DNA from: a virus
IMG/VR virus record: IMGVR_UViG_3300045988_173642
Location: 32,001 to 96,000 of that record
Reading direction: 5' to 3' (one strand)
DNA length: 64,000 nt
Part shown: positions 1-64,000 of the stretch, piece after piece
Layout of the letters: each line of letters starts with the position of its first letter
Numbering within the stretch: the first letter of the stretch is position 1
The notes under the pieces: model-generated
Seen by the model: the letters and a program-made list of their open reading frames with translations, nothing else
The model's database searches: none
What the model was told of the DNA's origin: nothing
Position numbers and translations under genes: made by a program

Positions 1-92
1 AATCTTCATAGCCAAACCAAAATTTGGCTATGCTTTGTCTCTATCTTTGCGCCAAGTTCAATCATGAACGAAACTAAACAAACACAAAAACT

Positions 93-599
93 ATGCAGAT
101 TAAAACTAACAACGGCGACTTCGATGTTGCCAGTAAGGGGCTTGGCAACACGGCCCTTGGTCTTGGCATTGCGGGCTTGGCAACAAGTCTGCTCGGTGGC
201 GGTGCCACTTTGCTCGGAGGCTTCGGCAACAAGCCGACCATGAACACCAATGACCCCGATGCGCGATTCGTCACGAAATCGGAGACTAACCTCATTCAGG
301 AGAACTCTACACTCAAGACGGAGCTTGCTATTCAAAAGAGCGAGAACTACACCGATAAAAAGTTGGTGGAAGTGACGGCTTACATTGAGGGCAAAATCAA
401 TCGCCTCGAAGACAAAGTGAATGCCAATAAGGATGCTCAGCAGGCCATCAATGCTCAGCAAATGGCTTATAACGCCGCAGCAAATGCCAACATCGACGTA
501 CTGAAGTCGCAGGTGGCTGCACTGACAAGCGTCACGAAGATGTACATTCCGTCCAGCAATGTTTGCCAAACGAACTGCGGATGCGGATGCACCGCCTAA
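93..599 (+). CDS. hypothetical protein (Gly-rich hydrophobic N-terminus, coiled-coil centre, Cys-rich C-terminal tip CQTNCGCGC)
   Basis: 168-aa ORF at the head of a tightly packed plus-strand run. Features were read from the translation; no family recognised. Confidence 0.5.
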   Translation: MQIKTNNGDFDVASKGLGNTALGLGIAGLATSLLGGGATLLGGFGNKPTMNTNDPDARFVTKSETNLIQENSTLKTELAIQKSENYTDKKLVEVTAYIEGKINRLEDKVNANKDAQQAINAQQMAYNAAANANIDVLKSQVAALTSVTKMYIPSSNVCQTNCGCGCTA

Positions 600-606
600 A
601 AGATGA

Positions 607-1035
607 ATGAAGATGAATTTCACAAATTCACAAATCCTGGCAGCCGTCGTGTCCGAATGGGCACGGCCTGCCATTTCTCAAATTGCGACGGGAAAGCTCA
701 TGCACCTACCAATGCTGCAATCCATGCAGGCCACCATCGCCTCAATGGGACTGGTTAGCGGGGATTATGCGTTGCAGAAAGACATTGAACCGCTCATTCA
801 GCCCATAATCAACTCGCTCGTCACACCGATTCTCGCCAAATACTTCGCCCAAATCCCTGAAGAGAGCATCCCGCAGATGGCACACGACATTGTGGAAAAG
901 GTCAGATACAACGGCCCATTGTCTGTGCTTGAAGACATGGTGACCTTCGACGAGGAAGACCTTGACGAATTGGCCGACCTGTTGCAGAAGAACCTCCCCG
1001 TTGAAACGACGGAGACTTATCAAATAAAGAGATAG
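607..1035 (+). CDS. hypothetical protein
   Basis: 142-aa ORF starting 8 nt after the previous stop, same strand; no family recognised. Confidence 0.5.
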   Translation: MKMNFTNSQILAAVVSEWARPAISQIATGKLMHLPMLQSMQATIASMGLVSGDYALQKDIEPLIQPIINSLVTPILAKYFAQIPEESIPQMAHDIVEKVRYNGPLSVLEDMVTFDEEDLDELADLLQKNLPVETTETYQIKR

Positions 1036-1042
1036 AAGAAAC

Positions 1043-1519
1043 ATGAAAAGCGGCGGCAAGCATCGTCGCATTACTAAAACAGAAAAGATTATGAACAAAA
1101 AAACGCTTCCGGCCAACATTACGGCCACACTTGCAGTTGGCGCAACGGCCACTGCTCCTTATTATGACATCAACATCACGCAGCAGCTCTGCACACCGGC
1201 CTGCGTGGACGAAACGCCCGTGTTCTCCCCTACTTTCATGGTGAAAAGCATCGCAAATGTCGGCACCTCGCAATATTTGGTGGTGATACACGTGGAGGGC
1301 GTGGTCAACTACATTCCTTGCAACTGCGGCCCATGCTGCACGAGGTCGCAAGTCATCAGTCAGGATTTCACGATTCCCGTCTTTAGTGCAACGCCCGTAA
1401 CCGCCGTCAAGCCATCCATCGGAACGGTGCAAAACGGCATCGCACGCATTTCCTGCTGCGCCTGCTCTAAAACGTTCGTGTCGGACGTACCATTGACGCT
1501 GACCATTACAAATGCCTAA
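1043..1519 (+). CDS. hypothetical Cys-rich protein (CNCGPCC, SCCACS); alternative start MNKKT at 1090
   Basis: 158-aa ORF packed between neighbours; many Cys pairs in the translation. Confidence 0.5.
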   Translation: MKSGGKHRRITKTEKIMNKKTLPANITATLAVGATATAPYYDINITQQLCTPACVDETPVFSPTFMVKSIANVGTSQYLVVIHVEGVVNYIPCNCGPCCTRSQVISQDFTIPVFSATPVTAVKPSIGTVQNGIARISCCACSKTFVSDVPLTLTITNA

Positions 1520-1525
1520 TAAGTC

Positions 1526-1822
1526 ATGCTCTTGCTGACTGCGTTTGCCGCCATGATTTCCGCCACCCTTATTCACCATCTCGGACTGGCACAGGCCATC
1601 GCTGGTGTTGTGAAGAAGGTGACGGATTGCGGACAATGTTTCACGTTTTGGACCACACTCACGGGCCTGCTCTATTCCGGCGGCAACATCATCACGAGCA
1701 CGCTTCTGGCCATCATTATGGCCTACTTATATAATTGGTTTGTTTTACTTTTGTTGCTTTTGCAACGAATATTCACTAACTTGTATGGCAAAGAAACAGA
1801 ACAACGACAAAAAGGCGAATAA
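1526..1822 (+). CDS. small membrane protein, about 3 hydrophobic segments (holin-like size and topology)
   Basis: 98 aa. Hydrophobic stretches LLLTAFAAMISATLI, FWTTLTGLLYSGG, LLAIIMAYLYNWFVLLLLLL, then a charged tail. Confidence 0.45.
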   Translation: MLLLTAFAAMISATLIHHLGLAQAIAGVVKKVTDCGQCFTFWTTLTGLLYSGGNIITSTLLAIIMAYLYNWFVLLLLLLQRIFTNLYGKETEQRQKGE

Positions 1823-1930
1823 GGATGAACAAAAAGTTGGCACAAAACGTGTTGGCTTCTTCGCTACCTTAGTACCGGCAATACCAAAATTCAAAGGCAT
1901 TTGCCCTAACTGTTAAAACATAAACAAAGC

Positions 1931-2431
1931 ATGAAATACATACAACTGATTGAACAGGCAAAAACACATGGTGTGACATCGGAAAAGAAAATGTGGAACG
2001 CAATGGAGAAGATGTCGTGCGACCTCTCCTTGCTGGAAGAGGAAAAACCAGCGCTCTACTGGCGCATCATGCGCAACCAACACGCCGTGCTCTACGACCG
2101 CCACTATAGTGAGAAATTCGCCAACCACGATGTCAACCGCCTTGTCTACAGTAAAACAGACGAGAACGGGGAACCGGCAGGATATGGCGCCCACTGGACA
2201 CGTGCGCAGATCATCGACGCGACCAAGGGCATGAAGTTTCACCAGAAGGTCAACGACTGGGACAAATATGTCGCTTTCAACGCCATGTATGCCGACCTTT
2301 CGGCAAAGATGACCGACGAGGAGATCATCAAAGCTGCTTATCTGTTTTACTTCTGCGATGCCGACTGGCAACCGGAAGACGACAACTGCACGAAAATCTG
2401 GGATTATACGGCGATGCACGCCAATATGTAG
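1931..2431 (+). CDS. hypothetical protein
   Basis: 166-aa ORF followed by a hairpin plus T-tract at 2461-2506. Confidence 0.55.
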   Translation: MKYIQLIEQAKTHGVTSEKKMWNAMEKMSCDLSLLEEEKPALYWRIMRNQHAVLYDRHYSEKFANHDVNRLVYSKTDENGEPAGYGAHWTRAQIIDATKGMKFHQKVNDWDKYVAFNAMYADLSAKMTDEEIIKAAYLFYFCDADWQPEDDNCTKIWDYTAMHANM

Positions 2432-2460
2432 CTCGCTGAATTTCAACGAATAAGAACAGA

Positions 2461-2506
2461 AAGCCCCCTTGCGAAATGAAAACAAAACGTAAAGGGGCTT
2501 TCTTTT
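2461..2506 (+). terminator. intrinsic terminator-like hairpin
   Basis: AAGCCCC ... GGGGCTT stem followed by TCTTTT, directly after the 1931-2431 ORF. Confidence 0.5.
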
Positions 2507-2615
2507 GATGAAAAAATCTGAAAACTAATACGTTTATAAGATATTCTAATCAAAAACGCATCTCGGATAAGATAATCTTTTCTAACTTCGCTATCCTCAA
2601 AAACCACTTGAAAAC

Positions 2616-3521
2616 ATGGAATTACGTCATCTACGCTCTTTCGTCAGTGTCGCCGAAACGCTTTCTTTTTCTTTGGCAGCCATGCGATGTTTTGTCACTC
2701 AGTCGGCCATCAGTCAACACATCAAAGCGCTGGAAGACAAACTTGGCTGCAAACTATTTATTCGCTCTTCACACGAAATCACACTAACGGAAAGCGGAGC
2801 GGCCTTGTTGCCGCGTGCAAAAGAGATTCTCAAACAAGCTGAAGACTGCAAGGAACACATTAACGCCATCAACAACTGCATGAAGGGTGAGCTGCGCATC
2901 GGCGTTGGCTCGTTTATCGCACCATACATCCGCGAGGCAGCACTCCGCTTCATGGAGCGATACCCTAACGTGCGGCTGAATGCGGAACTTACCAAGGCAA
3001 CCAGTCTCAACCGCTTGCTGAAGGAACACACCATCGACCTGGCATTCACGATGAACACGGCCTACCAGGATGAAGGCATTGAAACACAACCTTGCATCCC
3101 CTTCCATATCTACACCGTCATGCGAAACACGCATCCGCTGACGCGCCTGCCGAAGGTGACGTATGAGGATTTGTTGAAGCATAGCGTGATTATGCCAGAT
3201 GTAGGTGACCGCTTGTTCAACACTTTTCAACAATACCTGCAACACGACCTGACGAAACTAAATGTCAAGTGCATCGTCAGTGACCCAGACGAAGACTTGG
3301 CCATTGTGGAACAAACGTCCTACATTACCTTCATGTCGAAACTCTACATGAAGCAACATCCAACGTTGGCGGCACGCCCTATCGTTGGCCTGGAACACGA
3401 ATTAATGAGCAACGCGCATTGGATGCAAGATGTGCCAATGAAACGCTCAGCACAAATTTTTCTTGACATCATCCGACAGGAGGTGGTGCCCTACATTAAA
3501 GAACTGGAAAAACTCTACTGA
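2616..3521 (+). CDS. LysR-family transcriptional regulator
   Basis: N-terminal wHTH signature MELRHLRSFVSVAETLSFSLAA...QSAISQHIKALEDKLGCKLF...TLTESG. About 300 aa with a substrate-binding-size C-terminal part. Confidence 0.85.
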   Translation: MELRHLRSFVSVAETLSFSLAAMRCFVTQSAISQHIKALEDKLGCKLFIRSSHEITLTESGAALLPRAKEILKQAEDCKEHINAINNCMKGELRIGVGSFIAPYIREAALRFMERYPNVRLNAELTKATSLNRLLKEHTIDLAFTMNTAYQDEGIETQPCIPFHIYTVMRNTHPLTRLPKVTYEDLLKHSVIMPDVGDRLFNTFQQYLQHDLTKLNVKCIVSDPDEDLAIVEQTSYITFMSKLYMKQHPTLAARPIVGLEHELMSNAHWMQDVPMKRSAQIFLDIIRQEVVPYIKELEKLY

Positions 3522-4399
3522 GTCTTCTACCAAAACCGAAAAAAAGAACAATTTCCAAATATCCAACTTATCTCATGCAGCTGCACGCCGATGGGCAAAA
3601 GTTCAACTTTGAACTTCTGACCTGTCGGCGTGCGCATTTTTGGACTTTTCGTCTGGAAATCTGAAAAAACGCCGATACAACACAAAACCAAAAGTTCAAA
3701 ACAGATACAAAAGTCCATAAGAAATCCATACTGTGTTCCCTATTTGTCTGTTGATTAATTTGCCTTTTCTTATTGAAACACAATTACTTATCATTCAAAA
3801 GTTCAAAAAAATTATTTTTTCATTAAACCTATACGTGAGAGAAATACATTTTATAAAATAGAAATTCATGAAATACAGTGATTTTATAGCTATTTTTTTG
3901 TGCCATCAATTTGCCTTTTCAAATATCGCTAATACATTGAAAGTCTTTAGTTTACAACAACGTTGTAGATGCTACCTACTACAATGTTGGGGTTCGGGGA
4001 TTTCGATTCCGGTAAAATTAAAAAATACGGCAAAATTTTTATATAGTATTAGGTGATTTCAGTGCATTTTTGGACTTTTAATAGACATGGAATACTGAAA
4101 GCCCACAAAATCAATTAGTTAGAAAAGTTCGTAAAATTGGACAAAGTCCAAACCAGAAATGGACCACAACGGACAGGAGAAAACAAAAAAACGGGGCGCA
4201 ACATCGCTGAAAGATGGCGGCCCGCTTCAAACGAAAGTGCGGCGTTGTTGCGAAATAGAACAAAATACGGGAAGGAGGCGGTTGACCAAGAATGCCGAAG
4301 CCGCTCATCATCAATGCTGCTGAACACAGAAAGAGCGGCAATGCCGCTCATAAGAGTGACACTGCCGCTCACATGGGTTACTGCTGCTGCTCATAAGCG

Positions 4400-7300
4400 T
4401 CACGACTTGCCCTTCATGAATTTTGTTGCCTTGTTCATGCTGTCGTAGAGGTTGCCGTGGCCGAACATATCAATCTTGGCGGGGATTGGTTCGCTCAGGC
4501 GTTTCAAGAGCGCGTTTGCGGCCTGCAAAAGTGCGGCGTTGGCTGCAACATTGCTCGCCATCAAATCATCCGACAGAGAAACGCCAGAGAGCTGAGTGGC
4601 GGAATCCGCCACATTGCCGCCGTCAAAGACACGGCGGACACTTCGCCCAGAATAATTGCGGTCGAAGTTGACAAGCGCCTTCAACAGTTGCGGACTATTC
4701 AGCATCATGGCGCGTGTCGTTTCGCGGCCGATAACGATTTCTGGTCCATTCTCGGCAACGAGCGAGGGTTGGCCGTTGATGATGGTTGCCGTTGGCGTTG
4801 TCAGTAAGTTCACGCCGCCATGCCGCGCGTTGTCTTCCCGTGCCATGAAAATTTCTCCGGTGTCGGCCACGTATGGCCGCAATTCTTGAACGTTTCCGGA
4901 ATCGTAAGTCAGCATTCCGGACGTCACCTTGAATTTGTTGGAGTTGGTATCTGCGGCCTTATTGCCTCCAAAGGCACTCGACAAAGCACCCTTAGCCATC
5001 GACAGAAGACCTCCGAGCACTGCACTGATGACGGCAATAAGCGGAATGCCCCACCAACCGAGTTTACCGATAGTCTTGGCAGAACCTTCAGCAATGCCAG
5101 CGGCCGTTCCGACACTGGCACTTGCAACAGAGGTGTTGGCGTCTTCGATGGCTTGCGCCTTCTTCGTGGCAGACAGTTCAACTTCTGACTCCGCCATCAA
5201 CGTGTTGTAGAGCTTTGTCATCACGAACTGTGTGAGTTTTTGTTTTACATATTCGCCCGTGAGGTCGATGAAGGAATTTATCATGTCGCGCGTAGCTTGC
5301 TTTACCGATTTGCTCTCGTCGGTCAGTGCTTCGCCCAAGGCTGTGCCATATTGTTCAATTGGCTTATACCATTTTATCTGCGCTTCGGCCGTTGCCTTCG
5401 CTTTGGCTGCCACGGCATCCATCAAGGAACTATTGAGTTCTGCGACGCGCGCCGCAGCGGCCATGCGGTCTTCGTCGCTGCCTTTGTGGTCTTCAATAAA
5501 ACGATAATACTCCTTCGCCTGGTTAAGTTTCAATTTCAGCAATTCAAGTTCAGGGTCGGTGCCCTTGCTCTGGCCCCACGGCAAAACGATGTCAGCATTT
5601 GCGCCGAAAGAATAGCGACGAGCACTCTCCTTGTTTGTTTCCTCTTTCGCGTCGATAGCTGCCGTCCATTGTTTATTTTCGTCTGACTTATTCCACCGAT
5701 ATTCATTCAATTTCTTTCGCTCTTGGTCATTCTTCTTCAGCGCAGCAGTATAATCTTCATCATACTTAATGAGCCGTTCGTAAAACAGTTTCCAGGCCTC
5801 TGTGTCATCGCCGAGCGTCTGCTTAATGCGGTTGCCGAAACCATCTGCGTCATCGCCAAAAAGCAGATATATGAGCGAAAGACGGCCTTTCACGCTGCTC
5901 ACATCTATCGAGAGCACCTTCACAATTTCGCGCCGTGCCTGCTCATACATGTCTAAAATCAAGTCCTTGCGCTTATTAAACGCCTGGCGGCCTGCTGCGT
6001 CGTCTTGATTCTCCAGCTCATTCAGATTGGCGAACCCGAAGCTATTAAACGCGCCATACGCTCCGCTCTTCACTGCATTCGTGAAGTCAAGTGAAAGAAT
6101 CTCCTTCTGTCGCGCCTGTTGTTGCTGTGCCGCTAACGTCAAATTGTCTTTCGCATTCTTGGTAGCTTTTTTGAAAATTTCAGCCATTACAGAGTGCAGA
6201 GGGATGCCGAGTTCCTGAGATAACTTGCCGATTTTCTTTCGCAAGGCTTCAACGTCATTATTCATAATGCTCTCCAGCAGTTCCTCAGAAAGATTCACCC
6301 CCGCAGCATCTTCCTGCTCCAACATCTGCTTCCTCAAAGATTGCTTTAGAGCCTCCCAAACGTTCGCCTTTCCGGCGATAGCCAACCGAGCCTGCTCGAG
6401 AGCCTTGTTTTCCGCCGCCTTCAGTGGAGCAACATACAACGCCTGCTCCTCCTTGTCCATACCGCGAGCAATAGCTTCTTCGAGCTTAACATTGATTTGC
6501 CGCTCGAAAAAATTAGTAACATTATCCAACAAGGCGTTGGCGTCCGCCTGTGCCTGTTTTAATTCGTCGCGCCGCGACTTTATTCGTTCGCGACGTTCCC
6601 GTGCCAAACGCTTTTCCCTTTCTTCTTCTGTTTCTCCGTCAGACAAAGTACCGAGGTCGTCAATGGGAGGTTCGTAATTGCCAATCCAGGGTTTGAAAAC
6701 GGCATCGATTTCTGACATTGATTTGACAAGTCTATTGCCGCTATTACGATACCAATTAAGAGCCCTCCATAGTCCTGTATCGCCGTAAGTGATAATCCCA
6801 GGGATGCGTCCATTTGGACCATAGCTTACAATGTTATAATCTCCACCAACTTTCCAGTTTAAACCCTTTTCTAACTTACGACTTGTCGCTCCTTTTATGA
6901 ATTTGCCAGACATTGGATGCTTTCCGCTATTTATGGCTTCTCGAACAAGCCCCAAATAGATGTCCCACACATTCTTTCCATCCTCAATGTCATCGATTAT
7001 AGCGTCATAAGAATCCACCGAAAACCACGGGGTTTTCTGCAAATACCGACGAAGATTAATTGCAGCCCCCTGCTTGTCTCTACGTCTCTCCTCCCCTACT
7101 TCTTCTACCGCCTTCTGCTTGAAACGATAATAAGTTGCCTGGGAAATCGACGTCGACAACTTGTCATAATACTTACGCAAATCGTCAACAGTCTTGATTT
7201 CAATGCCGAGGTTTGTAAGATATTGTCGATATTCCGAATTGATGCGGCGAATGAGTTTCTGCTTATTTTCCTGCGACACGTTGGCATCATCCAAGCGCTT

Positions 7301-9988
7301 TTTGTAGTGATTCAATTTGTCTTGAAGTTTTTCAACCTCCACTGCAGCATCTGTTAACGAGCTCTTCCAAGCATTTGCCTTGCGCTTGGCTTCTTCGGCT
7401 TCCTCCTGAGCCAATTTCTCGGCATTCACAAGCGACATAATCACTTCAACGGCTGTCATCACCAAAGCAATGAAAGCCCCCAGTGCATTGGCCTTGAACG
7501 CATTGTTGAATGCAGTTTGCGCGGCAGTGGCTGCGTTCGTTTCGGTAATCCAGAGGCGAACAAAAAGAGTCACCTGTTTAATGGCAACACCCATATTGCG
7601 AAACAGCGTCACACCACCGATCAAAGCACGAGCAACCAAGAAATTAATCAAAGAAGGAAGTAGATACACCAACGCTTTGATGTTGCCAACCACCAACGAC
7701 AAAGCTCCGCTCAAAGTGCCACGGAACAATGGACTATTAAGCATTTCGTTGGACATGTCATACCACACTTGTGCCAACTGCTTAACCATTTCAACACCTT
7801 CTGTTGACACAAACGCCTTCTCCCAAAGGTTATTGGCGCGATCAAGGATGCCAACAGCACTCGTCTGCTGCATCTCGTATTCATTTGTCACCGCTGTCGC
7901 TTCCTCAAAAGCCGTTTCTGCCTCATAGAGATGGTCTTTCAGCAGGTCAACGTTTTTCGACATTGTAATCATCGTCGTTATCAAGCGCTGACCATCCGAA
8001 CCAAGGTCCTTAAAGATGTCGCCCAGCACGCTCATGTTGCCCTTGTCGCGCATCTTTTCGAGAACCATCACCATTGCTTCCGCAGTTTTCCGCGATTCAA
8101 ACATCTTGGAAATGATGCCCTGCTGCAAACCAAGGTCGGTTTCTATCTCTTTATGATTACGTTGCAGCGACACGATAAATTTAGAAATGGCCGTGGCGCT
8201 AACTTCTGGCATAAGGAACAGCGCATCTGAGGCCGAGCCAAGAGCCAACAATTGGTCGGCCGTGATGCCAGCCGTGCGCGAGACACCTGTCAATCGTTTA
8301 GCAAATTCAACGATATTACCACTCGTCGCAGTACTCGTTGCCGACAATTTAAACATAGCTGAACCCGTTGCAAGCATTGCTTTTTCGATGCCCATCTTCG
8401 GAATCAGTCCCATTGTCTCCACTAGTTTTGCCAATGAAGGCAAAGACTTTTCACCCATCTCTTCACCGATGGCCACGTTGATTTGGTCGGCAGCACGCAC
8501 GAAACCAGCCAAACCTTCTGAACCATATTTACCCATGCCGAGCTTCGCACCTTCATAAGCCAGTTTTGCCAAGCCCTCCATGTTGGTGCGAGTTTCGATT
8601 TTCGCCAACGATGCCGAAAGTTTGTCAATTTCTCCTGCCGTGAGACCGCTGACCTTTCGGATGTCGGTCAGTGAGCTGGAATACTCAAAGTTCTTCTTAA
8701 TGGCCGACGTAATGACACCTTGCAACATACCGAACACCTGAAAGAGGCCGACGTATGCCGTCAAGTTTTTCAACGCCGTTGACCAAGCACCGCCCTGCTT
8801 TTTTGCCGAGCCCGTCACCTTGTCGATGTCGGCTTTAATTCGCTGCATGTTTTTCTGCGTCTCTACAAACTTCTTACTGCGGATGTTCACCTGCTTTAGT
8901 TTCTCTTCCAATTGCTTGTAAGCCTGGCGCAGTTCTTCGAGCGATGCTTTCCCGTTTTTGCTGCGGGCAATAATATCGTTGAGTTGCGTCTGCGTCAGTC
9001 GCGTGCCCTTCAACGTCTGCTCCAACATCGCATACTGCTTGCGAAGGGCAGCAACGGCATTAGAGCCTGCCGGCAATTGCTGAATTTTCTGTGCAATCAC
9101 CTCCATCGTACGCTTGATGTCCTCACCAGATGCCTTGTTAGGCTCAGACAATACCTGACGCATCTGTTTCCAGCTAATGGTGGCTTCACGTGCCTTGCCA
9201 GACACCGCCTCCAGGCGCTCTTCCACCTGCGCCAACAACTCGTTGTATTTTTGGATGGCTTGCGTATCAGTCACCGACGTGTTGTCACGCGCCGATGTCA
9301 GTGTGGTGCGGGCTCTTCTTAAATCGGAAGCGGTTGTGTCTGGCGCCCCAAGAGCGGCGGCAGACGCATCTGCCTCGCTCATCTTCCCCTTACGGCGGTC
9401 TTCTTCCGCCTCCAACTGCTTCAACGTGGAGAGGTTCGACTGATACGAAGTATCCGTTTTCTGCAGCGAACCGACAAGGTCGCGCTGCTGTTTGATGGCC
9501 TTGTCGAGCCATTGGTCGGACTGAACGTATATGTTTTTCAACCCTTCCTCAATTTTCACATACTGACCTTCAATAAGTCGAATCTCGTCGCCCACCTGCT
9601 TCATCTTCTTACGAATTTCCTCAGCACGCTTCAAGTCCGCTTCCGACCCTGTGAGTTTCGCCAATTCCGCCTTTCCAGAACCAAGGGCCCGACGGAGGTC
9701 GCGAAGTTTCGTGTTGGTCAAATCCTCCACCACCTCACTAAGCCGCTTCGTATCGTTGATGTTGTCGCGCTGCACCTGAGACAGCGCCTTCAACGTGCTC
9801 TCTGCTTTCTTGCAGGCCGCAGAGTTGGCCTCACCGGCCGCCGTCATCTTCTGTATATCGGCGGTGTATTTCTCGACGAGTCGGTCAATCTCCTCCAACA
9901 CCTGCTTGGCGGTTGCGGCATTGGCGGTGATGACCACTTTTGCTAATTTTTCTGTTGCCATGTCTATATAATATTGTTTTTGAATCAT
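4400..9988 (-). CDS. tail tape measure protein
   Basis: 1862 aa with long K/E/Q-rich coiled-coil stretches and internal hydrophobic Gly/Ala segments (GLFQVFGMLQGVITS, WWGIPLIAVISAVLGGLLSMA). Start overlaps the upstream stop (TAATG). Confidence 0.85.
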   Translation of the reverse strand: MIQKQYYIDMATEKLAKVVITANAATAKQVLEEIDRLVEKYTADIQKMTAAGEANSAACKKAESTLKALSQVQRDNINDTKRLSEVVEDLTNTKLRDLRRALGSGKAELAKLTGSEADLKRAEEIRKKMKQVGDEIRLIEGQYVKIEEGLKNIYVQSDQWLDKAIKQQRDLVGSLQKTDTSYQSNLSTLKQLEAEEDRRKGKMSEADASAAALGAPDTTASDLRRARTTLTSARDNTSVTDTQAIQKYNELLAQVEERLEAVSGKAREATISWKQMRQVLSEPNKASGEDIKRTMEVIAQKIQQLPAGSNAVAALRKQYAMLEQTLKGTRLTQTQLNDIIARSKNGKASLEELRQAYKQLEEKLKQVNIRSKKFVETQKNMQRIKADIDKVTGSAKKQGGAWSTALKNLTAYVGLFQVFGMLQGVITSAIKKNFEYSSSLTDIRKVSGLTAGEIDKLSASLAKIETRTNMEGLAKLAYEGAKLGMGKYGSEGLAGFVRAADQINVAIGEEMGEKSLPSLAKLVETMGLIPKMGIEKAMLATGSAMFKLSATSTATSGNIVEFAKRLTGVSRTAGITADQLLALGSASDALFLMPEVSATAISKFIVSLQRNHKEIETDLGLQQGIISKMFESRKTAEAMVMVLEKMRDKGNMSVLGDIFKDLGSDGQRLITTMITMSKNVDLLKDHLYEAETAFEEATAVTNEYEMQQTSAVGILDRANNLWEKAFVSTEGVEMVKQLAQVWYDMSNEMLNSPLFRGTLSGALSLVVGNIKALVYLLPSLINFLVARALIGGVTLFRNMGVAIKQVTLFVRLWITETNAATAAQTAFNNAFKANALGAFIALVMTAVEVIMSLVNAEKLAQEEAEEAKRKANAWKSSLTDAAVEVEKLQDKLNHYKKRLDDANVSQENKQKLIRRINSEYRQYLTNLGIEIKTVDDLRKYYDKLSTSISQATYYRFKQKAVEEVGEERRRDKQGAAINLRRYLQKTPWFSVDSYDAIIDDIEDGKNVWDIYLGLVREAINSGKHPMSGKFIKGATSRKLEKGLNWKVGGDYNIVSYGPNGRIPGIITYGDTGLWRALNWYRNSGNRLVKSMSEIDAVFKPWIGNYEPPIDDLGTLSDGETEEEREKRLARERRERIKSRRDELKQAQADANALLDNVTNFFERQINVKLEEAIARGMDKEEQALYVAPLKAAENKALEQARLAIAGKANVWEALKQSLRKQMLEQEDAAGVNLSEELLESIMNNDVEALRKKIGKLSQELGIPLHSVMAEIFKKATKNAKDNLTLAAQQQQARQKEILSLDFTNAVKSGAYGAFNSFGFANLNELENQDDAAGRQAFNKRKDLILDMYEQARREIVKVLSIDVSSVKGRLSLIYLLFGDDADGFGNRIKQTLGDDTEAWKLFYERLIKYDEDYTAALKKNDQERKKLNEYRWNKSDENKQWTAAIDAKEETNKESARRYSFGANADIVLPWGQSKGTDPELELLKLKLNQAKEYYRFIEDHKGSDEDRMAAAARVAELNSSLMDAVAAKAKATAEAQIKWYKPIEQYGTALGEALTDESKSVKQATRDMINSFIDLTGEYVKQKLTQFVMTKLYNTLMAESEVELSATKKAQAIEDANTSVASASVGTAAGIAEGSAKTIGKLGWWGIPLIAVISAVLGGLLSMAKGALSSAFGGNKAADTNSNKFKVTSGMLTYDSGNVQELRPYVADTGEIFMAREDNARHGGVNLLTTPTATIINGQPSLVAENGPEIVIGRETTRAMMLNSPQLLKALVNFDRNYSGRSVRRVFDGGNVADSATQLSGVSLSDDLMASNVAANAALLQAANALLKRLSEPIPAKIDMFGHGNLYDSMNKATKFMKGKS

Positions 9989-10515
9989 TAGAGCGGAATG
10001 TGAATCTCTGAATCCTCAAAGGCCTTGATGAGCGCCGTTTCGCCACGGAATCCGTAAAAATCCACGAGGTAATTCTGCATGCGCGATTGTAAATGGCGCA
10101 ACTCCATCATAATGGCTGGACGTTGAGAGCGGCCTGCGCCAGTACGCTGCCAAGACTTAACATATCGGCGAGCATAATTCGCCTTTCGCGCACTGTCGAC
10201 GTCGTCGTATTTAGTTCCGAGACCAACGCCCATATCAACGAAGCGCATGTAGTCGTTAAACGTGAACTCATAAGTCCAATTCTCTAGCGTGTCACTCACT
10301 ATTCTTCCACGGAATGAATTAACACCAACGCCTTCGGCATGCCACTGCCCACGGGCGGCACGGGCGGCATTCACAGCCATGAAGCCACTGTAGATTTCTT
10401 TCGGATAGATGCACTGCGTCTGCGTATTGATTTTCAACTGACGCAACACATCGCCAAGATACCATCTGGCGGTGTCTTTAAACTCAAAGGCCGGGTCTTG
10501 AATCGGTTTTGCCAT
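9988..10515 (-). CDS. hypothetical protein (position of a tail assembly chaperone)
   Basis: 175-aa ORF immediately upstream of the tape measure, with a 1-nt stop/start overlap. Function is inferred from position only. Confidence 0.5.
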   Translation of the reverse strand: MAKPIQDPAFEFKDTARWYLGDVLRQLKINTQTQCIYPKEIYSGFMAVNAARAARGQWHAEGVGVNSFRGRIVSDTLENWTYEFTFNDYMRFVDMGVGLGTKYDDVDSARKANYARRYVKSWQRTGAGRSQRPAIMMELRHLQSRMQNYLVDFYGFRGETALIKAFEDSEIHIPL

Positions 10516-10520
10516 AATGA

Positions 10521-11117
10521 CTATTTTTTAGTTGTTTCACCCTCTGTTGGTAGAATATAATTCCCATTCATTCCGCAAGCAAAAGCATAGAGCGGCTTGA
10601 ACGTCTTCCAGTCAACGCCAGCCACCAACCATTGCCCCGTGTAGATTTCTGGCATGATGCCGAATGAGAACGATGCGGGGTCGATGCTGCGCACCTCTAC
10701 CATGAGTTGCGCGTCTTCCGCAAACTTTCGCCCTGTGACGGGACAAACGCCCGTGCGCTTCACTTCCATCAACCAGGAGATGAGTTGCAAGCAATGTTGC
10801 GTGAGGTCGTCGGTGGCCCGCTCTAATTGCGTGCCATTGAAACGGCCCAACGTCTGCGAGGAGTCTTTCAATTTGGATAAGAACCAAACTTGGTGCGACA
10901 CCTCGGCCTTGCGTGCGTCTACAAGTTCACCCGTCGTGACCACGCTTTGCAACATACAAGGCGAATGAAGAATGTTAGCATTACGGGAAAACGTATTTTC
11001 AAGGTCGATATAGCGGATGCGGAAGAAACGTTGGTCTTCCAGGCGCTCGCTCTCTGGATTGTGTGACAAAGGCTTGTAGATACTCGCCCAATGTTCAAGA
11101 ATATTGCTGATTGTCAT
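10521..11117 (-). CDS. hypothetical protein (tail-module position)
   Basis: 198-aa ORF 5 nt upstream of the next gene; no motif recognised. Confidence 0.5.
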   Translation of the reverse strand: MTISNILEHWASIYKPLSHNPESERLEDQRFFRIRYIDLENTFSRNANILHSPCMLQSVVTTGELVDARKAEVSHQVWFLSKLKDSSQTLGRFNGTQLERATDDLTQHCLQLISWLMEVKRTGVCPVTGRKFAEDAQLMVEVRSIDPASFSFGIMPEIYTGQWLVAGVDWKTFKPLYAFACGMNGNYILPTEGETTKK

Positions 11118-11275
11118 GATGATTAATTTGGTTGCGTGTCGTTGAAAACAAACGAATGAAAGAATGGATATTTGAATAAACGATTAAACAAACAAACATT
11201 TGAACAGACAAACGTTTATACGAATGAATGTTTGAATAATTGTTGGTTTATATCATTTTTCAGCATCTTCGTGGC

Positions 11276-11848
11276 CTACTCTCCTGCCTTTTCCTCTGCT
11301 TTTTCATCCATCATCTTTTCATCCTTGGCTGATTCATTCTTTTGGTTTTCGTCTTCTTTATTGCCCTCTATCAGTTCTTTCAACTTCATATTGAAATGAC
11401 GTTCCGTCTTATCTGCCACGATTTTCTGCATCACTCGCGCCCATGCCGCCCCGTTGCAAGTGCTCTCGTTTTCGAGGATGGAAACAAACTGTACGGCGCA
11501 ATAAACGGCAGCGAGGTAGTTGGCAAGGTGCAGCTTGTCCATATAGCCAAACAAGCCATCGTCAATGGCCGTTGCCAAAAAGATGGCCATTATAAGCACG
11601 GAGAAGTCCTGCACCATTTTGGCCATTTTCTTCGACCTCAGTTTGCCATCCATTTTACATTTTGGATTTTTCTTGATTTGCTCTCGGAAGCGGGAATAGA
11701 TGCGACGGTTGCAGCGCCATGCCGTGTAGCAATCGAGTACGAGGGCGAAGAAGCACACGGCAATGAAATTAAAACTCGGTTCGATGTAGCACCACACCAC
11801 ACTGATGATGCTGGCCACTACGCGGGCAAGGGAAAAGGTTGTGTTCAT
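11276..11848 (-). CDS. holin-like membrane protein with acidic C-terminal tail
   Basis: Several hydrophobic helices (VVASIISVVWCYI, FIAVCFFALVLDCYTAW, FSVLIMAIFLATAIDD, YLAAVYCAVQFVSIL), resembling phage holin families. No search was run. Confidence 0.45.
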   Translation of the reverse strand: MNTTFSLARVVASIISVVWCYIEPSFNFIAVCFFALVLDCYTAWRCNRRIYSRFREQIKKNPKCKMDGKLRSKKMAKMVQDFSVLIMAIFLATAIDDGLFGYMDKLHLANYLAAVYCAVQFVSILENESTCNGAAWARVMQKIVADKTERHFNMKLKELIEGNKEDENQKNESAKDEKMMDEKAEEKAGE

Positions 11849-11946
11849 ATTTTTTTATGTTTTTGTGTTTGACAAAGCAAAAATAGGGAACAAGCATGAG
11901 ATATATCGGACATCCATCCATTGCCGCAATGTCCTGACGGTGCAAG

Positions 11947-12756
11947 ATGAAAATACTAACTTTACGACAAAACCAACAAAAAACGAACATGTCAGGATTA
12001 ACCAACAATACGCTGGCCCGCATTGATAAATGGCTAAGCTACGGGACGAGCATCGAAGCTGCCTTTCCAAAGTTAGAACAACGCTATCGCATGCAGGTCT
12101 GTTCAGAATTTTACAAACGCTGGGTTCAAAACCGCGACATCGACCCGCGCACCGTGTGTCGCAACATTTCCCGGCGCGACTATGAAATGTTTTTCAATCA
12201 AGCCGCGCAGGGCAATGCAGAAGCGCAGGCCTACGTGCTTGCACTAAAAATCACGCTCGATGACGAGGGAAATATCTGTCCGCGCACCGTCACGGAGCTC
12301 AACAACGACATCATGGTGTGCAACCATCTCATCCGCTTCTTCCAAACGGATGAGAGTCCGCGCCACAAGGCCATGTTCCTCGGTTCGGCAGAATGGCTCA
12401 TCCGAACGGGCAAACAACAAAATAACGACCGCGCCGTGGCAAAGGGCATGGAGGCCCTGGCAAAGGTTTACAAGGATTTCGACGAAGAACGCGACGCGAC
12501 GGACGAGATGCCCGACATGAGCCGCATTGCCATCACGCAAGACGTGAGCATCGTGAAACGCGATCGTGTCAACTATACCGAAGAAGAAAAACTGCGCATG
12601 GCACGCAAATATGGTCTTACGACTAAAGACCTCCAAGAGATTGAAGATGAAGAGCTACTCAGCGGGGGAAAGAATGGGAAAAAGCCAGATTATTTTGAAT
12701 ATTTGGAGATGGAGAACGAGGAAGGAAAAGCGGAAACTAAAGAAGCCAATTTTTAA
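11947..12756 (+). CDS. hypothetical protein (possible small terminase by position; alternative start near 11989)
   Basis: 269-aa ORF heading the plus-strand block that ends with TerL; acidic C-terminus. The function guess is positional only. Confidence 0.4.
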   Translation: MKILTLRQNQQKTNMSGLTNNTLARIDKWLSYGTSIEAAFPKLEQRYRMQVCSEFYKRWVQNRDIDPRTVCRNISRRDYEMFFNQAAQGNAEAQAYVLALKITLDDEGNICPRTVTELNNDIMVCNHLIRFFQTDESPRHKAMFLGSAEWLIRTGKQQNNDRAVAKGMEALAKVYKDFDEERDATDEMPDMSRIAITQDVSIVKRDRVNYTEEEKLRMARKYGLTTKDLQEIEDEELLSGGKNGKKPDYFEYLEMENEEGKAETKEANF

Positions 12757-12891
12757 AACAATGTGCCGACACTTTGCATCAAAACGTTTAGCCATTAAAA
12801 AGCGAATGTTCGAACCTTTTCATCAAAAAATTTGAACTTCAATAAAAACATACCATTGATGGCTTAAAAAAAGTAACAAATCAACAGAGGA

Positions 12892-14040
12892 ATGAACATA
12901 AACATTACGCTTCCAGAAGCCTTAGACCGCGCTTCGGAACGACTACGAAAGAAGATGCTCCACTCGGTGGAACTATTGCAAAAGGCAGAGAAAATTGCGC
13001 TTAGCTATGATACTGAGCAAGGTTATTATTTAGCCTTCAGCGGCGGCAAGGATTCGCAGGCGCTTTACCACATAGCGCAATTAGCAGGCGTGAAGTTCCG
13101 GGGACACATGAACCTCACGAGCGTTGACCCTCCGGAGGTGATACGTTTCGTTAAGCTAAACTATCCAGAAGTAGAACTTATCAAGCCCAAGAAATCCATC
13201 TTTCAAATTGCGATTGAACGGCAGTACCTTCCGACGATGAGAGCTCGTTGGTGTTGCGAAGAATACAAAGAGAAGGCAGGATCGGGCAAAGTGACGCTTA
13301 TCGGCATCCGCAAAGCAGAGAGCGCACGGCGGGCGAAACGCAACGAGGTTGAAATCAGTAGTCGGAAATTCAGCGGCGACCTTGAAGCGCTGGAGGCCTA
13401 CAGGCAGGAACAACGCGCAAAACGCGCACGGCTACAGTCAAAGAAAAAGGGCGTTAACATCACAAATGCCGACAAAGAAACAACCCTTGGTTGCATCCAC
13501 GGCAAAGAGAGTTTGCTCATCTCGCCCATCATCCACTGGGCGGAACAAGATGTATGGGAATTTCTCAACGACGTGGTGAGCGTGTCACATTGCGCGCTAT
13601 ACGATGAAGGTTGGCACCGCATCGGCTGCATAGGTTGTCCGATGAGTTCGTACAAGCAGAAAACACTGGAAAACGAACGCTACCCACACGTGAAACGCGG
13701 TTGGCTTCGGGCCATCAAAAGAATCCGTGATGTGGGGGGACTTCAAAAGAGAATATATCTGGTGGAACATCCGTTCGAACTGGATGCCGATGCAAAACGT
13801 CGGCAGATTGCTCCGAACGCAGGCGGCTACATCAAGCATCCAGCCCCGGAACACAGGATGGGAAAAACGTTCGGGTTTTCATCTTGCTCATCTTCTGACC
13901 GCTTGAACGATGAGCAAGAAAACGAAATAGCGGAGAACATCTACGACTGGTGGATTTCGGGAAAATCATACAAACGATGGTATGCTGAGAAATTCCAACA
14001 GATGAAATTGGATTTTAAAGAGGAAACTAACAATGGCTAA
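12892..14040 (+). CDS. PAPS-reductase-family (PP-loop ATPase) protein
   Basis: PP-loop motif FSGGKDSQ and Cys pairs (WCCEEYK, CIGCP), as in phage PAPS reductase / DndC-like proteins. Confidence 0.75.
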   Translation: MNINITLPEALDRASERLRKKMLHSVELLQKAEKIALSYDTEQGYYLAFSGGKDSQALYHIAQLAGVKFRGHMNLTSVDPPEVIRFVKLNYPEVELIKPKKSIFQIAIERQYLPTMRARWCCEEYKEKAGSGKVTLIGIRKAESARRAKRNEVEISSRKFSGDLEALEAYRQEQRAKRARLQSKKKGVNITNADKETTLGCIHGKESLLISPIIHWAEQDVWEFLNDVVSVSHCALYDEGWHRIGCIGCPMSSYKQKTLENERYPHVKRGWLRAIKRIRDVGGLQKRIYLVEHPFELDADAKRRQIAPNAGGYIKHPAPEHRMGKTFGFSSCSSSDRLNDEQENEIAENIYDWWISGKSYKRWYAEKFQQMKLDFKEETNNG

Positions 14041-14626
14041 AGACTGGACGGGCGGCACGGCTTCCGTGTTCAAAACATTAGGAGCGAGCAACCACAAAGA
14101 CGGGGAACGCCAACGAGAAGATTATTATGCCACAGAGCCGAAAGCAACAGAATGGCTCTGTCGGTTGGAGCAGTTCGAGGGCAGGATATTAGAACCTTCG
14201 TGCGGCGAAGGGCATATCAGCGAGGTGCTGAAGACGGCCGGATATGAAGTGGTGAGCCGAGACCTGATAGATAGAGGCTACGGCGAGGTGGCGGATTTTC
14301 TTGCCATTGACAATCTGGCATGGGATGGCAACATCGTGACCAACCCGCCATACCGATATGCACAGGAGTTTGTGGAGAAGGCACTCAGCATCATTCAAGA
14401 AGGCAAGAAGGTGGCGATGTTTCTCAAACTGACGTTCCTCGAAGGCAAAGCCCGTCGCCATCTTTTCCGTACTACCCCACCCATTCGGGTATGGTGCAGC
14501 TCGTCACGACTGAAATGCGCCATGAACGGTGATTTCTCGTCGATGGATAGCAGCGCGCAAGCCTACGCCTGGTTTATTTGGGAGAAAGGATATAAGGGTG
14601 AGACCGTGGTGAAATGGTTTAACTGA
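14033..14626 (+). CDS. DNA N6-adenine methyltransferase
   Basis: AdoMet motif ILEPSCGEGH followed by catalytic IVTNPPY; overlaps the upstream gene by 8 nt. Confidence 0.75.
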   Translation: MAKDWTGGTASVFKTLGASNHKDGERQREDYYATEPKATEWLCRLEQFEGRILEPSCGEGHISEVLKTAGYEVVSRDLIDRGYGEVADFLAIDNLAWDGNIVTNPPYRYAQEFVEKALSIIQEGKKVAMFLKLTFLEGKARRHLFRTTPPIRVWCSSSRLKCAMNGDFSSMDSSAQAYAWFIWEKGYKGETVVKWFN

Positions 14627-14633
14627 CAAGACA

Positions 14634-15404
14634 ATGATAGAACTCAACAGAATTTACAACGAAAACTGCCTCGAAGGAATGAAGAAGATTCCGGACGAAA
14701 GCGTGGATTGCATTGTGTGTGACTTGCCATACGGCGCATTGAATAAAGGAAACGAAAAAGCGCAATGGGATAACGTTATCCCGACGGAACTGCTATTTCG
14801 GGAGTATTGGCGTGTAGCAAAAGCCGCCGCGCCCGTTATTCTCTTCTGCCAAGGAATGTTCACGGCGCAACTGATGATGGCAGAACGGAAAAACTGGCGA
14901 TATAACCTCGTGTGGATGAAGGACAGACCTACTGGCTTTCTCAACGCGAAGCGCATGCCTATGCGGAAACATGAGGACATCGCCGTGTTCTATCGCGCTT
15001 TGCCGACGTTCCATCCGCAAATGCAACAAGGGGTTCCATCTCATCCGCGAGGGCACAAACACGTGAAGACGAAGGGAAACGCTTGCTACGGCAGTTACGA
15101 CATAGGAATCTATTCCAAGGAAGTGACCACAGAGAAATACCCAACATCCATTATCTACTTTCCCAAAGAGAAACAACTGGGAATGCACCCAACGCAAAAA
15201 CCTGTTGCCCTTCTTCAGTATCTCATCCGCACCTACTCCAACGAGGGCGACACAATCTTAGACAACTGCATGGGGAGCGGCACTACTGCCATTGCAGCCA
15301 TCCGAGAAAAACGCAAATTCGTCGGATTTGAACTCAACAAGGAATATTACGAAAAAGCCTGCAAACGCATCCAAAAGGAACAAGCGCAACTCACGCTGTT
15401 CTAA
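14634..15404 (+). CDS. DNA methyltransferase, beta-class N4/N6 type
   Basis: Catalytic CDLPYG near the N-terminus, then TQKPVALLQYLI and DNCMGSGTTAIAA. This is the motif order typical of the N6_N4 MTase family. Confidence 0.85.
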   Translation: MIELNRIYNENCLEGMKKIPDESVDCIVCDLPYGALNKGNEKAQWDNVIPTELLFREYWRVAKAAAPVILFCQGMFTAQLMMAERKNWRYNLVWMKDRPTGFLNAKRMPMRKHEDIAVFYRALPTFHPQMQQGVPSHPRGHKHVKTKGNACYGSYDIGIYSKEVTTEKYPTSIIYFPKEKQLGMHPTQKPVALLQYLIRTYSNEGDTILDNCMGSGTTAIAAIREKRKFVGFELNKEYYEKACKRIQKEQAQLTLF

Positions 15405-15424
15405 CACACACCAACACTTAAACA

Positions 15425-15652
15425 ATGAGCAAACACGGACGAAGCAAATATTTCAATAAGATTCCGCCTTTTAAGCCCGACCCGGAACACTACACACGGA
15501 AACAACACTCCTGGAAGGCAAAAGTGGCCTACGAAACGGAGGAAGAAGCGTGGGAGTTCCTGCAACAGAATCCAAAGATGATGGCGCAGGGCTATCGGGC
15601 TTACCGATGCAGGGCGTGCCAGAGATGGCACGTGGGACACAAAGCAAACTAA
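15425..15652 (+). CDS. hypothetical small protein (CxxC...H near C-terminus)
   Basis: 75-aa ORF between the MTase and TerL, same strand. Confidence 0.4.
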   Translation: MSKHGRSKYFNKIPPFKPDPEHYTRKQHSWKAKVAYETEEEAWEFLQQNPKMMAQGYRAYRCRACQRWHVGHKAN

Positions 15653-15686
15653 GGAACGAAGAACAATTCAAAACCAAGAACAAGAG

Positions 15687-17687
15687 ATGCAACAGGCACA
15701 CAACATTTATCTAACCAAATTCCAGCAACAGTCGCTCTACATGGGGGCGAAGGATGAGCGCGTGATTGCGGCCCGCCGCGTGGGTAAGACGGACGGACTT
15801 GTGGCTCCTTACGTCTGGACGGCAAGTAACTCAATGCCTGGTATGCTCGGCGCATGGGTGGCGGTGTCGCGCCAACAGGGATTTGGCAAAACGATTCCAG
15901 GGACGATGGCCGCAATGGAGCGTATGTTTGGCTTCACGCAAGGCATTCATTTTGGATGGGGACGACCGCCGAAGCATGCGCGAGAGAGCATTTTCAAACC
16001 GAAGAACTATGACAACTACATTTGGTTTGCCAATGGTGCCGGATGGGTTCTTATTTCTCTCTCGCAGACGGCATCTGCCAACTCCTATACTTTCTCGGCG
16101 ATGGTGGGCGACGAAGCCAGATTCTTTCCTTATAAGAAGGTGACGGACGAACTGATGCCGGCACTGTCGGGTCAAACGCATCCGCTGGGCAATATCAACT
16201 TCTCAGACTACAATCCTTGGTATAAGTCGACACGCTTTCTCTCTGATGCCTCACTCACGGCGAAGGGCTCGTGGCTGGAAAAAGAAGAAGAAAAGCTGGA
16301 AAAGGAAGTAGAGATTGGCCCTTTCAAGGGAAAGACGTATCGTTGGGTGCAGGAACGCTTGGAGGAATATGCCGACAAGGTGATACGCTACAACGACCTT
16401 CTGTATAACGCGAAAAAGACAGGGCACGGAGTACACGTGGTCAACGCCGATCTGCGCACGATGATACGCGCCGTCGCACTGAAGATGATGAACCACGAAG
16501 GGCCGTTTCGCATAATGCCCAACCACGGCAAACACGTGACAAAAGGCATGGTGGAGATGGCCGTCAATTATAAGCTGGTGCCGCAAGAAGATGCCGAACT
16601 CATTTACGATTACGAATATCTGATTACGCCAGAAGAGGACTTTGAAATGCAAATGTTCCTGCGCTCAAAGAAATTCTCCGAGGACTATCTGAGAGAACTT
16701 CGCCGCGTGGCTTTCTGTGTGCGACGGGCATCATCGCTCGACAATGTGGACATCCTGGGTGAAGACTATATCCGGCAGATGAAACGTGACTTGCCCCCAT
16801 ATACCTTCGCGGTTTCAATTCTCAACGTGAAGGTGCAGAAGTCGAACGACGGTTTTTATTCAAACCTCGACATAGACCATGTTCATGGATATATCCCCGA
16901 CGAAATAGACCCTCTCACGGCCGCCAATTTTAAGACTCAGAAGGCCACGGGCATCATCAACGGCAAGCGCATCACGAGCGAGAGCTATCAGCCTGACTTC
17001 CAAGAACTCGCTGAGCGAAACGACTGCCGCATGGATGCTGACTGCATTAACGCGCTTCCGTTGTATATAGCGTTTGACTACAATGCCAATCTGAACACGC
17101 TCGTTGTTGGGCAACGGTATGAACGCGATGGCATGGATTGCTTGAACGTGATAAAGAGTTTCTACGTGAAGAACGAGCGCAAATTGCGCGAACTCATTGC
17201 GGATTTCTCCGACTATTATGCGCCGAAGCGAGCCATCAACCCCGACGTGACGTTCTTCTATGATGCCACGGCCAAGCAGGGGGCATCCTACGCTTCAACA
17301 GACGAACGCTTCTACATGACCGTGATTTCGGAACTGGAGAAACGCGGATGGAACGTCACGGCGATTGACATGGGGGCACCGGAACGCCACGATGTCAAAC
17401 ACAAGATTATTAATGAAGGCTTGGCCCACCAGTCGCCGCCGGCCATCCGCATCAACCAAACAAACAACCCAGACCTTATCATCGCCATGCAGCTCTGCGA
17501 GGTGGAAATATCTTACAGGGGATTCCACAAAGACAAATCGGGAGAGAAAAAGCCGGAGAGCGAAGATTCGGATTCTCTACCGCTCCAGCAACGAACGGAC
17601 TTCACGGATGCTTTCGACACACTGTATCTCGGCGTCAAACTTTTTCTTGGCGGATGGGGATGGGTGGTCATGCCCAGCGGAAGATAG
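15687..17687 (+). CDS. terL: terminase large subunit
   Basis: Walker A-like AARRVGKTDG, Walker B-like MVGDEARFF, 666 aa with a nuclease-sized C-terminal half. Confidence 0.85.
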   Translation: MQQAHNIYLTKFQQQSLYMGAKDERVIAARRVGKTDGLVAPYVWTASNSMPGMLGAWVAVSRQQGFGKTIPGTMAAMERMFGFTQGIHFGWGRPPKHARESIFKPKNYDNYIWFANGAGWVLISLSQTASANSYTFSAMVGDEARFFPYKKVTDELMPALSGQTHPLGNINFSDYNPWYKSTRFLSDASLTAKGSWLEKEEEKLEKEVEIGPFKGKTYRWVQERLEEYADKVIRYNDLLYNAKKTGHGVHVVNADLRTMIRAVALKMMNHEGPFRIMPNHGKHVTKGMVEMAVNYKLVPQEDAELIYDYEYLITPEEDFEMQMFLRSKKFSEDYLRELRRVAFCVRRASSLDNVDILGEDYIRQMKRDLPPYTFAVSILNVKVQKSNDGFYSNLDIDHVHGYIPDEIDPLTAANFKTQKATGIINGKRITSESYQPDFQELAERNDCRMDADCINALPLYIAFDYNANLNTLVVGQRYERDGMDCLNVIKSFYVKNERKLRELIADFSDYYAPKRAINPDVTFFYDATAKQGASYASTDERFYMTVISELEKRGWNVTAIDMGAPERHDVKHKIINEGLAHQSPPAIRINQTNNPDLIIAMQLCEVEISYRGFHKDKSGEKKPESEDSDSLPLQQRTDFTDAFDTLYLGVKLFLGGWGWVVMPSGR

Positions 17688-17708
17688 CAAACACCACGCA
17701 ACAAAAAA

Positions 17709-17740
17709 AGGCAGACGTTTCACAACGGCTGCCTTTTTCG
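17709..17740 (+). terminator. intrinsic terminator after terL
   Basis: AGGCAG...CTGCCT hairpin followed by TTTTCG. Confidence 0.6.
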
Positions 17741-17803
17741 TCTCTTCGCTAAGAGACTCGTTCTTAACTCATGATTTAAATAGTTCACTACATTATTCAC
17801 ACT

Positions 17804-18133
17804 TTACATCATCTCATGCCGCGCCCCTCGGAGCCACGACTTGAGGTTTATATATTGCTCATGGTCGAAATTGGCATCCCGCCATGCAGCATATTGCCTA
17901 TATGTTAGTTCGTTTTCAACGACACGCACCATGTCTTCCACGCCAAGACAATCACATTCTTCAAAATCGCAGACGCCGCCACGCTCATCGGCCACCCAAT
18001 ACCAATTGCGACAACCGTCAAACAACTGGCTGTTGACTTCTTCGGCCAGAGCGTCGCACGCTTCCTTGAACACACGAACAGCGCCAATGGCACCATGCCG
18101 CTCCTTAGTTTTCTTCAATATCTTGTTGATCAT
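17804..18133 (-). CDS. hypothetical protein
   Basis: 109-aa ORF, first of a long minus-strand run of small genes. Confidence 0.5.
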   Translation of the reverse strand: MINKILKKTKERHGAIGAVRVFKEACDALAEEVNSQLFDGCRNWYWVADERGGVCDFEECDCLGVEDMVRVVENELTYRQYAAWRDANFDHEQYINLKSWLRGARHEMM

Positions 18134-18149
18134 ATTCGTTTGGTTTTAA

Positions 18150-18395
18150 TCAAAGCACCGCAAATTCCTGTTGCTTTTGGTCGCGATGTGCCTTGATGTA
18201 TTGTTTGATTTGCTGGATGATGTCGTTTTTTTCTTCGGCCGTTATGTAAGCTTCTAAATCGACGTAACCCATTCCTTTCGCACATCGAAAATAATAGAAA
18301 TCATCTTTGACCGATTCCAAATACAACAGAGTGTCATTAAACCTCGTCAACTCTTTACAGACTTTATTGGCTTTATCTAAATCTTCCTGTTTCAT
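18150..18395 (-). CDS. hypothetical protein
   Basis: 81-aa ORF with a 4-nt overlap with the upstream gene. Confidence 0.5.
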   Translation of the reverse strand: MKQEDLDKANKVCKELTRFNDTLLYLESVKDDFYYFRCAKGMGYVDLEAYITAEEKNDIIQQIKQYIKAHRDQKQQEFAVL

Positions 18396-18847
18396 TGTTC
18401 CAGTATTAATGGTTTAACTCTTAATCTGCATCCCATCGCATCTAACAAGGCTTGCAATTCATGAACGCCGTGTATGCAGTTCAAAACCATTCCGACCTTC
18501 CTATCCACGAAACATCCGGGGAAAACAAAAGGGCAAAATCCGTCTCCGTCCACTGATTTTCGGATGCCGATTAACTTGTCATCAAATAATCTAACCATCA
18601 AAGGACCACCATACACATAGTCCCAGCCGTGCGCCTTCAATATGGCCTCACTCAATGGAAACGGCGACATACTGAGTGCTGATGTTATGCTATTTTGTGT
18701 GCCGCCTTTTTCGTAGATTTCCTTATGGCGTATCATTCCACTTATACTATCAACACCAAGCACGACGGAATACACGTAGCTATTAAAATGATTATTGTCT
18801 TGCACGACGATGTCGCCAATACGCAATGAATTGATGTTAATGCTCAT
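18392..18847 (-). CDS. hypothetical protein, paralogue of 19629-20090
   Basis: N-terminal MSININSLRIGDIVV...GVDSISGMIRHKEIYE...MSPFPLSEAILKAHGW aligns with MINISDIRIGDIIT...GIDNISGTIRHREVYE...MSPFPLSVELLKANGW. Confidence 0.55.
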   Translation of the reverse strand: MSININSLRIGDIVVQDNNHFNSYVYSVVLGVDSISGMIRHKEIYEKGGTQNSITSALSMSPFPLSEAILKAHGWDYVYGGPLMVRLFDDKLIGIRKSVDGDGFCPFVFPGCFVDRKVGMVLNCIHGVHELQALLDAMGCRLRVKPLILEQ

Positions 18848-18862
18848 AGCTTTTGTGATTTA

Positions 18863-19453
18863 TCATTTCTTAATCAGGTTGAAGTCCGCCAAAATTTTGA
18901 TGAATTGTTTGCCACAATACGTGGCGAGATCATTGCTCTTAAAGCAAAGGCAAGAACCGAAGCTCGCATCCGTACACGAGGGGGAGTAAATCGTACCCGC
19001 ATAAGCGAAGCCCGCCCAGTCTCCTGAATAGTCGCCTGTTGATATGAGGTGTCGGTCGGCTTTCCATTCGTCACTCTTCTCCGACAGTTCTTCTTCCGTC
19101 CATAGCGCGAACCAAGGAAACCAACGCCGCTCGTATTTTGTGAACAGAGGTTTCCAACCCTCATTCAGGGCGGCGGCGATGATACAAAGCTTCAAGTATG
19201 CAATAAAGTCGTGACCGTCACTTGTAAAATTTCCGCTTTTCACAATCGCATGATATTGCTCTACGAAAAGGTTGTCTTCTCCCAACTCACGGCAAGCGTC
19301 CTCAAAGGTCTTCACACGTTCTATAATCGGGCGATTTGCGACTGTCTGTGCCTCTGTTTCTTTCAATTCGGGTAAGAGAGCAAGAAGTACTTTTTTGACG
19401 CTCTTGTCGGCGGCTTTCAAAGCAGCTTTTGCGTTTTCAATATTGATTTCCAT
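18863..19453 (-). CDS. hypothetical protein
   Basis: 196-aa ORF between the two paralogues. Confidence 0.55.
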   Translation of the reverse strand: MEINIENAKAALKAADKSVKKVLLALLPELKETEAQTVANRPIIERVKTFEDACRELGEDNLFVEQYHAIVKSGNFTSDGHDFIAYLKLCIIAAALNEGWKPLFTKYERRWFPWFALWTEEELSEKSDEWKADRHLISTGDYSGDWAGFAYAGTIYSPSCTDASFGSCLCFKSNDLATYCGKQFIKILADFNLIKK

Positions 19454-19628
19454 AAATACTGTTATTTTTTGGTTGTTTTCTTTGATGTCTTCTTTTGGGG
19501 TTCGGCAGCGGGCTGTTTTATTCCGCCCGTTTCAGGGTCAGCACCCACAAGGGCTTGCGCACCCATTTCCTGAGCGATAGCGGCTGCAGCTCTTTAGAGA
19601 TTCTCGTATTCTGTAATATCTATGATTG

Positions 19629-20090
19629 TCAGGGTTTGATTTTTACTCTTACTCTTGATATATCTCTTATCTTCCACATATCAAGCAGCGCTTGCAGTTC
19701 ATGCACAGAGTCGATTTCGTACATAAACATCGCATCGTGCATTATTTTTGAACTATCTGGAAACAATATCGGGCAGAACGCATCATAAAATAACGCAGAA
19801 GATATAAGTCCGATGGTAATAGGCTCAAAATCTGCAAAAAGCATGCTTACTCCATTTACTGATGACTTCTGCCATCCGTTTGCTTTCAGTAATTCTACTG
19901 AAAGCGGAAACGGCGACATATCTTCGAATGAAGAAATAGCCATTTGTGTACCTTCATATTCATATACCTCTCTGTGACGAATAGTACCGCTGATGTTGTC
20001 AATACCTTCAACGATAGAGTATTTATAGCCTTCGTACTTGTTTTCTTTGGTGATAATATCACCAATTCTTATATCACTGATGTTTATCAT
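19629..20090 (-). CDS. hypothetical protein, paralogue of 18392-18847
   Basis: See 18392-18847. Confidence 0.55.
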   Translation of the reverse strand: MINISDIRIGDIITKENKYEGYKYSIVEGIDNISGTIRHREVYEYEGTQMAISSFEDMSPFPLSVELLKANGWQKSSVNGVSMLFADFEPITIGLISSALFYDAFCPILFPDSSKIMHDAMFMYEIDSVHELQALLDMWKIRDISRVRVKIKP

Positions 20091-20144
20091 TTTATTCCTC
20101 CTCGTTTATGGCTGGTATCACTTACTCACGTTTAATTTCTTTCT

Positions 20145-20396
20145 TCAATTTAACTTGTAGCACCACCCGAGAAGGCGATTAAATGACAGCGCTAAGTTTT
20201 CTGGGCCATGAAGGGACATCATTAGGAAAAAATAACCGCTTTCATCAACTTCACCATCACAATATCCACGATATACCAGTCCGTTATCCATCACAAAACA
20301 GGCTTCTCGGTTTTCGTCTATTTTCCCCAGTTCTTCTTTGCTTTTCAACACTCTGCGACTTCCATCTGCGAATGTTACTGTTTTTTTTGTTTCCAT
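20145..20396 (-). CDS. hypothetical protein
   Basis: 83-aa ORF in the same-strand run. Confidence 0.45.
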   Translation of the reverse strand: METKKTVTFADGSRRVLKSKEELGKIDENREACFVMDNGLVYRGYCDGEVDESGYFFLMMSLHGPENLALSFNRLLGWCYKLN

Positions 20397-20519
20397 TGTA
20401 TTTGAATTTTAAAAAGCCGTCCGTACTTGCAAATACGAACGACACCTTAGTATGAATTTATGTAATAGAGAATAGCGAAAGCACTAATTACATCTATCCA
20501 TTACGGCCGCCCTTGTTAA

Positions 20520-21173
20520 CTATGGTCTCCCATCATCAACAAGTTTTACATTTAAATTCTTGTTTCCATTAATTAATTCAGCATCCGCCTGCAGGCAACG
20601 CAAGAAATGGTCGTACACGTCTAAATCATACCACCAATCTTCCTTTCCGCTCAGCACATAACGGTTTTCCAGAATCGGCCAGCGGTCAGCCGTCTGAATC
20701 CAATCCGGCGGAATGATGGAATTATAACGCTGAATGTATTTCGTTTGATGCCAAGTATCTGTTGTTCCTTCGTCACGCAACGAACGAACAAACTCTGGGA
20801 AGTCTTCATCCGTGCGAGCATAAAGCGCATAATATTCGCCGTTGAAACGATAACACACGGCCGACAACAGACCACCGACCTTGCTGGTCTTGCACGTCAC
20901 GAGATAGCGATTGCCGCGATGAAGTGCGGCCAAAGTATGAAGATAGTCCTTATGCCCTATGACTGGAACAATGCGCCCCTTCGCGTTGTAGAAGTAATTG
21001 GACCACAAGTCACGGCGGAAAAAATACCACAGGAAATCCATTTCGTCTAAGCTCATCTGTGGTATGGAAGGATAAACAATCTGTTTCCACACGTGCTGTC
21101 GCAAATGACTGCCGCGAGCAAAGCCTTCAACGGCACTGACGAAATCAAAACGATCTAAAAGAAGATGTATCAT
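20520..21173 (-). CDS. hypothetical protein
   Basis: 217-aa ORF with a 4-nt overlap with the upstream ORF. Confidence 0.55.
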   Translation of the reverse strand: MIHLLLDRFDFVSAVEGFARGSHLRQHVWKQIVYPSIPQMSLDEMDFLWYFFRRDLWSNYFYNAKGRIVPVIGHKDYLHTLAALHRGNRYLVTCKTSKVGGLLSAVCYRFNGEYYALYARTDEDFPEFVRSLRDEGTTDTWHQTKYIQRYNSIIPPDWIQTADRWPILENRYVLSGKEDWWYDLDVYDHFLRCLQADAELINGNKNLNVKLVDDGRP

Positions 21174-21433
21174 GAGCGGCCGTTTTTTGATACTCGTTCT
21201 TGCATCTGCCGGCGCCCATCACAAATGTGACGATACATCCGTGCGCTCCATTCATCGCCCGACAAACCATAAAGTTCACGGTCGGCATAGTCAATCAGAC
21301 AATCTAAGGTGATATATGCACCAAGGTCAAGGGCGTTGTCGCCATTCTTGCGGCAGGCATCAGGCGTGATACCACCAAGTTTCTTTATCAGCCACATGCG
21401 GAATTTACGCATGATTTTATTTGTTTTTTTCAT
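21170..21433 (-). CDS. hypothetical protein
   Basis: 87-aa ORF, tightly packed. Confidence 0.45.
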   Translation of the reverse strand: MKKTNKIMRKFRMWLIKKLGGITPDACRKNGDNALDLGAYITLDCLIDYADRELYGLSGDEWSARMYRHICDGRRQMQERVSKNGRS

Positions 21434-21435
21434 AA

Positions 21436-21996
21436 TTAGGAACGGAATAAGTTATACTTAACATCGTCGAATAAAGCCAGCTCCACCTGCTTGCCATCGA
21501 AATGGCCAACGGCGAGGAGCATGCCATTTTCTTCTGTGGCTTCTTCCATGATGGCGTGTTGACGAATAATCATAATATCGAACTCCTTAACACAGTTGAG
21601 CGATTCAATCGGCAGAGGCTGCATCGTCTCGCGAGCAAATTCGCGGATGCGCACAAGGTCGTCTTTAGTGAGCCCAGGCGTTCGTTCTTGTGCTTTGCGA
21701 ACGGCGGCCATCTCCACCTGTATGCGGTGGCGTTCGTAGGCATCCTGAATAATGCGATTGTTTTGCCAAAGTGAAACTTGGTTCAAAAAATTCAGAAAAG
21801 ACTTCCGACCACGCGCCAGTTCGGGCAAAGCCAAACGCTCTTCAATCAGCAAAGCGTTGTCTTTCGGCATCCAATGAATGGCGCCGTCGCGTTCAAAGGC
21901 ATCAAGATAGGCAAATATCTTGGTCAGATCGCGCAAATCCTGCAAGAGGATTCTGTTGCGCGTGAAACCTAATAAGACTTTTAATCGTTTCCACAT
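21436..21996 (-). CDS. hypothetical protein
   Basis: 186-aa ORF preceded by a terminator hairpin at 22019-22050. Confidence 0.55.
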   Translation of the reverse strand: MWKRLKVLLGFTRNRILLQDLRDLTKIFAYLDAFERDGAIHWMPKDNALLIEERLALPELARGRKSFLNFLNQVSLWQNNRIIQDAYERHRIQVEMAAVRKAQERTPGLTKDDLVRIREFARETMQPLPIESLNCVKEFDIMIIRQHAIMEEATEENGMLLAVGHFDGKQVELALFDDVKYNLFRS

Positions 21997-22018
21997 AATC
22001 TAATTTTTAAAAAGAAAA

Positions 22019-22050
22019 GGCCGCCTCTATCCTCACGGACCGAAGCGGCC
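22019..22050 (-). terminator. intrinsic terminator, member of the conserved-apex hairpin family
   Basis: Minus strand reads GGCCGC-TTCGGTCCGTGAGGATAGAG-GCGGCC followed by TTTTCTTTTT. Confidence 0.6.
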
Positions 22051-22088
22051 GTACTTATTCAATAATCAATAACACTTTCAATGTTTTA

Positions 22089-22436
22089 TCAATGCGCCAC
22101 GAAACGTGTGCCGTCAACCTCCAAAACGAGGATGTCGTTGACCACGCGGATTTCCTTACTACTGACGAACTGCACTTTTCGCTGATGGCGCATAACATCA
22201 ACTGAAAGGCACACACATTCGCCTTCATCAACGTGTCCTGTCTTTGTGAGGAATTTTATGTAGAAGGATTTGCGCTGAACGTTGGTGGCCGTCTGCGGAT
22301 GAACGTAGCCAGTCACTTGCTGATGGCTACGCGGGTCGGTCCATTGCCATTTCTCGCAATAGCGACGCAGTTCCGTGAAACTCTGGGTTGGTCTTGTCCT
22401 CATACTAATCATCGTTATATGGCGGAAATTCGTCAT
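22089..22436 (-). CDS. hypothetical protein
   Basis: 115-aa ORF overlapping the upstream ORF end. Confidence 0.5.
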   Translation of the reverse strand: MTNFRHITMISMRTRPTQSFTELRRYCEKWQWTDPRSHQQVTGYVHPQTATNVQRKSFYIKFLTKTGHVDEGECVCLSVDVMRHQRKVQFVSSKEIRVVNDILVLEVDGTRFVAH

Positions 22437-23037
22437 GAAGGAACAACATCAACTCTTTGCAGAGCTTCGCTGGCTTCACCTTGCGAACTTGCTGGCGATG
22501 GCGCAACACGTCGGGGAAGAGCACATTGCGGAATGGATGGCTCCACTCTCTTTCCTTTCGCGAATAGGCGTGCATCGGATAGAAGTTGGCATGGTAGGCT
22601 GTCAGGCCGGAATCGATGTAACGCGAATACATCGGTCCCTGGATGATGACCCCACGTTCTTCGTTGTAGAACACTAAATGGGCAGAAAGGTCGGAAACAT
22701 CACGGTGGCTGACATAGAGCACACGCGAACGATAGTCGGCTAAATAGCGATCAACCATTGCCTGATAGTCGCCAGAAGTTGAAAGCACAAGCGCATTTAT
22801 CCATTTACGTTCAAAACATTGCTGGAGAAAAACGAAGGTCTCCGCAGCGACAACTGGCTGGCTGAGCACCATGACGTGGCCTTCGTCGACAAGATAGGCA
22901 ACAGCACGGTAGAACTTTTCCATCGTCACATCGCCGTGCGTGTAAAACGAGAGAGAAAAGCGCTCCGCCTGCATCAACGCCTTTGGCAAGGTCTTGTCGA
23001 CGCAGCAAGGCTGGATGAAGAGCATGTTATCGTCCAT
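22405..23037 (-). CDS. hypothetical protein
   Basis: 210-aa ORF directly downstream of the clamp gene. Confidence 0.55.
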   Translation of the reverse strand: MDDNMLFIQPCCVDKTLPKALMQAERFSLSFYTHGDVTMEKFYRAVAYLVDEGHVMVLSQPVVAAETFVFLQQCFERKWINALVLSTSGDYQAMVDRYLADYRSRVLYVSHRDVSDLSAHLVFYNEERGVIIQGPMYSRYIDSGLTAYHANFYPMHAYSRKEREWSHPFRNVLFPDVLRHRQQVRKVKPAKLCKELMLFLHDEFPPYNDD

Positions 23038-23062
23038 TTCTTTAGATTTTATTCGTTATTGG

Positions 23063-24250
23063 TTAGTCATCTATGACCATCGGCATACACATGGTGAGCA
23101 CTGACGGTGCAGGAATATCGGCCGTGAACAACATCTGATGTCTCTCATCCGAAAATTGCATGCGGATGTCTGGCGCATCGATGGCACTCAGTGCTGAAGA
23201 AAGGTAAGATGAGTTGACGCCGATGCGGAATCCATCAAGACATTCGGCATTGGAGACCAGCACTTGGTCAGCAGCCGACGTAGAGAAGTCAACGTCGCGC
23301 GAAGAGACATCCAAGAACATACCGTTTTTCTCAAGCACAAGCAGGTTGCTCGACTTGTCGCCAAACAGACTAACGAGCTTGATGGTCTCCAGCATTTCGC
23401 GCTTGTTGAACACAACGTAATACGGATTGCCACGCGGAATGACGGAACCGTAATTCGGATATTTCGCCTCGCAAGTTTTACAAATGTATTCCATCGACCC
23501 TGAAACGAACCTCAAAGAATGTGTGTCACATTCTATGTGAATTTCTTCACATCCGTCAAACACAGAGACGGCGCGGAAATAAAGTTGCGGAAGCAACATC
23601 CTGCTGGGCTGACCACCACGGAAGAAATCTCCACCGCCTGTTGCTGGATTGTTTGTGTAGTTGGTCTTAATAAGTCCGTGTCCATCCGAGGCAACAAACA
23701 CCACATCTGACAAATCTTCTGCCACATCGATGCAGATACAGTTCATCTGCGGCCGGATGATGTCTTTGGCTGTGAACGGAGCGGAATTGTCCAACACCTT
23801 TGAGAAGAACGGAGACGGCAGGGTAATGCACGTCTTATCTTCCATCAAATCTGGCGAAATCGGGAAGTCCTTGCCATCGAAGTAAGCGAAATTGGCTTTG
23901 CCTTCTTTTACTTGCCCGCCGCTCTCCGTGCAATAGGAAAGTGAAACACTCTTGTTGCTGCCATCGAAATCGAAGGTCAGCGTGCAATCTGGAAGAGAGG
24001 AGATAAACGGCAGAATGGTCTTCACTGGCAACGCGATTGGGGAATCAAGATTGCCGTCGAAGATGGTCAAAGGGGCTGGCAGCGTTAACTGAGAACTACT
24101 TGTAGCGGCCACGAAGAAGAAGACTCCGTCGGCATGGCGAACGAGCAACACGTTATCCAGGATGGCCAACGAGTTTTTGGTGGAGATGGCTTTGGAGGCT
24201 TTCTGCAAGACCTCTGCAAGCAGGCGTGAGGATTGAGCTTGTAATTTCAT
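23063..24250 (-). CDS. dnaN: DNA polymerase III beta sliding clamp homologue
   Basis: 395 aa. The N-terminus MKLQAQSSRLLAEVLQKASKAISTKNSLAILDNVLLV matches the clamp pattern (..tlPILsnvLl..), and the length suits three domains. Confidence 0.8.
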   Translation of the reverse strand: MKLQAQSSRLLAEVLQKASKAISTKNSLAILDNVLLVRHADGVFFFVAATSSSQLTLPAPLTIFDGNLDSPIALPVKTILPFISSLPDCTLTFDFDGSNKSVSLSYCTESGGQVKEGKANFAYFDGKDFPISPDLMEDKTCITLPSPFFSKVLDNSAPFTAKDIIRPQMNCICIDVAEDLSDVVFVASDGHGLIKTNYTNNPATGGGDFFRGGQPSRMLLPQLYFRAVSVFDGCEEIHIECDTHSLRFVSGSMEYICKTCEAKYPNYGSVIPRGNPYYVVFNKREMLETIKLVSLFGDKSSNLLVLEKNGMFLDVSSRDVDFSTSAADQVLVSNAECLDGFRIGVNSSYLSSALSAIDAPDIRMQFSDERHQMLFTADIPAPSVLTMCMPMVIDD

Positions 24251-24265
24251 GCTTCGTTTGTTTTA

Positions 24266-24871
24266 TTAAAATGGAAGGTCGTCTTCGTTGAAGTTAGAAC
24301 CAAAGGCATAGGCATCATTCTGTTCGGCCGACGGCACATAAGCCGTTGCTGCGCCTGCCGTCTGATAGTTGGGTTGCGGCGTGGTTGACGGCGCTGCCTG
24401 CTGTTGTGGCTGATAGAGCATAGCCAAACGTTTGTTCATTCGACTGCGAAAGGCTTTAAAGAGATGTGAGGTCTCATCCTGCACGTTCTGCGTGACGATA
24501 CCTGGATCGCGATCTTTGTTCTGCTGCTTCACCTGCTCAACGAGACCGGGAGCCTTGGCAGCAATGTACTTGACATAGTCCGTTGAATAAGACATCTGCA
24601 CTTCGTGTGTCGGCACATTCACGTTTGCATCGCCGCGTTCCTGCGCCGAGCAGCGGACGGCCTTCTTATAGTTTTCGTTGAGTGGCCAGATGTTCACACG
24701 TAATCCTGCAATCTGTTTGCTGGGGTCGTTTCGCGAAACAGTCAGTTTGATTTCGTTGAAGTCTACAGGAATACAGACATACGCACGTTGTGGATTCTTC
24801 TGATCTACTCCTGTCATAACCTGTGCACCATTCAAGGCCAACAGGTCAATACTGCCATTGTAACTTGCCAT
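24266..24871 (-). CDS. ssDNA-binding-protein-like protein with SSB-type acidic C-terminal tip
   Basis: 201 aa. A Q/P/A-rich flexible linker is followed by the terminal ...NFNEDDLPF (compare E. coli SSB ...DDDIPF). Sits next to the clamp and primase-helicase genes. Confidence 0.5.
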   Translation of the reverse strand: MASYNGSIDLLALNGAQVMTGVDQKNPQRAYVCIPVDFNEIKLTVSRNDPSKQIAGLRVNIWPLNENYKKAVRCSAQERGDANVNVPTHEVQMSYSTDYVKYIAAKAPGLVEQVKQQNKDRDPGIVTQNVQDETSHLFKAFRSRMNKRLAMLYQPQQQAAPSTTPQPNYQTAGAATAYVPSAEQNDAYAFGSNFNEDDLPF

Positions 24872-24919
24872 GATTTGTTTGTTTTTTATTTATTGTTGAT
24901 GAATGATTATTTGTCGGTT

Positions 24920-25153
24920 TTAATAGAGCCTACCGCGAGGGTCACTCATGTCGTCCATCGTCTTTACGCGAAACCATTTCTTTGGTCGGTTTTTCTTCTT
25001 ATAGACCGCTCCAAGACTGATATAGTGAGCGCAGGCGAGATGGAAAGGCGAAATACTGCCGCCGAACAACGGCGAACTTTTCTCACGACAACTGTTTTTG
25101 ATTTGGTCGTATGAGATGCAGTTTTCGCATCTTGGGGGGGTATATGTTCGCAT
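24920..25153 (-). CDS. hypothetical small Cys-containing protein
   Basis: 77-aa ORF between the SSB-like and primase-helicase genes. Confidence 0.35.
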   Translation of the reverse strand: MRTYTPPRCENCISYDQIKNSCREKSSPLFGGSISPFHLACAHYISLGAVYKKKNRPKKWFRVKTMDDMSDPRGRLY

Positions 25154-25195
25154 CGTTTTTTTGTTTAAAAATTCTTTCTATAGGTTTTAGGTGCA

Positions 25196-28100
25196 TCAAA
25201 ACGGCAAGTCCTCTTCTTTGATTTCCGGCAAGGTTGGCGCCGTTGTGGACGTTGCTGCAGGCATGACCACTCGCCTACCCTGCCTTCTCATCTTATTGTT
25301 TTCCCAACGTTCTTTTTCTTCGTCGGTGAGCGTAACGATTTTGCCATCATCATCGCGGTATGGCAGAGGGTCTGGCTGCTCGGCGTATTGCTTGGCAATA
25401 CGTTTCAAATCGCGATAGTTCTTCGGTATAACATCCTTCCCTGGACGATAAAAGAAGAATACGTGCTTAGAAGTTTGAAGATAGCGAATGAACTTCGGTT
25501 CGATGGTGTTGTCATTCTCCCACTCGCGGCCGGTGAAATACTCCTGCGTCACCCAGGCCTGCAATTTAAAGCACTTGCGCTGTTTGTCGCTCTCATTCTC
25601 AAAGAGCTGTTTAGGATTGCACGTGATCGACATATTCTCGCAATAGTCGTATATCTTCTTCTTGAACGTGGCTCGGCTGTATTCCTTCGACTTGCCTTCA
25701 GAGGCATCCGCCCAATCGCGCATAAACTCGTTGAACATATCGTCGGTACATATCGGCACTCCATAAACCTCATTGCGAGAAAAGAACCACTCGAAGTAGC
25801 GAACGATGCTCTCGGTGAGTTTCTGAACCATTTGACGGCGACGCACGTTGCCTTGCGGTGCGATGGCAAAAGTGTGGTAGCGCATCAGGAACTGAACGGC
25901 CAAGGCACAGAGATAGATGGTCTGATTGCGGTCGGTGTCGGTGAGCTTTTCGGGATTAGGGTCGAAATGCTTCATAAGTTCGGCCGGCGAACGTTCTGGC
26001 TGTCGCTTCTGCTGATTCTCTCGCGAAAAACGGTCAGAGAAACTGACCAAAGGGAAACGGCCGATAGTTGACGGATCATCGTCGCTCAGCGGACTATTAC
26101 TCGTTATGACATGAATGGGGGAATCTTCCATCTTCAATCCGACGGGGTCGCCAAACTTCTTCTCAACCTTGGTGCCTTGCGTCACCTTGTTATAAAAGTA
26201 TTTCATGGGAAAACTCTTTTGTTTGTCTTCCCAATGAACAACGCGATATTTCCCTGGATATACGATTAAATCCGTGAGGGCAAACTTGGCATCGGTTATC
26301 ACCATGAAGTCTTTCATGTCGACGGGCAACACATTAACAGCCGAGCCAACAACCGTGTTCACTAATACCGATTTGCCGGAACCGCCTGCCGCCTGTTTCT
26401 CGTCGGCAATATTGTCCTCCAAGAGGTAAGGCGCGACATTCTTCATACCTTCCCAAGAACGGAAGCACAAACGGCCGATACATGAGAGCATATTGGCGAA
26501 GTGAGCATTCATCACGGCCGTCTCGTCTTCGGTGAGCGGTTGTTTGTTGCGCTGCGCTTCTTTCTCCCGTTCCCAAAGTGTATTGGAAAAACCACGCACA
26601 ATGCGGAGAATCGGCCACAAGTCTTGCTCACGTTGCCCTTGCCAGTCAACGAACCAGCGATAAGTCTGTGCCCATTCCATGAGTTCGCCACGCAGTTTCT
26701 TTATCTCGTCGTAGGTGAATACGGAAGAGCCATCCTCGTTCTTCATGGCCTCTTTCTTGTTTATCGCTTCCAGGCGGTCGCGGTATTCCTGACGCTCGGT
26801 AATGACAAACGGAGTTTTAAACACACGCATCGTGAAATCATACGGCTTTCGTGCGAGTGAAGGAATGAAGAAACTGATGTCGTTGTATGACACCGGACGG
26901 ATGTTGTCTGGCGTAATCCTTAGCGCCACATTGCGGAAATAGAAATATTCCGTCTTGGCATTAAAGGCGTCAGCGAAGTTGATGACCATGCTCTGCAATC
27001 CGCCTGCCGACTTCTCCGTGAAAGTTTTGTCAACCATATTGGCGCAATCAGACATCAAGCGCTGCTCGGTGTCATTATGTCGCCAGCTCTGTTCAATATA
27101 TTCAAGCAACAAAATTTTGGCTGCCTGGATAATGCTCTTTGCATCAATATACTCAACGAAGCAACGGTCAAGGTGGATGTATTGTCCCACGAGGTCAGTG
27201 CTCTCAGTGTCAATCATGCGATAATATCCGTGCGCAGTCATGAAGAGCCAAAGGCGCGTTGGCGACACTTTGCAGGTTGGCGGTTTAGGCTTTCCGCTAC
27301 GAGGGTCACGGGGGTATTCAATTTCAAATGGCTCCGTGTTTCTCGCTCCGCGCAATCGGGAGTAGAGCGGCAAGCGCAAGTCGTGGTCAAACTGAAAGTT
27401 ATCTTCATCGGTCATATTGTATGACAAGAGATAGTCACGCACACTTCTCGGTGAACACCCAAAGAGCCATTTCCATCGCTGGTTATAACGCGAGCGGAAC
27501 TGCTCCGGCAACATGGCATAGTGAATGGCGCTGAATTTGGTAGCTATTGCACCGCAGTCGCGCTGCGAAGCGATGTCGTTGGGATAGAGGATGATGACAC
27601 GTTCGGCAAAACAATTCATCTTCTGATATTGCACGGCGCTGAAATCCAGTTTTTCTTGTTTCCATTCTCCCCGTTCGATGTACCAGAAGTTTCTTCGCCC
27701 GATGGAGAACGCCACGTGATACCAACAATAATCTGCAAAATGCTGGTCGCCATCCTGCTTATCAAGTCGGAGCGAACGCATGGCGTAATACACGCTCAAG
27801 GCATCTTCGGGGGTGCGGCAGAAAACGATGTTGCGAGCTTTGATTTCATTGGTCGGTATCTTCACGTCAATTCTCTTGAACGTGCCTTTCGGCTCTCCGT
27901 CCTTCGTTTCGTTTTCTTCCCATTCTTCACGGGTCTCGGTGTATTTCTCCTCCGGCTCTATCTGATTGATGGCGGCATGGACGGCGGTGTTGTCGCTCTT
28001 GCGGTGGTCCATCGCATAAACAAAAACGTTGTCGCCCATGAGCCATTTGCTCACCTTCCGCACGCTATGCTCCTCGGCGGTGGAGAACACAATCGGTTCG

Positions 28101-28870
28101 CTGCCCCCCATTGCAGGACGGAAGAAACATCCGTATGAGTTTTGCGGGCCAAATTCTTGAGAGGCGAAACAGACGAAGAGCGGATTCCACGGCGTGCCGT
28201 GGATGATTTCGCTGACATGCTGACCATTTCGGATAACGTCTGGCAGTGTGACGCTCAGCAGGGAATAGATGCGAAAGTCTTTGTTGAGCAAATCTGGTGT
28301 GAACGTCCGACCGAAACCGAAACGTGGAAGACCTTTTTCTAACGTCACCTCACATCCAAGCGCCGCCAGTTCTTGCGGAGAGAAATCCATTTTCGGCATA
28401 AACGAGAATGTCTCAATGGTCTGCTGCGCAACGGTGCGGTAATCCATGTTGCCGAATACTTCTGGGAATGCAGCTCGCGTTTCTTCCGTGTCGCCGTAGC
28501 ATTTCAACACCAATGCCTTGCAGATTCTTAGTAAACTTTGCCCGTGCATCAGAAGGTGATGGACGGCGGCATACAGTTCAATGGCACCATAACCTTTTTT
28601 CCCAGTCTTTGTACACATCCACTTCACGGCGCCATGTTGCGCCAGACTGTCACCTTCAACCCCCACTCCATCGTACAAACCGCCACGTTCATTATTATAT
28701 ATGATGAAATGTGGTGTACGCGCCGATCTGCCGTCTGCAGCAGCTTCGTCTTTCTCACAAAAGGGACAGAAACAGGCTGTCTGCCCTTCGACGCGCTGCT
28801 CGTCAGAAGGCCGCACCAATAATGCCAAGTCGATGTTGGCAAGCTGGTTGAGTATCGGGTGATATATCAT
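25196..28870 (-). CDS. primase-helicase fusion (zinc-finger primase-like N-terminus, D5/P4-type P-loop helicase C-terminal half)
   Basis: 1224 aa. CHC2-like motif CFCPFCEKDE...PHF near the N-terminus, Walker A AAGGSGKSVL in the C-terminal half, ends ...EIKEEDLPF. Confidence 0.7.
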   Translation of the reverse strand: MIYHPILNQLANIDLALLVRPSDEQRVEGQTACFCPFCEKDEAAADGRSARTPHFIIYNNERGGLYDGVGVEGDSLAQHGAVKWMCTKTGKKGYGAIELYAAVHHLLMHGQSLLRICKALVLKCYGDTEETRAAFPEVFGNMDYRTVAQQTIETFSFMPKMDFSPQELAALGCEVTLEKGLPRFGFGRTFTPDLLNKDFRIYSLLSVTLPDVIRNGQHVSEIIHGTPWNPLFVCFASQEFGPQNSYGCFFRPAMGGSEPIVFSTAEEHSVRKVSKWLMGDNVFVYAMDHRKSDNTAVHAAINQIEPEEKYTETREEWEENETKDGEPKGTFKRIDVKIPTNEIKARNIVFCRTPEDALSVYYAMRSLRLDKQDGDQHFADYCWYHVAFSIGRRNFWYIERGEWKQEKLDFSAVQYQKMNCFAERVIILYPNDIASQRDCGAIATKFSAIHYAMLPEQFRSRYNQRWKWLFGCSPRSVRDYLLSYNMTDEDNFQFDHDLRLPLYSRLRGARNTEPFEIEYPRDPRSGKPKPPTCKVSPTRLWLFMTAHGYYRMIDTESTDLVGQYIHLDRCFVEYIDAKSIIQAAKILLLEYIEQSWRHNDTEQRLMSDCANMVDKTFTEKSAGGLQSMVINFADAFNAKTEYFYFRNVALRITPDNIRPVSYNDISFFIPSLARKPYDFTMRVFKTPFVITERQEYRDRLEAINKKEAMKNEDGSSVFTYDEIKKLRGELMEWAQTYRWFVDWQGQREQDLWPILRIVRGFSNTLWEREKEAQRNKQPLTEDETAVMNAHFANMLSCIGRLCFRSWEGMKNVAPYLLEDNIADEKQAAGGSGKSVLVNTVVGSAVNVLPVDMKDFMVITDAKFALTDLIVYPGKYRVVHWEDKQKSFPMKYFYNKVTQGTKVEKKFGDPVGLKMEDSPIHVITSNSPLSDDDPSTIGRFPLVSFSDRFSRENQQKRQPERSPAELMKHFDPNPEKLTDTDRNQTIYLCALAVQFLMRYHTFAIAPQGNVRRRQMVQKLTESIVRYFEWFFSRNEVYGVPICTDDMFNEFMRDWADASEGKSKEYSRATFKKKIYDYCENMSITCNPKQLFENESDKQRKCFKLQAWVTQEYFTGREWENDNTIEPKFIRYLQTSKHVFFFYRPGKDVIPKNYRDLKRIAKQYAEQPDPLPYRDDDGKIVTLTDEEKERWENNKMRRQGRRVVMPAATSTTAPTLPEIKEEDLPF

Positions 28871-28886
28871 AATTAAATTTGAGAAT

Positions 28887-29333
28887 CTACAAGTTCACGA
28901 ATGTTTCCAATTTATAATGCCTAATGGAACAGTTGCATACGTTCTTCATACGTGTAATGAGCAACGAAGTGAAATCTTTCAACGAGATGAATTGTTCGTC
29001 TAAACCATGAATTTGAATCATGGTGCGCCAATAACATTTCCCGTTGCACCAACGGCATGAATGTTCTCGGTCAATCACTAAATCTTCAACCTTTCCGTTC
29101 ATCATATTAAAGACATACAAACAAACATCGCGCAGCAAGTCAAACGGAGCGCCATAAAACAGCAATGTCGGGATATTGTCTTTCTCGCCGCGTAGGTCTT
29201 CTGAATAAGCAATGCGGTGCAGATACGAATAAGGCGTGGGACGGCCCATTTTCTTTTTGTTGCTTCGGTTTGGAACGTATGGAACAGACAAATAACTTCT
29301 TTCCATCTTATTCCATCGATTTCTCGTTAACAC
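28887..29333 (-). CDS. hypothetical protein
   Basis: 148-aa ORF overlapping the exonuclease gene end. Confidence 0.5.
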   Translation of the reverse strand: MLTRNRWNKMERSYLSVPYVPNRSNKKKMGRPTPYSYLHRIAYSEDLRGEKDNIPTLLFYGAPFDLLRDVCLYVFNMMNGKVEDLVIDREHSCRWCNGKCYWRTMIQIHGLDEQFISLKDFTSLLITRMKNVCNCSIRHYKLETFVNL

Positions 29334-29976
29334 ATTGCTTCAACTGCTTCATCATCTGCCACGTAGAATAGATGCTCCGCTTACAATCATAAAGCGGAGA
29401 ATGAACGATGTTTTCTCCGTCGTCGAAATCCTCTGCAAAATCGCTATATCTGATTTCATCGCGACCGCCACGACTTAAAAGCCGAGCCCCTTCCAAGAAG
29501 AAAGTTCGATGGTCGCGAAATTTGGTGTAGCGAACGGGAATTTGCTTATTATATCGATGGCAGATGTGGCGCAAGATGGCTATGTCGAAATCTGTGCCCT
29601 GCGACCATAAATATAGATTGTCTGCCGACAAATCTTCAGACAGCCCCTTAATCCAGGCAAAGAAATGCTCCAGTACGCCTTCAATGGAAAGCAAGGGCGT
29701 GGCATCATCGTCACTAAGAAGTTCTTGCTTGGCCTTAGCGTCTTTCTCCTTCCACCAAATTGAAGTGGAAGCATCAAACGTGAAGCCATCCAAAAACTGC
29801 GAGCGCAAATCAACGTGCTTGTAAAACTGGCAAATGGTTTTCATGCCATTGCCTTCGCCGAAGAACGGCGTATTCTCAAAGTCGCGCCCCCAAGCAACTG
29901 CACCAATACTCATCACGGCGGCCGTTGGGCAAAGCGCACAAGTCTCGAGATCAAAAGTTATATCCAAAATATCCAT
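29308..29976 (-). CDS. DEDDh 3'-5' exonuclease
   Basis: Exo I FDLETCAL, Exo II QGTDFDIAIL, Exo III HSPLYDCKRS (H-x4-D). Confidence 0.7.
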   Translation of the reverse strand: MDILDITFDLETCALCPTAAVMSIGAVAWGRDFENTPFFGEGNGMKTICQFYKHVDLRSQFLDGFTFDASTSIWWKEKDAKAKQELLSDDDATPLLSIEGVLEHFFAWIKGLSEDLSADNLYLWSQGTDFDIAILRHICHRYNKQIPVRYTKFRDHRTFFLEGARLLSRGGRDEIRYSDFAEDFDDGENIVHSPLYDCKRSIYSTWQMMKQLKQCVNEKSME

Positions 29977-30002
29977 ATTGCGAATGTCTTTTTTGAGACT
30001 AA

Positions 30003-30491
30003 TTATTCGTTATTATCATTCCCTGCGGTAAATTCATCAAGAATGGCGCGTACTCCTTTCAGTTCCCACAATTTCCAAGAGTTTTCGGCAAAACGGGTAC
30101 GCACAGTCACCTGTGACTTCATGCCACGTGCGGCCATGAACTCACACAACTTGATACCGATTTTCAAGTCAGTGACCATCCGGTAAAAATCTCGGCGGTC
30201 ATATTCCCCGTCCTGCCTCAGCACATAGCCATAGCCGCGAGAGCCTTCTTCGCCCTCACCATTGTGGTCGGTTCCGCATTGTTCAGTTAGAAAAAATTCA
30301 TACTGAACCTTTGATATTCCCTCTATTTCCCATTCGTCGAAACCTTTCTCAAACAATCGACGATAGCAGGTACTCTGACAGAGTTCATAACGATCAAAGA
30401 GTTCATACAATCGAATTTTTTCGGCAGGAGTAAGGTCTTTTACGCTTAATATGCCGCCACCTTTGACTTTTTCTATAACATCCTTGGTCAT
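30003..30491 (-). CDS. hypothetical protein (start refined to MTKDVIEKV)
   Basis: A TATCTTTG -7 box on the minus strand (complement of 30521-30528) lies inside the longer ORF, so the ATG at 30491 is the likely start. Confidence 0.5.
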   Translation of the reverse strand: MTKDVIEKVKGGGILSVKDLTPAEKIRLYELFDRYELCQSTCYRRLFEKGFDEWEIEGISKVQYEFFLTEQCGTDHNGEGEEGSRGYGYVLRQDGEYDRRDFYRMVTDLKIGIKLCEFMAARGMKSQVTVRTRFAENSWKLWELKGVRAILDEFTAGNDNNE

Positions 30492-30520
30492 TCCGATTAT
30501 AATTTCTAAATTTATCACCG

Positions 30521-30528
30521 CAAAGATA
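30521..30528 (-). promoter_or_regulatory. Bacteroidota-type -7 promoter box TATCTTTG
   Basis: Matches the TAnnTTTG consensus, 30 nt upstream of the ATG at 30491. Confidence 0.5.
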
Positions 30529-30626
30529 CAAAGAAACTTTGTCAATCAAAGACTATTTCAAATTTTAACACTATTCAATACGGATATTCAAAGTTGGATA
30601 ATACAATAACTAAAATTAAAAACATA

Positions 30627-31259
30627 ATGAATATACACAATTTTGTTTACAATTACGGATTCTTGGCCGACTGGATAAAAGCTAACCCTGATATTCTTCG
30701 TAAAGACCTTTTAGAAAGTTTAGAAATGTACGATTATGGCACACTCAACAAATGGATTGACGGAATAACCATGATGCCGCTGGCGCAGATGATGAAGTTC
30801 TGCAATGCTTGGAACGTACCAATCACGGCCTTCTTCTTTGATGAACAAGCAGACGAAAATGATGTGTGCGCCCCCATTACACCAGAATCCCAAATTGAAC
30901 CAAACGGCGGTTGGCCTGACCCAAACAGAAAGAATGGTCCAAAGGTCTGCGACCCTCGAACGACAGTCCACCAAAATTCCAAACTTCCGAATTATGTAAG
31001 AACGGCCAAGACGAGAAGAAGTGCGAGTAATGATGCGCATACGACGGAAAATGAGACTGCTGCGAAAACTCAGACCGAAATACCAAGCATGGAGCGCATG
31101 CGCTATCTTGACATCATCGAAAAGCAAAACGAAAGGATGATGAATCTTGTGAACGAAATCAACGAATTACACCGTCAACTGCAGAAAAAATATTACGTGC
31201 ATTACGAACAAGATACTTCCGTCCTCCCAATGGTTGCTGAAAACGACTCAATGGAATAA
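30627..31259 (+). CDS. HTH (XRE-like) DNA-binding protein, candidate repressor
   Basis: The N-terminal ~80 aa have the HTH pattern (...LLESLEMYDYGTLNKWIDGITMMPLAQMMKFCNAWNVPITAFFFDE). Divergent from the minus-strand genes. The track ORF starts at a TTG at 30594. Confidence 0.55.
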   Translation: MNIHNFVYNYGFLADWIKANPDILRKDLLESLEMYDYGTLNKWIDGITMMPLAQMMKFCNAWNVPITAFFFDEQADENDVCAPITPESQIEPNGGWPDPNRKNGPKVCDPRTTVHQNSKLPNYVRTAKTRRSASNDAHTTENETAAKTQTEIPSMERMRYLDIIEKQNERMMNLVNEINELHRQLQKKYYVHYEQDTSVLPMVAENDSME

Positions 31260-31271
31260 AACAACAAAAAG

Positions 31272-31302
31272 CGTCGCCGATCCTCACGGACAGGCGACGC
31301 CA
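31272..31302 (-). terminator. intrinsic terminator, conserved-apex hairpin family
   Basis: Minus strand reads GCGTCGCC-TGTCCGTGAGGATC-GGCGACGC followed by TTTTTGTTGTTTT, between convergent genes. Confidence 0.6.
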
Positions 31303-31368
31303 CCTAATCTAAAAACCATGAAAACATGAGCCTACGCTTAGGCTCGATACAAAAAACAAATAATAACT

Positions 31369-31893
31369 TCAGCTTTCGTTCACCGCAGCTAAACGGCGGC
31401 GATAAAATTCTTTTTCTGTAATGGGCTGCATATCGGCATGCTGGCTCTCATAAGGCACTCTTACATACCAATATCCATGATGCCGGAACAAAACAGGGGT
31501 TTTGTCGCCAAACGTGAAAGGCGCTTTCATGCCGTTTCTGGTCACACTTGGCTGGAGGGATAAAATGGGCACAAGCTCCGTCTCGGCAACAATCGGAAGA
31601 GCATTTATTTCTTTTATCAATTCGGAGCCTGCCTCTGGCACAAATATTGCGCCGCCGTCTTGTATCTCAATACGATCCCACCCTTTCTTGTATAACACAT
31701 GGTCAAATTCAACGGCCGCGACGCCTCCAGCCATGCCGACTGGCGATTCATAATAATGCTCTGCACCTTGACGCTTCACCCATGCCTTCGCCGCTTCTTC
31801 GGCTTCTTGGCATTTCTTTACAAATAGGGTCAATCGGATGCCAACTTCTGATTCTACTGCTGTTTTATACAGAAAATATTTTGCATGTTTCAT
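31369..31893 (-). CDS. hypothetical protein
   Basis: 174-aa ORF. Confidence 0.55.
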   Translation of the reverse strand: MKHAKYFLYKTAVESEVGIRLTLFVKKCQEAEEAAKAWVKRQGAEHYYESPVGMAGGVAAVEFDHVLYKKGWDRIEIQDGGAIFVPEAGSELIKEINALPIVAETELVPILSLQPSVTRNGMKAPFTFGDKTPVLFRHHGYWYVRVPYESQHADMQPITEKEFYRRRLAAVNES

Positions 31894-31905
31894 AAAATAG
31901 ATATT

Positions 31906-32187
31906 TTATTTGATTTTTGCATAAATGACCGGCTCGCCACATTCATCGTCCACCATCTTAAAGCCGCGTGCTGCCAGTTCTTCTAAGTACAAGGCAAGAG
32001 GATCGCCCAAAGGACAGACAACGGCTTTGAAATACGTGCGCAACTGATAATCAGTGAACACGTCGCAATCTTCTGTCCAATGAGAGCATGGCGCATACTT
32101 GGCGCAAAACGCTTCAATCTTGGCATAGATAACGAAATCTTGCAAGGTCACTTGCGGCTGCTCATCCATCATTATTTCTTTCTTCAT
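31906..32187 (-). CDS. hypothetical protein
   Basis: 93-aa ORF, packed. Confidence 0.5.
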   Translation of the reverse strand: MKKEIMMDEQPQVTLQDFVIYAKIEAFCAKYAPCSHWTEDCDVFTDYQLRTYFKAVVCPLGDPLALYLEELAARGFKMVDDECGEPVIYAKIK

Positions 32188-32191
32188 CTGA

Positions 32192-32788
32192 CTACTTTTT
32201 TATTTTCTTCTCAATAACCAAAACGAAACAAGCAACGACAACGAATAACGAGGCAGCCAATAATAGCATGCTTGTCAGCCGCATACCTCCGAAACGTGTT
32301 TCCGGCGTGTTCCGTTGTTTGTCTGCGGCAATACTATCGTTTGCCTGTCGATGATTCAGCGTTGCCTGGTTCATCTGCAGCGCCATGCTGTCTTCTAATG
32401 TGGACTGCGTTTGTGTGCGTGCATCCGTCGTTGAAGAATGCGTCTCGCTGCCCGTTTGTTGTTGATAATTACCGACGCGGTGTATAACGCGTTCCGTCAC
32501 TCTTATGTGCTGCCCGATACTGTCAGTATATTCTGTCACACGTTCTGTTATAATCTCTTCTTGCCTCGCACTTGCAGCGGAAGAACTCATAGCGGTTTTA
32601 TCAATAGAGACATCATGAGACAGACTGTCTCTTCCGTAGTTTTTCACACTTACTTCTTCCGCCTGCTCAATATGCAGACTGTCGTTACTGCTTCGTGTCA
32701 CCCGCTCCATGCTCTGTCTCGAAGAACTGCAAGCTGACATCAGAACGAGACACAAGCAAAACATTAAACTGTTTTTCTTCATTTTCAT
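32192..32788 (-). CDS. lipoprotein with C-terminal transmembrane anchor (start refined to MKMKKNSLMF)
   Basis: A TATCTTTG box (complement of 32807-32814) lies inside the longer ORF. Lipobox LMSAC, S/T/Q-rich body, hydrophobic tail LLLAASLFVVVACFVLVI. Confidence 0.55.
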   Translation of the reverse strand: MKMKKNSLMFCLCLVLMSACSSSRQSMERVTRSSNDSLHIEQAEEVSVKNYGRDSLSHDVSIDKTAMSSSAASARQEEIITERVTEYTDSIGQHIRVTERVIHRVGNYQQQTGSETHSSTTDARTQTQSTLEDSMALQMNQATLNHRQANDSIAADKQRNTPETRFGGMRLTSMLLLAASLFVVVACFVLVIEKKIKK

Positions 32789-32912
32789 TTTTAATGGTTG
32801 ATGGTGCAAAGATAGGTTTTTGAGTTTGGGCCGTCCGGACATAAAAAAGGCATCGCGCTGCACGTGGCGGCGCGATGCCTAATGAATTGGAAATTTCGAT
32901 TAGTTAGACTGA

Positions 32913-33515
32913 CTATTCTAATTGTACTGGAGGGCACGACGTGGCGACAGATTCAGAATTGGCCATGTCATTAAAGGTAATTAAAAGGGAGTATTCATCA
33001 ACGGAGTCACGGGAAAATATCAAATCTATTTCGCCAATAGGCGAAAACCAAGAAGAAGGTAAGAGCCTATTTAAGAAACCAAACGAAAAACCTTTTTCGT
33101 AGACATTAAATAAGATTTCGCTAAAATCTCTTTTCTTCGTCGGTATTTTATCTATCGTGTAAATGGACTCATATTCCTTCAAAAAGTCGTTTACAAACGA
33201 TTTACACTCCGAACCATTATAAATTTTCATCGTCAACATAACAGTGCATACCTTACGAGTTTTTCCGTTCCAACCCAAGAAAACATTGGCGTTATAACCT
33301 CTAAAATTCCCCATAAAGAACACACCATCTTCATAATATCGTTTCGATAAAGAATTGTCAATGAAGCCTTTTTTCTTCAATTTATCACAAAACGAATACG
33401 CATCCCCATCAATCGGAATACCCAGGAATGTGAGATGCGACTGCGACCGCGCAGACAAGCAAAGTATAACGGCCAAAAAGACCAACGTGATAATTTTTTT
33501 CATTGGTTTAAACAT
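32913..33515 (-). CDS. secreted protein, paralogue of 35661-36260 (likely start MKKIITL at 33503)
   Basis: Signal peptide followed by HLTFLGIPIDGDAYSFCDKLKKKGF, matching HMKFMGIPLTGHVDLFTQKLKAKGL in the paralogue. Confidence 0.55.
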   Translation of the reverse strand: MFKPMKKIITLVFLAVILCLSARSQSHLTFLGIPIDGDAYSFCDKLKKKGFIDNSLSKRYYEDGVFFMGNFRGYNANVFLGWNGKTRKVCTVMLTMKIYNGSECKSFVNDFLKEYESIYTIDKIPTKKRDFSEILFNVYEKGFSFGFLNRLLPSSWFSPIGEIDLIFSRDSVDEYSLLITFNDMANSESVATSCPPVQLE

Positions 33516-33524
33516 TAAGTGATT

Positions 33525-35084
33525 TCAAAATCCGCGTACCAGTACGCGAGCAGCGTTTTTGCCAATCAATTCGGCAAGCAAGTTCATCAAGTTCTCGTAA
33601 TCCGTCTTGTTCTTTGGGTCATCGCAAGCCGCATTAAAGGCATTCAACGTTTCCCGGTCGGCAAAACGGATAGACATGAAACCTGCGGCATTGGCACCAT
33701 AATGACGCGCCTGCAACAATAACGGCTTCAAGCTGCCTTCATACCTTGACAGTAAAATCTTCCATTCTTGGGCGTATTTGCCGGGGAAATCTTCGATTTT
33801 TTTCGTCTGTGCCGTTTTACTTGAAGCATCCAACAGACTGAACAAGTCAGGTTCTACGGACAAAACTGCTTTACGACTATGGTCTTTCAACCATTGTTCC
33901 AAGACATGGAAAACCAATCCTTCATGTGTTCCGCCCCATTGTCTGGGGCGTTCAACGGCCTTTGGAAGTCCGTTATAGGCAAAAGTCTTAAACTCACTCC
34001 AAAGAATTTCCGGAACAGAGACAACAAATGATTTGAGTTTTTCTTCGTCAAGGCTCGGATAAACGCCCATGATTTTTTCGCATACACGCTTAACCGAGGT
34101 GTTACGATGCAGGTTTAAATCACGTGCGACACCAAGCGGTGTACGCTTAATATGGAATCTGATCTTATCAGGATTGCCGCGTTTCGCTTTTCCCGTGTAA
34201 ACGGGTTCATATCCTTCGGGACATTCATCCGTAGACTCCAACATGATTTCGATCTTGTTTTCTTTACATAACCGAACCATATCATTTCTGGCTACGTTGA
34301 GCACTTGTGTGCGGAATCTTGCAAACTTCTGGTATTTATCCTTGGCTATGACGTCTGATTTCGGCATTCTCTCGAAAATACCTAAGAAATCCTTCAATTC
34401 AAAATAATCTATAACAGGGTGCATCTGACCTTTGCTGACATATTTCATCAACAACAGATAAAGGCGTGAAGTGAACACTGAATTACAGAACAAAGCAATA
34501 TGCTCAAGATGATTGAAATAACCATGACTCATGCCGAATATCGCCATTGCAGCTTCAACATTGATGGTCACTTCAACGAATCCATCACGCCTTAACACAT
34601 TCGATGATTTCCCTTCTTCGGTATCACCAGGGTATGTATTTCCCTCTTTAGATGAAACGCTTTGCGGAACGAAAACCCTGCTGAATATCGGCATATAATC
34701 ATCACCTTTCCTCAATCCTGTTTCCAAATCAAAACGAGGTAAATGAAAAGTAATATCTGTAATCTCCTTAATTTTCTCCACTAATTCATTATAATGGTTA
34801 TATACTCCCAATTCGGACAAACTCAAACGGATAGGTCCCATCTTCAGTAAATCTTCTTTAGATATGCCACCTTGCGGGTATTGATCATTCAAAAAACGCC
34901 GTTCGTCCAAATATTTAGTGAAATGGCTTTGCAATTTACCGCTTACATGCAACATAACATTTTGCTGGCACAACGAAAAACTCTTGCAAAATTTCGTATA
35001 AGATACAGGAGTAATTATCCAGTTATGATGCTCCAACGCAGACTTAACATCAATTTCTTCTTCTTTTTTATTCTTCTTAGCCAT
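33525..35084 (-). CDS. plasmid-type replication initiator (iteron-binding Rep candidate)
   Basis: 519-aa ORF starting 47 nt from a block of 22-bp iterons and upstream of the ParA module. Assigned by context; no catalytic motif identified. Confidence 0.55.
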   Translation of the reverse strand: MAKKNKKEEEIDVKSALEHHNWIITPVSYTKFCKSFSLCQQNVMLHVSGKLQSHFTKYLDERRFLNDQYPQGGISKEDLLKMGPIRLSLSELGVYNHYNELVEKIKEITDITFHLPRFDLETGLRKGDDYMPIFSRVFVPQSVSSKEGNTYPGDTEEGKSSNVLRRDGFVEVTINVEAAMAIFGMSHGYFNHLEHIALFCNSVFTSRLYLLLMKYVSKGQMHPVIDYFELKDFLGIFERMPKSDVIAKDKYQKFARFRTQVLNVARNDMVRLCKENKIEIMLESTDECPEGYEPVYTGKAKRGNPDKIRFHIKRTPLGVARDLNLHRNTSVKRVCEKIMGVYPSLDEEKLKSFVVSVPEILWSEFKTFAYNGLPKAVERPRQWGGTHEGLVFHVLEQWLKDHSRKAVLSVEPDLFSLLDASSKTAQTKKIEDFPGKYAQEWKILLSRYEGSLKPLLLQARHYGANAAGFMSIRFADRETLNAFNAACDDPKNKTDYENLMNLLAELIGKNAARVLVRGF

Positions 35085-35130
35085 GATTTCCTATTATTTT
35101 TCGTTTCAATATTACATGCTGCAAATTTTC

Positions 35131-35218
35131 CCTCCCTATTTATGTACCAACTCCTCCCTATTTATGTACCAACTCCTCCCTATTTATGTACCAACTCCTC
35201 CCTATTTATGTACCTCAT
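35131..35218. repeat. iterons, 4 direct copies of CCTCCCTATTTATGTACCAACT (4th partial)
   Basis: Counted directly: 35131, 35153, 35175 and 35197, with a 22-bp period. Confidence 0.9.
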
Positions 35219-35384
35219 TGCACATAACTTTCTGATTTCAAGCGCATTGTGACCCGCGTAAAATAATATAATATAAATAAGGAAAATCTCTTTTTTTATT
35301 AAAAAGGAAGAAGGAACCAATATTATATTATATTATATTACGCAATTTACAACGGGCTGAATATTAATATGTTAAGCTTAATGA

Positions 35385-35468
35385 GGTACATAAATAGGGA
35401 GGAGTTGGTACATAAATAGGGAGGAGTTGGTACATAAAAGAGGAGGAGTTGGTACATAAATAGGGAGG
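35385..35468. repeat. iterons, 4 copies in inverted orientation (GGTACATAAATAGGGAGGAGTT; 3rd degenerate, 4th partial)
   Basis: Copies at 35385, 35407, 35429 and 35451. Together with 35131-35218 they form an ~88-bp inverted repeat around a ~160-bp AT-rich spacer. Confidence 0.9.
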
Positions 35469-35530
35469 TCTATGCAAGGTAAACTATCTTAGTAGAAGTT
35501 TACCTCATTCGCCGATAGAAGGTAAACCAT

Positions 35531-35650
35531 CTTAGTAAGAGTTTACCTCAATCCTCCAACTTATTCCGTCTCAGAAACTCAATCACGGCACGCAAGGCAA
35601 AATCACGGCGGGGGATGCCGGTGCGGATTTTGAGGAAGATATTTGCCGGT
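35531..35650 (-). pseudogene. truncated duplicate of the 3' end of the RHH gene 36306-36773
   Basis: Minus-strand translation ...IFLKIRTGIPRRDFALRAVIEFLRRNKLED* compared with ...SFLKIRTGIPIRDLALQAVIEFLERNKLED*. No start codon; about 80 percent nt identity over ~115 bp. Confidence 0.65.
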
Positions 35651-35660
35651 CTACGAAAAA

Positions 35661-36260
35661 TCACAAATCGTCATAATTATTTTTTTCGTTTTTATTAAAA
35701 TTGGCGACATCACAATAGGAGAGACTGATGCGATAGTATTTTTCATGAATGCCATCTGGCAGGATAGTAGTCTGTATGATGAGCCCCATCAGATTCTTTT
35801 TTTCTTTGTCAAATATGCGAAATTGAATGCCATTGGCGTCGCCATCGCTATTTTTTGACAAACCAAGCACAGCGTCAGGATATTTCTCCTTTAATTGAGC
35901 CGCAATATCAACAAATTGCGATTTTACCGATTCCAATGTAGGGTACTCTATGTCGACTACCACTGAAAATACAGTTTTATCTTTTGAGTTAAACATTATC
36001 ATAAATTCAGCATCCTCCCCCATAAATACTCCTTTGTAATATTTCGTACCAGAAGGAGCTACTTTTGTTTTCGCAACATCGCAAGTAAGTCCTTTGGCTT
36101 TTAACTTCTGCGTAAACAAATCTACATGCCCGGTTAATGGAATACCCATGAATTTCATGTGTGCCTGTCCTTGCACCATCAGACAGAACAAAGACAGCAT
36201 TAAAGTAACTATGATTTTTTTCATTGTTGTTTTAAATTTTATGGTTATTAATATTTTCAA
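35661..36260 (-). CDS. secreted protein, paralogue of 32913-33515 (likely start MKKIIVTL at 36224)
   Basis: Signal peptide plus a shared N-terminal motif. The gene is flanked by the duplicated RHH 3' segment. Confidence 0.55.
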   Translation of the reverse strand: MKILITIKFKTTMKKIIVTLMLSLFCLMVQGQAHMKFMGIPLTGHVDLFTQKLKAKGLTCDVAKTKVAPSGTKYYKGVFMGEDAEFMIMFNSKDKTVFSVVVDIEYPTLESVKSQFVDIAAQLKEKYPDAVLGLSKNSDGDANGIQFRIFDKEKKNLMGLIIQTTILPDGIHEKYYRISLSYCDVANFNKNEKNNYDDL

Positions 36261-36305
36261 TAATATGGCAAATATGTCTGCCAGTTTGTATAGTAAGGGT
36301 TTACC

Positions 36306-36773
36306 TCAATCCTCCAACTTATTCCGCTCCAAGAACTCAATCACGGCCTGTAAAGCCAAGTCGCGGATGGGGATGCCCGTACGGATTTTTAGGAAAGAAA
36401 TTTGTCTGTAATATTTCATCGACACTTTAATACTGATGCCTGCTTCTGATTTCTGCGACTTGGTTGCCAATGTAGGCAAGGGAGTTGATTCGTTTTGTAC
36501 AGCTGCCATTTCTTCTTCTTTTGTTTCTTGATTTGTTTCCTGGTTTGTCTCTTGGTTTGTTCCCTGAACAACTGCTTCTGGTTCTATCACTTCACCCTGG
36601 GCTGATTCCGCTTCGGTTGCCTGATGCAATGCAGGAACGTCATCCTTCGTCGTTGATTGCACTTTATCGCCCGATTGTCCCAAGCAATTTGCATGATCCA
36701 TCGCGCCGTCAATTACCTGCGCACATGGGGTTTTGTCAATTTGGAAGTTATTATTACTTGCTTTTCGTGCCAT
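36306..36773 (-). CDS. ribbon-helix-helix centromere-binding protein candidate (ParG/ParB-like partner of ParA)
   Basis: 155 aa with a low-complexity acidic N-terminal part (NQETNQETNQET). The C-terminal ISIKVSMKYYRQISFLKIRTGIPIRDLALQAVIEFLERN is RHH-like. Lies directly downstream of parA. Confidence 0.5.
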   Translation of the reverse strand: MARKASNNNFQIDKTPCAQVIDGAMDHANCLGQSGDKVQSTTKDDVPALHQATEAESAQGEVIEPEAVVQGTNQETNQETNQETKEEEMAAVQNESTPLPTLATKSQKSEAGISIKVSMKYYRQISFLKIRTGIPIRDLALQAVIEFLERNKLED

Positions 36774-36806
36774 GTTGATTAAATGTTTTCGTGGTTATTA
36801 TTCCTA

Positions 36807-37679
36807 TTATTCTGGCATACTTTCCAGTAATTCGATGGTGAACTGCTTATAGTCCAATCCAACGCGACTATAAGGCGCATAGGTAAATATATCCTCATTT
36901 AACGCCTGCGCTTCCACCATCTTTGTATCACGGCGTGTATAAGAATCAAACATATAGTCGTTGAACTTGCCACCGAGGTATTGTTTAAACTGCTTCGTCG
37001 CATTCGTCTGGTCGTTGCTCATGACCATCAATAAGCCGCGAACCTCCAAGTAAGGGTTCAAATCTTCACGTGTCTCACTGACCGCCGCAATGATGTCGGC
37101 AATGCCCTTCGTTGCCAACATCTCCAGCTGCACGGGCAATACCACGCTCGAAGCGGCCGTTAAGGCATTAAACGTCAACAGAGACATGGCTGGCGGGCAG
37201 TCAATCAAAATGTAGTCAAAGGCATCCAACGCATGGGTAACGCCCTCTCCTGCCAGTTCGTTGCCTTTCATTTCCTTCAGCGGCCGGGAAAGGATTTTAC
37301 AAAGGGCTTTTCTGGGTACGGACATTTGATTCAAAAACGGGTCAATGCCAATCAGTTTTCCACTCGCTGGCGCAAGATAGATGCCTTCACGCATTTGGTA
37401 AACAGGTAACTGACCCTGCTGCACAATTGCATCATAAACCGTTGGTAAATCCGCACTCTGCATCTCGCTCCAGCCAAACAGGAAGGAGACACAAGCCTGC
37501 GGGTCAAGATCAATAATTAAAACACGTGGAAGACAGGATGACCCGTCGGCGTTCTTGCCAAAATATCCCTTGCCAAATCTTCTGAGGCCCGTTGCAAGGC
37601 TTTGCACCGTTGTCGTCTTGCCCACCCCACCCTTGTGGTTGACAAAGGCAAGCACTTCTTTTAATCGCTTAGTTTCCAT
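36807..37679 (-). CDS. parA: ParA-family partition ATPase
   Basis: Deviant Walker A VNHKGGVGKTTT, DLDPQ, and a later IDCPP motif. Confidence 0.85.
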   Translation of the reverse strand: METKRLKEVLAFVNHKGGVGKTTTVQSLATGLRRFGKGYFGKNADGSSCLPRVLIIDLDPQACVSFLFGWSEMQSADLPTVYDAIVQQGQLPVYQMREGIYLAPASGKLIGIDPFLNQMSVPRKALCKILSRPLKEMKGNELAGEGVTHALDAFDYILIDCPPAMSLLTFNALTAASSVVLPVQLEMLATKGIADIIAAVSETREDLNPYLEVRGLLMVMSNDQTNATKQFKQYLGGKFNDYMFDSYTRRDTKMVEAQALNEDIFTYAPYSRVGLDYKQFTIELLESMPE

Positions 37680-37689
37680 TTTTCGCTTA

Positions 37690-38010
37690 ATGTTAGTGTT
37701 CTTTTAAATGTTTGTTCATTGATTTGTTGAAACAAATAAACGAACAAATAAACAAATAAATGAACGAATGTTTGTTTAAACAATTCAACAAAAATATGAT
37801 TGAATAATTAAATAGCCGATTTACAGACCATTAATCATTATTGTTGTCTCATTTCGATTACAAATTTAAATATTATAATTCATTTGAGCAAATAAATTCA
37901 TGAATATTTGTTTGATTGTTTGTTTATTTAGTTGTATGTTTGTTGAAACAATTAAATAAATAAATAATTAAACAAATAAACAAACGAATAAATGAATGTT
38001 TGTTTGCTTG
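37690..38010. repeat. AT-rich AAAC(A/G)AA-type repeat region upstream of parA (candidate centromere/operator)
   Basis: Two ~85-bp degenerate direct repeats sharing TTTGTTGAAACAA (37723, 37938) and AAACAAATAAAC...AATAAATGAA..TGTTTGTTT. Palindrome TTGTTTAAACAA. Confidence 0.4.
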
Positions 38011-38016
38011 TTTAAA

Positions 38017-38565
38017 TCAATTGTCCCACTTATCGTTGATAGTGATGTAAACTGCACTGCTTTCCGCAATGCGTTCGGAGCGAATGGGCAAGATGCAGTA
38101 GTTTGTCTTCTGTCCTGCTTTCGTCACATTGCCATGAGGCACAAAGGTGTAATAGTCGCCTGTACCAAACTGAGTGCTGTCAAGTTGGTAATTCCGGTCT
38201 TCTGGCGCATCGTAGCAGAGGATGCGCTGTCGGCTGTTCCAATAATCAGACGGAAGAGACACGTTTTTCAGTAGCGCCACGACCTCTAATTTCCTCGGGA
38301 TTCTATAACGCGAGCCGTGCAACAACACGGAAGGGCTGGGCAAATCAAACAGGCGCACATCGGTGATTTCGTTTCGCGCAACATAGAACTTCGCCGTGTC
38401 GTTTTGCGCAATCATGATTTCGTCTGGCGTATCGCCAGGGTAGGTGCCGCCTCCTGGCTCCTCGGTTGGTGGTTCTTCTTCGTCATCGTTGAAAACAATA
38501 GGGTGATAGCAGGCAGACAACAAGCAGGCTGCGAAACAAGTAGTGAACAATGCGAAAATCTTCAT
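38017..38565 (-). CDS. lipoprotein (start refined to MKIFALFTT)
   Basis: Lipobox LLSAC after a hydrophobic signal, then an acidic Pro-rich linker. Confidence 0.55.
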   Translation of the reverse strand: MKIFALFTTCFAACLLSACYHPIVFNDDEEEPPTEEPGGGTYPGDTPDEIMIAQNDTAKFYVARNEITDVRLFDLPSPSVLLHGSRYRIPRKLEVVALLKNVSLPSDYWNSRQRILCYDAPEDRNYQLDSTQFGTGDYYTFVPHGNVTKAGQKTNYCILPIRSERIAESSAVYITINDKWDN

Positions 38566-38694
38566 GAGATGGAATTGTGGATTTAATGATGAAACGGACA
38601 GGGCGCCTGCAATCAGACGTAAACATTTAAAACGAAAAGCATCCGGCAAACGCATGAGCGTTAACTCACGCCTCGCCAGATGCTCTTGGTTGTT

Positions 38695-39648
38695 TTAGAT
38701 TTGAATTTCGTTGCCTTCGGCGCTCCAAGCGTCGTTCAACGTAATAGAAAGGCCCTGCTGATGATTGTAGAATGAGCCTGTAATGGTTGTCACCTTGTTG
38801 CGCTCCAGCTTCACGCCCGGCACTGTGATTGTGGAGAAGGGCGTGCCTTGTTTCCGATTGGTAGTGAAGGTGACATCGGTAGTGTAGCCTTCTTCTGGCA
38901 CAAGCAAAAAATAAGAAACAGTAGTTCCTTTCTTGCCTGCCAACGACGATACGTCTGAAATCCTCTGATTTTTCACCTTCCCGATGACGGAGAAGTCGGC
39001 AAAAGAAAACTGCCGGTATTCGTCTAAGTCAACATCGATGGTGGAGCAATCGGCTGGAAACTCATCGGTGCTGTTCACTTTAAGGCGTGCCACCAATCGG
39101 TCTAACACTATGCTGACGGCCTGACTTTGCCCAATGCCCACCGTCACCTCTTTCAGAGCGCCGAAACTATCTGAGGTCTTGTCGCTCGTCCAGCAAACTG
39201 GCACGGAAGCGGATGAAACAGGCGTCAGAATGTTGGGAGTTAACGCCCATGGTGATGCTGCTGCATCCAACAACGAGGGCGACACACTGGCCGTTGCCAC
39301 CACTTTCAAAACGTGATCGCCGTAATCCAACGTTAAATCGGGTTCGGCAAAATCGTCCGCCGTGCTTGTCTGGTGCAGCACTTGCAACAAGCGGCCCGAC
39401 GCTTTGTCGTAGTCGAAGATGTAGAGGTCGGTGAGTTCTCTGCCGTTGGCTGTCAGTACGGCGCGTGGCGCAATGCCTTGCGGCGTTCCCTTCGCCTGGC
39501 TTCCAGCCTTAAATCCGCAAACGAGTTTGATGTGTGCCTTGCCTGCAGGTGTTGTTTCGCCACCTGGTTCAAGGGGTGTGGCTTCATTGTCGCATGATGT
39601 GACCACACACATGGTGGCCATCATCGCCGAAAAAAGGATATTCTTCAT
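38695..39648 (-). CDS. fimbrillin-like (FimB/Mfa2-type) lipoprotein
   Basis: Lipobox VVTSC, ~300 aa, beta-rich, with an LDRLVARLKVN-type motif common in Bacteroidota fimbrial subunits. Family call is from memory only. Confidence 0.4.
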   Translation of the reverse strand: MKNILFSAMMATMCVVTSCDNEATPLEPGGETTPAGKAHIKLVCGFKAGSQAKGTPQGIAPRAVLTANGRELTDLYIFDYDKASGRLLQVLHQTSTADDFAEPDLTLDYGDHVLKVVATASVSPSLLDAAASPWALTPNILTPVSSASVPVCWTSDKTSDSFGALKEVTVGIGQSQAVSIVLDRLVARLKVNSTDEFPADCSTIDVDLDEYRQFSFADFSVIGKVKNQRISDVSSLAGKKGTTVSYFLLVPEEGYTTDVTFTTNRKQGTPFSTITVPGVKLERNKVTTITGSFYNHQQGLSITLNDAWSAEGNEIQI

Positions 39649-39730
39649 GATTATTGATTAATTGATTAAGTAAATAAATTAATGTTTTATGCAAAAAATC
39701 TGCATAATATGCTAATTTGTTGACTTCTCG

Positions 39731-41428
39731 TCATCGCGTGCAGGCAAATCCACCTGCAATCAACGGGAACAAGAAGAAGGGCAAACCAAACAACGACAAG
39801 GCCGCGGAGAGGGCAATAAATGCCAGCACCCAGGTCAGCAATTGACAGAGGATGTTTTTAGGCTTTAACCGCTCGCGCCTGGCCCTTTCCCGTTCTTCGC
39901 GTTCTTCGCGTTCAAATTCTGCGTCTCTCTTCTTAAAGTACTCCTCGTCGTCCACCATAATGTAATGGCGCTTTGGTTGACGTTTTTTAGGTACATCAAA
40001 CATGGCTTTCAGCCGTTCTAATTCGGCCTCGTATTCTGGCGTGCCTTCTTGGTCGACGACGGCACGTTCAAGGGCGATAACTTGTTGTTCGTCTACGGCT
40101 TCATCCGCCGCAGGCGAATCCGTAGTTACCGCAGGCGCATCCGCCGTTATTTCAAGGGCGGTAACTTGTTCCGCCGTAGGCGCATCTTCCATTATGGCAG
40201 GCGCATCCGCCACATTCTCCTGCACTTGTTCTGGCTTTTGAATCTCTGAGACGACCGATTCTTCCACCCTTCCATCTACACACACAATCACGTCACCGTG
40301 CAGACTCACTTCAATCTGGCATCCAGGACTCAATCTCTTCGACATAAAAGAGCGTTCACTGCCGCAGTTGGCATGGGCAAAACGGTGCCCATTCATTTCC
40401 ACTTCGTCAAAGTCGGCCACATAAGTGACCTTACCCGTCTTTTCGCCAATGGTGGTATGATACCAACGGTAAATGGTTACGGCCTTGTGTATCGGGCGAA
40501 ATTTAAACGCGCAGTTGAATTTCGCATCATGATTTGTGCAGCCAATGCGGTCATAAACCGCGTAATCATCAAACTTAAATACCAGTCCATCGGTCGGCCA
40601 CGGCAACTCGGCACGGCGCGTTTCGGCTTCACACACAATTTGCTCCACCGCCTGCTCCAACTCTGCCATGTTGCCATTGAAATGAAAACCATCCACCATG
40701 CCTGAAATCAAGAACCCAAGGCGCTCCAGTTCACGCATCGCATCGCATTGTGTAGAGTAAGCGTCCGACAGCAAGCGGAAAGGGTGGAACTCCAACAGGC
40801 GACAATCGGCAGCCACGGCTATTTTCTTTGACATGATGCCGTTGCTCGTCACGCGCGGTGATTTCCCAGCCTTGCTATAACGAGAGAAGGTGTCAAGAGA
40901 AATGATCACCTCCCCGCGTACCTCCGTGCGAGGTGTGTCGCGCCAGGCTTCCACATATCCAGGCACGCCCTGCACGTGGCGAATGTGCGCCAAACAGTCG
41001 TTGCCCATCAACTCTTTTCCGTGGCCGTAGGTAGCTTCAGCAAGATGCCCATTAATATATACAAGTGCCACCGTTTCGCCGTCAAATTTCCATTCGACAT
41101 CGATAAAGACATCTTCAAGACGTGCAGCCGTCTGCTGCGCTTTAAGGTATTTCACCATGTCTGCCGCGGTATGCACTTTCTTCATAGATAGGCAGGGCGT
41201 GCGGCGTGCCACGGTGCGTTTCCCGTTCCCGTTCTCGCTATAGCACGTCTGCGTCGGCGAATCGGCCAACACGTCCTCCGGGTGCTTGTCCTCATATTCC
41301 TGCAAGGCAAAATAAAGCGCATCATACGCTTCGTCGCTGATTTCCGGCGCATTCAGCGTAAAATATAGGTAATCGTGCTTTTTAACCTGGTCAACGGCAG
41401 CACAATAGTCTTTCTGTGTCTCAATCAT
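39731..41428 (-). CDS. NAD-dependent DNA ligase-like protein (Ia + adenylation + OB) with acidic repeat linker and hydrophobic C-terminal tail
   Basis: N-terminus ...YLYFTLNAPEISDEAYDALYFALQEYEDKHPE...DSPTQ, KxDG motif EWKFDG. No Zn/HhH/BRCT-like part. C-terminus ILCQLLTWVLAFIALSAALSLFGLPFFLFPLIAGGF. Confidence 0.6.
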   Translation of the reverse strand: MIETQKDYCAAVDQVKKHDYLYFTLNAPEISDEAYDALYFALQEYEDKHPEDVLADSPTQTCYSENGNGKRTVARRTPCLSMKKVHTAADMVKYLKAQQTAARLEDVFIDVEWKFDGETVALVYINGHLAEATYGHGKELMGNDCLAHIRHVQGVPGYVEAWRDTPRTEVRGEVIISLDTFSRYSKAGKSPRVTSNGIMSKKIAVAADCRLLEFHPFRLLSDAYSTQCDAMRELERLGFLISGMVDGFHFNGNMAELEQAVEQIVCEAETRRAELPWPTDGLVFKFDDYAVYDRIGCTNHDAKFNCAFKFRPIHKAVTIYRWYHTTIGEKTGKVTYVADFDEVEMNGHRFAHANCGSERSFMSKRLSPGCQIEVSLHGDVIVCVDGRVEESVVSEIQKPEQVQENVADAPAIMEDAPTAEQVTALEITADAPAVTTDSPAADEAVDEQQVIALERAVVDQEGTPEYEAELERLKAMFDVPKKRQPKRHYIMVDDEEYFKKRDAEFEREEREERERARRERLKPKNILCQLLTWVLAFIALSAALSLFGLPFFLFPLIAGGFACTR

Positions 41429-41475
41429 GTCAAATATAATGTTAGTGTTTCTAATTTGTGTCTATAACTGGAGGA

Positions 41476-41946
41476 TCAATCCGCCTCAAACCAGAACTGG
41501 TCGTACTTAACAGCATCGATGGCGGCTGCAACGTTGTCGGCTATTGGATGACCGATGTCTAATTTCGCGTAAACGCTTAAGCGGGCACCAGATTTGAAGA
41601 AAAGCATCATCGCATCTTCTTCAAAATCGCCGCCCTCTTCCGGCGCCCAAAATTGGTAACTCTCCACTTCGCGAGCATCAAAAGTCAATATACTACCGTC
41701 GCAGTCTGACTCTTCGTCAAATCTACGCGCGGAGATATATGGCCACACTCTTTGTCGTTCGCTCTTCGCCGTTCCCTCCTGCTTATCCGGAGAAACGGCC
41801 ATAATTGCGCGGATGGTGTCAGTCAGATATTTGCTGCCACCATGTCCAAAAATCCATTGATGCACATCGTCGGGCACCACATATTGATGCTTTCGGCCTT
41901 CAGCGGCAGGACGACCGACCTTCGCGTTTGTTTCGTTGTTGTTCAT
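41476..41946 (-). CDS. hypothetical protein
   Basis: 156-aa ORF. Confidence 0.5.
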   Translation of the reverse strand: MNNNETNAKVGRPAAEGRKHQYVVPDDVHQWIFGHGGSKYLTDTIRAIMAVSPDKQEGTAKSERQRVWPYISARRFDEESDCDGSILTFDAREVESYQFWAPEEGGDFEEDAMMLFFKSGARLSVYAKLDIGHPIADNVAAAIDAVKYDQFWFEAD

Positions 41947-41980
41947 GTTCGTGTTATTTTTTAATTTTAATCTGCATTTT

Positions 41981-42012
41981 TTTGCTTGACAAAAATAAAT
42001 TTATTATCTTTG
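41981..42012 (+). promoter_or_regulatory. Bacteroidota-type promoter (TTTG -33, TATCTTTG -7)
   Basis: TTTG at 41981-41984 and TATCTTTG at 42005-42012, with a 20-nt spacer. Confidence 0.55.
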
Positions 42013-42019
42013 CAATGTC

Positions 42020-42162
42020 TTCGGAGGCTTTTAATCGAACCATCATGGAATTGAAAGAAAAATACACTTCCGTGGACACGCTCTAAGAGCGAATTTCTAC
42101 TATTGTAGATTGCGAGCGGAAGGCTCGCACCAGCCCTGGCCTATGTGCCGGGGCTTTTTTAT
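42020..42162 (+). ncRNA. candidate ~140-nt small RNA (or 13-codon leader peptide mRNA)
   Basis: The promoter above, an internal hairpin GCGAGC-GGAAG-GCTCGC, and terminator AGCCCTGGC-CTATGT-GCCGGGGCT plus TTTTTT. The only ORF is a 13-aa one (MELKEKYTSVDTL). Confidence 0.4.
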
Positions 42163-42164
42163 TG

Positions 42165-42215
42165 CTTGTCACTCCAACAGGAATCGAACCTGCACCATGC
42201 CGACCACGGAGAGCG
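42165..42215 (-). other. tRNA-like T-arm/acceptor element E0
   Basis: Minus strand reads CTCTCCG-TG-GTCGGCATGGT-GCAGG-TTCGATT-CCTGT-TGGAGTG-A. T-loop fits TTCRANY; the flanks pair at 6 of 7 positions. Confidence 0.35.
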
Positions 42216-42284
42216 GTGGGGCGTCGCTATCCTCACGGACAACGACAGCCTAAAAACAAAAAAGATTATGAATTTAAATAACGT

Positions 42285-42335
42285 GTTGCCGCCAGCGGAG
42301 TCGAACCGCTGCAAGGCCAGACCGGGCGCGGATGC
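42285..42335 (-). other. tRNA-like T-arm/acceptor element E3
   Basis: Minus strand reads CCGC-GCCCGGTCTGGCCTTGC-AGCGG-TTCGACT-CCGCT-G-GCGG. Preceded by hairpin GCCTCG-CGAAAAAA-CGAGGC. Confidence 0.35.
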
Positions 42336-42365
42336 CTCGTTTTTTCGCGAGGCTATAAAGAGGGA

Positions 42366-43250
42366 TTAATCCACTTTTAAGTTAATTACACCAATCGCAT
42401 AGTGCCAGTCGTCTTCTTCGTAATCCATAACGCATCCACCAGGACGCTCAAAGACATCATAGGCCGTCCCGACACGTCGCCACAGGCTCCAGCCGCTGCG
42501 ACGCTCAAAATGCTGAATCTGTAGGTGATTTTCTTTGGCCATTGTTTTTGCTTCATCGAAGGACTTAAAGCCAACGATGGCAGGATGAAGGTGGCTGGGG
42601 TAGCCGATAGCGCTGTTTGTCGTCTGAATAACCTTCAAGTCACCATCCGCCAATTCTTCCAATTCGTCATCTGAAGGGGCAACGATAATGTCCTCTTTGT
42701 CGCAAATCTCTTGCAGGCTCATAACCTCCGGGAAATCGTAATCATTATCTTCCGTGACGCTCTCCTCAAATTCTTCCCTATATTCCCGTATGGTGGCATT
42801 CCATTCTTCTTCAATGCTACGAAAATCTGAATATGGTATCACCTTTTCTCCAGTTTCGTGATCGCGTTCCACCTTATTTTCAATGTCGCCGATAATATCA
42901 TGGAGTTCAGACCAGATAAAACCTTTTCGGCAAAGGTGCTGTTTAACCCTATCAACGGCTGCGTAATTCACCGAAGTCCATACGTCGTCACATAGGTCGT
43001 CATCAGCGGCTTCAACATTAATCACGTCAGCCACCATAATCTCGCAATCATCGACGTACGAACCATAACCGTCTTCATAGTTCATCAACGAGTAGCAGCC
43101 ATTATACTGGCTAACGGGGTAGCATCCAGTGTCATGGGCGACCGCCAGAGGCTCAACGCCGGGCATTTCATACGTATCTGCCAAGAACACCTGCTGGCCC
43201 TTATAGCGATAAATATACTTAGGGAGTTGTTTGTTATTCTGTTTCTCCAT
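42366..43250 (-). CDS. hypothetical, strongly acidic protein
   Basis: 294-aa ORF with many D/E runs. A TAACTTTG box lies on the minus strand (complement of 43326-43333). Confidence 0.6.
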   Translation of the reverse strand: MEKQNNKQLPKYIYRYKGQQVFLADTYEMPGVEPLAVAHDTGCYPVSQYNGCYSLMNYEDGYGSYVDDCEIMVADVINVEAADDDLCDDVWTSVNYAAVDRVKQHLCRKGFIWSELHDIIGDIENKVERDHETGEKVIPYSDFRSIEEEWNATIREYREEFEESVTEDNDYDFPEVMSLQEICDKEDIIVAPSDDELEELADGDLKVIQTTNSAIGYPSHLHPAIVGFKSFDEAKTMAKENHLQIQHFERRSGWSLWRRVGTAYDVFERPGGCVMDYEEDDWHYAIGVINLKVD

Positions 43251-43424
43251 AATCCAGACTTCACCGTGTTGTCGAGGGCTTAATGTGTTAATGTTCTTTA
43301 TTAATTATCTTCTTGTTTACATCTGCAAAGTTAGCAATTATATTTGAATCCGCCAATTAAAAATACATATAAATTCAAATTTAATTGTATTTTATTCGTG
43401 ATTAAACATTTTACAGACGTTTTT

Positions 43425-43480
43425 GCACCCGTCGGCGGAATCGAACCGCCGCAAGGCCATCCAGGCACGGGATTCCTGGG
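43425..43480 (-). other. tRNA-like T-arm/acceptor element E1
   Basis: Minus strand reads CCCGT-GCCTGGATGGCCTTGC-GGCGG-TTCGATT-CCGCC-G-ACGGG. The interior is nearly identical to E3, while both stems differ and still pair. Confidence 0.35.
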
Positions 43481-43485
43481 CTGCG

Positions 43486-43683
43486 TCAAAAGGTTTGGCG
43501 CAAGCAGGTGAACAGTGCGTCTAGTCCCATGTTGTACTCTATGCGCTCCTTGCTGCCGAACTCGTCGGGATTGGGAGAATTGAGGGTGATATACTCTATG
43601 ATGCGTGTCATGGCCTCACGGAGGCTCGCCTTGTCCATATCTATTGTTATAACTGTCTTTTCCATTGTCGTTTTGATTTGCAT
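43486..43683 (-). CDS. hypothetical protein (N-terminus MEKTVITIDMD shared with 44372-44800)
   Basis: 65-aa ORF. Confidence 0.45.
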   Translation of the reverse strand: MQIKTTMEKTVITIDMDKASLREAMTRIIEYITLNSPNPDEFGSKERIEYNMGLDALFTCLRQTF

Positions 43684-43976
43684 TTTAGATAATTGAATTA
43701 TTTGCGAATGTTAATACCTTCTTTATCTTCCCTCAAAGTACGTCTTTATCTCTTGGTCGGTACTCTGTTTTGTTAATTGTTAAATCATATTGTTTTGCCT
43801 AAAAATTGAAAATCTCTGATTTTTCGCACACTCTATAACGAGGCATGTGTTACCACTTTATAGAGATAACCGTCGCTACGAACATAACCACCACGCCGAA
43901 GCCGAGGTACTGCCAAACTTATAATAATCTATTTTTGCCATAATTTTCTGTCGTTTTTTAGGGGTTCTATAATATA

Positions 43977-44228
43977 CTATTCGTTAATAATTTCAATTCG
44001 TAACAATTCATTATCCACATGGATTTCGTACCCCTTATAATTGATGCCATAGCCTATGCAACCATAGCTACAAAAAAGAGGTTCACAAATCATTCTGGAG
44101 CCATACCAGGTGAATCCACATGGATTACGATTATATCCATTAAGCCAATTTTCGCAATCGCCACAACGTTTTAAAATAGTGTTGATTAGGCGCTTCAATT
44201 CGTTAGGTATCTCTTTCGGTGCTCTCAT
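43977..44228 (-). CDS. hypothetical Cys-rich protein
   Basis: 83-aa ORF preceded by the CCTATTATAGA motif. Confidence 0.5.
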   Translation of the reverse strand: MRAPKEIPNELKRLINTILKRCGDCENWLNGYNRNPCGFTWYGSRMICEPLFCSYGCIGYGINYKGYEIHVDNELLRIEIINE

Positions 44229-44371
44229 TTTCCGTCGTTTTTTTTTAAGATTCTATAATAGGTTTTATTTTCTGGGCGTGTGCGGAATCCTTAAAATTTC
44301 ACACACGCTATAAATAGGGAGATTATCAAGCCGCCAGGGTTTGCTGCCCTGGCTGGCTTGTGTGGTGCGTG

Positions 44372-44800
44372 TCATCTCCTTGCAGACTCCTGCATCATTC
44401 CCACCATAACAATTTTTTTTGGGACGGAGAGATGACGGCCGGCAGAGGCGGGGGCGGCACACACGGCTGCTCCGTAGTATATCAGAATGCGGGTAAGGTA
44501 ATCGAGGGAGGAGCACCAAACGGGCAGTGGGGCGGCGTGGGAAACCGAGAGTGCGGCATTCACAGACATAAAATCGGCATCGGCGGGGATGGCGTCGCGG
44601 TCCGCGGTGGGCGCGTTGTGGGCTAACCAATCGCGTACATTTTCGCGTAGACTGGCGGGCGCATTGTATCGCACGCCCAAAATGGAAAAAGTTTTTCCGT
44701 TTTTTCTGCCGTCGGCAATATCAACCAGCGCCAGTCCTTCTGCGGGTGCTTCGTCGTCCTGTGCGGCGTCCATGTCGATGGTGATAACTGTATTTTCCAT
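44372..44800 (-). CDS. hypothetical protein
   Basis: 142-aa ORF preceded by the CCCCCTATTATAGAC motif. Contains a 60-bp exact repeat also present in 47042-48712. Confidence 0.5.
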   Translation of the reverse strand: MENTVITIDMDAAQDDEAPAEGLALVDIADGRKNGKTFSILGVRYNAPASLRENVRDWLAHNAPTADRDAIPADADFMSVNAALSVSHAAPLPVWCSSLDYLTRILIYYGAAVCAAPASAGRHLSVPKKIVMVGMMQESARR

Positions 44801-44838
44801 GTTTTTATCGTTTTAGTGGTTGTCTATAATAGGGGGAC

Positions 44839-45126
44839 TTATCGCAATTCGCTTAATTCCACACTGCCGTATATCAATTTACATTGCAGATCGTAGAAGA
44901 ATCCGGAAGCGTTGTCGCGTTTTTCGTCGGCCTTCAGCCGCTTAATCTGCTCTTCTCGTGGCGCGTTTTCGTCCTCATACGCGAAAGTGCCATCTTCGAT
45001 GCAGCATATAATGGTCTTCACCAATCGCTGAAATCCTGCCTTGGTTGAAGGCCAGGTGCCGAACAAGCTGAAAGAACTAAGCGTTTTCCACTCGTCGCAG
45101 GTGTTCAAAATTAAAATTTGTTTCAT
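44839..45126 (-). CDS. hypothetical protein
   Basis: 95-aa ORF. Confidence 0.5.
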   Translation of the reverse strand: MKQILILNTCDEWKTLSSFSLFGTWPSTKAGFQRLVKTIICCIEDGTFAYEDENAPREEQIKRLKADEKRDNASGFFYDLQCKLIYGSVELSELR

Positions 45127-45138
45127 TATGTATCACTT

Positions 45139-45423
45139 TCAATCATACAATATTACGCGGTCATGTGTGATGGTGATTTCAGCCGGTAGATATATATTAT
45201 CGCAATGGCCGCGGGCATTGGCAAACGTCCAGCGTTCCCCTATCTTATGTGTATAAGCAAGGATGGCGGCGGTTTTCTTGAAGAGTCCTGCGGCTTTGCG
45301 CATGCCATGCAAGAACTTCACCACGTCGGTTTCTTCGCACGACAAAGTTGTAATTAACTGCTTAATTTCTCCGCCGACGCACAACACGAAGGCATAAACT
45401 TTTCGACTTTCCATAATCTTCAT
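45139..45423 (-). CDS. hypothetical protein
   Basis: 94-aa ORF preceded by CCCCCCTATTATAGAAC. Confidence 0.5.
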   Translation of the reverse strand: MKIMESRKVYAFVLCVGGEIKQLITTLSCEETDVVKFLHGMRKAAGLFKKTAAILAYTHKIGERWTFANARGHCDNIYLPAEITITHDRVILYD

Positions 45424-45465
45424 TTTTTAAACGTTCTATAATAGGGGGGAACGTCCCCCGTAGCC

Positions 45466-46149
45466 TTATTTTTCGTCCTTCCTTAATACCGTCCTCACGC
45501 TATAATAGGGCGTATTGAACGGATATTTAACTTCGTAAATGTAGTACACCGCCATCGGTTCGCTCATGAGCAGTGTGTCGCGACATTCCACGCGGCCGGC
45601 CATGCCGTGTGCCATGAAGTTCAAGGCACACATCTTGCACGCGATAGGGTCTTTATCTTGCGCCACATATTCAAAGCGGCGGCCGGCGGAATGGTCTTTT
45701 TGGCTTTTGTCCATATAGTGGGCAAGGAGCAGGCGGCCGCTACCTGCCGCGCAGTCGTTCACCATTCCGCTGTCTTTGTCTCCGCGGTTGAGAATCCGCG
45801 ACATTAGGTCCGACACGTCATGTGGCGTGAAGAACTGGCCCGTTTTCGAGGCTTTTCCGCGACTGAGGTACATTTCCTCATACAAGATGCCGAACACATC
45901 CAGCCATCGGCCCTTTTCCATGTCCTCCGCCACGTCCTGGAGCCATTGCAGCGCAAGCCCCGTAAACTCCGGATTTTTTTCCGCGCAACGCAAAATGTGC
46001 TGGCTATATTCGGCCGTTCCTCCCTTGAAGGCGTCAATGCTGAATAACTCTAAAAGGTAGTCGCAGAAGTCGCTCAAGGCCATTTCTTGTGGTCGGTGGT
46101 TTTTGTCGGCCTGTTCGGTCAATATGTCTATATATTTATTTTTATCCAT
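45466..46149 (-). CDS. truncated N6-DNA-methylase (HsdM-like) AdoMet-binding domain lacking the catalytic NPPY/F motif
   Basis: GQFFTPHDVSDLM and VNDCAAGSGRLLLA motifs, then YVAQDKDPIACKMCALNFMAHG. The protein ends before any NPP[YFW]. Start refined to MDKNKY (the upstream motif lies inside the longer ORF). Confidence 0.55.
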   Translation of the reverse strand: MDKNKYIDILTEQADKNHRPQEMALSDFCDYLLELFSIDAFKGGTAEYSQHILRCAEKNPEFTGLALQWLQDVAEDMEKGRWLDVFGILYEEMYLSRGKASKTGQFFTPHDVSDLMSRILNRGDKDSGMVNDCAAGSGRLLLAHYMDKSQKDHSAGRRFEYVAQDKDPIACKMCALNFMAHGMAGRVECRDTLLMSEPMAVYYIYEVKYPFNTPYYSVRTVLRKDEK

Positions 46150-46381
46150 GATTTCTGATTTTTTAGATGTTTTATAATAGGGGCTGCGCTGCTCTGTTAG
46201 GCACAGCCCGTGACCTATGTCAATAATCACTTCCACATAGCAGAAGGGTAGACGCATGTGCTCAACGCATTATCACGGGCATACGCGCGAATTTCATAAT
46301 CGTAGCCCTTTATTTCCTTCATTATGGATTCCGCTTTTCGCGCAAGGCGCAGATAAGCAGAATACTTCTTCTTGGAATCCT

Positions 46382-46996
46382 TCAATTCTGAATGTCTGCC
46401 ATCAATTCTTTCTTATAGAAAGCTATAACGACGACTGCCTTTTGTGCGTCCAAGCGATCCCCAGTGTTCCATAACCAAAGCCATTCAATATCACAATATT
46501 GATTTCGCCCGTGGCTCGAATCGGCCATCATAGACACGAAGGGTCTATTATTGTTATTGTATTCCCGGCCATAGTACGTTATCTTATAATTATTCCCCCC
46601 AAAACCGCTCTTAAAACCGGTTTCGGCTTCCACGGCATCGTGAAAACGCTTATTAAGCACCTTCCCGTCGAATTGACGGCACACTTGAATCAGGCCGTCC
46701 AGGGCTTTCACTTCCAACTGCGTGCGCTTGATTAGCTTGTCAACATGTTGGCAATATCTTTGCACCTCCTTAGCCTTCTTGACGGTCTTAAAATCCGCCT
46801 CGCTGCCAATGCTGTAAGAAGATGCCGGAATATTGCGCTCGAGGTCTTCCTGGTTGCATAACGCGGCGAACTTCTGCGCATCTTTGTCAGAAGAAAAACG
46901 ATTAAACCACTCTGGACTATCGGTGTTCCATAACCATACATTACCATCATTGTTGATAAGATTCTTCGCTTCATTAAATATTACTTTCATAATCAT
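46382..46996 (-). CDS. hypothetical protein
   Basis: 204-aa ORF preceded by CCCTCTATTATAG. Confidence 0.55.
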   Translation of the reverse strand: MIMKVIFNEAKNLINNDGNVWLWNTDSPEWFNRFSSDKDAQKFAALCNQEDLERNIPASSYSIGSEADFKTVKKAKEVQRYCQHVDKLIKRTQLEVKALDGLIQVCRQFDGKVLNKRFHDAVEAETGFKSGFGGNNYKITYYGREYNNNNRPFVSMMADSSHGRNQYCDIEWLWLWNTGDRLDAQKAVVVIAFYKKELMADIQN

Positions 46997-47041
46997 GTAT
47001 TTTTTTTAAACTATAATAGAGGGCCGCACGCGAGCGGGGGC

Positions 47042-48712
47042 TTACACCCCGAACCACTCGCGCAAGCATGCCACGGCCTCTGGTGCGCTGGCCTGCCACT
47101 GCTGTTCTGCCTTGTTCCAGGTCGCGCCGTGCGCCTTGATGGCCTTGCGGTTGCGGTAGGTCGTTCGCCCATCGCCTACCACCGCCACGCCGTCGGCAAT
47201 ATCAACCAGCGCCAGTCCTTCTGCGGGTGCTTCGTCGTCCTGTGCGGCATCCTGAACGGCTGCGGCTGTATCGGTGCGCTCGTCCAACGTTGGGCTGGCT
47301 GGCGCCGTTGTTGGCGTGTAGCTGCGAAGGGTCCATACGTGACGGGCAATACTATCGGCTGTTGCAGTTGAGCTGTGAAAGAATAAAGGGCGCATATTGA
47401 CGCCAAGGGCGTCGGCAAGGGCGTCCACCTCTTGCAACGAATAGCTATAATAGCCATTCTGCCCATATTCATTTTTAACATTCGCGGCCGGCACAACGGA
47501 GAGTACTTCAGCCAATATCTCATTGCGTGCTTCATCCGACATTTTCCGCTTGATTGCAATATCTCCAGCGTTGTTGCCCATAGTTTTGCGGGCAAAATCG
47601 ACGAACTCAGAATAAAATACATCTGTCGAATCGTCCCAACCGTTGAACGTGTCGCGACGGCTGCAGAACAGATCTAAATCCGTTTTTTCCGAAAATTCTT
47701 CTTCGGTCGGTCCGTCGGTCCAAGTTACCTCGAAATCAGCGCCCCAGCCGCGGCGCACAGATACGGAGAACTTGACGCCGGGGAAAGCCGCGGTGCACAT
47801 CGCCAAAATATTTGCCTTTCGCGCGTTGTCAATCTTTCGCGCCGTGGTCTTACCGTCCTTCTCCAGTTCTTCAACGTTGCGCATGAGGTGAGACCATCTG
47901 GCGCAGCGTTCGCGGTATTCGGCGAGGCGTGCCGCCTTCGCTTCGGCTTCCTGGCGTTCCTCTTCCGCTTTTCTGGCTTCTTCGGCCGCCTTAACGGCTG
48001 CCAATTCGTCGGCGAATAAGACAGGCCACACGATTGGTAGATATATATAGCGGGCATAATCATAGCCCTCAGAATCAATGAGGAAGTACTTGCCAGACGG
48101 TGAAACGACAAGCGCACCGACGGTGTAGAATGTGGCCCAGTCTTCTTCGTTGTACGTACCAGTAGAGGCATCGTCGGACACATCTTCAGAACGACTGAAA
48201 CCGCGCAAGGTGTAGCGGGCCACAAGTTCATCCGCCAATTCTGGACGTTGGAAATATTCTTCCGTTACATTGATTATTCGTTCTACGCAACAGAGTCGGG
48301 CAGGCTGCTCTCCTGCCTTGGTGTAGTAGGTGAGGTTATGCAGTTCCTCGAATAAGCCGCGTCCGCCGTCGCATTTGAGGCCGCTATTGTCGGCCCAAAA
48401 GAAGCCGCCGACGGCGGGAATACCTTCGAGGCGGTCGGCCTCTTTAGCATGCTCTGCATACTTGGTGCGCTGGCGTGCGGCCTCTTTGTTTGCGATAAGC
48501 TCGCGAGCAGCGACTTCGGCTGCCTCTGTCGTGGCCTTGCCGAATGTCTTCACGTACGCCGGGCGTGAGATAGGCGACATAGGGCCGCACCAACCACACA
48601 AGCAAATATATTGTTCGTTATCGCTGTAATACTGTGCACGTTGAGCCTTGTCTTTTAAAACCTTAGATAAGTTCTCGGCAATCACGTTAAGGGGTACATT
48701 CTTTGTAGTCAT
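47042..48712 (-). CDS. large hypothetical protein (multi-domain, coiled-coil centre)
   Basis: 556-aa ORF with a TATCTTTG box on the minus strand (complement of 48751-48758). Resembles polyvalent/anti-restriction-associated proteins of mobile elements only loosely. Confidence 0.6.
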   Translation of the reverse strand: MTTKNVPLNVIAENLSKVLKDKAQRAQYYSDNEQYICLCGWCGPMSPISRPAYVKTFGKATTEAAEVAARELIANKEAARQRTKYAEHAKEADRLEGIPAVGGFFWADNSGLKCDGGRGLFEELHNLTYYTKAGEQPARLCCVERIINVTEEYFQRPELADELVARYTLRGFSRSEDVSDDASTGTYNEEDWATFYTVGALVVSPSGKYFLIDSEGYDYARYIYLPIVWPVLFADELAAVKAAEEARKAEEERQEAEAKAARLAEYRERCARWSHLMRNVEELEKDGKTTARKIDNARKANILAMCTAAFPGVKFSVSVRRGWGADFEVTWTDGPTEEEFSEKTDLDLFCSRRDTFNGWDDSTDVFYSEFVDFARKTMGNNAGDIAIKRKMSDEARNEILAEVLSVVPAANVKNEYGQNGYYSYSLQEVDALADALGVNMRPLFFHSSTATADSIARHVWTLRSYTPTTAPASPTLDERTDTAAAVQDAAQDDEAPAEGLALVDIADGVAVVGDGRTTYRNRKAIKAHGATWNKAEQQWQASAPEAVACLREWFGV

Positions 48713-48750
48713 AATCTTTTTTATTGTTGTTTGTTTCTTGTTTTCGAGTG

Positions 48751-48862
48751 CAAAGATATAAAGATATATTTATATCGCCAAAGATAAAACAAAGAAATAT
48801 TTGAGTTTAACACCTATTAATATAAATATATCTTCATATTTGGTTTTTTACCCGTATCTTTG
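48751..48862. promoter_or_regulatory. divergent promoter/operator region
   Basis: Minus-strand TATCTTTG boxes (complement of 48751-48758 and 48779-48786) and a plus-strand TATCTTTG at 48855-48862. Perfect 15-bp inverted repeat AAGATATATTTATAT (48761-48775) / ATATAAATATATCTT (48820-48834). Confidence 0.55.
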
Positions 48863-48885
48863 CAGCGTTAAAAACATATAGAACA

Positions 48886-49224
48886 ATGAAAGTATATATT
48901 AAAGAGATGTTAGCCCTTAAAGGGCTGACGCAAAAAGACATCGCGGAGAGGATGGGCGTAACGCAATCCAACGTTTCGGCCACAATATCCAGGCCTTCCT
49001 TCCCCACGTTGGAACGCATTGCAGAAGCCTTGCAAGTTGAACCCTGGCAACTGTTGGCACCGCCTTCAATCGTGGAAGAACTCCAACAGGCGAGAGCGCA
49101 GCAGGGATGCGAGCGCGGACTTGTAGGCGTTGTCCGCGTCGGGTGTGAGATATACACGGCCGATTCGGTGAATCAATTACGCGCCATTGTGGAACGGCTG
49201 GAACAAGCAGAAAAAAACAAATGA
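48886..49224 (+). CDS. XRE-family HTH regulator
   Basis: MLALKGLTQKDIAERMGVTQSNVSATISRPSFPTLERIAEALQVEPWQLL is a classic HTH_3 pattern. Confidence 0.75.
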   Translation: MKVYIKEMLALKGLTQKDIAERMGVTQSNVSATISRPSFPTLERIAEALQVEPWQLLAPPSIVEELQQARAQQGCERGLVGVVRVGCEIYTADSVNQLRAIVERLEQAEKNK

Positions 49225-49280
49225 AAAAGAAATCCCGGCAGGCTCAACCTGGCGGGATTTCTTTTGCAATTTTAAAACGC

Positions 49281-49634
49281 TCAATTATTCAGAGCGTCTA
49301 TAATGTTAGTTTTATACCACACTGCCGCCTGGCCCATCGTATCGCGAAGTTCCTGCAGGTATTCCTTATAATTCGCCTGCGTGATCGTGATGCGACGCTC
49401 AGGGTGTTGACCGTCGGTGTCGCCACTTGCCAAGTGGAGAATACAAAAGGTGCGGTCTGTCTCGTGGTGTGCCACGTAGCCCTGTCTTTTGCAGATCTCC
49501 ACGGTGCGGGCGAAGTCCGCGGGCGTGGTCGGGATGACTTGCAACACGCTCCAGGGGTATTCTTGAGCGGTTAAAAGTACTTGCCCTTCACGTTCAGACA
49601 CGCGAAAGGCATGAATAGTTTTGGAAGTTTCCAT
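49281..49634 (-). CDS. hypothetical protein
   Basis: 117-aa ORF. Confidence 0.5.
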   Translation of the reverse strand: METSKTIHAFRVSEREGQVLLTAQEYPWSVLQVIPTTPADFARTVEICKRQGYVAHHETDRTFCILHLASGDTDGQHPERRITITQANYKEYLQELRDTMGQAAVWYKTNIIDALNN

Positions 49635-49699
49635 TTTCTCGTTTTTTTATCAGTCTATAAAGATAGTTATTTTGTTTGGATTGACAAGGGGAGAGAACG

Positions 49700-49860
49700 G
49701 CATAAAGCCACGATGGACAAGGGCGGGCAACGAAAGGGCGGCCTCTACTCAGCCAAGCAGGGCGGCCAACATGAAGCCAGGACGGGCAACGACGGGCAAC
49801 GGACGGCAGCCCCCCATGTAGCCAAGGGCGGCAACATGAAGCCAGGGCGGGCAACATAGC
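49700..49860. repeat. GC-rich GGGC(G/A)GCAAC-type repeat cluster
   Basis: At least 6 copies of (G/A)CGGGCAAC / GGCGGC(C)AAC. A ~40-bp unit AGCCAAG..GGCGGC.AACATGAAGCCAGG.CGGGCAAC occurs twice (about 49751 and 49821). Confidence 0.7.
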
Positions 49861-49889
49861 CGGCACCCCAAAAAAATATAACGCCGTTT

Positions 49890-49927
49890 GCGCCGTGTGC
49901 GTTCCTGATCTGGAACACGCACGGCGC
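49890..49927 (-). terminator. long hairpin terminator after 49949-50305
   Basis: 16-bp stem GCGCCGTGTGCGTTCC / GGAACACGCACGGCGC (1 mismatch, 1 wobble), followed on the minus strand by a T-tract. Confidence 0.55.
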
Positions 49928-49948
49928 GACGTTTGCGAAACAAAACAC

Positions 49949-50305
49949 TCAAAACATATTATAAAGATTATTAAACATTTGGTATTTTTGGTCTTTATTC
50001 AGGTAGGCCAAAAATTCAGCTGAGCGTTTCTTGGTTATTATCTTATAACCGTTTAGGCGCTTAAACGCTTCACGCGCCAAGGCTTTGTCCCGGTCGACGG
50101 CCTCCATAATAACCATACGGATGGCCGTGCGATATTCGTAACTTTCCCAAGTTCGGTCGTAATAACGCAATCTTATCCGCCCTATTTGGTTTGTTCCCTG
50201 ATAGAGGGTAACTTCATGCCCCCAACTGTTACGGGTTTTCCACGTTGAGCAAAAAAGGGTGAAATTGTTTCCATTTATTATTTTTTCGTATATCATAGTT
50301 TTCAT
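49949..50305 (-). CDS. hypothetical protein
   Basis: 118-aa ORF. Confidence 0.5.
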   Translation of the reverse strand: MKTMIYEKIINGNNFTLFCSTWKTRNSWGHEVTLYQGTNQIGRIRLRYYDRTWESYEYRTAIRMVIMEAVDRDKALAREAFKRLNGYKIITKKRSAEFLAYLNKDQKYQMFNNLYNMF

Positions 50306-50332
50306 TTTTAACGGCCTGAAGGCCTTATTTTT

Positions 50333-50566
50333 TTAAAATTGAATACAAAGCAGGAGTGCCACAACGGCCAAAATGCAGTTATACACGACGAGTTTTGCCC
50401 CGGTTAGCCGCAACGGGTCACCGTCGCCAGCAAAAAAATCGTGTTCGGCCTTCAGCCAACGGCGGAGAGATGCAGCGCAACGGCGAAGGGCGCCGGCACG
50501 GATAACGCGTGCAGCTGGAGCGGCGGCGCGTGGTGTGGTGTAAATGGTAGTTGTTTCCATAATCAT
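50333..50566 (-). CDS. hypothetical small protein with C-terminal hydrophobic helix
   Basis: 77-aa ORF with tail LVVYNCILAVVALLLCIQF. Confidence 0.4.
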   Translation of the reverse strand: MIMETTTIYTTPRAAAPAARVIRAGALRRCAASLRRWLKAEHDFFAGDGDPLRLTGAKLVVYNCILAVVALLLCIQF

Positions 50567-50582
50567 TTATTTTTTTCGTTAG

Positions 50583-50634
50583 TGTAGCCGCCGGGGGACT
50601 TGAACCCCCGGCGAGGCCTGGAACCTCCGCGGCT
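50583..50634 (-). other. tRNA-like element E2 (D-arm-less cloverleaf-like fold)
   Basis: Minus strand reads AGCCG-C-GGAGG-TTCCAGG-CCTC-G-CCGGGGG-TTCAAGT-CCCCCGG-CGGCT-A. The 7-nt loop has U33-like T and central CCA. Overlaps the stop of 50634-51032. Confidence 0.35.
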
Positions 50635-51032
50635 TATTTGGCATGCTTACAGGCATTTTCGTAGTCTTCCAATAATTTCCACCGCTCATAAATGGGACCC
50701 CTAACGCCTCTATATTTCCCGGCGTTGGCCGACAAATAAGAGTTAACGGCGGTGAAGGCGTCGCGCCGTACGCGCCCCGTTAGTTCGACGTGTTCTCCGC
50801 AAGCACCGCCGCGCGGTGCGTTGTTGTAGCACTTGTGGGCCACGCCCGCAGCGGTTAAGACCTTGTGCACCTCGTGGGTCTCCACATGATAAGTCCTTTT
50901 GTCACTGTAGCCAGTTTGGGCCACGCCCTTAAGCAAAAGAGTTATTATATGGTTATATGTGCGCGTATTTTTGCGAAGGCCGAAGGGGCGAGGGTCGCGA
51001 ACCACCTGTAATAATATGGAAAACTGTTTCAT
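50634..51032 (-). CDS. hypothetical protein
   Basis: 132-aa ORF. Confidence 0.5.
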   Translation of the reverse strand: MKQFSILLQVVRDPRPFGLRKNTRTYNHIITLLLKGVAQTGYSDKRTYHVETHEVHKVLTAAGVAHKCYNNAPRGGACGEHVELTGRVRRDAFTAVNSYLSANAGKYRGVRGPIYERWKLLEDYENACKHAK

Positions 51033-51034
51033 GG

Positions 51035-51388
51035 TTATATCTTATATCTAATTTCTTTGCAATTCTGTAAATCAAAAATAGCAATTTGCGCGTTACTCTT
51101 TCCAAGCTCCAGCGCGTCCGCCAAGGCATACGCAATGATCACTGCGTCGTAGTAATAGAGGCCGTTTTCTTCATTATACCACCCGCCAAAGGCGTTCACC
51201 TCATGGTGAGTCTTCGCGTATTCAATTACGCGGGCAAGACCCTCAGGGCCGAAACTGTTTTGAGTGGCGGCAACGGCAACGGCGTAGCCCTTTTGGATTG
51301 GTTGCAAGGTGGTGGCGTCGACGGTGTAACCATGTTTGTTGTTGGCGGCTATTAATGATAAGGCCGCAAAAATAGTGTTAGTGTTCAT
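51035..51388 (-). CDS. hypothetical protein
   Basis: 117-aa ORF 2 nt upstream of the next gene. Confidence 0.5.
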   Translation of the reverse strand: MNTNTIFAALSLIAANNKHGYTVDATTLQPIQKGYAVAVAATQNSFGPEGLARVIEYAKTHHEVNAFGGWYNEENGLYYYDAVIIAYALADALELGKSNAQIAIFDLQNCKEIRYKI

Positions 51389-51469
51389 TTCTTTTTTGTT
51401 TTGTGCCGGGTTCCGGCGGTGATTATATAGCGATCTTCACGTCGTTTAACAGGTTTATATTGGACATTG

Positions 51470-51622
51470 TCAAGCAACGCCAAAAACGATCTTTGGTAAA
51501 TTATAATATATCCGTAATGAATGGCATACATTCGTTTTTTCGCGATTGATAGAATCAATCATAATATGCAGAAAACATTGTTCATCTTCTGACAGTTTGA
51601 AGGCGTTTACAATAGATCCCAT
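51470..51622 (-). CDS. possible 50-aa ORF (below track cutoff)
   Basis: ATG at 51622, translation MGSIVNAFKLSEDEQCFLHIMIDSINREK... A TAACTTTG box on the minus strand (complement of 51675-51682) lies upstream. Confidence 0.3.
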   Translation of the reverse strand: MGSIVNAFKLSEDEQCFLHIMIDSINREKTNVCHSLRIYYNLPKIVFGVA

Positions 51623-52259
51623 TTCTTTAACTGTGATTATTTTTTTTCATAATCTTATTTTTTGTTTACGAGTGCAAAGTTACAAATATGATAACGCATA
51701 AGCAAACAAAAAAGATATTATTTTCACCTTCCACCCATTATTTAACATCACAAAACATCTAAATAGTAAAAGTGGAAGGCGTACATGTCAAAAAGCAATG
51801 GCAAAGCGTCTTATATATATAGGAGTGCAGCGGGGCGGGTGCCGCGCTCAAGTTGGCCGCCGCCATTGTCGTTTGCCCGCGACGCTGCCACGCGTCGGCA
51901 TATTCGGGCGGCATCCTCAAGGCGGGGGCAGGCTGTGGAACTCAGTGCGGCGTGGGCTCTCGCTTGAAAACCAACCTTTTAAGGCAAAAAGCAAACTTGC
52001 GATTTCTTTGTATTTCAATTATTTATGTGTCCCTATTGGGAGCAGCCGTTTTTCAAGCTAAATAACGCCACGGGGAAATTTAGAGGATAAATCGCAAGAG
52101 GAACGGGGAAAAAGAATAATATAGCTATATATTAAACATAGTTTAATATATAGCATGAGGATAGACAAAACGGGCAGTGGAAAGAAGCCTTTTTCAATGT
52201 AAAAACAAACAGAAATGCAAAATAGCGCCAATAAATTTGCGTAACACAAACAAAAATGC

Positions 52260-52267
52260 TATCTTTG
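52260..52267 (+). promoter_or_regulatory. -7 promoter box TATCTTTG
   Basis: 29 nt upstream of the ATG at 52296. Confidence 0.55.
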
Positions 52268-52295
52268 CACTATCAAACTATATAACAATGGAATC

Positions 52296-52709
52296 ATGGA
52301 AACAAAGAACGAACCAAAATCAAAAGTGAATCTCCGCAAACTCATGAAAAAGTTGGGCATGAGAACAAGACAATTTGCAAAAGCAACTCATCTCTACGAC
52401 GCGACTTTGGCGCGTTATCTTCGCACGGACTCCATCACTGCAAATCAAATCTACAAAATTGCGATGGCGCTCGATATTGACCCGCGCGATATGTTCTTTC
52501 CAACGGACGAAAAGGAGGACGAAAATTTGCTCTTCACGGACGACGAAGAGGAGCAGGAGGAGATGAAGGAAGAAGTTTCGGAAGAAGTGGTAGAAGAAGT
52601 GGCGGAAAAAGATAAGCAAGACGCTGCACCTGCACAACTGCAAACAACGGCCTTCTGCCCACACTGTGGCGCAAAGGTGCGCGTGGGCGTGGTGCTCATG
52701 CAGGAATGA
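52296..52709 (+). CDS. HTH regulator with acidic linker and C-terminal zinc-ribbon-like CPHCG
   Basis: N-terminal LRKLMKKLGMRTRQFAKATHLYDATLARYLRTDSITANQIYKIAMALDIDPRDMFF (XRE-like), an E-rich linker, then FCPHCGAKV. Confidence 0.65.
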   Translation: METKNEPKSKVNLRKLMKKLGMRTRQFAKATHLYDATLARYLRTDSITANQIYKIAMALDIDPRDMFFPTDEKEDENLLFTDDEEEQEEMKEEVSEEVVEEVAEKDKQDAAPAQLQTTAFCPHCGAKVRVGVVLMQE

Positions 52710-52829
52710 GCGCACGCTAAGTAATGGTAAAAGAAAACTGCGGCATGCAGCCTGCCAACCGTTCCGAAGAACGGCGGACAGGTGCATGCCGCAGTTTTTT
52801 GTTGGTTGAAGGGGAATAGCCCGTGGCAA

Positions 52830-53270
52830 CTATCCGTCGATGTCGCCTCCAGCATCGCCGCCTGGCTTTCCGCTTGGCGGGCTGCCACCAGAGACAACGC
52901 CTCCCGTGAGTTCGTTGCCGTGGAGCATGATTTTCATGTCGTCGGTCACGAGGGAGCGCAAGAAGGAATACGGATTGCCAATCTTGTGCTGCGCCTTAAA
53001 CGCTTTCATAACGGCGAGGTAAGCCTCGGTGCCCGCTGTGTTGGAAGCCGAAGGGCGGTTCTGTCTCCACCAAGAAGCCGCGAATTTCGCCTTTTTGGCG
53101 AAGTCGGCTTTTGTGGCCTGTTGTTTCTCACTGTTCGGCTGAACGCATCCATGATAGCCAGCAGAATACATCTTGCCCGTTTGCTTGTTTACTGCAAGAT
53201 AGGTGGTGTCTTTCTTGCATAACTTACCACTGATAGAAGTAATCAAATGGTTCGTCACAATAATAGCCAT
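52830..53270 (-). CDS. hypothetical protein with Gly-rich C-terminus
   Basis: 146-aa ORF. Confidence 0.5.
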   Translation of the reverse strand: MAIIVTNHLITSISGKLCKKDTTYLAVNKQTGKMYSAGYHGCVQPNSEKQQATKADFAKKAKFAASWWRQNRPSASNTAGTEAYLAVMKAFKAQHKIGNPYSFLRSLVTDDMKIMLHGNELTGGVVSGGSPPSGKPGGDAGGDIDG

Positions 53271-53329
53271 AATGCAAAAATTTTAAGGTTAAACATGGCC
53301 CGAAATGGGCGTTGGTTGAAAAGAGAGCA

Positions 53330-53373
53330 AGTCCTACGAGAGTCCTATGAAAGTCCTACGAAAGTGCTCTGAT
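53330..53373. repeat. four tandem 11-bp repeats AGTCCTAYGAR
   Basis: agtcctacgag / agtcctatgaa / agtcctacgaa / agtgctctgat, located 60-100 nt upstream of the ATG at 53270. Confidence 0.8.
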
Positions 53374-53595
53374 TGTAAAGGTACAAAAGGGCGAGAGAAT
53401 ACACCGGACATAGAGGCGCTGAAGATGGGCACGAAGGGCGTTTTTCTGATGATTCGTTTGATTATTTAATGATTTGTTTGTTTGTTGATTTATTCAAACG
53501 AATCAACAAACGAACAAACGTTTGTTTGAACAAATGAACGAAATAACAAGAGACTAAAACGGAGGGATTTGTTTGGTCGTCCCGTCTGTTTTCGC

Positions 53596-53732
53596 TAACT
53601 TTGCTCGTAATTAAATAATGTTAGTGTCTGCCCGTGGCTCGTGAGAGTAGCAGGCAGTGTTTCAAATCATTTATTATTTTTTTGTTTACAATTTTAGGCC
53701 GCTCGTCTGTGAAGATAGGCGGCCTTGTTTTT
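53596..53732 (+). ncRNA. candidate small transcription unit U1 (TAACTTTG promoter, GTGA-capped hairpin, terminator)
   Basis: -7 box at 53596-53603. Hairpin CTGCC-CGTGGCTCGTGAGAGTAGCA-GGCAG at 53628-53657. Terminator GGCCGC...GCGGCC plus TTGTTTTT at 53697-53732. No ORF. Confidence 0.35.
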
Positions 53733-53796
53733 GCAGGAAAATAAGAGATAGACCAAGATTTTTTCAAAAAGGCTTGGATAAACCAATGATAAGTTA

Positions 53797-53951
53797 TACT
53801 TTTGCAGTGGTAAATTTTGAATATCGTAGTAAATTTCAAACAATTCTTCCCAATTGTCCGTGGTTCGTGAGAATAGCGTACACACAAGACTCTAATAAGA
53901 AAATTCCGTTAGTAGCCCTTCGTCTGAGCGCAGATGGAGGGCTGCTTTTTT
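53797..53951 (+). ncRNA. candidate small transcription unit U2
   Basis: -7 box TACTTTTG at 53797-53804. Internal GTCCGTGGTTCGTGAGAATAGCG. Terminator AGCCCT...AGGGCT plus GCTTTTTT at 53914-53951. Confidence 0.35.
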
Positions 53952-54011
53952 GTTAATGGTCTGTCAAATATTAAAAATGATATTGGCCTTTGACTATCCA
54001 CTAATTTGGCG

Positions 54012-54173
54012 TATCTTTGCAAGTGAAATAGTCAAGATTACATTTTACCGCTGCCAGCGGTCTGCGAAGATAGCTGGCGGGCTTTTAGGCAAAAATGCTG
54101 TAAGAACTAAGAACATAATTGTGTCTATGTAAAGAAGCCGCTCATCTGTGAAGATGGGCGGCTTCTATTTTTA
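54012..54173 (+). ncRNA. candidate small transcription unit U3
   Basis: TTTG at 53989-53992 plus TATCTTTG at 54012-54019. Internal hairpin CCGCTGCCAGC-GGTCTGCGAAGATA-GCTGGCGGG. Terminator GAAGCCGC...GCGGCTTC plus TATTTTT at 54134-54173. Confidence 0.35.
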
Positions 54174-54194
54174 TGCCTGATGGCAGGGGGAGCG

Positions 54195-57100
54195 TTAGAT
54201 TTGCAATTGGAAATCGTAAGAGGCTCCATCGTCTTTCTGCTTCCACGTGAGTTTTCCAGTCTTGTCTTGTCGGCCAGAGGTGAAGTGATAGAGGCGTTCA
54301 AAATAGGCGACATAGTCGGGCGTTGTGCCCATGTCTGGCGTGATGATGGTGGTGTCAGTGGGGTGTACCCCATTGTTGACGGCTGCATACCATCCGTCTG
54401 GAATCAATTCGCCCGTCGGCAAGTCTTGCGCCAGTTGGGCGTTTTGGTAATAAAGACCAAGCTGCTCAGGCGGCGTGTTGGAACTCGTGCCGCCATACCA
54501 ATAGACCACGGCGGTGTCGGTCTTCGTCTGTTTTGGGAAAAACTGATAATAGGGTAGGGCATCTGGGTTGCCAATGTAAGCCACGGCCAACCAAACGTCA
54601 TAGGCATTGTTGACGCTGATGATTTTCAAGCGCGAGATGGGAAAATAGGCCGCAGTGGTGGTGATTTTGTCAAGGCCGTTGGGGCCGAGATTATACATCT
54701 TCTGTCCGTCTTTACTGTAGAACTCCAAGATAGCACAACCGTCGGCATCTACGCCCACTTTGATATTTGGGAAAGCCAACGAGCCAAACATCTCTACCAC
54801 GCCATCATGCACCTCTACGTGGCTGTCGTTGCCGTCAATGCGCATATTGCCGTTGATGACGCTGAATTTATTGCCCGACCAGATGTCGCCCTGGCGATTG
54901 ACGCGCATAACGGCATCGGCAGGTGTTGCCCCACCAAACCAAAGCGGATATTCCATGTCTGTGCCGCCGCCAAAAGCACCGTAGGGCGTGCCGTTTTCGT
55001 CAGTGATCTGAATTTGACTGACCTGCAAGAATTGGATAAAGGCCGTCATGATGTCGGCGAAGGAGGTGCGCAGGGGGCGCAGGTCATTGATAGGTTCCCA
55101 GAAGTCGTTGCCCGTTCCAAAAGGTTTATTCGCTGACTCAGACAGGATGCCATTGTGCGAAGGGCGGGCGAGATACCATTTCGGCGTGCCGCTCTTGAGG
55201 TCAGTCACACTGACTTCGTCGAGATAGCGGTTGCCGTCGGGGGCCGTGGTGTCGCCACTATCGTTGCGATAGAGCACGCCCGCTTCCCATTCTCCGCGAC
55301 GCACTGTCACGCCAGTATATCCGCGTGGGCCTGGGGCACCAGGGGCGCCAGTGTCGCCCTTCGCGCCGTTTTGCCCGTCTTCGCCTTCGCGGTTTTGCGC
55401 GATGGTGGCGGTGGCGGTGGCGGTGCCGTAGTCCGTGACAAGCGTGAAGGTCATGAAAGCATCCTCAGGCGTTGCGCCGTCCACTTCCACGCCCACGAAG
55501 CCTTTCAGCGTGACGTGGTAGGTCAGGCTCTTACCATCGGCGGCAACAACGGCCGTGTACGTCAGTTCAACAGGCGTGGTGGCGTCGCCCGTTCCATAAG
55601 TGGCCTTTCCGCTACGCACATCGAGCGGCTGCGTGCCGGAAAACACTTGTGCCGTGATGTCGAAAGAGATGTCATCGGGGGCGGCCGTATCGTACCAGTC
55701 CGAGATGGCCACACTGATGATGTTCTTATTCAGCACAACGGTCAAGGCCGTGGGGTCGGCAGCATGGAAGGCCACGTTGCTCACGCCATAGGTACCATCG
55801 GAATAAGTGTAGAGCCATTGTTGCCACACCACGCGATTGGAAGGCGAAGGCGTCAGCGGTTCTGTCTGCCATTCGCCTTTGACGTAGGAGAGGTGGTCTT
55901 CAGCAACGCGGATGCCGTCGGGCAGGATTTCCACGGCAGGTGTGGAGAGGAAATAGAGCTGCTGCGTCACGATGGAGGGAACGCGGTCGAACTGGTCGAC
56001 CATGCCCCACATATAGATGTTGCCCGTGGCTATACCTTCGCCCTCCAGTTCTTTGAGCGCTTCGACAAACTCCTTCTTCTCTTTGTCCCAAACACGCTGC
56101 AACATTGTGAAGCCGTTGAGCCAGCCGATGATGAGCTGCATGTTGTCTTGCGTGTACGTCCAATTGGTCATGCCGGCCAAGTGCAGCTGATAAGTCGTCG
56201 TGGTCAAGCAAGAGCGTTGGCGCGTGCTGTCGGTCTCATTGGCATAGCAGGCAAAGTGCATCGCTGGCTGCGGATGTGATTCATCCGTCCATCGGTTGCG
56301 GTCTTCCGCAGGGAGGTCGGCACAGGTGGCGGCACGCAGTTCATAGCGGAAGAACTGGTTGAGGGCTGGCGTGCCATCCGCTGCCGTCTGCTCCTTAATT
56401 GGGGCAGGCAACGTGGCTGGCGTATAAATTTCTTTTACGCGAAAATAGATGGTCGTGAAGCCTGCGAAATGGAAGTTGCCATCGTGAGGGTCAGAGGTGG
56501 AGAGGTCGTTGCGGCGGTTGGTGAAATGAAACACACCCTGGCATTTGTCGTTGACGGCCACGGCACCCACTTCCCCCGTTTCCAATTTCAATTGCACCAC
56601 GCCTTCGAGCGAAGTAAATCCGAGCGCGGAGAGCGCTTCATCGGCACCCGTCCACACCTGCTGGATGATACCGCCGCCCTGCGTCTGCCATTTATTCCCA
56701 ACTGTGATGGTCGTGCGGTTGAAACGCAGTTCGGGCACCTCCAGGAATGACCTTGCAACGATGCCTTCAAATTCAGCATTGCCGTAGAAGTCGACCTTCG
56801 CGCCTTCAACGCCTTTGTTGAACGTACCGACCGTCAAATCGCCATGCAACGTTGTCGGTCGTCGTTTCTCTGGCGTTCCAACCGTCAGAGCGCCCTCCAC
56901 GAGTGCATCCCCGTGGATGACCGTGTTGCCGAAGATGTCGGCCGCGCCGTTGACCTTCAGGTCGTGCATGGCGAGGTTGAAGGGCGTTTCGTCGTCGTGG
57001 CGCTTCGAGAGCGCATTGTCGTCCATGAGCTTCGGCGTGACGATTTTCGTGGCATCGTCTAAGGGGGTGTCGGCATCCCCGATGCCCGTTATCTCGCCCT

Positions 57101-57722
57101 GCTGTCCTTCAAACGTGATGCGGCCGCCGGAAACAATCTTCAGCGTGCTAACGAAGAGGTCGCGGAACACCGTGCCTGCCTTCATCGTGAGGTCTTTGAG
57201 GAACGTCAAAGTTTGGTCGAAAACATCATAGCGATACCAGTCTGTTTCTGCTGGCCCCGCGTTGATGGCTTCATCCGAAGAAAGGTAGCCCGACACGATG
57301 CGCTGCCGCCAGACGCGCTTCTCTGTGCCGTTTTCGCCAGAGGAGGAGAGAATGCCTTGCAGGAAGATATAGTAATACTCCTCTGAGCCTATTTGCTGCT
57401 CTTCGGCGTTCCGTCCGTAGATGTCAATTTCCTCAGAGGGGAACACGATGTTAGCAGCGTTGCCAACGGATTCTGTGCGCGGAATGGCGGCATAGACATA
57501 TTTTTCTGTGTGTGTGTTGAACACTGTCGGAGAGGCTTGCAGTCGCCAGCGGCGGTAATTATGCCCGGCATCATAGTCGATGATGCCTTTGACGTACACA
57601 AGAATTTGCGCATTACCGACACACGAGGCCTGCACGTAGTCGGGCATGGCCAGGGCGTTGCGTTCGATGAAGAGCGCGTCGGGCGAAATCCAATAATCTG
57701 TGGTCGTTGCTTTCGTTGTCAT
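54195..57722 (-). CDS. tail fibre / baseplate-distal protein with collagen-like Gly-X-Y stretch
   Basis: 1175 aa, beta-rich, with GEDGQNGAKGDTGAPGAPGPRGYTG. Confidence 0.7.
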   Translation of the reverse strand: MTTKATTTDYWISPDALFIERNALAMPDYVQASCVGNAQILVYVKGIIDYDAGHNYRRWRLQASPTVFNTHTEKYVYAAIPRTESVGNAANIVFPSEEIDIYGRNAEEQQIGSEEYYYIFLQGILSSSGENGTEKRVWRQRIVSGYLSSDEAINAGPAETDWYRYDVFDQTLTFLKDLTMKAGTVFRDLFVSTLKIVSGGRITFEGQQGEITGIGDADTPLDDATKIVTPKLMDDNALSKRHDDETPFNLAMHDLKVNGAADIFGNTVIHGDALVEGALTVGTPEKRRPTTLHGDLTVGTFNKGVEGAKVDFYGNAEFEGIVARSFLEVPELRFNRTTITVGNKWQTQGGGIIQQVWTGADEALSALGFTSLEGVVQLKLETGEVGAVAVNDKCQGVFHFTNRRNDLSTSDPHDGNFHFAGFTTIYFRVKEIYTPATLPAPIKEQTAADGTPALNQFFRYELRAATCADLPAEDRNRWTDESHPQPAMHFACYANETDSTRQRSCLTTTTYQLHLAGMTNWTYTQDNMQLIIGWLNGFTMLQRVWDKEKKEFVEALKELEGEGIATGNIYMWGMVDQFDRVPSIVTQQLYFLSTPAVEILPDGIRVAEDHLSYVKGEWQTEPLTPSPSNRVVWQQWLYTYSDGTYGVSNVAFHAADPTALTVVLNKNIISVAISDWYDTAAPDDISFDITAQVFSGTQPLDVRSGKATYGTGDATTPVELTYTAVVAADGKSLTYHVTLKGFVGVEVDGATPEDAFMTFTLVTDYGTATATATIAQNREGEDGQNGAKGDTGAPGAPGPRGYTGVTVRRGEWEAGVLYRNDSGDTTAPDGNRYLDEVSVTDLKSGTPKWYLARPSHNGILSESANKPFGTGNDFWEPINDLRPLRTSFADIMTAFIQFLQVSQIQITDENGTPYGAFGGGTDMEYPLWFGGATPADAVMRVNRQGDIWSGNKFSVINGNMRIDGNDSHVEVHDGVVEMFGSLAFPNIKVGVDADGCAILEFYSKDGQKMYNLGPNGLDKITTTAAYFPISRLKIISVNNAYDVWLAVAYIGNPDALPYYQFFPKQTKTDTAVVYWYGGTSSNTPPEQLGLYYQNAQLAQDLPTGELIPDGWYAAVNNGVHPTDTTIITPDMGTTPDYVAYFERLYHFTSGRQDKTGKLTWKQKDDGASYDFQLQI

Positions 57723-58018
57723 GAATGCTTGGAGATTTTAAGAATGAGACGCGAAAACGGCACCATCATGAGATAGGCCCAAGAAAGGCGGCTGGGATAT
57801 TGAAGATCGGCATCCGCCGTGTGTGAGCGCAAGATGTGAAGGCGATAGAGCGCGTTGTGGGCCAGCCATTCCGCTTTCAGCGAGCGCAGACTGCGCTTCC
57901 AAACATTAGAATTAGGAAAGAGCGAGCGCACGTAACGCAATTTGTTGTCCATTTCCGCTTCGCTGTACTTATAGGATTGATGAATGTGGAGATTGTTGTC
58001 AGTGATGGTGTAAATCAT
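57719..58018 (-). CDS. hypothetical protein
   Basis: 99-aa ORF with a 4-nt overlap with the fibre gene. Confidence 0.45.
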   Translation of the reverse strand: MIYTITDNNLHIHQSYKYSEAEMDNKLRYVRSLFPNSNVWKRSLRSLKAEWLAHNALYRLHILRSHTADADLQYPSRLSWAYLMMVPFSRLILKISKHS

Positions 58019-58045
58019 GTTTTCTGAGATTTTTAAACGATAAAA

Positions 58046-58090
58046 AAACGTTCTACTTTTGTCTGTTGTCAGAACAAAGGTAGAACGTTT
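58046..58090 (-). terminator. intrinsic terminator closing the DGR operon
   Basis: Stem AAACGTTCTAC / GTAGAACGTTT, followed on the minus strand by TTTTTTTATCG. It begins at the stop codon of 58090-58611. Confidence 0.6.
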
Positions 58091-58611
58091 TAAGGTTTTT
58101 CATCGGACATTCCCATGTGTCGCGACAAAGAAAGGTGGTGCTGGAGGATGCGGATGTTATGGCGCAAATCGTCGAGCGTGGCGTGCTCTACGTCAATCAT
58201 TGACACCAACACACAAACGTCATGCTCCGCTTCGGTGCGTGAATGATGGGCGTCTTGAGCGGGCGTGGGGGAAGGAGGAGAGGGGAGTGGTTGCACTGAT
58301 GTTCCAGTCTGTTCCGCCAGTTCTTCCGACAACGCAAGCACATAATGTTTACCAGAATCATCCGTGCTGATTTCCACTTCCGGATGCGCCTTCTTCAATC
58401 GTCGCAAAACGCCATCAATGGCGGAGCAGGGGATGCCAAGCTGATGAACAGTGTGTCCAGCAAGCGGAACGGCGCGGATGCGGTAGCCTGTGATGTTCTG
58501 CATGAACGCAGCGCAGGCGTTGAAAGCATGGAAAAACAATCCTTGCTGAATGAGATAGAGCCTGCGGCCATCCGTCTGTTCCTGCTCCGCAATGGCTTCA
58601 GCCACTTTCAT
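58090..58611 (-). CDS. MutS domain I-like protein (DGR-linked accessory ORF)
   Basis: RLYLIQQGLFFHAFNACAAFMQNITGYRIRAV...HQLGIPCSAIDGVLRRLKK aligns by eye with E. coli MutS [32 protein letters not shown]...PMAGIPYHAVENYLAKLVN. ATGA overlap with the upstream ORF. Confidence 0.45.
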   Translation of the reverse strand: MKVAEAIAEQEQTDGRRLYLIQQGLFFHAFNACAAFMQNITGYRIRAVPLAGHTVHQLGIPCSAIDGVLRRLKKAHPEVEISTDDSGKHYVLALSEELAEQTGTSVQPLPSPPSPTPAQDAHHSRTEAEHDVCVLVSMIDVEHATLDDLRHNIRILQHHLSLSRHMGMSDEKP

Positions 58612-59066
58612 GCCTCTTCTATCTTGAAGGCCGGTTTGGCCAATGCCTTGCAGCGTTCGGCAAAGGCTGTCACTTGCTCCAGGTCGGTTGTGTCACCAAG
58701 CAATGCCTTGCGGTGAGCGCACAACTCTTCTGCATAAGAATATCGAGCGCCAATGAGATAAGCGGCCAAGGTATGATAATCTGAGATGCGGTACACGGCC
58801 ACAAGTTCTTTGATGAATGCCGCGTCAAGACTGTCAAATAAGCCCTGCTGATAAATGGTCTGCAGCAATGTCTGTGCCGTCATTCGTCCTTCATGCGAAA
58901 TGGCCAGTGTGGTGCAACGAACGCGCTGCTCTCCTGCATCATTCTTATAAGATGAAGGGGAGAGGTTGATGGTCAAGAACTCCGTGTTCTTGGAATAAGA
59001 GCGAACGATGTGGCGGGGATTTTCCGTCAAATCTTCGCATTGGCGAAGGGGAATTTTTTCTCTCAT
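58608..59066 (-). CDS. hypothetical protein (DGR-linked accessory ORF)
   Basis: 152-aa ORF with 4-nt ATGA overlaps with both the RT stop and the next ORF start. Confidence 0.5.
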   Translation of the reverse strand: MREKIPLRQCEDLTENPRHIVRSYSKNTEFLTINLSPSSYKNDAGEQRVRCTTLAISHEGRMTAQTLLQTIYQQGLFDSLDAAFIKELVAVYRISDYHTLAAYLIGARYSYAEELCAHRKALLGDTTDLEQVTAFAERCKALAKPAFKIEEA

Positions 59067-60538
59067 AAAATAGATGTTTGAATCATTTTACATTTGTTTC
59101 GCAAACGAATCCGCTCAAAATGGCCATGAATGTAAAAGAACTCGTAGAAGACATGTTCAAAAATAGATAGTGTCGTTTTACGTAAGAGGTAAGACCTTTT
59201 ATTCTTGAAAAAACCGAGGTACGAGTTGATGACTTGTTCCATGCGACGAAGGTCGCACAAGGATATAATGGATTTTTCGCGCAACATTTGGTTGAATCCA
59301 AAAACGCGCTCACGGAAACGAGCAACGGTGCGGCTGGACAGGTATATACGATAGTAACGGATGTAGGCTCCAACAAACATAACACCATGTGAAGCTAATT
59401 GAAAATGATATTTGGTGACGTGAAGCGTAATACCAAGTTCAGACGACAGAAACAAGCGAGCGTCAATGATGAAGGCTTTTAAAGCAGACTTGCTGATGCA
59501 AATGACAACAAAATCATCTACAAAACGCGTGTAGTAGACCTCAAATCCACGGAGTTTGAACCATTGAATTACGAAATCATCAAAGAATGACATAAGGAAA
59601 TTCACGAACACTTGCGTTGTGATATTCCCAATTGGCATTCCGAAGGCAACATCGCTGCCGAAAAGCGACTTATGGCGCTCAATATGCTTGTGCCATTCAT
59701 CTGGCGATGTGTTGAACACACAATTTTGCTCGGGACAATGAAACACGATGGTTTTGGATGCGGCGAACAATTGTTTCAAGTATTGGCCTTTGTATTGTTC
59801 GCGGATGAACGGTTCCAGTTTTGACCATAATATACGCTTGTCTATCGACATGAAGAACGAGACGATGTCGCCCTTAAACACCCATGCAGGGCGGCTATAA
59901 TTGCAAGTTGCCTTCTTGATGTTGTCATATACGGCCTTCTGAGCCGCAAGGGTGCCAAATCCTTTTCGGCAATTGAATGACACATTACCTTGTTCAATAA
60001 AACGCCGCTCAAAATACGGATTGAGAAAAAGAATAATGAAATGATGAACGATGCGATCGCGAAAGCAAGCCGCAAAAACCTCTCTATATTTCGGGTATTT
60101 CACAAGGAAACACGTGCTGACGCCTGGCTTATATGCTCCAGTATATAATTCATGTGCCAATGCTGGCAAATCATGTTCGGCTATCTCGCAATAGTCGATA
60201 CATGCACGGCTGGTGCGTTTACGCTGGCAACAATCGTCAAAAGCAAAAAGCACAAGATCAAGAAAGTCGGTAGGAATATCAAAAGCGACGACAGGACGAA
60301 CCACAAACCCGTTGTACTTATTGTTGTTGTTGATGTTGCCATTGCCGAAGTTGCTGTTCCAACTGTTGTTGCGGTTATACTCCGTGGCGCTCCATCGGTT
60401 GGCCTGAACGTTTACTTTGGGCATTGAAATAGCATAACCACTCCAGACATTTTCATACGAACCATTGCCGTATGAACATAAATCTAAATAGGTATGCCCA
60501 CCTTTTAACAGTCCTCTCGGCTCTCTGTCACAATTCAT
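59063..60538 (-). CDS. DGR reverse transcriptase (long ORF; its first ~95 codons read through the TR; possible true start GTG at 60253)
   Basis: RT motifs FRDRIVHHF, GFGT, GDIVSFFMSID, FGMPIGNITTQVFVN, YTRFVDDFVV. The TR is immediately 5'. Confidence 0.85.
   Translation of the reverse strand: MNCDREPRGLLKGGHTYLDLCSYGNGSYENVWSGYAISMPKVNVQANRWSATEYNRNNSWNSNFGNGNINNNNKYNGFVVRPVVAFDIPTDFLDLVLFAFDDCCQRKRTSRACIDYCEIAEHDLPALAHELYTGAYKPGVSTCFLVKYPKYREVFAACFRDRIVHHFIILFLNPYFERRFIEQGNVSFNCRKGFGTLAAQKAVYDNIKKATCNYSRPAWVFKGDIVSFFMSIDKRILWSKLEPFIREQYKGQYLKQLFAASKTIVFHCPEQNCVFNTSPDEWHKHIERHKSLFGSDVAFGMPIGNITTQVFVNFLMSFFDDFVIQWFKLRGFEVYYTRFVDDFVVICISKSALKAFIIDARLFLSSELGITLHVTKYHFQLASHGVMFVGAYIRYYRIYLSSRTVARFRERVFGFNQMLREKSIISLCDLRRMEQVINSYLGFFKNKRSYLLRKTTLSIFEHVFYEFFYIHGHFERIRLRNKCKMIQTSIL
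60281..60407 (-). repeat. DGR template repeat (TR)
   Basis: 127 bp, 114/127 identical to 61179-61305. All 13 mismatches are at TR adenines on the coding strand. Confidence 0.9.
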
Positions 60539-60562
60539 AAGACAAGTGATTTAAATGATTAT

Positions 60563-61024
60563 TTAAGCACTTACAGAATTACTACCTTGCGAAAATCTGA
60601 CCAGAGAAGATGCGCGCCATGCTGAAACCTGTAAGGAACAGGAAGCGACGAGCGACTTAATCTTCTTAAAATCATCATTACTGATGCAGCCCAATGTCTT
60701 CATGATGCAAATAATAGATTTAATAGCATCTATATGAGCTGCAGCAATAGTCAGCTGCGGCACTCGTGAATACATATCAGCAAATGCAATAGACAAACTC
60801 ACCAATAAACCCGCGCATTCTGAATACATCGGATTGACCACAGGACGATATTTGACTGGACACGTCTTGTTGATTTGCGCCAAGACGAGATACAATTGCT
60901 GAGAATCGCGAAACACCTGCTGCTGATGGATGGTCCGAACTTTCTCTTTCTTGAGCTTTTTACTTCTTTCTTTTTGTTCTGTTGTTATTTGTATATATTG
61001 TGGTTCTTTGTTGTCATTTACCAT
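60563..61024 (-). CDS. avd: Avd-like DGR accessory protein
   Basis: 153-aa predicted helical, basic ORF positioned between VR and TR, as in characterised DGRs. Confidence 0.55.
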   Translation of the reverse strand: MVNDNKEPQYIQITTEQKERSKKLKKEKVRTIHQQQVFRDSQQLYLVLAQINKTCPVKYRPVVNPMYSECAGLLVSLSIAFADMYSRVPQLTIAAAHIDAIKSIICIMKTLGCISNDDFKKIKSLVASCSLQVSAWRASSLVRFSQGSNSVSA

Positions 61025-61132
61025 ACAATTTCCAATTTTATAATTAAATTGTTCACCGCAAAGTTAATAACAATTTTTGATATAAACAAAAATAATTCAG
61101 CCGGCTTACGCCGGCAATGGCATTTTCGTTGA

Positions 61133-61156
61133 GCGACGCGCTAAAAAGCGCGTCGC
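61133..61156. other. GC-rich hairpin 22 nt downstream of the VR end
   Basis: GCGACGCGC-TAAAAA-GCGCGTCGC, a perfect 9-bp stem. A second hairpin GCCGGC-TTAC-GCCGGC lies at 61100-61115. Confidence 0.8.
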
Positions 61157-61163
61157 AAAAAGG

Positions 61164-63947
61164 TTAAAGGATGAAGGGAAAAGCGACGACAGGACGAACC
61201 ACAAACCCGCTGTACTTATAGCTGTTGTAGACGTTGCCATCGCCGAAGTAGCTGCGCCAACTGTAGTAGCGGTCATACTCCGTGGCGCTCCATCGGTGGG
61301 CCTGACGAGGATTGCGCACCGGACAGCCCAGATTGGCGTCTTTCGCGCGTTTCTGCAAGTTTGCATAGAAAGGGCGGCGAGCATCCGTCGGCTCATGCGG
61401 TCGCAGTTCGTTGCCTTCGTCGGAAAAATCCGCCGTTGGCGTACCAGTGTCAGATGGCGTCAGCGCACGGCTATTGCGGAAGAAAATATACAGACGGAAC
61501 ATATCACCGCTGCCATGCAGATACCATTTCCCTTTTTCAAACCACGGCGAAAGGCCGTCAATGGGCTTGCCGCCATTGCTCGGCTCGAACAGGGAACAAG
61601 CGTAGGCGGCAGGATAGGCTAACTGACGCCATCGTTTGTCGCCGCCGATATTTCCAAGCGCCACGCAGAGATCGGCCAGCTCTTCCATCGTTTCTGGAAT
61701 GATATGGTCGCGTACTGCGGGAAGGTAGTCGAAGATGGTGTGACCATCGCTATCTGTCAACAGTCCTTCCCCGACATATTGTGTCAGAATACGATTGGCA
61801 TGTGCCACGATTGAGGCGGTGTCCTTTTTGCCATCCCATCTGTTGGGCGCAGTATTACCTTCATAGACCTTGAATCCGTCACTTTCGTTATCATCATAAG
61901 CCTGCAAGTCTTTGATGTAATACGTTTTTTCGCCTTTTTCGTCCACCATACCAACATCTGTACAATCATTACAAGCGGGGATATTCGTCAAATCGTCATC
62001 AGAGACGGATAATGCTTCAGCAATCACCTTGCGTTCGTCGGGTGTAAATCCCAATTCACCAGTGCCTTGCGGATAAATACCCCATGAAAACTCACTGATG
62101 GAGTTAGCCTTATCTGAGGACGTAATGGTCAGTTCTTCCACGTTTTCGATCAACACTTCATACAGTGTTTTGCCCGAATTATATTGCGCCGAGATTTCTT
62201 CATCCTGCAAATATTCGTTCAAAAGATTCGTTGGTAGGTCGGCATAAGGCGTCACCTTATATACCCAGCCAATAACCTTTTTACCCGGATATAACACGGA
62301 ATCAAACTCACCATTATAGTAAGCGAAATCGCCTAATTTCGGAATGCGGTTGAAAAGTTTCAACACCACTGATGTGCTAAGCGATTTTCCTCCAATCAAG
62401 GTAGCTGTAACAGTCAACGTCGCAGTTGGGTTATTACTTTCCTCGCCGACCGATGGCGCATGCAACACGCCAGTCTCTGCATCCACCGTCACATTAAAAT
62501 CATTCTCAGAGATAGACCACCTTAAATCCGTGAAGTTGTTGGCCATCGTTGGCAACACGGAACATTGGTAAGGATAATCTCCTGGTTCGGCAATAACAAA
62601 GCGTTGCGTAATGATATTCAAGCCTGTCACGCTGCGCAAAGAATAAGTGATATACAAATCATTATTCTCAGAGTCGATTTCGCCGAACTTGCGCAACAAG
62701 GCGAGTTTCAATTCTGCATCCACATTCTGCCCTTCTGTCACGGCAATTCGTCCATACAAAGAGCAATATAGAATCCCAGTTATATAGAATAATACGCTTG
62801 GCGCAACATCTGTCCAATCAATTCCATCTATGCGCAACGTGCTCAACTTTGCGCCAGCCTCACTACATCCACGCACCAAAGAGCGCGTGTCAAAACCGCA
62901 ATTGAGGGCGGTGATCGAAGTTAAACGAGCGTAGCCATCCAGCGTGAGCGTCTGTAACTGCGGCATATCGCGCACTTCAAGTTGTGAGAGCTCCGCACCG
63001 AAGCGAGCCACGGTAAGTTGTGGTGAGGACGGCATACGCACCTGCCCGTATTTCGTTCCGCGAAGGTCGAGTGTTTGCAGTCGTGAAGCCTTAGAGAGGT
63101 TGAATGTTCCGCTGGATGTGCTAACACCATTCAGAGACAGACGCTGCAAATTGGCGGCATCTACATCTATCTGCTTCGGCGCAAACGCACTGCTACCTGC
63201 TTTAGGCTCAGCAATAAACTCCGTCATTCGGCGTCCCTGAATGGTGAAGTTATTATTGCCAACCACCATGTTACCCACGTTACCGATGGAACGATAATAG
63301 TTAGTGGCAGCAAGTCCGACTGATGAGTCGCCAGGAATCGGTGTGGAAGCAGGATTTACTGTGAAGGCATAGTGTCGCCCCGGTATCATGCGGAAATGCG
63401 GGTTGATGAGCGCACGGTCGCGCACGCCACAGGGATAGAGGTACTGATGAGGAACAAGGTCAAATGTGTATTCGCCTCCCGTGCGCCCAGAACCAGGCGT
63501 GAACTGCAAACCAGCGCTGGCGTCCACCAATCCAGTAGAACCAGTGTTCACACCACTTGAGAAGTCACCCCATGCCGCATACGAACAGACAAGAGCCAGT
63601 CGGCGTGTCATATACTGAATCTCGCTCTCCAACTGGTCGCCAATGCCCTGCGTGACGGCGAGAATACCACGCGCCTGGTTGCCGTAACTCTCATAGCCCC
63701 ACGATGCGGGCCAGTCGTATCGGATGCGCTGCTGTTCCGCCCATGCTACCTCGGCAAAGTACTTTTGAACTGAGAAGAAATACTTGTGTATACAACCGTA
63801 TGGCGTTTGGCGTTGTGTCGTTGTAAGGCCGTCTATATTCTCATTCGCCCCAACCAACGTACACATGGCCGTCAACACTTCACGCATATTGGCCGGCAAT
63901 GCCGTTTGGTCGAGCGTTTCCCATGCCGCCTCCATGACATTGAACAA
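61164..63947 (-). CDS. DGR target protein, probable receptor-binding tail fibre (LRR-like repeats, Ig-like segment, C-terminal variable lectin-fold-type domain)
   Basis: 927 aa. LRR-like LQRLSLNGV...LQTLDLRGT...LSQLEVRDMPQLQTLTLDG...LSTLRIDG. Ig-like TVDAETGVLHAP...LTVTATLIGGKS. VR within the last 50 codons. Confidence 0.8.
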   Translation of the reverse strand: MFNVMEAAWETLDQTALPANMREVLTAMCTLVGANENIDGLTTTQRQTPYGCIHKYFFSVQKYFAEVAWAEQQRIRYDWPASWGYESYGNQARGILAVTQGIGDQLESEIQYMTRRLALVCSYAAWGDFSSGVNTGSTGLVDASAGLQFTPGSGRTGGEYTFDLVPHQYLYPCGVRDRALINPHFRMIPGRHYAFTVNPASTPIPGDSSVGLAATNYYRSIGNVGNMVVGNNNFTIQGRRMTEFIAEPKAGSSAFAPKQIDVDAANLQRLSLNGVSTSSGTFNLSKASRLQTLDLRGTKYGQVRMPSSPQLTVARFGAELSQLEVRDMPQLQTLTLDGYARLTSITALNCGFDTRSLVRGCSEAGAKLSTLRIDGIDWTDVAPSVLFYITGILYCSLYGRIAVTEGQNVDAELKLALLRKFGEIDSENNDLYITYSLRSVTGLNIITQRFVIAEPGDYPYQCSVLPTMANNFTDLRWSISENDFNVTVDAETGVLHAPSVGEESNNPTATLTVTATLIGGKSLSTSVVLKLFNRIPKLGDFAYYNGEFDSVLYPGKKVIGWVYKVTPYADLPTNLLNEYLQDEEISAQYNSGKTLYEVLIENVEELTITSSDKANSISEFSWGIYPQGTGELGFTPDERKVIAEALSVSDDDLTNIPACNDCTDVGMVDEKGEKTYYIKDLQAYDDNESDGFKVYEGNTAPNRWDGKKDTASIVAHANRILTQYVGEGLLTDSDGHTIFDYLPAVRDHIIPETMEELADLCVALGNIGGDKRWRQLAYPAAYACSLFEPSNGGKPIDGLSPWFEKGKWYLHGSGDMFRLYIFFRNSRALTPSDTGTPTADFSDEGNELRPHEPTDARRPFYANLQKRAKDANLGCPVRNPRQAHRWSATEYDRYYSWRSYFGDGNVYNSYKYSGFVVRPVVAFPFIL
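61179..61305 (-). repeat. DGR variable repeat (VR) at the 3' end of the target gene
   Basis: See TR. Encodes ...HRWSATEYDRYYSWRSYFGDGNVYNSYKYSGFVVRPVVAF versus the TR-encoded ...NRWSATEYNRNNSWNSNFGNGNINNNNKYNGFVVRPVVAF. Confidence 0.9.
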
Positions 63948-64000
63948 AGCCGATGCCGTGCCTTCATAGTCCTTCTGCTTTTTCAGTCCGTCCTTCGTGT

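What the first reader, a model, noticed from the sequence alone, without database searches (positions are those of the whole stretch)
33525..38010. Plasmid-type maintenance block inside a phage genome: candidate phage-plasmid
Within 4.5 kb lie four elements typical of a low-copy plasmid. First, a 519-aa initiator-like ORF. Second, an iteron origin 47 nt from its start. Third, a ParA with the deviant Walker A KGGVGKT. Fourth, a downstream RHH-type partner, with an AT-rich repeat region upstream of parA. The same 64 kb carry TerL, tape measure, fibres and holin-like genes, and I see no integrase, excisionase or att-flanked junction. That is the architecture of P1/N15-type phage-plasmids. I believe these are far less documented in Bacteroidota than in Enterobacteria and Firmicutes.
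Basis: partly seen in the sequence, partly recalled or inferred. Interest (0 to 1): 0.65.

Follow-up and report, generated by a model that had tools for sequence, protein, structure and literature searches.

The report
Plasmid-style maintenance module in Prevotella phage
A roughly 100-kb circular tailed phage of gut Prevotella carries a complete plasmid-type replication and partition cassette and no detectable integrase, so it most likely persists in its host as a low-copy plasmid, which is a known lifestyle but little documented in this bacterial group.

Summary

- **Replication initiator:** the 519-aa ORF has a predicted fold matching the iteron-binding initiators pi (R6K) and RepE (F). It is about 30% identical to initiators on real Segatella/Prevotella plasmids.
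- **Origin:** eight 22-bp iterons lie in two inverted sets of four around a 170-bp, 26% GC spacer, 46 nt upstream of rep.
- **Partition:** ParA is a small Walker-type ATPase (KGGVGKT). Its partner has a conserved C-terminal ribbon-helix-helix-like domain. Arrays of short repeats bracket a promoter-like site upstream of parA.

The window is identical to two independently assembled contigs. Both reduce to the same 99,866-bp circle with different breakpoints and no host flanks. No integrase, recombinase, transposase or protelomerase domain was found in the window or in the rest of the genome. The rest was partly read from 95-99% relatives.

The parA-parB-ori-rep order recurs on a Segatella copri plasmid and in 76 of 80 related viral contigs examined. 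Iterons co-vary with Rep. One close relative has the whole ori/Rep-N-terminus cassette swapped.

The phage-plasmid reading is well supported, but the lifestyle itself is inferred, not shown. This is a new family of a known kind.

The parts
33525..35084 (-). rep: a 519-aa replication initiator. Residues ~1-320 form WH1-WH2 winged-helix domains. A middle helical region and a conserved 90-aa C-terminal domain (residues 430-519) follow.
   Evidence: ORF. AF2 model with pLDDT 80. The top 30 Foldseek PDB hits are all iteron initiators: pi 2nra at E = 1e-6, RepE54 1rep/7rva, and 8aan. A profile of homologues hits pi at E = 6e-4. Sub-threshold Pfam Rep3_N and Rep3_C hits lie in the right order. It is 29-33% identical to annotated initiators on Segatella plasmids and 23% to the one on a Prevotella plasmid.
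35131..35214 (-). rep-proximal iteron array: 4 x 22 bp. The core reads GGTACATAAATAGGGAGG in the rep sense.
   Evidence: All four copies are perfect. The 46 nt between the array and the ATG contain TTTG and TAATATTG promoter-like elements, read from the sequence.
35215..35384 (.). AT-rich spacer between the iteron arrays: candidate DNA-unwinding element.
   Evidence: 170 bp at 26% GC against 47.5% for the window. It contains (TAATA)n and (ATATT)n runs. No DnaA box at up to 1 mismatch was found in 34900-35700.
35385..35468 (+). Distal iteron array: 4 x 22 bp, inverted relative to the proximal array.
   Evidence: Three copies are perfect and one has 3 mismatches.
35476..35553 (.). Two 35-nt repeats, each a GGTAAAC-N13-GTTTACC palindrome. 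The same element type is multiplied in the alternative origin of relative L098.
   Evidence: (family D11). Function not tested.
35533..35637 (-). Remnant of a parB 3' end (codes ...NIFLKIRTGIPRRDFALRAVIEFLRRNKLED*) with no start codon.
   Evidence: 83% identical to 36291-36395 (D4). Translation. In relative L029 parB abuts the origin directly, so this is a scar of the insertion of the lipoprotein-like gene.
35661..36260 (-). Lipoprotein-like cargo gene inserted between parB and ori. It is a paralogue of 32913-33515.
   Evidence: No family hit.
36306..36773 (-). parB: a 155-aa candidate centromere-binding protein. It has a conserved N-terminal MARK motif, a disordered Q/T/E-rich linker and a conserved C-terminal RHH-like domain (~110-155).
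   Evidence: The alignment of 19 homologues shows invariant G112, I113, V117, M119, Y121, Y122 and the block RTGIPIRDLAL.AVIEF. The AF2 C-terminus has pLDDT 82-89 and two helices. All six weak Foldseek hits carry an RHH or RHH-like domain by my reading: YiiF, MatP, PutA, HicB and a TCP domain. No significant sequence hit.
36807..37679 (-). parA: a 290-aa Walker-type partition ATPase with KGGVGKT at residues 16-22 and no N-terminal DNA-binding extension.
   Evidence: Pfam AAA_31 at 3.6e-33. PHROG 164 at 3.9e-38. 40% identical over its full length to the ParA of S. copri DSM 18205 plasmid unnamed2.
37703..38016 (.). Candidate centromere/operator. Arrays of YRTTTRTT-type units run in direct and inverted orientation on both sides of a Bacteroidota-type promoter-like site (TTTG at 37889-37892, TAAATTTG at 37861-37868, minus strand).
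   Evidence: The same layout, with lineage-specific repeat units and a conserved central TAAATTTG, is seen upstream of parA in L029, L094, L097 and L098.

Best explanation
The block is the plasmid-prophage maintenance module of a circular, roughly 99.9-kb, integrase-less tailed phage. Relatives are binned mostly with Prevotella.

**Replication (inferred mechanism).**
- Rep, a winged-helix initiator of the pi/RepE/RepA kind, binds the eight 22-bp iterons. It opens the AT-rich spacer between the two inverted arrays.
- Rep then recruits a helicase for theta-type replication.
- The proximal array next to the rep promoter, and pairing between arrays, would hold the copy number low. This follows the standard model for iteron plasmids.

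**Partition (inferred mechanism).**
- ParB dimers bind the short-repeat arrays around the parAB promoter through a ribbon-helix-helix domain. This forms the partition complex and represses the operon.
- ParA, a small Walker ATPase, moves the copies apart on the nucleoid.

**Lifestyle.** The phage's own lytic functions are used when it leaves this state.

**What is shown.**
- The sequence features themselves.
- The fold of Rep.
- Homology and synteny with a real Segatella plasmid.
- Family-wide conservation and Rep-iteron co-variation.
- Circular closure.
- Absence of detectable integrases.

**What is inferred.** DNA binding, copy control, partition activity and plasmid lysogeny.
For: **Rep and origin.**
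- Rep fold and homology.
- Iteron geometry.
- The same two-inverted-array, 22-bp layout sits directly upstream of rep in relatives L029, L094, L095 and L097. Truncated L096 shows only two 22-bp copies.
- The iteron sequence changes with Rep divergence: GGTACATAAATAGGGAGG, then GGTACACAAAAAGGGAGG, then GGTAAACAAAAACGTAGG.

**Link to real plasmids.** S. copri DSM 18205 plasmid unnamed2 has ParA (40% identity), a small ORF, 22-bp iterons and Rep in the same order.

**Conservation across the family.**
- 395 IMG/VR stretches encode ParA relatives.
- Of the best 80 (72-99% identity, contigs mostly 50-106 kb), 76 have a Rep-family gene 0.8-2.4 kb downstream. The other four loci end before that point.
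- 55 of the 80 have at least three tandem 22-bp repeats, nearly always just upstream of rep.

**Cassette swap.** A relative 87-92% identical on both flanks has ori plus Rep residues 1-429 replaced by a different type. That type is 28% identical, while the last 90 residues are 94% identical. This is what incompatibility-driven replicon exchange would produce.

**Circularity.**
- The ends of scaffold_104 overlap by 48 nt inside the iterons, whereas contig k119_210733 spans that junction.
- 99,914 - 48 = 99,985 - 119 = 99,866 bp.

**No integrase.**

**Other support.**
- Two Cro/CI-type HTH proteins are encoded.
- The phage identity rests.
- Relatives are binned in Prevotella MAGs.
Against: - No experiment or read-level data show that the element is extrachromosomal inside cells, or that virions are made.
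- Rep does not reach the Pfam or NCBIfam cut-offs.
- The RHH assignment of ParB rests on pattern and weak structural hits.
- No DnaA box was found at the origin.
- No addiction (toxin-antitoxin) module was detected in this genome.
- About 20 kb of this exact genome was not retrievable and was judged from 95-99% relatives. This genome has about 3.3 kb more there than the closest IMG/VR relative.
- Circular assembly is also what a circularly permuted, headful-packaged lytic phage would give.
- The repeat motif upstream of parA also occurs at two other intergenic sites. It may therefore belong to another regulator.
Confidence: 0.7

Rival explanations
1. The phage is not a stable plasmid prophage. 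Rep plus iterons is simply its main origin for productive replication, as with lambda O protein and its iterons. ParAB only helps the genome persist during a transient carrier or pseudolysogenic state.
For: - The module sits inside the long leftward replication-gene block: ligase, clamp, exonuclease and a 1224-aa unknown protein.
- No second origin was identified.
- No toxin-antitoxin module was found.
- No integrase is needed for this lifestyle either.
Against: - A complete ParA, centromere-binding protein and repeat-array set is characteristic of low-copy replicons.
- The module is homologous and syntenic to that of a non-phage Segatella plasmid.
- Replicon-type swapping between near-identical phages fits plasmid incompatibility better than lytic replication.
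- Cro/CI-type regulators are present.
- Relatives are binned with host genomes.
Confidence: 0.15
2. It is a large plasmid that carries a defective or domesticated phage region (tailocin- or transfer-agent-like), not an infectious phage.
For: - The TerL assignment is weak (E = 9e-4).
- No portal or major capsid family was recognised by PHROGs.
- The genome carries much cargo: LysR, PAPS reductase, methylases and several lipoproteins.
Against: - A head maturation protease followed by a conserved 429-aa protein, a tape measure, a holin, a GH108 lysin and fibre-like proteins are all present.
- A DGR shows adenine-specific differences between template and the tail-gene variable repeat, which suggests ongoing receptor-binding diversification.
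- Several hundred to over a thousand relatives, mostly on contigs of about 50-106 kb, keep the same layout.
- IMG/VR and GenBank list relatives as viruses.
Confidence: 0.08
3. It is an ordinary integrating prophage whose integrase and att sites lie outside the window.
For: Only the incompleteness of the survey: about 20 kb of this exact genome was read from relatives.
Against: - Two assemblies close into the same circle without host DNA.
- Dozens of related contigs cluster around 90-106 kb.
- No recombinase family was found in any ORF scanned or in the precomputed annotations of relatives.
- The window has no tRNA.
Confidence: 0.03

Closest known systems
Plasmid prophage P1 (RepA/oriR iterons plus ParA-ParB-parS)
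   Same: - A tailed phage of about 94-100 kb kept without integration.
- An iteron-binding initiator lies next to its origin, and a ParA/ParB/centromere operon lies close by.
- The genome is circular or circularly permuted.
   Different: - No sequence similarity to P1 or to any deposited phage.
- From my own knowledge, P1 ParA is the large type with an N-terminal DNA-binding domain and P1 ParB is an HTH protein. Here ParA is small and the partner is RHH-like.
- From my own knowledge, P1 oriR has DnaA boxes, GATC sites and iterons on both sides of repA. Here two inverted arrays lie upstream of rep, with no DnaA box and no GATC in the spacer (read by eye).
- No Cre/lox-like recombinase and no Phd/Doc-like addiction module was found.
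parA-orf99-iterons-rep module of Segatella copri DSM 18205 plasmid unnamed2 (NZ_CP085934) and related Segatella/Prevotella plasmids
   Same: - Closest homologues found: ParA 40% identical and Rep 29-33% identical over residues 7-320.
- The gene order is the same.
- 22-bp iterons in both orientations lie directly upstream of rep and share the GGTAAA half-site.
   Different: - Those replicons carry metabolic genes and no phage genes.
- Their small middle ORF has no detectable similarity to this ParB.
- This Rep has an extra roughly 200-residue C-terminal part.
Small-ParA partition systems with ribbon-helix-helix partners (TP228 ParF/ParG, pSM19035 delta/omega, pB171 par2)
   Same: - A small Walker ParA without a DNA-binding extension.
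- A small partner with a flexible N-terminus and a C-terminal RHH-like fold.
- Arrays of short direct and inverted repeats overlapping the operon promoter.
   Different: - No sequence-level match to these proteins.
- ParB here has an unusually long low-complexity linker.
- The repeat unit (YRTTTRTT) is different.
- Binding has not been tested.
Iteron initiators pi (R6K), RepE (F), RepA (pPS10): the Rep_3 superfamily
   Same: The predicted WH1-WH2 fold has TM-scores of 0.56-0.68 relative to the targets. A profile hit falls on the pi WH2 region. The cognate direct repeats are 22 bp.
   Different: Sequence scores are below the Pfam cut-offs. The protein is twice as long, with a conserved extra C-terminal domain of unknown role.
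Predicted episomal gut Bacteroidota phages: the integrase-less RepA branch of 'Quimbyviridae' (PMC8008677) and the crAssphage phage-plasmid claim (PMC10983915)
   Same: Gut Bacteroidota phages with no integrase and a plasmid-like initiator. The Quimby-like phages also carry DGRs, methylases and a tRNA ligase.
   Different: - As described in that paper, the Quimby branch has a RepA-like winged-helix protein next to a DnaB helicase. Its median genome is 75 kb, and no ParAB or iterons are reported.
- Whether this family belongs to it was not tested. No related record turned up in the GenBank phage set searched.

Membership tests
Phage-plasmid (operational definition of Pfeifer et al. 2021, PMC7969092) | Encodes phage virion, packaging and lysis functions | tested here: met
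   Present: tape measure, head maturation protease, holin, GH108 lysin, fibre-like proteins and a DGR aimed at a tail gene. The TerL call is weak.
Phage-plasmid (operational definition of Pfeifer et al. 2021, PMC7969092) | Encodes plasmid replication and/or partition functions | tested here: met
   Rep, iterons, ParA, ParB and repeat arrays are all present. The module is homologous to one on a Segatella plasmid.
Phage-plasmid (operational definition of Pfeifer et al. 2021, PMC7969092) | Not integrated: a complete replicon without host flanks and without an integrase | tested here: met
   Circular permutation of a 99,866-bp unit in two assemblies. No recombinase family was found. Caveat: about 20 kb was judged from relatives.
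Phage-plasmid (operational definition of Pfeifer et al. 2021, PMC7969092) | Vertically inherited as a plasmid in lysogens and horizontally transmitted as virions | not testable with these tools
   This needs lysogens, read-depth or Hi-C data, or cloning of the replicon.
Rep_3-type iteron initiators (pi, RepE, RepA) | Two tandem winged-helix domains (WH1-WH2) | tested here: met
   The top 30 Foldseek hits are all pi, RepE or Rep-iteron complexes, each with probability 0.96-1.00.
Rep_3-type iteron initiators (pi, RepE, RepA) | Sequence match above the curated Pfam Rep3_N/Rep3_C thresholds | tested here: not met
   Scores were 13.3 and 12.3 bits against cut-offs of 22.4 and 21.1. The S. copri HDE06 homologue does pass Rep3_N at 29.3 bits, and a few homologues carry precomputed PF01051/PF21205.
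Rep_3-type iteron initiators (pi, RepE, RepA) | Cognate directly repeated 17-22-bp iterons next to an AT-rich region and the rep gene | tested here: met
   Iterons co-vary with Rep in relatives.
Small Walker-type ParA partition systems with an RHH partner (type Ib in the usual nomenclature) | Deviant Walker A KGGxxK[ST] and no N-terminal DNA-binding domain | tested here: met
   KGGVGKT lies at residues 16-22 of a 290-aa protein.
Small Walker-type ParA partition systems with an RHH partner (type Ib in the usual nomenclature) | The partner protein has a ribbon-helix-helix DNA-binding domain | tested here: inconclusive
   A conserved strand-helix-turn-helix pattern and a confident two-helix C-terminus. 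The six Foldseek hits all carry an RHH or RHH-like domain by my reading, but at E = 6-9. No sequence hit.
Small Walker-type ParA partition systems with an RHH partner (type Ib in the usual nomenclature) | Centromere of short repeats upstream of parA, overlapping its promoter | tested here: met
   22 of 28 motif hits in the window fall at 37709-38012, against 0.21 expected. Relatives share the layout. Binding was not tested.
N15-type linear phage-plasmids | Protelomerase and telomere ends | tested here: not met
   No such Pfam family appeared in any ORF scan. The genome assembles as a circle.
P1 group of phage-plasmids | Shared phage gene repertoire with P1 | tested here: not met
   No DNA or protein similarity to any record in the phage collection for the module, for Rep, or for the 429-aa head-region protein.

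The most novel reading that the evidence does not exclude
The RHH-type ParB may be more than a partition protein. It may act as an omega-like global regulator of the prophage.
- The same short-repeat arrays found around the parAB promoter also occur upstream of the tail-assembly/tape-measure operon (11175-11198) and near the DGR-targeted tail genes (53471-53520).
- Their positions are conserved in relatives.
- Plasmid partition and silencing of late genes would then be coupled through one protein.
- Separately, swapping of the ori/Rep cassette would define incompatibility groups. These would let related phage-plasmids share one Prevotella cell.
Probability: 0.15. Interest if true: 0.7.

Novelty: new member of a known kind. 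Interest (0 to 1): 0.55.

Why it matters
- **Gap in knowledge.** Prevotella/Segatella dominate many non-industrialised human guts, yet temperate phages and genetic tools for them appear scarce (from my own knowledge).
- **Scale of the family.** This looks like a large family: 395 ParA-bearing stretches in IMG/VR, and over 1,200 clusters of one head-region protein. It appears to persist as plasmids rather than by integration. Lifestyle predictors that rely on integrases would then misclassify it.
- **Possible tool.** The compact ori-rep-parAB cassette, and its naturally occurring alternative Rep/iteron types, are ready-made candidates for stable, mutually compatible shuttle vectors for Segatella.
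- **Evolutionary link.** Homology with non-phage Segatella plasmids gives a concrete case of replicon exchange between plasmids and phages in Bacteroidota.

Tried and rejected
- **Megablast of 33000-38700 against the phage and plasmid collections:** no match.
- **tblastn of Rep against phages:** no match.
- **Pfam and PHROGs on Rep at default stringency:** nothing usable. The answer came from tblastn against plasmids, a profile search of PDB and structure prediction.
- **ParB against PDB sequences, alone and as a profile:** nothing.
- **ParB against the S. copri 99-aa ORF:** no alignment.
- **Sigma-70 promoter scan:** fewer sites than in shuffles. It is not suited to Bacteroidota and was dropped.
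- **Other origin and integration signals:**
  - DnaA boxes: none at the origin.
  - tRNA genes as possible att sites: none in the window.
- **GC skew:** it follows transcription direction and says nothing about the origin.
- **DGR repeats:** the gapless repeat finder missed the template/variable repeat pair. blastn found it.
- **1224-aa and 666-aa proteins against PDB sequences:** nothing.
- **Retrieving the remaining 20 kb of the exact genome:** look-ups are limited to window proteins and search hits, so I used relatives instead.
- **The 203-kb contig carrying a relative:** considered as a possible integrated form. Its flanks around the query gene are phage genes, and its length is about twice the unit. 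I read it as a concatenated or chimeric assembly and did not examine it further.

Full report
**Observation**

The region holds a run of minus-strand genes:
- parA, 36807-37679, 290 aa
- a 155-aa ORF, 36306-36773
- a 199-aa lipoprotein-like ORF, 35661-36260
- a 576-nt non-coding stretch
- a 519-aa ORF, 33525-35084

The non-coding stretch contains four perfect 22-bp repeats at 35131-35214 (core CCTCCCTATTTATGTACC). Four inverted copies lie at 35385-35468. Between them is a 170-bp spacer of 26% GC, in a window of 47.5% GC. The 18-nt core occurs nowhere else in the window at up to 3 mismatches.

Upstream of parA, 37680-38016 is 21% GC and is filled with short repeats in both orientations. A two-unit pattern, YRTTTRTTYRTTTRTT with one mismatch allowed, hits 28 times against 0.21 expected. 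Of these, 22 hits are at 37709-38012. I add the second inverted iteron array, the intervening lipoprotein-like gene, and a 105-nt remnant of a parB 3' end at 35533-35637.

**The initiator**

Rep has no family hit at normal thresholds. At lenient thresholds it shows Rep3_N (residues 74-213) and Rep3_C (248-268) in the right order. It also shows a RepM hit at E = 4e-4.

tblastn against plasmids finds four records, all Segatella or Prevotella. Over roughly residues 7-320, identity is 29-33% to the three Segatella records (E = 1e-32 to 7e-27) and 23% to the Prevotella record (E = 5e-9). The underlying genes are annotated as replication initiators. One of these homologues passes the Pfam Rep3_N cut-off.

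A profile of 25 homologues hits the R6K pi protein in PDB at E = 6e-4, over the second winged-helix domain. An AlphaFold model built on that alignment has mean pLDDT 80. Its top 30 PDB matches are all iteron initiators bound to DNA: pi at E = 1e-6, RepE54, and the Rep-iteron-ssDNA complexes. TM-scores relative to the targets are mostly 0.56-0.68.

I therefore take the N-terminal 320 residues to be a WH1-WH2 iteron-binding initiator. Residues 330-519 are extra. The last 90 residues form a separate, well-predicted domain.

**The partition genes**

ParA matches AAA_31 (3.6e-33), CbiA, and the PHROG ParA family (3.9e-38). It carries KGGVGKT at residues 16-22, with no N-terminal extension.

The 155-aa partner has many homologues, and the longer contigs that carry them are of phage size, about 80-103 kb. 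They share three parts:
- an N-terminal MARK motif
- a variable Q/T/P/E-rich linker
- an almost invariant C-terminal block, GI(S/T)I.VPM.YY..I...K.RTGIPIRDLAL.AVIEF

The model is disordered up to residue 105. It is confident (pLDDT 82-89) for an extended segment plus two helices. Only six PDB matches appear, all weak (E = 6-9). All six have an RHH or RHH-like domain by my reading: YiiF, MatP, PutA, HicB and a TCP domain. The RHH assignment is therefore likely but not established.

Upstream of parA, the arrays lie on both sides of a site that fits the Bacteroides promoter consensus. That consensus is TTTG, about 20 nt, then TAnnTTTG, and I cite it from my own knowledge. In the window it is TTTG at 37889-37892 and TAAATTTG at 37861-37868 on the minus strand. 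Relatives keep this central site while the flanking repeat units differ by lineage.

**What the element is**

The window is identical, base for base, to every stretch retrieved (about 12-22 kb each) from two ENA contigs from different samples. These are k119_210733 (99,985 bp) and BRIT16-1 scaffold_104 (99,914 bp).
- scaffold_104 begins and ends inside the iterons, and its ends overlap by 48 nt.
- k119_210733 runs straight through that junction.
- Subtracting the 48-nt overlap from one, and a k-mer-sized 119 nt from the other, gives 99,866 bp in both cases.
- Mapping the k119 ends onto scaffold_104 places them exactly 119 nt apart. This is arithmetic. The k119 ends themselves could not be fetched.

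The genome is therefore circular or circularly permuted, with no host flanks.

Phage functions are present:
- tape measure (9e-22)
- holin family
- head maturation protease (7e-21), followed by a conserved 429-aa protein
- GH108 lysin with a peptidoglycan-binding domain
- fibre-like proteins
- a sliding clamp, NAD ligase, exonuclease, PriCT_2 primase-like protein, dUTPase, ThyX and RtcB

Relatives are listed in IMG/VR and in UniProt as Siphoviridae sp.. No deposited phage genome is similar.

**Integrase search**

Every sizeable ORF of the window was scanned against Pfam. So were 28 ORFs covering the 36 kb outside it. That set came partly from scaffold_104 and partly from an IMG/VR relative about 95% identical in DNA (97-99% in the proteins compared).
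- No integrase, resolvase, recombinase, transposase or telomere resolvase family appeared.
- The precomputed annotations of more distant relatives across the same region show none either.
- The same holds for a near-identical contig covering the variable stretch. There the extra DNA encodes a cytosine methylase and small ORFs.

About 20 kb of this exact genome remains unread. This is the main gap.

**Comparative evidence that the module is functional**

1. S. copri DSM 18205 plasmid unnamed2 is a 59-kb circular replicon full of metabolic genes. It has ParA (40% identical), a 99-aa ORF, about eight 22-bp iterons with inverted copies, and Rep, in the same order.
2. In four phage relatives with Rep 55-64% identical (L029, L094, L095, L097), two inverted arrays of three to five 22-bp repeats sit directly upstream of rep. 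In truncated L096 (Rep 40% identical) only two copies are visible. The repeat sequence changes with Rep. The left half GGTA(C/A)A is kept, and the right half changes from GGGAGG to CGTAGG.
3. A ParA alignment finds 395 stretches in IMG/VR. The 80 best are 72-99% identical and mostly lie on 50-106-kb contigs.
   - 76 of them have a Rep-family gene 0.8-2.4 kb downstream. The other four loci end too early to tell.
   - At least five Rep types are represented.
   - 55 have at least three tandem 22-bp repeats, nearly always just before rep.
   - At least 26 of 53 contigs found through the head-region protein, at 52-99% identity, are in that ParA list. This is a lower bound.
4. Contig k141_68991 (97,672 bp) is 87-92% identical to the window on both sides. 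However, window 35541-33796, which is the origin plus Rep residues 1-429, is replaced by a different origin and Rep N-terminus. These are 28% identical, while the last 90 residues stay 94% identical. Each origin retains a few copies of the other type's repeats.

Exchange of the specificity-determining cassette between near-identical genomes is what selection against plasmid incompatibility would produce.

In relative L029, parB abuts the origin directly. The lipoprotein-like gene and the parB remnant in the window therefore record a later insertion.

**Host**

Relatives of Rep occur in metagenome-assembled genomes labelled Prevotella (three) and Paludibacteraceae (one). One of them is on a 94.5-kb contig. 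The source samples include Fijian and Hadza gut metagenomes. The nearest plasmid homologues are in Segatella and Prevotella.

**Mechanism**

- Rep binds the eight iterons and opens the AT-rich spacer for theta replication.
- Copy number is limited by iteron pairing and by Rep occupancy of the array next to its promoter.
- ParB binds the arrays around the parAB promoter, and ParA separates the copies.
- These steps follow the established models for iteron plasmids and for small-ParA/RHH systems, cited from my own knowledge. Here they are inferred.
- A separate set of phage replication genes suggests a distinct lytic mode, as in P1, but no second origin was identified.

**Comparison with known systems and novelty**

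Functionally this parallels the P1 plasmid prophage. It is not a member of the P1 or N15 groups:
- it shares no genes with them
- the partition type differs
- no telomere resolvase is present

The closest relatives of the module are Segatella plasmids.

In the literature held here, phage-plasmids are described as widespread but poorly detectable in Bacteroides-type hosts (PMC7969092). crAssphage is claimed to be one (PMC10983915). An integrase-less branch of 'Quimbyviridae' with a RepA-like protein was predicted to be episomal (PMC8008677). I found no paper describing this family or its parAB-iteron-rep module.

I rate it a new member of a known kind. It is of moderate to good interest because of the size of the family, the host, and the practical value of the replicon.

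Noticed in passing
window 60281-60407 and 61179-61305; RT gene 59063-60538 (-): A diversity-generating retroelement. A 127-nt template repeat lies just inside the called 5' end of the RT ORF. A variable repeat lies at the 3' end of the >2232-aa tail gene, which ends at 61164. The two are 90% identical. All 13 differences are at T on the plus strand, that is, at A on the coding strand.
   Followed up: partly
window 11175-11198 and 53471-53520: The same YRTTTRTT-type repeat arrays as upstream of parA occur at two other intergenic sites. One is upstream of the 198-aa/175-aa/tape-measure operon and the other is near the fibre genes. Both positions are conserved in relatives L032-L035 and L022-L025. 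They could be extra ParB sites or sites for another regulator.
   Followed up: partly
window 33525-33796 (Rep residues 430-519): The last 90 residues of Rep form a separate predicted domain. It stays 94% identical in a relative whose origin and Rep N-terminus are of a different type, and 60-67% identical in a third Rep type. Its partner, possibly a helicase or a phage replisome protein, is unknown. A weak structural hit to the DciA helicase loader (E about 0.9) is only a hint.
   Followed up: no
window 35476-35553; L098 5429-5951: GGTAAAC-N13-GTTTACC palindromic units occur twice beside the window's origin. They are multiplied (at least seven copies) in the alternative origin of relative k141_68991, which in turn keeps two or three copies of the window-type iteron. 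The two origin types look like successive replacements.
   Followed up: partly
window 32192-33515, 35661-36260, 38017-39648: Five ORFs with signal-peptide/lipobox-like N-termini surround the maintenance module. Two of them (32913-33515 and 35661-36260) are paralogues. They may be lysogenic-conversion or exclusion genes.
   Followed up: no
window 25196-28870 (-): A 1224-aa protein lies between the exonuclease and the sliding clamp. It has no Pfam or PDB sequence match and only a PHROG of unknown function. It may be a divergent polymerase or helicase of the lytic replisome.
   Followed up: partly
window 2616-3521 (+), 12892-14040 (+): Cargo-like genes in a phage genome: a full-length LysR-type regulator and a PAPS-reductase-family protein.
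   Followed up: no
L103 (ENA ERZ27286933 k141_76120, 203,260 bp): A relative sits on a contig about twice the unit genome length. Gene content downstream of the shared block differs from that of sister contigs. It may be a concatemer or a chimera of two strains. Its ends were not examined.
   Followed up: no
L024/L025 (relatives), region equivalent to window ~51-52 kb: Some relatives carry a HicA toxin gene next to the HTH regulator genes, where this genome has other small ORFs. This is a possible addiction module that varies between strains.
   Followed up: no

Follow-up and report, generated by a model that had tools for sequence, protein, structure and literature searches.

tRNA-like elements located just past stop codons form a conserved, strand-specific RNA family in a group of phages

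A 64,000-nucleotide stretch of viral DNA (positions 32,001 to 96,000 of IMG/VR record IMGVR_UViG_3300045988_173642; hereafter the window) contains a family of small tRNA-like elements which are not tRNA genes, and which lie on the gene strand just past stop codons. The reality of this family, pointed out in an earlier note made from the sequence alone, is confirmed. Comparison with related gut-type phages has shown that the RNA structure is under selection, in a strand-specific manner and always following a stop codon. Each element is a mimic of about 45 nt made up of an acceptor stem, a small hairpin and a T-arm, without an anticodon arm. Judging from sequence and conservation, the elements may act as tRNA-mimic punctuation in phage mRNAs, in 3' UTRs and between cistrons, where RNase P, RNase Z and the CCA-adding enzyme would read them; the probability of this reading is put at roughly 45%.

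Two of the elements form part of a module on the minus strand, arranged in the order stop codon, element B, U-rich spacer, a hairpin with the invariant apex GGUCCGUGAGGAUAGC, and element E0. In the window, hairpin 1 (42333-42356; GCCUCG-CGAAAAAA-CGAGGC) lies between the stop codon of the gene at 42366-43250 and element B (42288-42332), a mini tRNA mimic named E3 in the earlier note. An A/U-rich single-stranded spacer (42251-42287; ..UUCAUAAUCUUUUUUGUUUUUAG) then leads to hairpin 2 (42220-42250), which has a variable, covarying lower stem, an invariant apex and a GNRA loop, and this is followed by E0 (42168-42215), a mini tRNA mimic folded as a three-way junction. Four structures had been reported at these positions on the gene strand, and each is located there; the two mimics described as tandem elements are both present, but they are parts of one composite module with the conserved-apex hairpin. 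The further members proposed near 43425-43480 and 50583-50634, again after stop codons, are element A (43428-43471), a paralogue of B, and element C (50587-50633), an intercistronic paralogue, both on the minus strand. A loose structural scan of the window, requiring the T-loop TTCRANN, five or more base pairs in the T-stem and four or more in a flanking stem, returns six matches, A, B, C and E0 among them, compared with 1.0 on average and 3 at most in mononucleotide shuffles; the motif GGCCTTGCNGCGGTTCGAYTCCGC occurs twice, with none expected. A weak match at 37137-37170 is attributed to chance, being inside the ParA gene and conserved as coding sequence.

The opposite strand abutting E0 encodes a promoter-to-terminator small RNA with solitary CRISPR repeats, one of them of Cas12a type, and the hairpins downstream of E0 are part of this small RNA with its CRISPR-repeat mimics. 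The Cas12a-type solitary repeat is found in 33 of 79 related loci; it adjoins the module in the window's clade only, and lies 1-3 kb away elsewhere. The module neighbourhood also contains orphan DNA methyltransferases and an LPD29 polyvalent protein.

Element B has an acceptor stem of 4 bp in the window (CCGC/GCGG) and of 5 bp in most relatives (CCCGC/GCGGG), followed by a 3-bp middle hairpin (GCC-CGGUCU-GGC), a CUUG linker and a 6-bp T-stem (CAGCGG/CCGCUG) closed by the T-loop UUCGACU, with (C)AAC directly 3'. Element A begins 9 nt past the stop codon of 43486-43683, upstream of the promoter of the acidic-protein gene, and its acceptor can be drawn in two registers, CCCGU/ACGGG (5 bp) or GUGCCUG/CGGGUGC (7 bp with G.U pairs). 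It has orthologues in related loci L115, L116, L238 and L244, and where the element is present it is 98-100% identical. A U occupies position -1 in most B and A copies. Element C starts on the last base of the UAA stop codon of 50634-51032 and ends 20 nt before the start codon at 50566. It consists of the acceptor AGCCG/CGGCU, the middle hairpin GAGG-UUCCAGG-CCUC and a 6-bp T-stem (CGGGGG/CCCCCG) with the loop UUCAAGU, and it folds with z = -3.1. C is 94-100% identical in relatives with flanking genes at only 72-85% identity, while relatives at 42-54% protein identity have a plain GC hairpin at its position.

Element E0 has a 6-bp acceptor (CGCUCU/GGAGUG) with a 1-nt spacer U, a 5-bp middle hairpin (CCGUG-GUCGG-CAUGG) which shows compensatory C-G to U-A changes in relatives, a GU linker, and a 5-bp T-stem (GCAGG/CCUGU) with the T-loop UUCGAUU. 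The earlier note had recognised complementary segments placed like an acceptor stem, and these do pair and covary, but the 7-bp register which it gave for E0 (CUCUCCG/UGGAGUG) is wrong: it contains a U-U mismatch, is broken in L116 and is not conserved between the window and relatives. A third register, CACUUCG/UGGAGUG, is likewise not conserved. The 6-bp register is adopted because the changes in orthologues (G.U to A-U and U.G to C-G) fit that register only. The 7-nt loop fitting TTCRANY and its G-C closing pair stand as described, while the 5-bp T-stem holds for E0 and is 6 bp in A, B and C.

Two covariance models were built, R1 for the A/B/C type and R2 for the E0 type. R1 scores B at 66.6, C at 64.4 and A at 62 bits, and R2 scores E0 at 56.1 bits. 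Stems were aligned via the covariance models with re-aligning, MAFFT alignments having mis-registered them. Across 60 divergent loci R1 finds 48 matches, and across 72 sources R2 finds 84, every one (48/48 and 84/84) on the gene strand. The resulting 132 matches, most of which are orthologues outside the seed sequences, fall in about 70 related phage loci with ligase identities of 52-93%. Copies start 0-35 nt past stop codons; some precede a terminator or the next promoter, and others lie about 35 nt ahead of the next start codon. A canonical terminator hairpin is often found 3' of E0-type copies, and several different acceptor sequences coexist in one genome. No match was found by blastn against 50,697 deposited phage genomes, and the phage group is known from metagenomes only. 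Pattern scans proved a poor guide to the family: about 100 of the 114 matches in the first scan of viral contigs are chance matches in coding DNA, and the metagenome scan yielded mostly chance matches and real tRNA-Leu genes. AT-rich look-alikes from moss metagenomes (L123, L127, L132, L133, L173, L179, L201 and L207) are probably a eukaryotic repeat.

It had been proposed that the flanking stems be checked for compensatory changes, and such changes are present in related phages. Among B-type copies 97.5% of cells are paired; shuffles give 92.0%, and sliding the partners gives 25-66%. Their T-stem exchanges AU, UA, CG and GC pairs, and pairing in their middle hairpin reaches 95.7%. For E0-type copies overall pairing is 88.7% (77.3% in shuffles), with a covariation score of 0.297 against 0.115; their acceptor is 96.8% paired, with compensatory changes in five of its six pairs, and their T-stem 95.3%. 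RNAalifold, given an alignment that had not been fitted to the model, returns all of the helices, with 12 of 38 pairs compensatory, and the fold of B is recovered by it independently. Many one-sided changes convert C-G to U-G, which pairs only in the gene-strand RNA. The T-arm core GG-UUCRANY-CC is kept in A, B, C, E0 and nearly all orthologues, varying only at positions 57 and 59/60. An A-C dinucleotide lies 3' of the E0-type acceptor, its C invariant and its A at least 90% conserved among 44 distinct sequences.

The whole module of B, spacer, hairpin 2 and E0 is conserved where phage proteins have diverged to about 50% identity. Mimic, spacer, hairpin 2 and mimic recur as tandem units, among them the arrays of E0, spacer, hairpin 2 and E0 in L260, L269 and L300. 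Hairpin 2 folds at -21.2 kcal/mol (z = -6.4). Its apex, GGUCC-GUGA-GGAUAGC(C) with a GNRA loop, is invariant, the apex motif being present in 65 distinct sequences among related loci, and its lower stem contains compensatory pairs at alignment columns 136-159 and 137-158. The apex is probably a binding site. Hairpin 2 resembles SRP-RNA domain IV, the sarcin-ricin loop or a K-turn only superficially, and Rfam lends no support to a mimic of any of these. The spacer retains the core CAUAAUC..(A)GUAUUUUUGUUU in alignments with divergent phages and is 93-97% identical in L238, L242 and L244. A candidate Bacteroidota promoter within it (TAnnTTTG-like, GUAUUUUUG) was rejected, since the window and several relatives lack it or have it out of register, and it has no -33 box. 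Hairpin 1 (-10.7 kcal/mol, z = -4.1) is specific to the window's clade; its pairing is kept through a U.G change in the second L115 copy and weakened in L116. It is absent from divergent modules, which have a pyrimidine-rich leader of 8-21 nt (..CCCC(A)U) at its site.

That the elements are not conventional tRNA genes, as the earlier note had held, is borne out by ARAGORN, which finds no tRNA in the window or in the related loci, and by Rfam, which in the window gives nothing at gathering score and no tRNA match even at E<=10. Searches for tRNA and tmRNA in relaxed as well as conventional modes were all negative. The same note had seen neither a D-arm nor a normal anticodon arm. The anticodon arm is indeed absent, so decoding is impossible, but both B and E0 contain a conserved middle hairpin. 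Its loop is of variable length (4-7 nt), and no four-arm cloverleaf is formed. The acceptor and T-stems stack as 4-5 plus 6 bp in B, 5 plus 6 bp in A and C, and 6 plus 5 bp with a 1-nt spacer in E0, rather than as an uninterrupted 7 plus 5. GGCCUYGY preceding a T-arm is found in genuine class II tRNA-Leu genes too, in which it forms the 3' strand of the variable arm. The middle hairpin may be a tRNA-Leu variable arm, with an origin of the element from acceptor, variable arm and T-arm, or a D-arm analogue.

None of the four elements in the window has the U-tract immediately 3' that would mark an intrinsic (rho-independent) terminator: the nucleotides there are CAACACG for B, UGCAAAAAC for A, UACACUAAC for C and ACAAGCAAUAAAAAA for E0. 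The tag ORF and pseudoknot body of tmRNA and the Ro60-binding helix of YrlA were not found by the ARAGORN tmRNA search or by Rfam, the sole trace of tmRNA being a 17-nt T-arm fragment matching beta_tmRNA in Rfam at 13.7 bits. The elements share with t-elements and mascRNA-type structures a selected acceptor and T-arm fold without decoding, as well as a place on the sense strand, either between cistrons or where transcripts end.

Punctuation of phage mRNAs is the preferred role. The elements offer tRNA-maturation enzymes an acceptor-like stem which would stack on a T-arm with a canonical T-loop, while the GG-containing loop of the small hairpin could provide an 'elbow' contact, and the conserved A(-C) past the acceptor is a further tRNA part that has been kept. 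It is envisaged that host RNase P would cleave at the 5' edge of each mimic and that RNase Z or exonucleases would trim the 3' edge, which the CCA-adding enzyme may then extend. The predicted products are the upstream mRNA, two stable mini-tRNAs of about 45 nt and, between them, an RNA of about 70 nt comprising the U-rich spacer and hairpin 2 with its invariant apex. A layout of mimic, spacer, hairpin 2 and mimic is what excision of the intervening RNA would need. The solitary copies A and C may merely separate or terminate cistrons. Several features count against this role: the acceptor and T helices together measure 10-12 bp and are often separated by a 1-nt spacer, CCA is not encoded in the elements, the Rfam tRNA model fails to match them at E<=10, and 8-nt T-loops are common among E0-type copies. 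Cleavage 5' of B would, in most relatives, leave the upstream mRNA with an unstructured tail of 8-12 nt and so no protection. Since a plain GC hairpin takes the place of C in distant relatives, a generic stable structure may suffice there.

Processing signals of this kind have precedents. Plant mitochondrial t-elements, as Forner et al. reportedly established in 2007, are cleavage signals for RNase P and RNase Z. Like the phage elements they are non-decoding acceptor and T-arm folds at mRNA ends or between cistrons; the phage elements differ in belonging to dsDNA phage genomes, in their extra conserved hairpin and 6-bp T-stem or 1-nt spacer, in forming a fixed pair around a third conserved hairpin, and in being known here from sequence. 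The plant t-elements have been reviewed (PMC9181182). In Haloferax, RNase P and tRNase Z process the t-elements on either side of an RNA, and the arrangement t-element, RNA, t-element (icrRNAs) is the same as that of B, spacer with hairpin 2, and E0 (PMC4326828). The Haloferax case is archaeal, concerns an rRNA operon (upstream of 5S rRNA) or an engineered construct, and has no sequence relationship to the phage elements.

At the MALAT1 mascRNA and MEN-beta loci, the RNase P cut makes the 3' end of the upstream RNA, and the mini-tRNA is trimmed by RNase Z and CCA-tailed. There, as in the proposed phage role, a tRNA-like structure lies directly downstream of a functional RNA. These are, however, eukaryotic nuclear lncRNAs; their cloverleaf includes an anticodon arm, though a stunted one, and a triple helix protects the RNA upstream, whereas an upstream hairpin is found in the window's clade only of the phages. 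Modules of mascRNA type are mentioned in PMC11146593. Y RNAs of YrlA type are also encoded by phages (PMC4201824). The tRNA-like domains of tmRNA and YrlA resemble the phage elements in having an acceptor stem, a T-arm and a D-loop analogue but no anticodon arm; unlike in the phage elements, a large functional domain, either a tag ORF with pseudoknots or a Ro60-binding helix, takes the place of the missing arm.

The TMERs of murine gammaherpesvirus 68 consist of a non-aminoacylated tRNA mimic and pre-miRNA hairpins, separated by RNase Z. They share with the phage module a virus-encoded tRNA mimic followed by hairpins, but are Pol III transcripts of a eukaryotic virus, form a full cloverleaf and are not embedded in mRNA. 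In bacteria, RNase P sites are said to occur in operon mRNAs and in the precursors of phage P1/P7 C4 RNA, according to work by Li and Altman in 2003 and Hartmann and colleagues in 1995. As in the proposed phage role, RNase P acts there on tRNA-like folds in intercistronic or precursor RNA that is not tRNA, but these sites are idiosyncratic and do not form a repeated, conserved family with a canonical T-loop. The bacterial non-tRNA substrates of RNase P have been reviewed (PMC11143913). Searches of Rfam 15 and the literature found no conserved, repeated family of tRNA-like processing signals described for bacteriophage mRNAs.

Of the other roles considered, it is unlikely that the elements are generic RNA stabilisers or terminator-like structures, that is, GC-rich three-way junctions which block 3'-5' exonucleases or pause or terminate RNA polymerase, their tRNA likeness being a relic of a phage tRNA gene in which tRNA enzymes play no part. 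The post-stop, gene-strand position of all copies fits such a role, as do the GC hairpin in place of C and the terminator hairpin that E0-type copies often precede. A stabiliser needs only a stable stem, however, and the T-loop, G-C closing pairs, GG-loop hairpin and A-C tail are conserved despite fully changed stems. Moreover, B, A and C lack a U-tract 3', and paired mimics around a third conserved hairpin would be over-elaborate for the purpose.

A role in anti-defence is rather less likely still. Here the processing would be the same as for punctuation, but it is the small RNAs that would carry the function: abundant mini-tRNAs, to which the host may add CCA, would sequester or inhibit nucleases or transferases which attack the tRNA acceptor end, for example Cas12a3, MenT-type nucleotidyltransferases or CapRel-type toxins. 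All support for this is circumstantial. The elements keep no more of a tRNA than the acceptor, T-arm and elbow-like hairpin, and the Cas12a3 of one Bacteroidetes bacterium reads the T-arm backbone, acceptor stem and CCA, the D and anticodon arms being dispensable (PMC12851939). Multiple acceptor sequences are encoded per genome, and the orphan DNA methyltransferases, LPD29 protein and Cas12a-type repeat abutting E0 give the neighbourhood the look of an anti-defence island. Against decoys, CCA is not encoded, the Cas12a-type repeat is next to the module only in the window's clade, and both the intercistronic C and the E0 subtype right before start codons look like punctuation rather than decoy genes. 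The narrower proposal, in which excised, CCA-tailed mini-tRNAs would decoy or competitively inhibit chiefly the RNA-triggered Cas12a3 nucleases of Bacteroidota and the Cas12a-family repeat abutting E0 would be a second RNA layer against the same effector family, is improbable. Viral counter-measures to Cas12a3 are unknown according to the authors of that work (PMC12851939); mimics that did act as decoys would thus be the first case of a virus answering tRNA-tail-targeting immunity.

It is equally improbable that the elements serve as DNA-level recombination modules, in which repeats at gene boundaries act as homology patches for shuffling cassettes, like the promoter-stem-loop repeats of T4-like phages. 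Recombination has left its mark: L242:13282-13326 is a chimera of the 5' half of A and the 3' half of B, L244:17238-17282 joins B and E0 across their shared T-loop with hairpin 2 deleted, two complete modules in L115 bracket an extra paralogous gene, and the genes upstream of the module vary between phages. Nevertheless, it leaves the compensatory changes, strand-specific G.U pairs, gene-strand orientation and loop conservation unexplained, and the chimeras have broken stems and look like by-products; for these reasons recombination is most likely a consequence of the repeats and not their selected function.

Integration scars in tRNA genes (an option in the earlier note) or decaying tRNA pseudogenes can be set aside because the elements match no tRNA gene 3' half in 185,579 species genomes (GTDB), even though attP sites typically duplicate the T-arm and 3' acceptor strand of a tRNA gene and class II tRNA-Leu genes also hold GGCCUYGY followed by a T-arm. 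Among these genomes, the 3' half of E0 has no match, and the pattern of the A/B 3' half occurs at 71 loci which include no Bacteroidota tRNA; only three overlap an ARAGORN call, each of these being GC-rich DNA of Actinobacteria or Acidobacteria. In addition, the complementary 5' acceptor strand is present and covaries, the truncated architecture is the same in every paralogue and in about 70 phages, and Pfam detects no integrase or recombinase domain in window ORFs of at least 150 aa. The ParA gene in the window suggests an extrachromosomal lifestyle.

The elements mark recombination break-points, which explains part of the mosaicism of gene cassettes in this phage group. The R1 and R2 models, with their 132 matches, are sufficient for annotation and for the design of end-mapping or cleavage experiments. 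tRNA-like processing signals are already established in organelles, eukaryotic lncRNAs, an archaeal rRNA operon and one herpesvirus. Bacteroidota are not known to possess Hfq, and their RNA biology is poorly understood. If RNase P and RNase Z do read the module, Bacteroidota gut phages would use host tRNA maturation to shape their transcriptome and to release small RNAs.

Downstream of the gene for an acidic protein (42366-43250, minus strand), the minus strand carries hairpin 1 (42356-42333) after the stop codon, then the tRNA-like mini element B (42332-42288; formerly E3), an A/U-rich spacer, hairpin 2 (42250-42220) and a second mini element, E0 (42215-42168), exactly in the order in which the earlier note had read the four structures. 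The two further family members that it had claimed are both present on the minus strand as solitary copies, A at 43471-43428 and C at 50633-50587. A loose structural scan of the window returned six candidates, including all four elements; shuffles averaged 1.0 and did not exceed 3. By energy alone the folds of A, B and E0 are unremarkable, so the case for the elements rests on comparative data; those of C (z = -3.1), hairpin 1 (z = -4.1) and hairpin 2 (z = -6.4) are significant. As had been argued, the elements are not conventional tRNA genes, a candidate rejected because the anticodon arm is absent and no tool calls them. ARAGORN found 0 tRNA and 0 tmRNA in the whole window and Rfam 15 nothing at gathering score; at E<=10 Rfam 15 gave no tRNA match, only a 17-nt T-arm fragment matching a tmRNA model. 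Terminators were likewise rejected, since no U-tract follows the elements.

Related phage DNA was obtained by three routes: pattern scans (L002, L036, L039, L061, L071, L118), homologues of the protein upstream of C traced to their contigs (L238-L248), and a ligase search yielding 62 loci (L249-L310) with amino-acid identities of 52-93%. Most relatives derive from one IMG metagenome (3300045988), the rest from ENA and Logan assemblies. The two tandem elements first described are both real, but they form part of a larger module. It opens with the stop codon and a short leader, rich in pyrimidines and ending in ..CCCC(A)U, followed by a B-type element. Next come the A/U-rich spacer, whose conserved core is CAUAAUC..GUAUUUUUGUUU, hairpin 2, whose apex GGUCC-GNGA-GGAUAGC is invariant while its lower stem covaries, and an E0-type element. 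Beyond it lies a terminator followed by the next promoter or, ~35 nt on, the next start codon. The order recurs where ligase identity is only 52-70%. One to three modules are present per locus, and the genes that they follow may be paralogous or unrelated; L260, L269 and L300 contain arrays of E0, spacer, hairpin 2 and E0, and in L115 two full modules, ~93% identical, surround an extra gene, while the genes have diverged.

For the B/A/C type, a covariance model (R1) seeded with 17 copies gives B, C and A 62-67 bits and detects orthologues in all close relatives. In 60 divergent loci it finds 48 copies, 48/48 on the ligase (gene) strand. Pairing is present in 97.5% of alignment cells, against 92.0% in column shuffles (0/500 reach the observed value) and 32-66% with partners slid. 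Compensation in the T-stem is genuine: pair 33-48 is AU 21 times, UA 6, CG 2, GC 1 and UG 1, and pair 32-49 is AU 25 times, GC 4 and GU 2. The acceptor CCCGC/GCGGG is near-constant, and its rare changes, from C-G to U-G, keep pairing only in the gene-strand RNA. In the 3-bp middle hairpin (GCC..GGC) pairing reaches 95.7%, and all of its changes are wobbles. Paralogue acceptors are wholly different in sequence and still complementary (CCCGU/ACGGG, CCGC/GCGG, AGCCG/CGGCU, UCCUU/AAGGA, GGGUG/CACCC). In phages with 72-85% identity in the genes flanking C, the element itself is 94-100% identical.

A search with the invariant apex of hairpin 2 returned 65 distinct sequences, and in nearly all of them an E0-like element comes next. 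The E0-type model (R2) detects 84 copies from 72 sources, 84/84 on the gene strand, and also picks up B-type copies at ~26 bits, indicating that the two types are related. In its alignment 88.7% of cells are paired, against 77.3% shuffled and 35-45% slid, and the covariation score is 0.297 against 0.115 shuffled. Compensatory changes in the flanking stems, which the earlier note had suggested seeking in related phages with covariance models, are present: the 6-bp E0-type acceptor is 96.8% paired, with both-sided changes in 5/6 pairs and the variants CGCCCA/UGGGCG, CGCCCG/CGGGCG, CACUCC/GGAGUG and CGCUCY/GGAGUG. The pair counts replace the 7-bp acceptor originally drawn for E0 with a 6-bp register, CGCUCU/GGAGUG, plus a 1-nt spacer. 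Pairing in the T-stem is 95.3%, and the 5-bp middle hairpin is CCACG/CGUGG or CCAUG/CAUGG (CCGUG/CAUGG in the window). The acceptor is followed by A in at least 90% of 44 distinct sequences and then by an invariant C. Because the R1 and R2 alignments are model-fitted and their sequences interrelated, 12 whole modules were aligned with plain MAFFT and folded with RNAalifold as an independent check, which recovered 7/7 helices, with 12/38 pairs compensatory.

The elements are thus a real, conserved, structured RNA family: a selected, strand-specific, post-stop structure with tRNA hallmarks. They belong with known tRNA-like processing or mimic elements, a function that we infer; Rfam 15 and the literature yielded no earlier description of such elements in bacteriophage mRNAs. 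The elements have lost the anticodon arm, which RNase P, RNase Z and the CCA-adding enzyme ignore. What they retain corresponds to the parts of a tRNA that these enzymes recognise: an acceptor stem that stacks on a T-arm whose T-loop is canonical, a GG-loop hairpin that could provide the elbow contact, a U at -1 in the majority of B and A copies, and A-C behind the E0 acceptor. In Haloferax, t-elements flank an RNA processed by RNase P and tRNase Z, the same mimic-RNA-mimic layout (PMC4326828), and plant mitochondrial t-elements and MALAT1-mascRNA share the logic.

From the retained features and this layout it is proposed, with a probability of roughly 0.45, that the elements are tRNA-mimic punctuation of phage transcripts; we infer every step beyond the selected structure. 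Transcript cleavage at the borders of the elements by the host's tRNA-maturation enzymes would set mRNA ends and free two mini-tRNAs and a spacer-hairpin 2 RNA. Against this, the helices form a non-canonical stack of 10-12 bp, frequently interrupted by a spacer, the T-loop is 8 nt long in many E0 copies, CCA is not encoded, and upstream of B most relatives lack a protective structure. In addition, a plain GC hairpin, AGGACCGGCGNCGCCGGUCCU, stands after the stop codon at C's position in the most distant relatives (42-54% identity in the protein encoded upstream of C; L246:820-860, L247:1040-1075, L248:862-895). That the elements are plain stabiliser or pause structures is unlikely.

The window is a fragment of a tailed-phage genome, and none of 50,697 deposited phage genomes matches it. 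Its genes include those for a tape-measure protein, sliding clamp, NAD-dependent DNA ligase, PAPS reductase, holin and DNA methylases, as well as an Rv2179c-like DEDD 3'-5' exoribonuclease (29308-29976, minus), which could help trim RNA 3' ends. A complete diversity-generating retroelement (59063-63947, minus) comprises a reverse transcriptase (59063-60538), a template repeat (60281-60407) and a variable repeat (61179-61305) at the C-terminus of a 927-aa target protein, all on the minus strand; 13/13 mismatches between the repeats lie on template adenines. Bacteroidota-type promoters (TTTG, 17-21 nt, TAnnTTTG) are enriched, with 10 sites against 1.75 expected and 0/100 shuffles having as many, so the host is probably a member of Bacteroidota. 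A ParA ATPase (36807-37679, minus) and the lack of an integrase among the window's ORFs of at least 150 aa in Pfam scans suggest a plasmid-like prophage lifestyle. For the acidic 294-aa protein Pfam and PHROG gave no match; its C-terminal domain (..GYPSH..IVGF.SF.EA..) recurs in the extra gene of L115 (L115:8309-8840). Together with nearby orphan methyltransferases and an LPD29 protein, it suggests an anti-defence neighbourhood.

Hairpins downstream of E0 are part of a plus-strand unit (41981-42162) abutting its 3' end, with a Bacteroidota promoter (41981-42012) and a canonical terminator ending at 42162. The RNA, ~145 nt and opposite to the genes, contains two solitary CRISPR-repeat-like sequences. 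The first, CUUUUAAUCGAACCAUCAUGGAAUUGAAAG (42028-42057, plus), is type I-B/III-like, with a near-full-length, sub-threshold score of 23.1 bits against Rfam CRISPR-DR2, and ends in AUUGAAAG, the 8-nt handle of type I-B/III repeats. The second, GCUCUAAGAGCGAAUUUCUACUAUUGUAGAU (42080-42110, plus; ..AAUUUCUACUAUUGUAGAU), is Cas12a-type; its 3' part is the Cas12a crRNA handle AAUUUCUACU-N-GUAGAU, a string present in 454 papers, of which those listed are Cas12a crRNA work. Solitary Cas12a-type repeats occur in 33/79 related loci, one each and always antisense to genes, and in >120 viral contigs among the matches listed; the repeat adjoins the module only in the window's clade. The RNA is a candidate solitary-repeat RNA anti-CRISPR or mini-array, reportedly a known kind.

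These anti-defence-type genes and CRISPR-repeat mimics would suit a role of the elements as decoys for tRNA-acceptor-targeting defences. Recognition by Cas12a3 of a Bacteroidetes bacterium involves the T-arm, acceptor and CCA, the D and anticodon arms being dispensable, and viral escape from it is so far not known (PMC12851939). The decoy reading, which is compatible with the processing model and presupposes processing, is distinctly unlikely. Paralogous mimics do recombine, remodelling gene cassettes, as two chimeras show: L242:13282-13326 joins the 5' half of A to the 3' half of B, with a broken acceptor and the T-loop UUAGACU, and L244:17238-17282 fuses B and E0 across their shared T-loop with loss of hairpin 2. 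However, the chimeras' stems are broken, and recombination accounts for neither covariation nor strand bias, making it very improbable that the elements are recombination patches. Integration scars or pseudogenes, an option that predicted exact matches to the 3' half of a host tRNA, can be practically discarded: the E0 3' half has 0 matches in 185,579 species genomes, the shared A/B 3'-half pattern hits 71 loci but 0 Bacteroidota tRNAs (the 3/71 with an overlapping ARAGORN call lie in GC-rich DNA, actinobacterial or acidobacterial), the complementary 5' acceptor strand is present and covarying, and no integrase was found nearby.

In another phage group (L055:5245-5340, L187, L216, L226, L236), a post-stop T-arm-like hairpin, GUCGGGG-UUCGAUU-CCCCGAC, precedes a conserved nested hairpin, AUCCCCG..GCGG..CCGC..CGGGGAU, a distinct post-gene module with a T-loop. 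Moss-associated metagenomes (L123, L127, L132, L133, L173, L179, L201, L207; GC 0.29-0.37) contain an AT-rich repeat that includes a mini-helix of 7-bp acceptor and 5-bp T-arm with a GGCCUUG connector (AACUCCA..UGAGG-UUCAACU-CCUCA-UGGAGUU), which is probably a eukaryotic tRNA-derived repeat or organellar t-element. In haloarchaeal chromosomes the scan of species genomes also revealed similar mini T-arm/acceptor elements (CCCGC..CGGCGG-UUCGACU-CCGCCG-GCGGG). Each locus has two or three of them, oriented with the genes and placed where short spacers separate successive genes of VWA, TasA-like and signal-peptidase operons (L340:1317-1350, 2245-2282, 4378-4414; L341:7025-7068, 5417-5455, 3788-3822; ~25 further loci among L311-L380). 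They have no ARAGORN or Rfam call. Having been chosen by the analysis's own pattern, they offer no independent evidence in their identical T-arm; their acceptors are compensated (CCCGC/GCGGG against CCCAC/GUGGG). tRNA-mimic punctuation may therefore be more widespread.

Follow-up and report, generated by a model that had tools for sequence, protein, structure and literature searches.

A conserved, recurrent tRNA-like element between genes of an uncultured tailed phage, and its possible role in mRNA processing

We analysed a window of 64,000 nucleotides (positions 32,001 to 96,000 of IMG/VR record IMGVR_UViG_3300045988_173642), which covers the greater part of an uncultured tailed phage genome. 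The proteins encoded include a tape-measure protein (4400-9988), a NAD-dependent ligase (39731-41428), a sliding clamp, a ParA-like protein, an exonuclease and two DNA methylases; the window also holds a remote terminase match and a diversity-generating retroelement. Related contigs are 93-102 kb long, and the comparison with GenBank phages gave no DNA match, only remote terminase matches. The Bacteroidota promoter pattern TTTG-N17-23-TAnnTTTG is enriched in the window (11 occurrences against 2.4 expected), and from this we infer a host belonging to the Bacteroidota. Neither tRNA nor tmRNA genes were found in the window by ARAGORN with default settings, and no Rfam family reached its gathering score there.

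The element considered here, designated E2, has its core at 50586..50634 on the minus strand and is situated between two ORFs of the same strand. The upstream ORF (50634..51032) encodes a protein of 132 aa, and the sequence-only reading was right in stating that the 5' strand of the element overlaps its stop codon: the overlap is 1 nt, the first base of E2 (A1, 50634) being the last base of TAA. The downstream ORF (50333..50566; 77 aa) starts approximately 20 nt 3' of E2 and is a small membrane-protein gene, whose product has an Arg-rich N-terminus and a hydrophobic C-terminal segment. Pfam and PHROGs searches of the flanking ORFs gave no match; the 132-aa protein was modelled by AF2 with confidence (pLDDT 88.8), and a Foldseek search of this model against the PDB produced no match with E<0.09. 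About 1 kb upstream of E2, a Bacteroidota-type promoter-like site (51675..51706, minus strand, TTTG...TAACTTTG) is, judging by its sequence, the likely start of the operon, while an intrinsic terminator 1.3 kb downstream (49226..49280, minus strand) is its likely end. The latter consists of a GC hairpin followed by UUUUUCAUUU, with alignments to the terminator stems of ohsC, ncr1175 and ctRNA, which shows that the phage uses ordinary terminators. Given these two signals, E2 is internal to the operon. Its own 3' flank (ACACUAACGAAAAAAA) is devoid of a U-tract.

E2 has the form of a three-way junction, in which element position i corresponds to window position 50635 - i. It starts with the 5' strand of helix P1 (AGCCG, A1-G5, 50630..50634), which is joined by a CG linker (positions 6-7) to the P2 hairpin GAGG-UUCCAGG-CCUC (positions 8-22, 50613..50627) and, through a single G (position 23), to P3, the T-arm, CCGGGGG-UUCAAGU-CCCCCGG (positions 24-44, 50591..50611). 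The element is closed by the invariant 3' strand of P1 (CGGCU, positions 45-49) and followed by a tail (positions 50-52) consisting of A at the discriminator position and then CA, both parts lying within 50583..50590. The minus-strand letters from 50634 to 50583 run in this order and are identical to those reported in the sequence-only reading, as is the sum of the outer stem and the T-stem (5+7 = 12 bp), for which a 6+6 register of the P1/P3 stack is equally possible. The inner stem, previously given as GGAGG/CCTC, needs correction in one respect, since the 4-bp GAGG/CCTC helix does pair but the first G is unpaired. The T-loop TTCAAGT agrees with TTCRANY, as had been claimed, and the T-arm core GGTTCRANYCC is represented by GGTTCAAGTCC (50596-50606, minus strand). 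CCA is not encoded at the 3' end.

The same three-way junction is the minimum free energy structure calculated by RNAfold (-29.8 kcal/mol, z = -2.98 against dinucleotide shuffles, only 3 of 200 of which folded as stably as E2), and a consensus fold was computed from 11 variants. The 7-nt anticodon-like loop described earlier can be drawn in P2, but the loop has 3 nt in the MFE structure and 5 nt in the centroid; the thermodynamic model closes it with two U.G pairs, and the 7-nt version is therefore only one option. The P2 loop also matches the T-loop pattern (U-U-C-x-A with a G-C closing pair) and has GG at its end.

The occurrence of E2 is not a matter of chance, and it is one of at least four paralogous tRNA-like elements of this genome. 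The exact motif GGTTCRANTCC is present four times in the window against 0.30 expected (none of 100 shuffles reached four), and all four copies are intergenic and on the minus (coding) strand. A descriptor of the whole architecture (P1/P2/P3 with a TTCRANY loop/P1') gave three matches, E2 and two elements named eB and eC, again exclusively on the minus strand, whereas 200 shuffles averaged 0.245 matches and never exceeded 2. Another route was a covariance model (R1), built from E2 variants only and searched on 128 kb, either strand. It scored E2 itself at 92.4 bits, and its next best full-length matches were a further element, eA (18.7 bits, E ~0.003), and eB (13.9 bits, E ~0.09).

The element eA (43428..43471, minus strand) lies directly 3' of a TGA stop codon and upstream of another TAACTTTG promoter-like site; it has the form CCCGU / GCC-UGGAU-GGC / CGGCGG-UUCGAUU-CCGCCG / ACGGG and is kept in the relatives L017 and L021. 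The element eB (42289..42331, minus strand), matched by both R1 and the descriptor, has CCGCG on its 5' side and GGCGGC-ACAC on its 3' side in common with E2. In eC (42170..42215, minus strand), P1 is formed by CGCUCU/GGAGUG, P2 by CCGUG-GUCGG-CAUGG and P3 by GCAGG-UUCGAUU-CCUGU, followed by ACA. The pairing of P1 and P3 is kept in all four elements despite their different sequences. Their P2 hairpins vary, with stems of 3-5 bp, loops of 5-7 nt and dissimilar sequences, and GG is present in every P2 loop. The one available relative for eB (L023) carries a wobble-compatible C>T change in its T-stem, and in eC of the same relative two changes convert G.U to G-C, one in P1 and one in P3.

Relatives of the locus were gathered by protein look-ups of the two flanking genes together with DNA pattern scans. 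This yielded approximately 25 loci with 12 distinct E2 sequences, all from one phage clade, in which the position of the element is constant; exact-pattern scans of viral, metagenome and genome sequences returned no distant copies. E2 is a peak of conservation, with a mean pairwise identity of 0.92-0.97 against 0.55-0.80 for the upstream and 0.82-0.89 for the downstream coding region. The P2 stem is invariant in 11 variants, and P2, P3 and the 3' strand CGGCU-A-CAC are almost invariant as a whole. Changes of P3 are limited to C25>U (C25>T in the DNA), which is wobble-compatible, A34>G in the T-loop, which leaves a purine at position 57, and G44>A, which creates a C.A mismatch in about half of the variants. 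The P2 loop is altered by C15>A, and the unpaired discriminator position by A50>G (in L118/119). The most variable part is the 5' strand of P1, in which G2>U and C3>G break a pair while C3>U and C4>U are wobble-compatible, and no compensating changes occur in the 3' strand. On account of this variability, the two broken pairs and G44>A, the acceptor-like stem is less supported than P2, P3 and the 3' strand.

No compensatory double changes were found among the 16-17 pairs of E2 in 7-11 distinct sequences (11-12 variants). Covariation is not available for this element; the clade lacks sufficient depth, and scanning brought no distant copies to light. The substitutions found in stems are mostly C>U changes (three events in E2 and three in eB/eC), which keep the pairing only in the minus-strand RNA. 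In the absence of double changes, the evolutionary support for the fold thus comes from conservation, from this C>U bias and from the paralogues.

Two groups of relatives are particularly informative. In L002 and L017 the upstream 132-aa gene has been ruined by an internal deletion and a premature stop, yet E2 is intact, and it is therefore independent of that gene and of the overlapping stop codon. In the more distant L011-L013, whose flanking genes are homologous (identities of 42-54% for the upstream protein and 53% for the product of the gene after next), both E2 and the 77-aa gene are absent, and for this reason the two can be said to travel together. In these genomes the corresponding intergenic space is taken by a plain GC hairpin, consistent with a role at the RNA level.

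These comparisons bear on the idea that E2 is a functionless remnant, i.e. a decaying tRNA pseudogene or a scar of recombination such as the insertion of the 77-aa gene. Decay is a known fate of phage tRNA arrays, comparison with L011-13 places E2 at an indel edge, covariation is absent, and the eB/eC cluster is missing from the relative L022. A leftover would, however, hardly be better conserved than both flanking coding regions or outlive the inactivation of its upstream gene, and there is little reason to expect that four leftovers of independent origin would all arrive at one closed P1-P2-P3 architecture of 46-52 nt. We regard a remnant as very unlikely.

The same comparisons may be read in a different way, namely that E2 is a generic structured RNA serving the 77-aa gene as a stabiliser, a translational regulator or a protein-binding site, which would act by blocking an exonuclease or by controlling access to the A-rich start region, with no involvement of tRNA enzymes and with a purely ancestral resemblance to tRNA. 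The 77-aa gene accompanies E2 in every relative that has it, with E2 always directly upstream at a distance of about 20 nt from the start, and gain or loss affects the two jointly; conservation extends to the spacer and the start region, the encoded protein is Arg-rich at its N-terminus, and the slot is filled by a plain hairpin in distant relatives. What such a role leaves unexplained is the upkeep of a perfect T-loop (the R57 purine and the G53-C61 closing pair are kept), as well as the presence of three other intergenic T-arm elements that are not followed by a gene of this kind. This explanation is rather unlikely. Should neither of the tRNA-directed roles discussed below hold, E2 would be a conserved structured intergenic RNA of local interest only.

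Functions at the level of DNA were also considered, i.e. that E2 is an attP core in which the 3' half of a host tRNA gene is reproduced, another kind of recombination site, or an intrinsic terminator. The 3' halves of tRNA genes are common integration targets, and the indel boundary relative to L011-L013 would suit such a site. On the other hand, an att core would not be expected to include a 5' strand closing the stem, the proteins scanned (a subset of the window proteins) yielded no integrase, and, as regards termination, E2 is devoid of a U-tract and the canonical terminator is located 1.3 kb downstream. Taken as a whole, a DNA-level site is highly improbable.

The T-arm with the 3' strand (GGGGGTTCRAGTCCCCCNRCGGCTA) had 0 matches in one genome each of 185,579 species, which eliminates an attP copy of a host tRNA from this set, and its sole other viral match is an unrelated true tRNA in L016. 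The P2 pattern matched genomes 93 times, by chance and with no T-arm. E2 does not appear in the list produced by the terminator scan. Readthrough of the upstream gene, or coding by E2, was rejected as well: the frame following TAA is open for ~60 codons, but the spacer indels of the relatives are not multiples of three, and the substitutions show no synonymous bias.

The sequence-only reading had interpreted E2 as a D-arm-less mini-tRNA, similar to armless mitochondrial tRNAs, with an anticodon-like CCA that would read UGG, although it had itself considered decoding unlikely. The genuine tRNA-like nature of the fold is borne out by its conservation, its location on the coding strand, the 12-bp acceptor/T-type stack, the canonical T-loop and the extra hairpin, so that the label “tRNA-like” is justified for E2; “D-armless mini-tRNA with an anticodon” is not. 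ARAGORN never called E2 in its standard, -mt, -ps70/80/90/95 or tmRNA modes, and with -mt -ps95 it found nothing in the isolated E2 region. The metazoan-mitochondrial mode, which had been put forward as a check, produced 9 calls in the window, none of them at E2, and the relaxed modes generated hundreds of noise calls, along with one poor “tRNA-Ser” model over eA. The Rfam tRNA family (RF00005) did not match E2 at the gathering score, and searching 101 nt with E<=10 gave no match either.

Conservation of the loop triplet, which had been expected to accompany a decoding function, was not observed, since CCA of most variants is replaced by CAA in L002/L017 as a result of C15>A. The comparison with armless metazoan mitochondrial tRNAs also fails at the level of structure. 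E2 resembles them in its size of ~50 nt, in having three helices and in a hairpin for which a 7-nt loop is one possible drawing, but differs in being GC-rich and in its perfect T-loop, both the reverse of what these tRNAs show, in its connectors, which at 1-2 nt are too short, and in its varying triplet. That E2 is a functional D-armless mini-tRNA, aminoacylated and decoding UGG, is in our opinion scarcely credible: the 12-bp stack and the T-loop are present and, if the loop is drawn with 7 nt, U occupies position 33 and a purine position 37, yet the predicted loop shrinks to 3-5 nt, the loops of the paralogues have 5-7 nt, and neither ARAGORN nor the Rfam tRNA model recognises the element. 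Use of armless tRNAs is not known from bacterial ribosomes and EF-Tu. The caution about decoding expressed in the sequence-only reading was thus well placed.

The part of tRNA that E2 does imitate has its own significance. The acceptor/T portion is recognised by RNase P, RNase Z, the CCA-adding enzyme and the enzymes modifying the T-loop, and a 12-bp acceptor/T minihelix is accepted as a substrate by bacterial RNase P as well as by CCA-adding enzymes. We tentatively favour the view, short of regarding it as established or even probable, that E2 is a cis-acting processing or stability signal resembling a “t-element”, by means of which host tRNA-maturation enzymes would cut the operon mRNA. This preference derives from the fold, the T-loop, the strand-specific recurrence, the conservation peak and the survival of E2 in L002, together with its intra-operon position, the missing U-tract, the C>U changes that preserve pairing and the t-element precedent.

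As a cis-encoded mimic of the tRNA elbow plus acceptor, composed of a 12-bp stack, a true T-loop and one short side hairpin, E2 would form one segment of an early-type mRNA that covers several cistrons, with the 132-aa gene on one side and the small membrane-protein gene on the other. Host tRNA-maturation enzymes might then recognise its minihelix together with the T-loop. The cut at the 5' edge, at the upstream stop codon or no more than 1 nt from it, would be made by RNase P, and the 3' edge would be the site of action of RNase Z or another 3' nuclease, possibly along with the CCA-adding enzyme. One or both of the pieces separated between cistrons in this way could end in a stable structure, and the small downstream gene would thereby be uncoupled from the upstream genes in its expression or stability. 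A tRNA-like RNA of ~50 nt may arise as a by-product.

Several observations run against such a cis-acting signal. A cut 5' of A1 would take the last base of the stop codon. Compensatory changes number zero, the 5' strand of P1 is weak and CCA is not encoded. Furthermore, E2 is confined to one narrow phage clade.

Alternatively, the elements might act in trans. E2, eA, eB and eC could be excised as ~50-nt RNAs serving as decoys or sponges for a host factor that recognises the elbow or acceptor end of tRNA; the candidate targets are tRNA-targeting defence nucleases or toxins and tRNA-modifying or tRNA-binding proteins, and the proposed benefit is the protection of host or phage translation during infection. 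The structural evidence for such decoys is the same as for the cis-acting signal, and the genomic context is suggestive: the region is of early type and has a counter-defence flavour (an LPD29 polyvalent protein and an N6-methylase), many small unknown ORFs lie between two HTH regulators near E2, the window has no canonical tRNA gene, and the four paralogues have different stems, as if several tRNAs had been copied. The elements nevertheless do not possess the anticodon arm at which known anticodon nucleases usually strike, the analysis revealed no partner protein, and the neighbours of E2 have no family or fold match. The argument comes from context alone, and the literature searched contained neither a precedent for it nor any report of E2-like elements in phages. 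Decoys of this type are, in our judgement, unlikely; if they existed, they would be a new type of phage counter-measure.

A broader form of the trans-acting explanation would make E2, eA, eB and eC a family of excised “tRNA-elbow” mini-RNAs of ~45-50 nt, each with an acceptor/T-arm stack and a D-loop-like GG hairpin but no anticodon arm, which might function as mimics of tRNA towards host enzymes or immune effectors directed at tRNA, or as CCA-tailed or charged minihelices. This is decidedly unlikely; were it correct, it would define a class of phage non-coding RNA that has not been described so far.

Returning to the cis-acting signal, recognition of E2 and its paralogues by RNase P and RNase Z would mean that the shaping of polycistronic mRNAs by “tRNA punctuation” or t-elements, a mechanism known so far from organelles and mascRNA, reaches a dsDNA phage of gut Bacteroidota. 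Post-transcriptional control in these bacteria is poorly understood, and their Shine-Dalgarno-independent translation makes mRNA structure especially important. It would also mean that tRNA finders overlook a class of tRNA-derived phage elements, and that “no tRNA genes” should not be equated with “no tRNA mimicry”. E2 deserves attention as a conserved and recurrent element missed by standard annotation; its clade is narrow, covariation is lacking, and any function ascribed to it is presumptive.

Of the systems known, the class of tRNA-like processing elements suits E2 best, and within it E2 would be a new, phage-borne form. The t-elements of plant mitochondria were found by a search for GGTTCRANYCC (Forner et al. 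2007, PMC1920247), and cuts by RNase P and RNase Z at these sites, which sometimes lie inside reading frames, have been proposed and partly shown to define mRNA ends (PMC1920247). All of the features by which a t-element is defined, i.e. a T-arm motif, a non-canonical tRNA-like fold, an mRNA precursor and a position near the end of a coding region, can be recognised in E2, and in both cases the fold adjoins or overlaps the ends of reading frames. In contrast to t-elements, E2 has only three helices and ~50 nt, has no sequence homology to them, resides in a dsDNA phage whose Bacteroidota-type host has an RNA-based bacterial RNase P, and its processing is putative.

Precursors that mimic tRNA and are cut by host RNase P are also known from the C4 RNAs of P1 and P7, the CI RNA of P4 and bacterial operon mRNAs. 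In contrast to E2, the C4 and CI RNAs are known as antisense immunity regulators with defined targets.

Two further likenesses emerged from Rfam, neither of which amounts to family membership. One is to the tRNA-like domain of tmRNA, which, like E2, combines an acceptor stem with a T-arm and has no anticodon arm; the match (12-15.6 bits against a cut-off of 47) comprises the 18-nt T-arm only, aligned with tmRNA 346-363, and ARAGORN with default settings finds no tmRNA. E2 differs in having no tag reading frame, pseudoknots or G3.U70, and in being a contiguous 50-nt unit within an mRNA. The best match of E2 is the mascRNA-menRNA family (RF01684), with 19.0 bits against a gathering threshold of 42.5, and at this score E2 is not a member of the family. 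mascRNA is released from its longer precursor by RNase P and RNase Z, and CCA is added to it; it is a nuclear vertebrate RNA with four helices, unlike the three-helix phage element. The alignment of E2 with mascRNA/MEN-beta nevertheless spans the whole Rfam model, including the acceptor-like stem, the small internal hairpins and the T-arm.

The side hairpin of E2 (50613-50627, minus strand), the tRNA-like three-way-junction element located within an operon, had been taken in the sequence-only reading for an anticodon-like arm. Its loop, UUCCAGG, is closed by a G-C pair and matches the T-loop pattern U-U-C-x-A, and the version found in the related phage contig L002, UUCAAGG, is a complete match to TTCRANN. 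E2 may therefore hold two T-loop hairpins, instead of one such hairpin combined with an anticodon-like or D-like arm. The same 98-kb relative (L002, 3001-3160; equivalent to L017) carries a homologue of the upstream gene, ORF 50634-51032, that has lost approx. 240 nt internally and stops prematurely (17 codons), and E2 is retained there despite this damage. The gene is thus dispensable.

The operon containing E2 is flanked on both sides by plus-strand genes of Cro/C1-type HTH proteins, one at 48886-49224 and the other at 52296-52709. Within 45466-48712 (minus strand) lie a gene whose 556-aa product carries an LPD29 “polyvalent protein” domain and, adjoining this gene, a 263-aa ORF resembling a fragment of an N6-adenine methylase; early or counter-defence regions typically contain genes of these kinds.

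Of the paralogous tRNA-like elements, eA (43428-43471, minus strand) is placed immediately 3' of the TGA that ends ORF 43486-43683, and a promoter-like site, TAACTTTG, is found approx. 100 nt downstream of eA. On these grounds, eA marks the point where a transcription unit devoid of a canonical terminator ends. The gene located 3' of the promoter-like site varies among relatives (the window and L021 versus L017).

A 420-nt non-coding segment of the minus strand (41947-42365) is densely filled with structures: the hairpin CCTCGCG-AAAAAA-CGAGG, the tRNA-like elements eB (42289-42331) and eC (42170-42215), a U-rich tract, a long hairpin at approx. 42225-42255 and a further hairpin, AGCCCCGGC...GCCAGGGCT (42132-42155). 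The segment, which may represent a cluster of small-RNA genes, is present in the relative L023 and missing from L022. The hairpin at 42108-42128, TGCGAGC-CTTCC-GCTCGCA, reads TGTGAGC-ATTTC-GCTCACA in L023, a true compensatory double change and the only one seen in the whole study.

A full-length LysR-family transcriptional regulator (HTH_1 and LysR_substrate domains) is encoded at 2616-3521 (plus strand). Such regulators are unusual phage cargo, and this one could be a moron gene, or could indicate the edge of a prophage or host DNA adjoining the phage.

A diversity-generating retroelement was observed at 59063-63947. It comprises a reverse transcriptase gene (59063-60538, RVT_1), a 127-nt template repeat (60281-60407) and a variable repeat (61179-61305) that constitutes the C-terminal end of the target gene (61164-63947; 927 aa), the two repeats sharing 90% identity over 127 nt.
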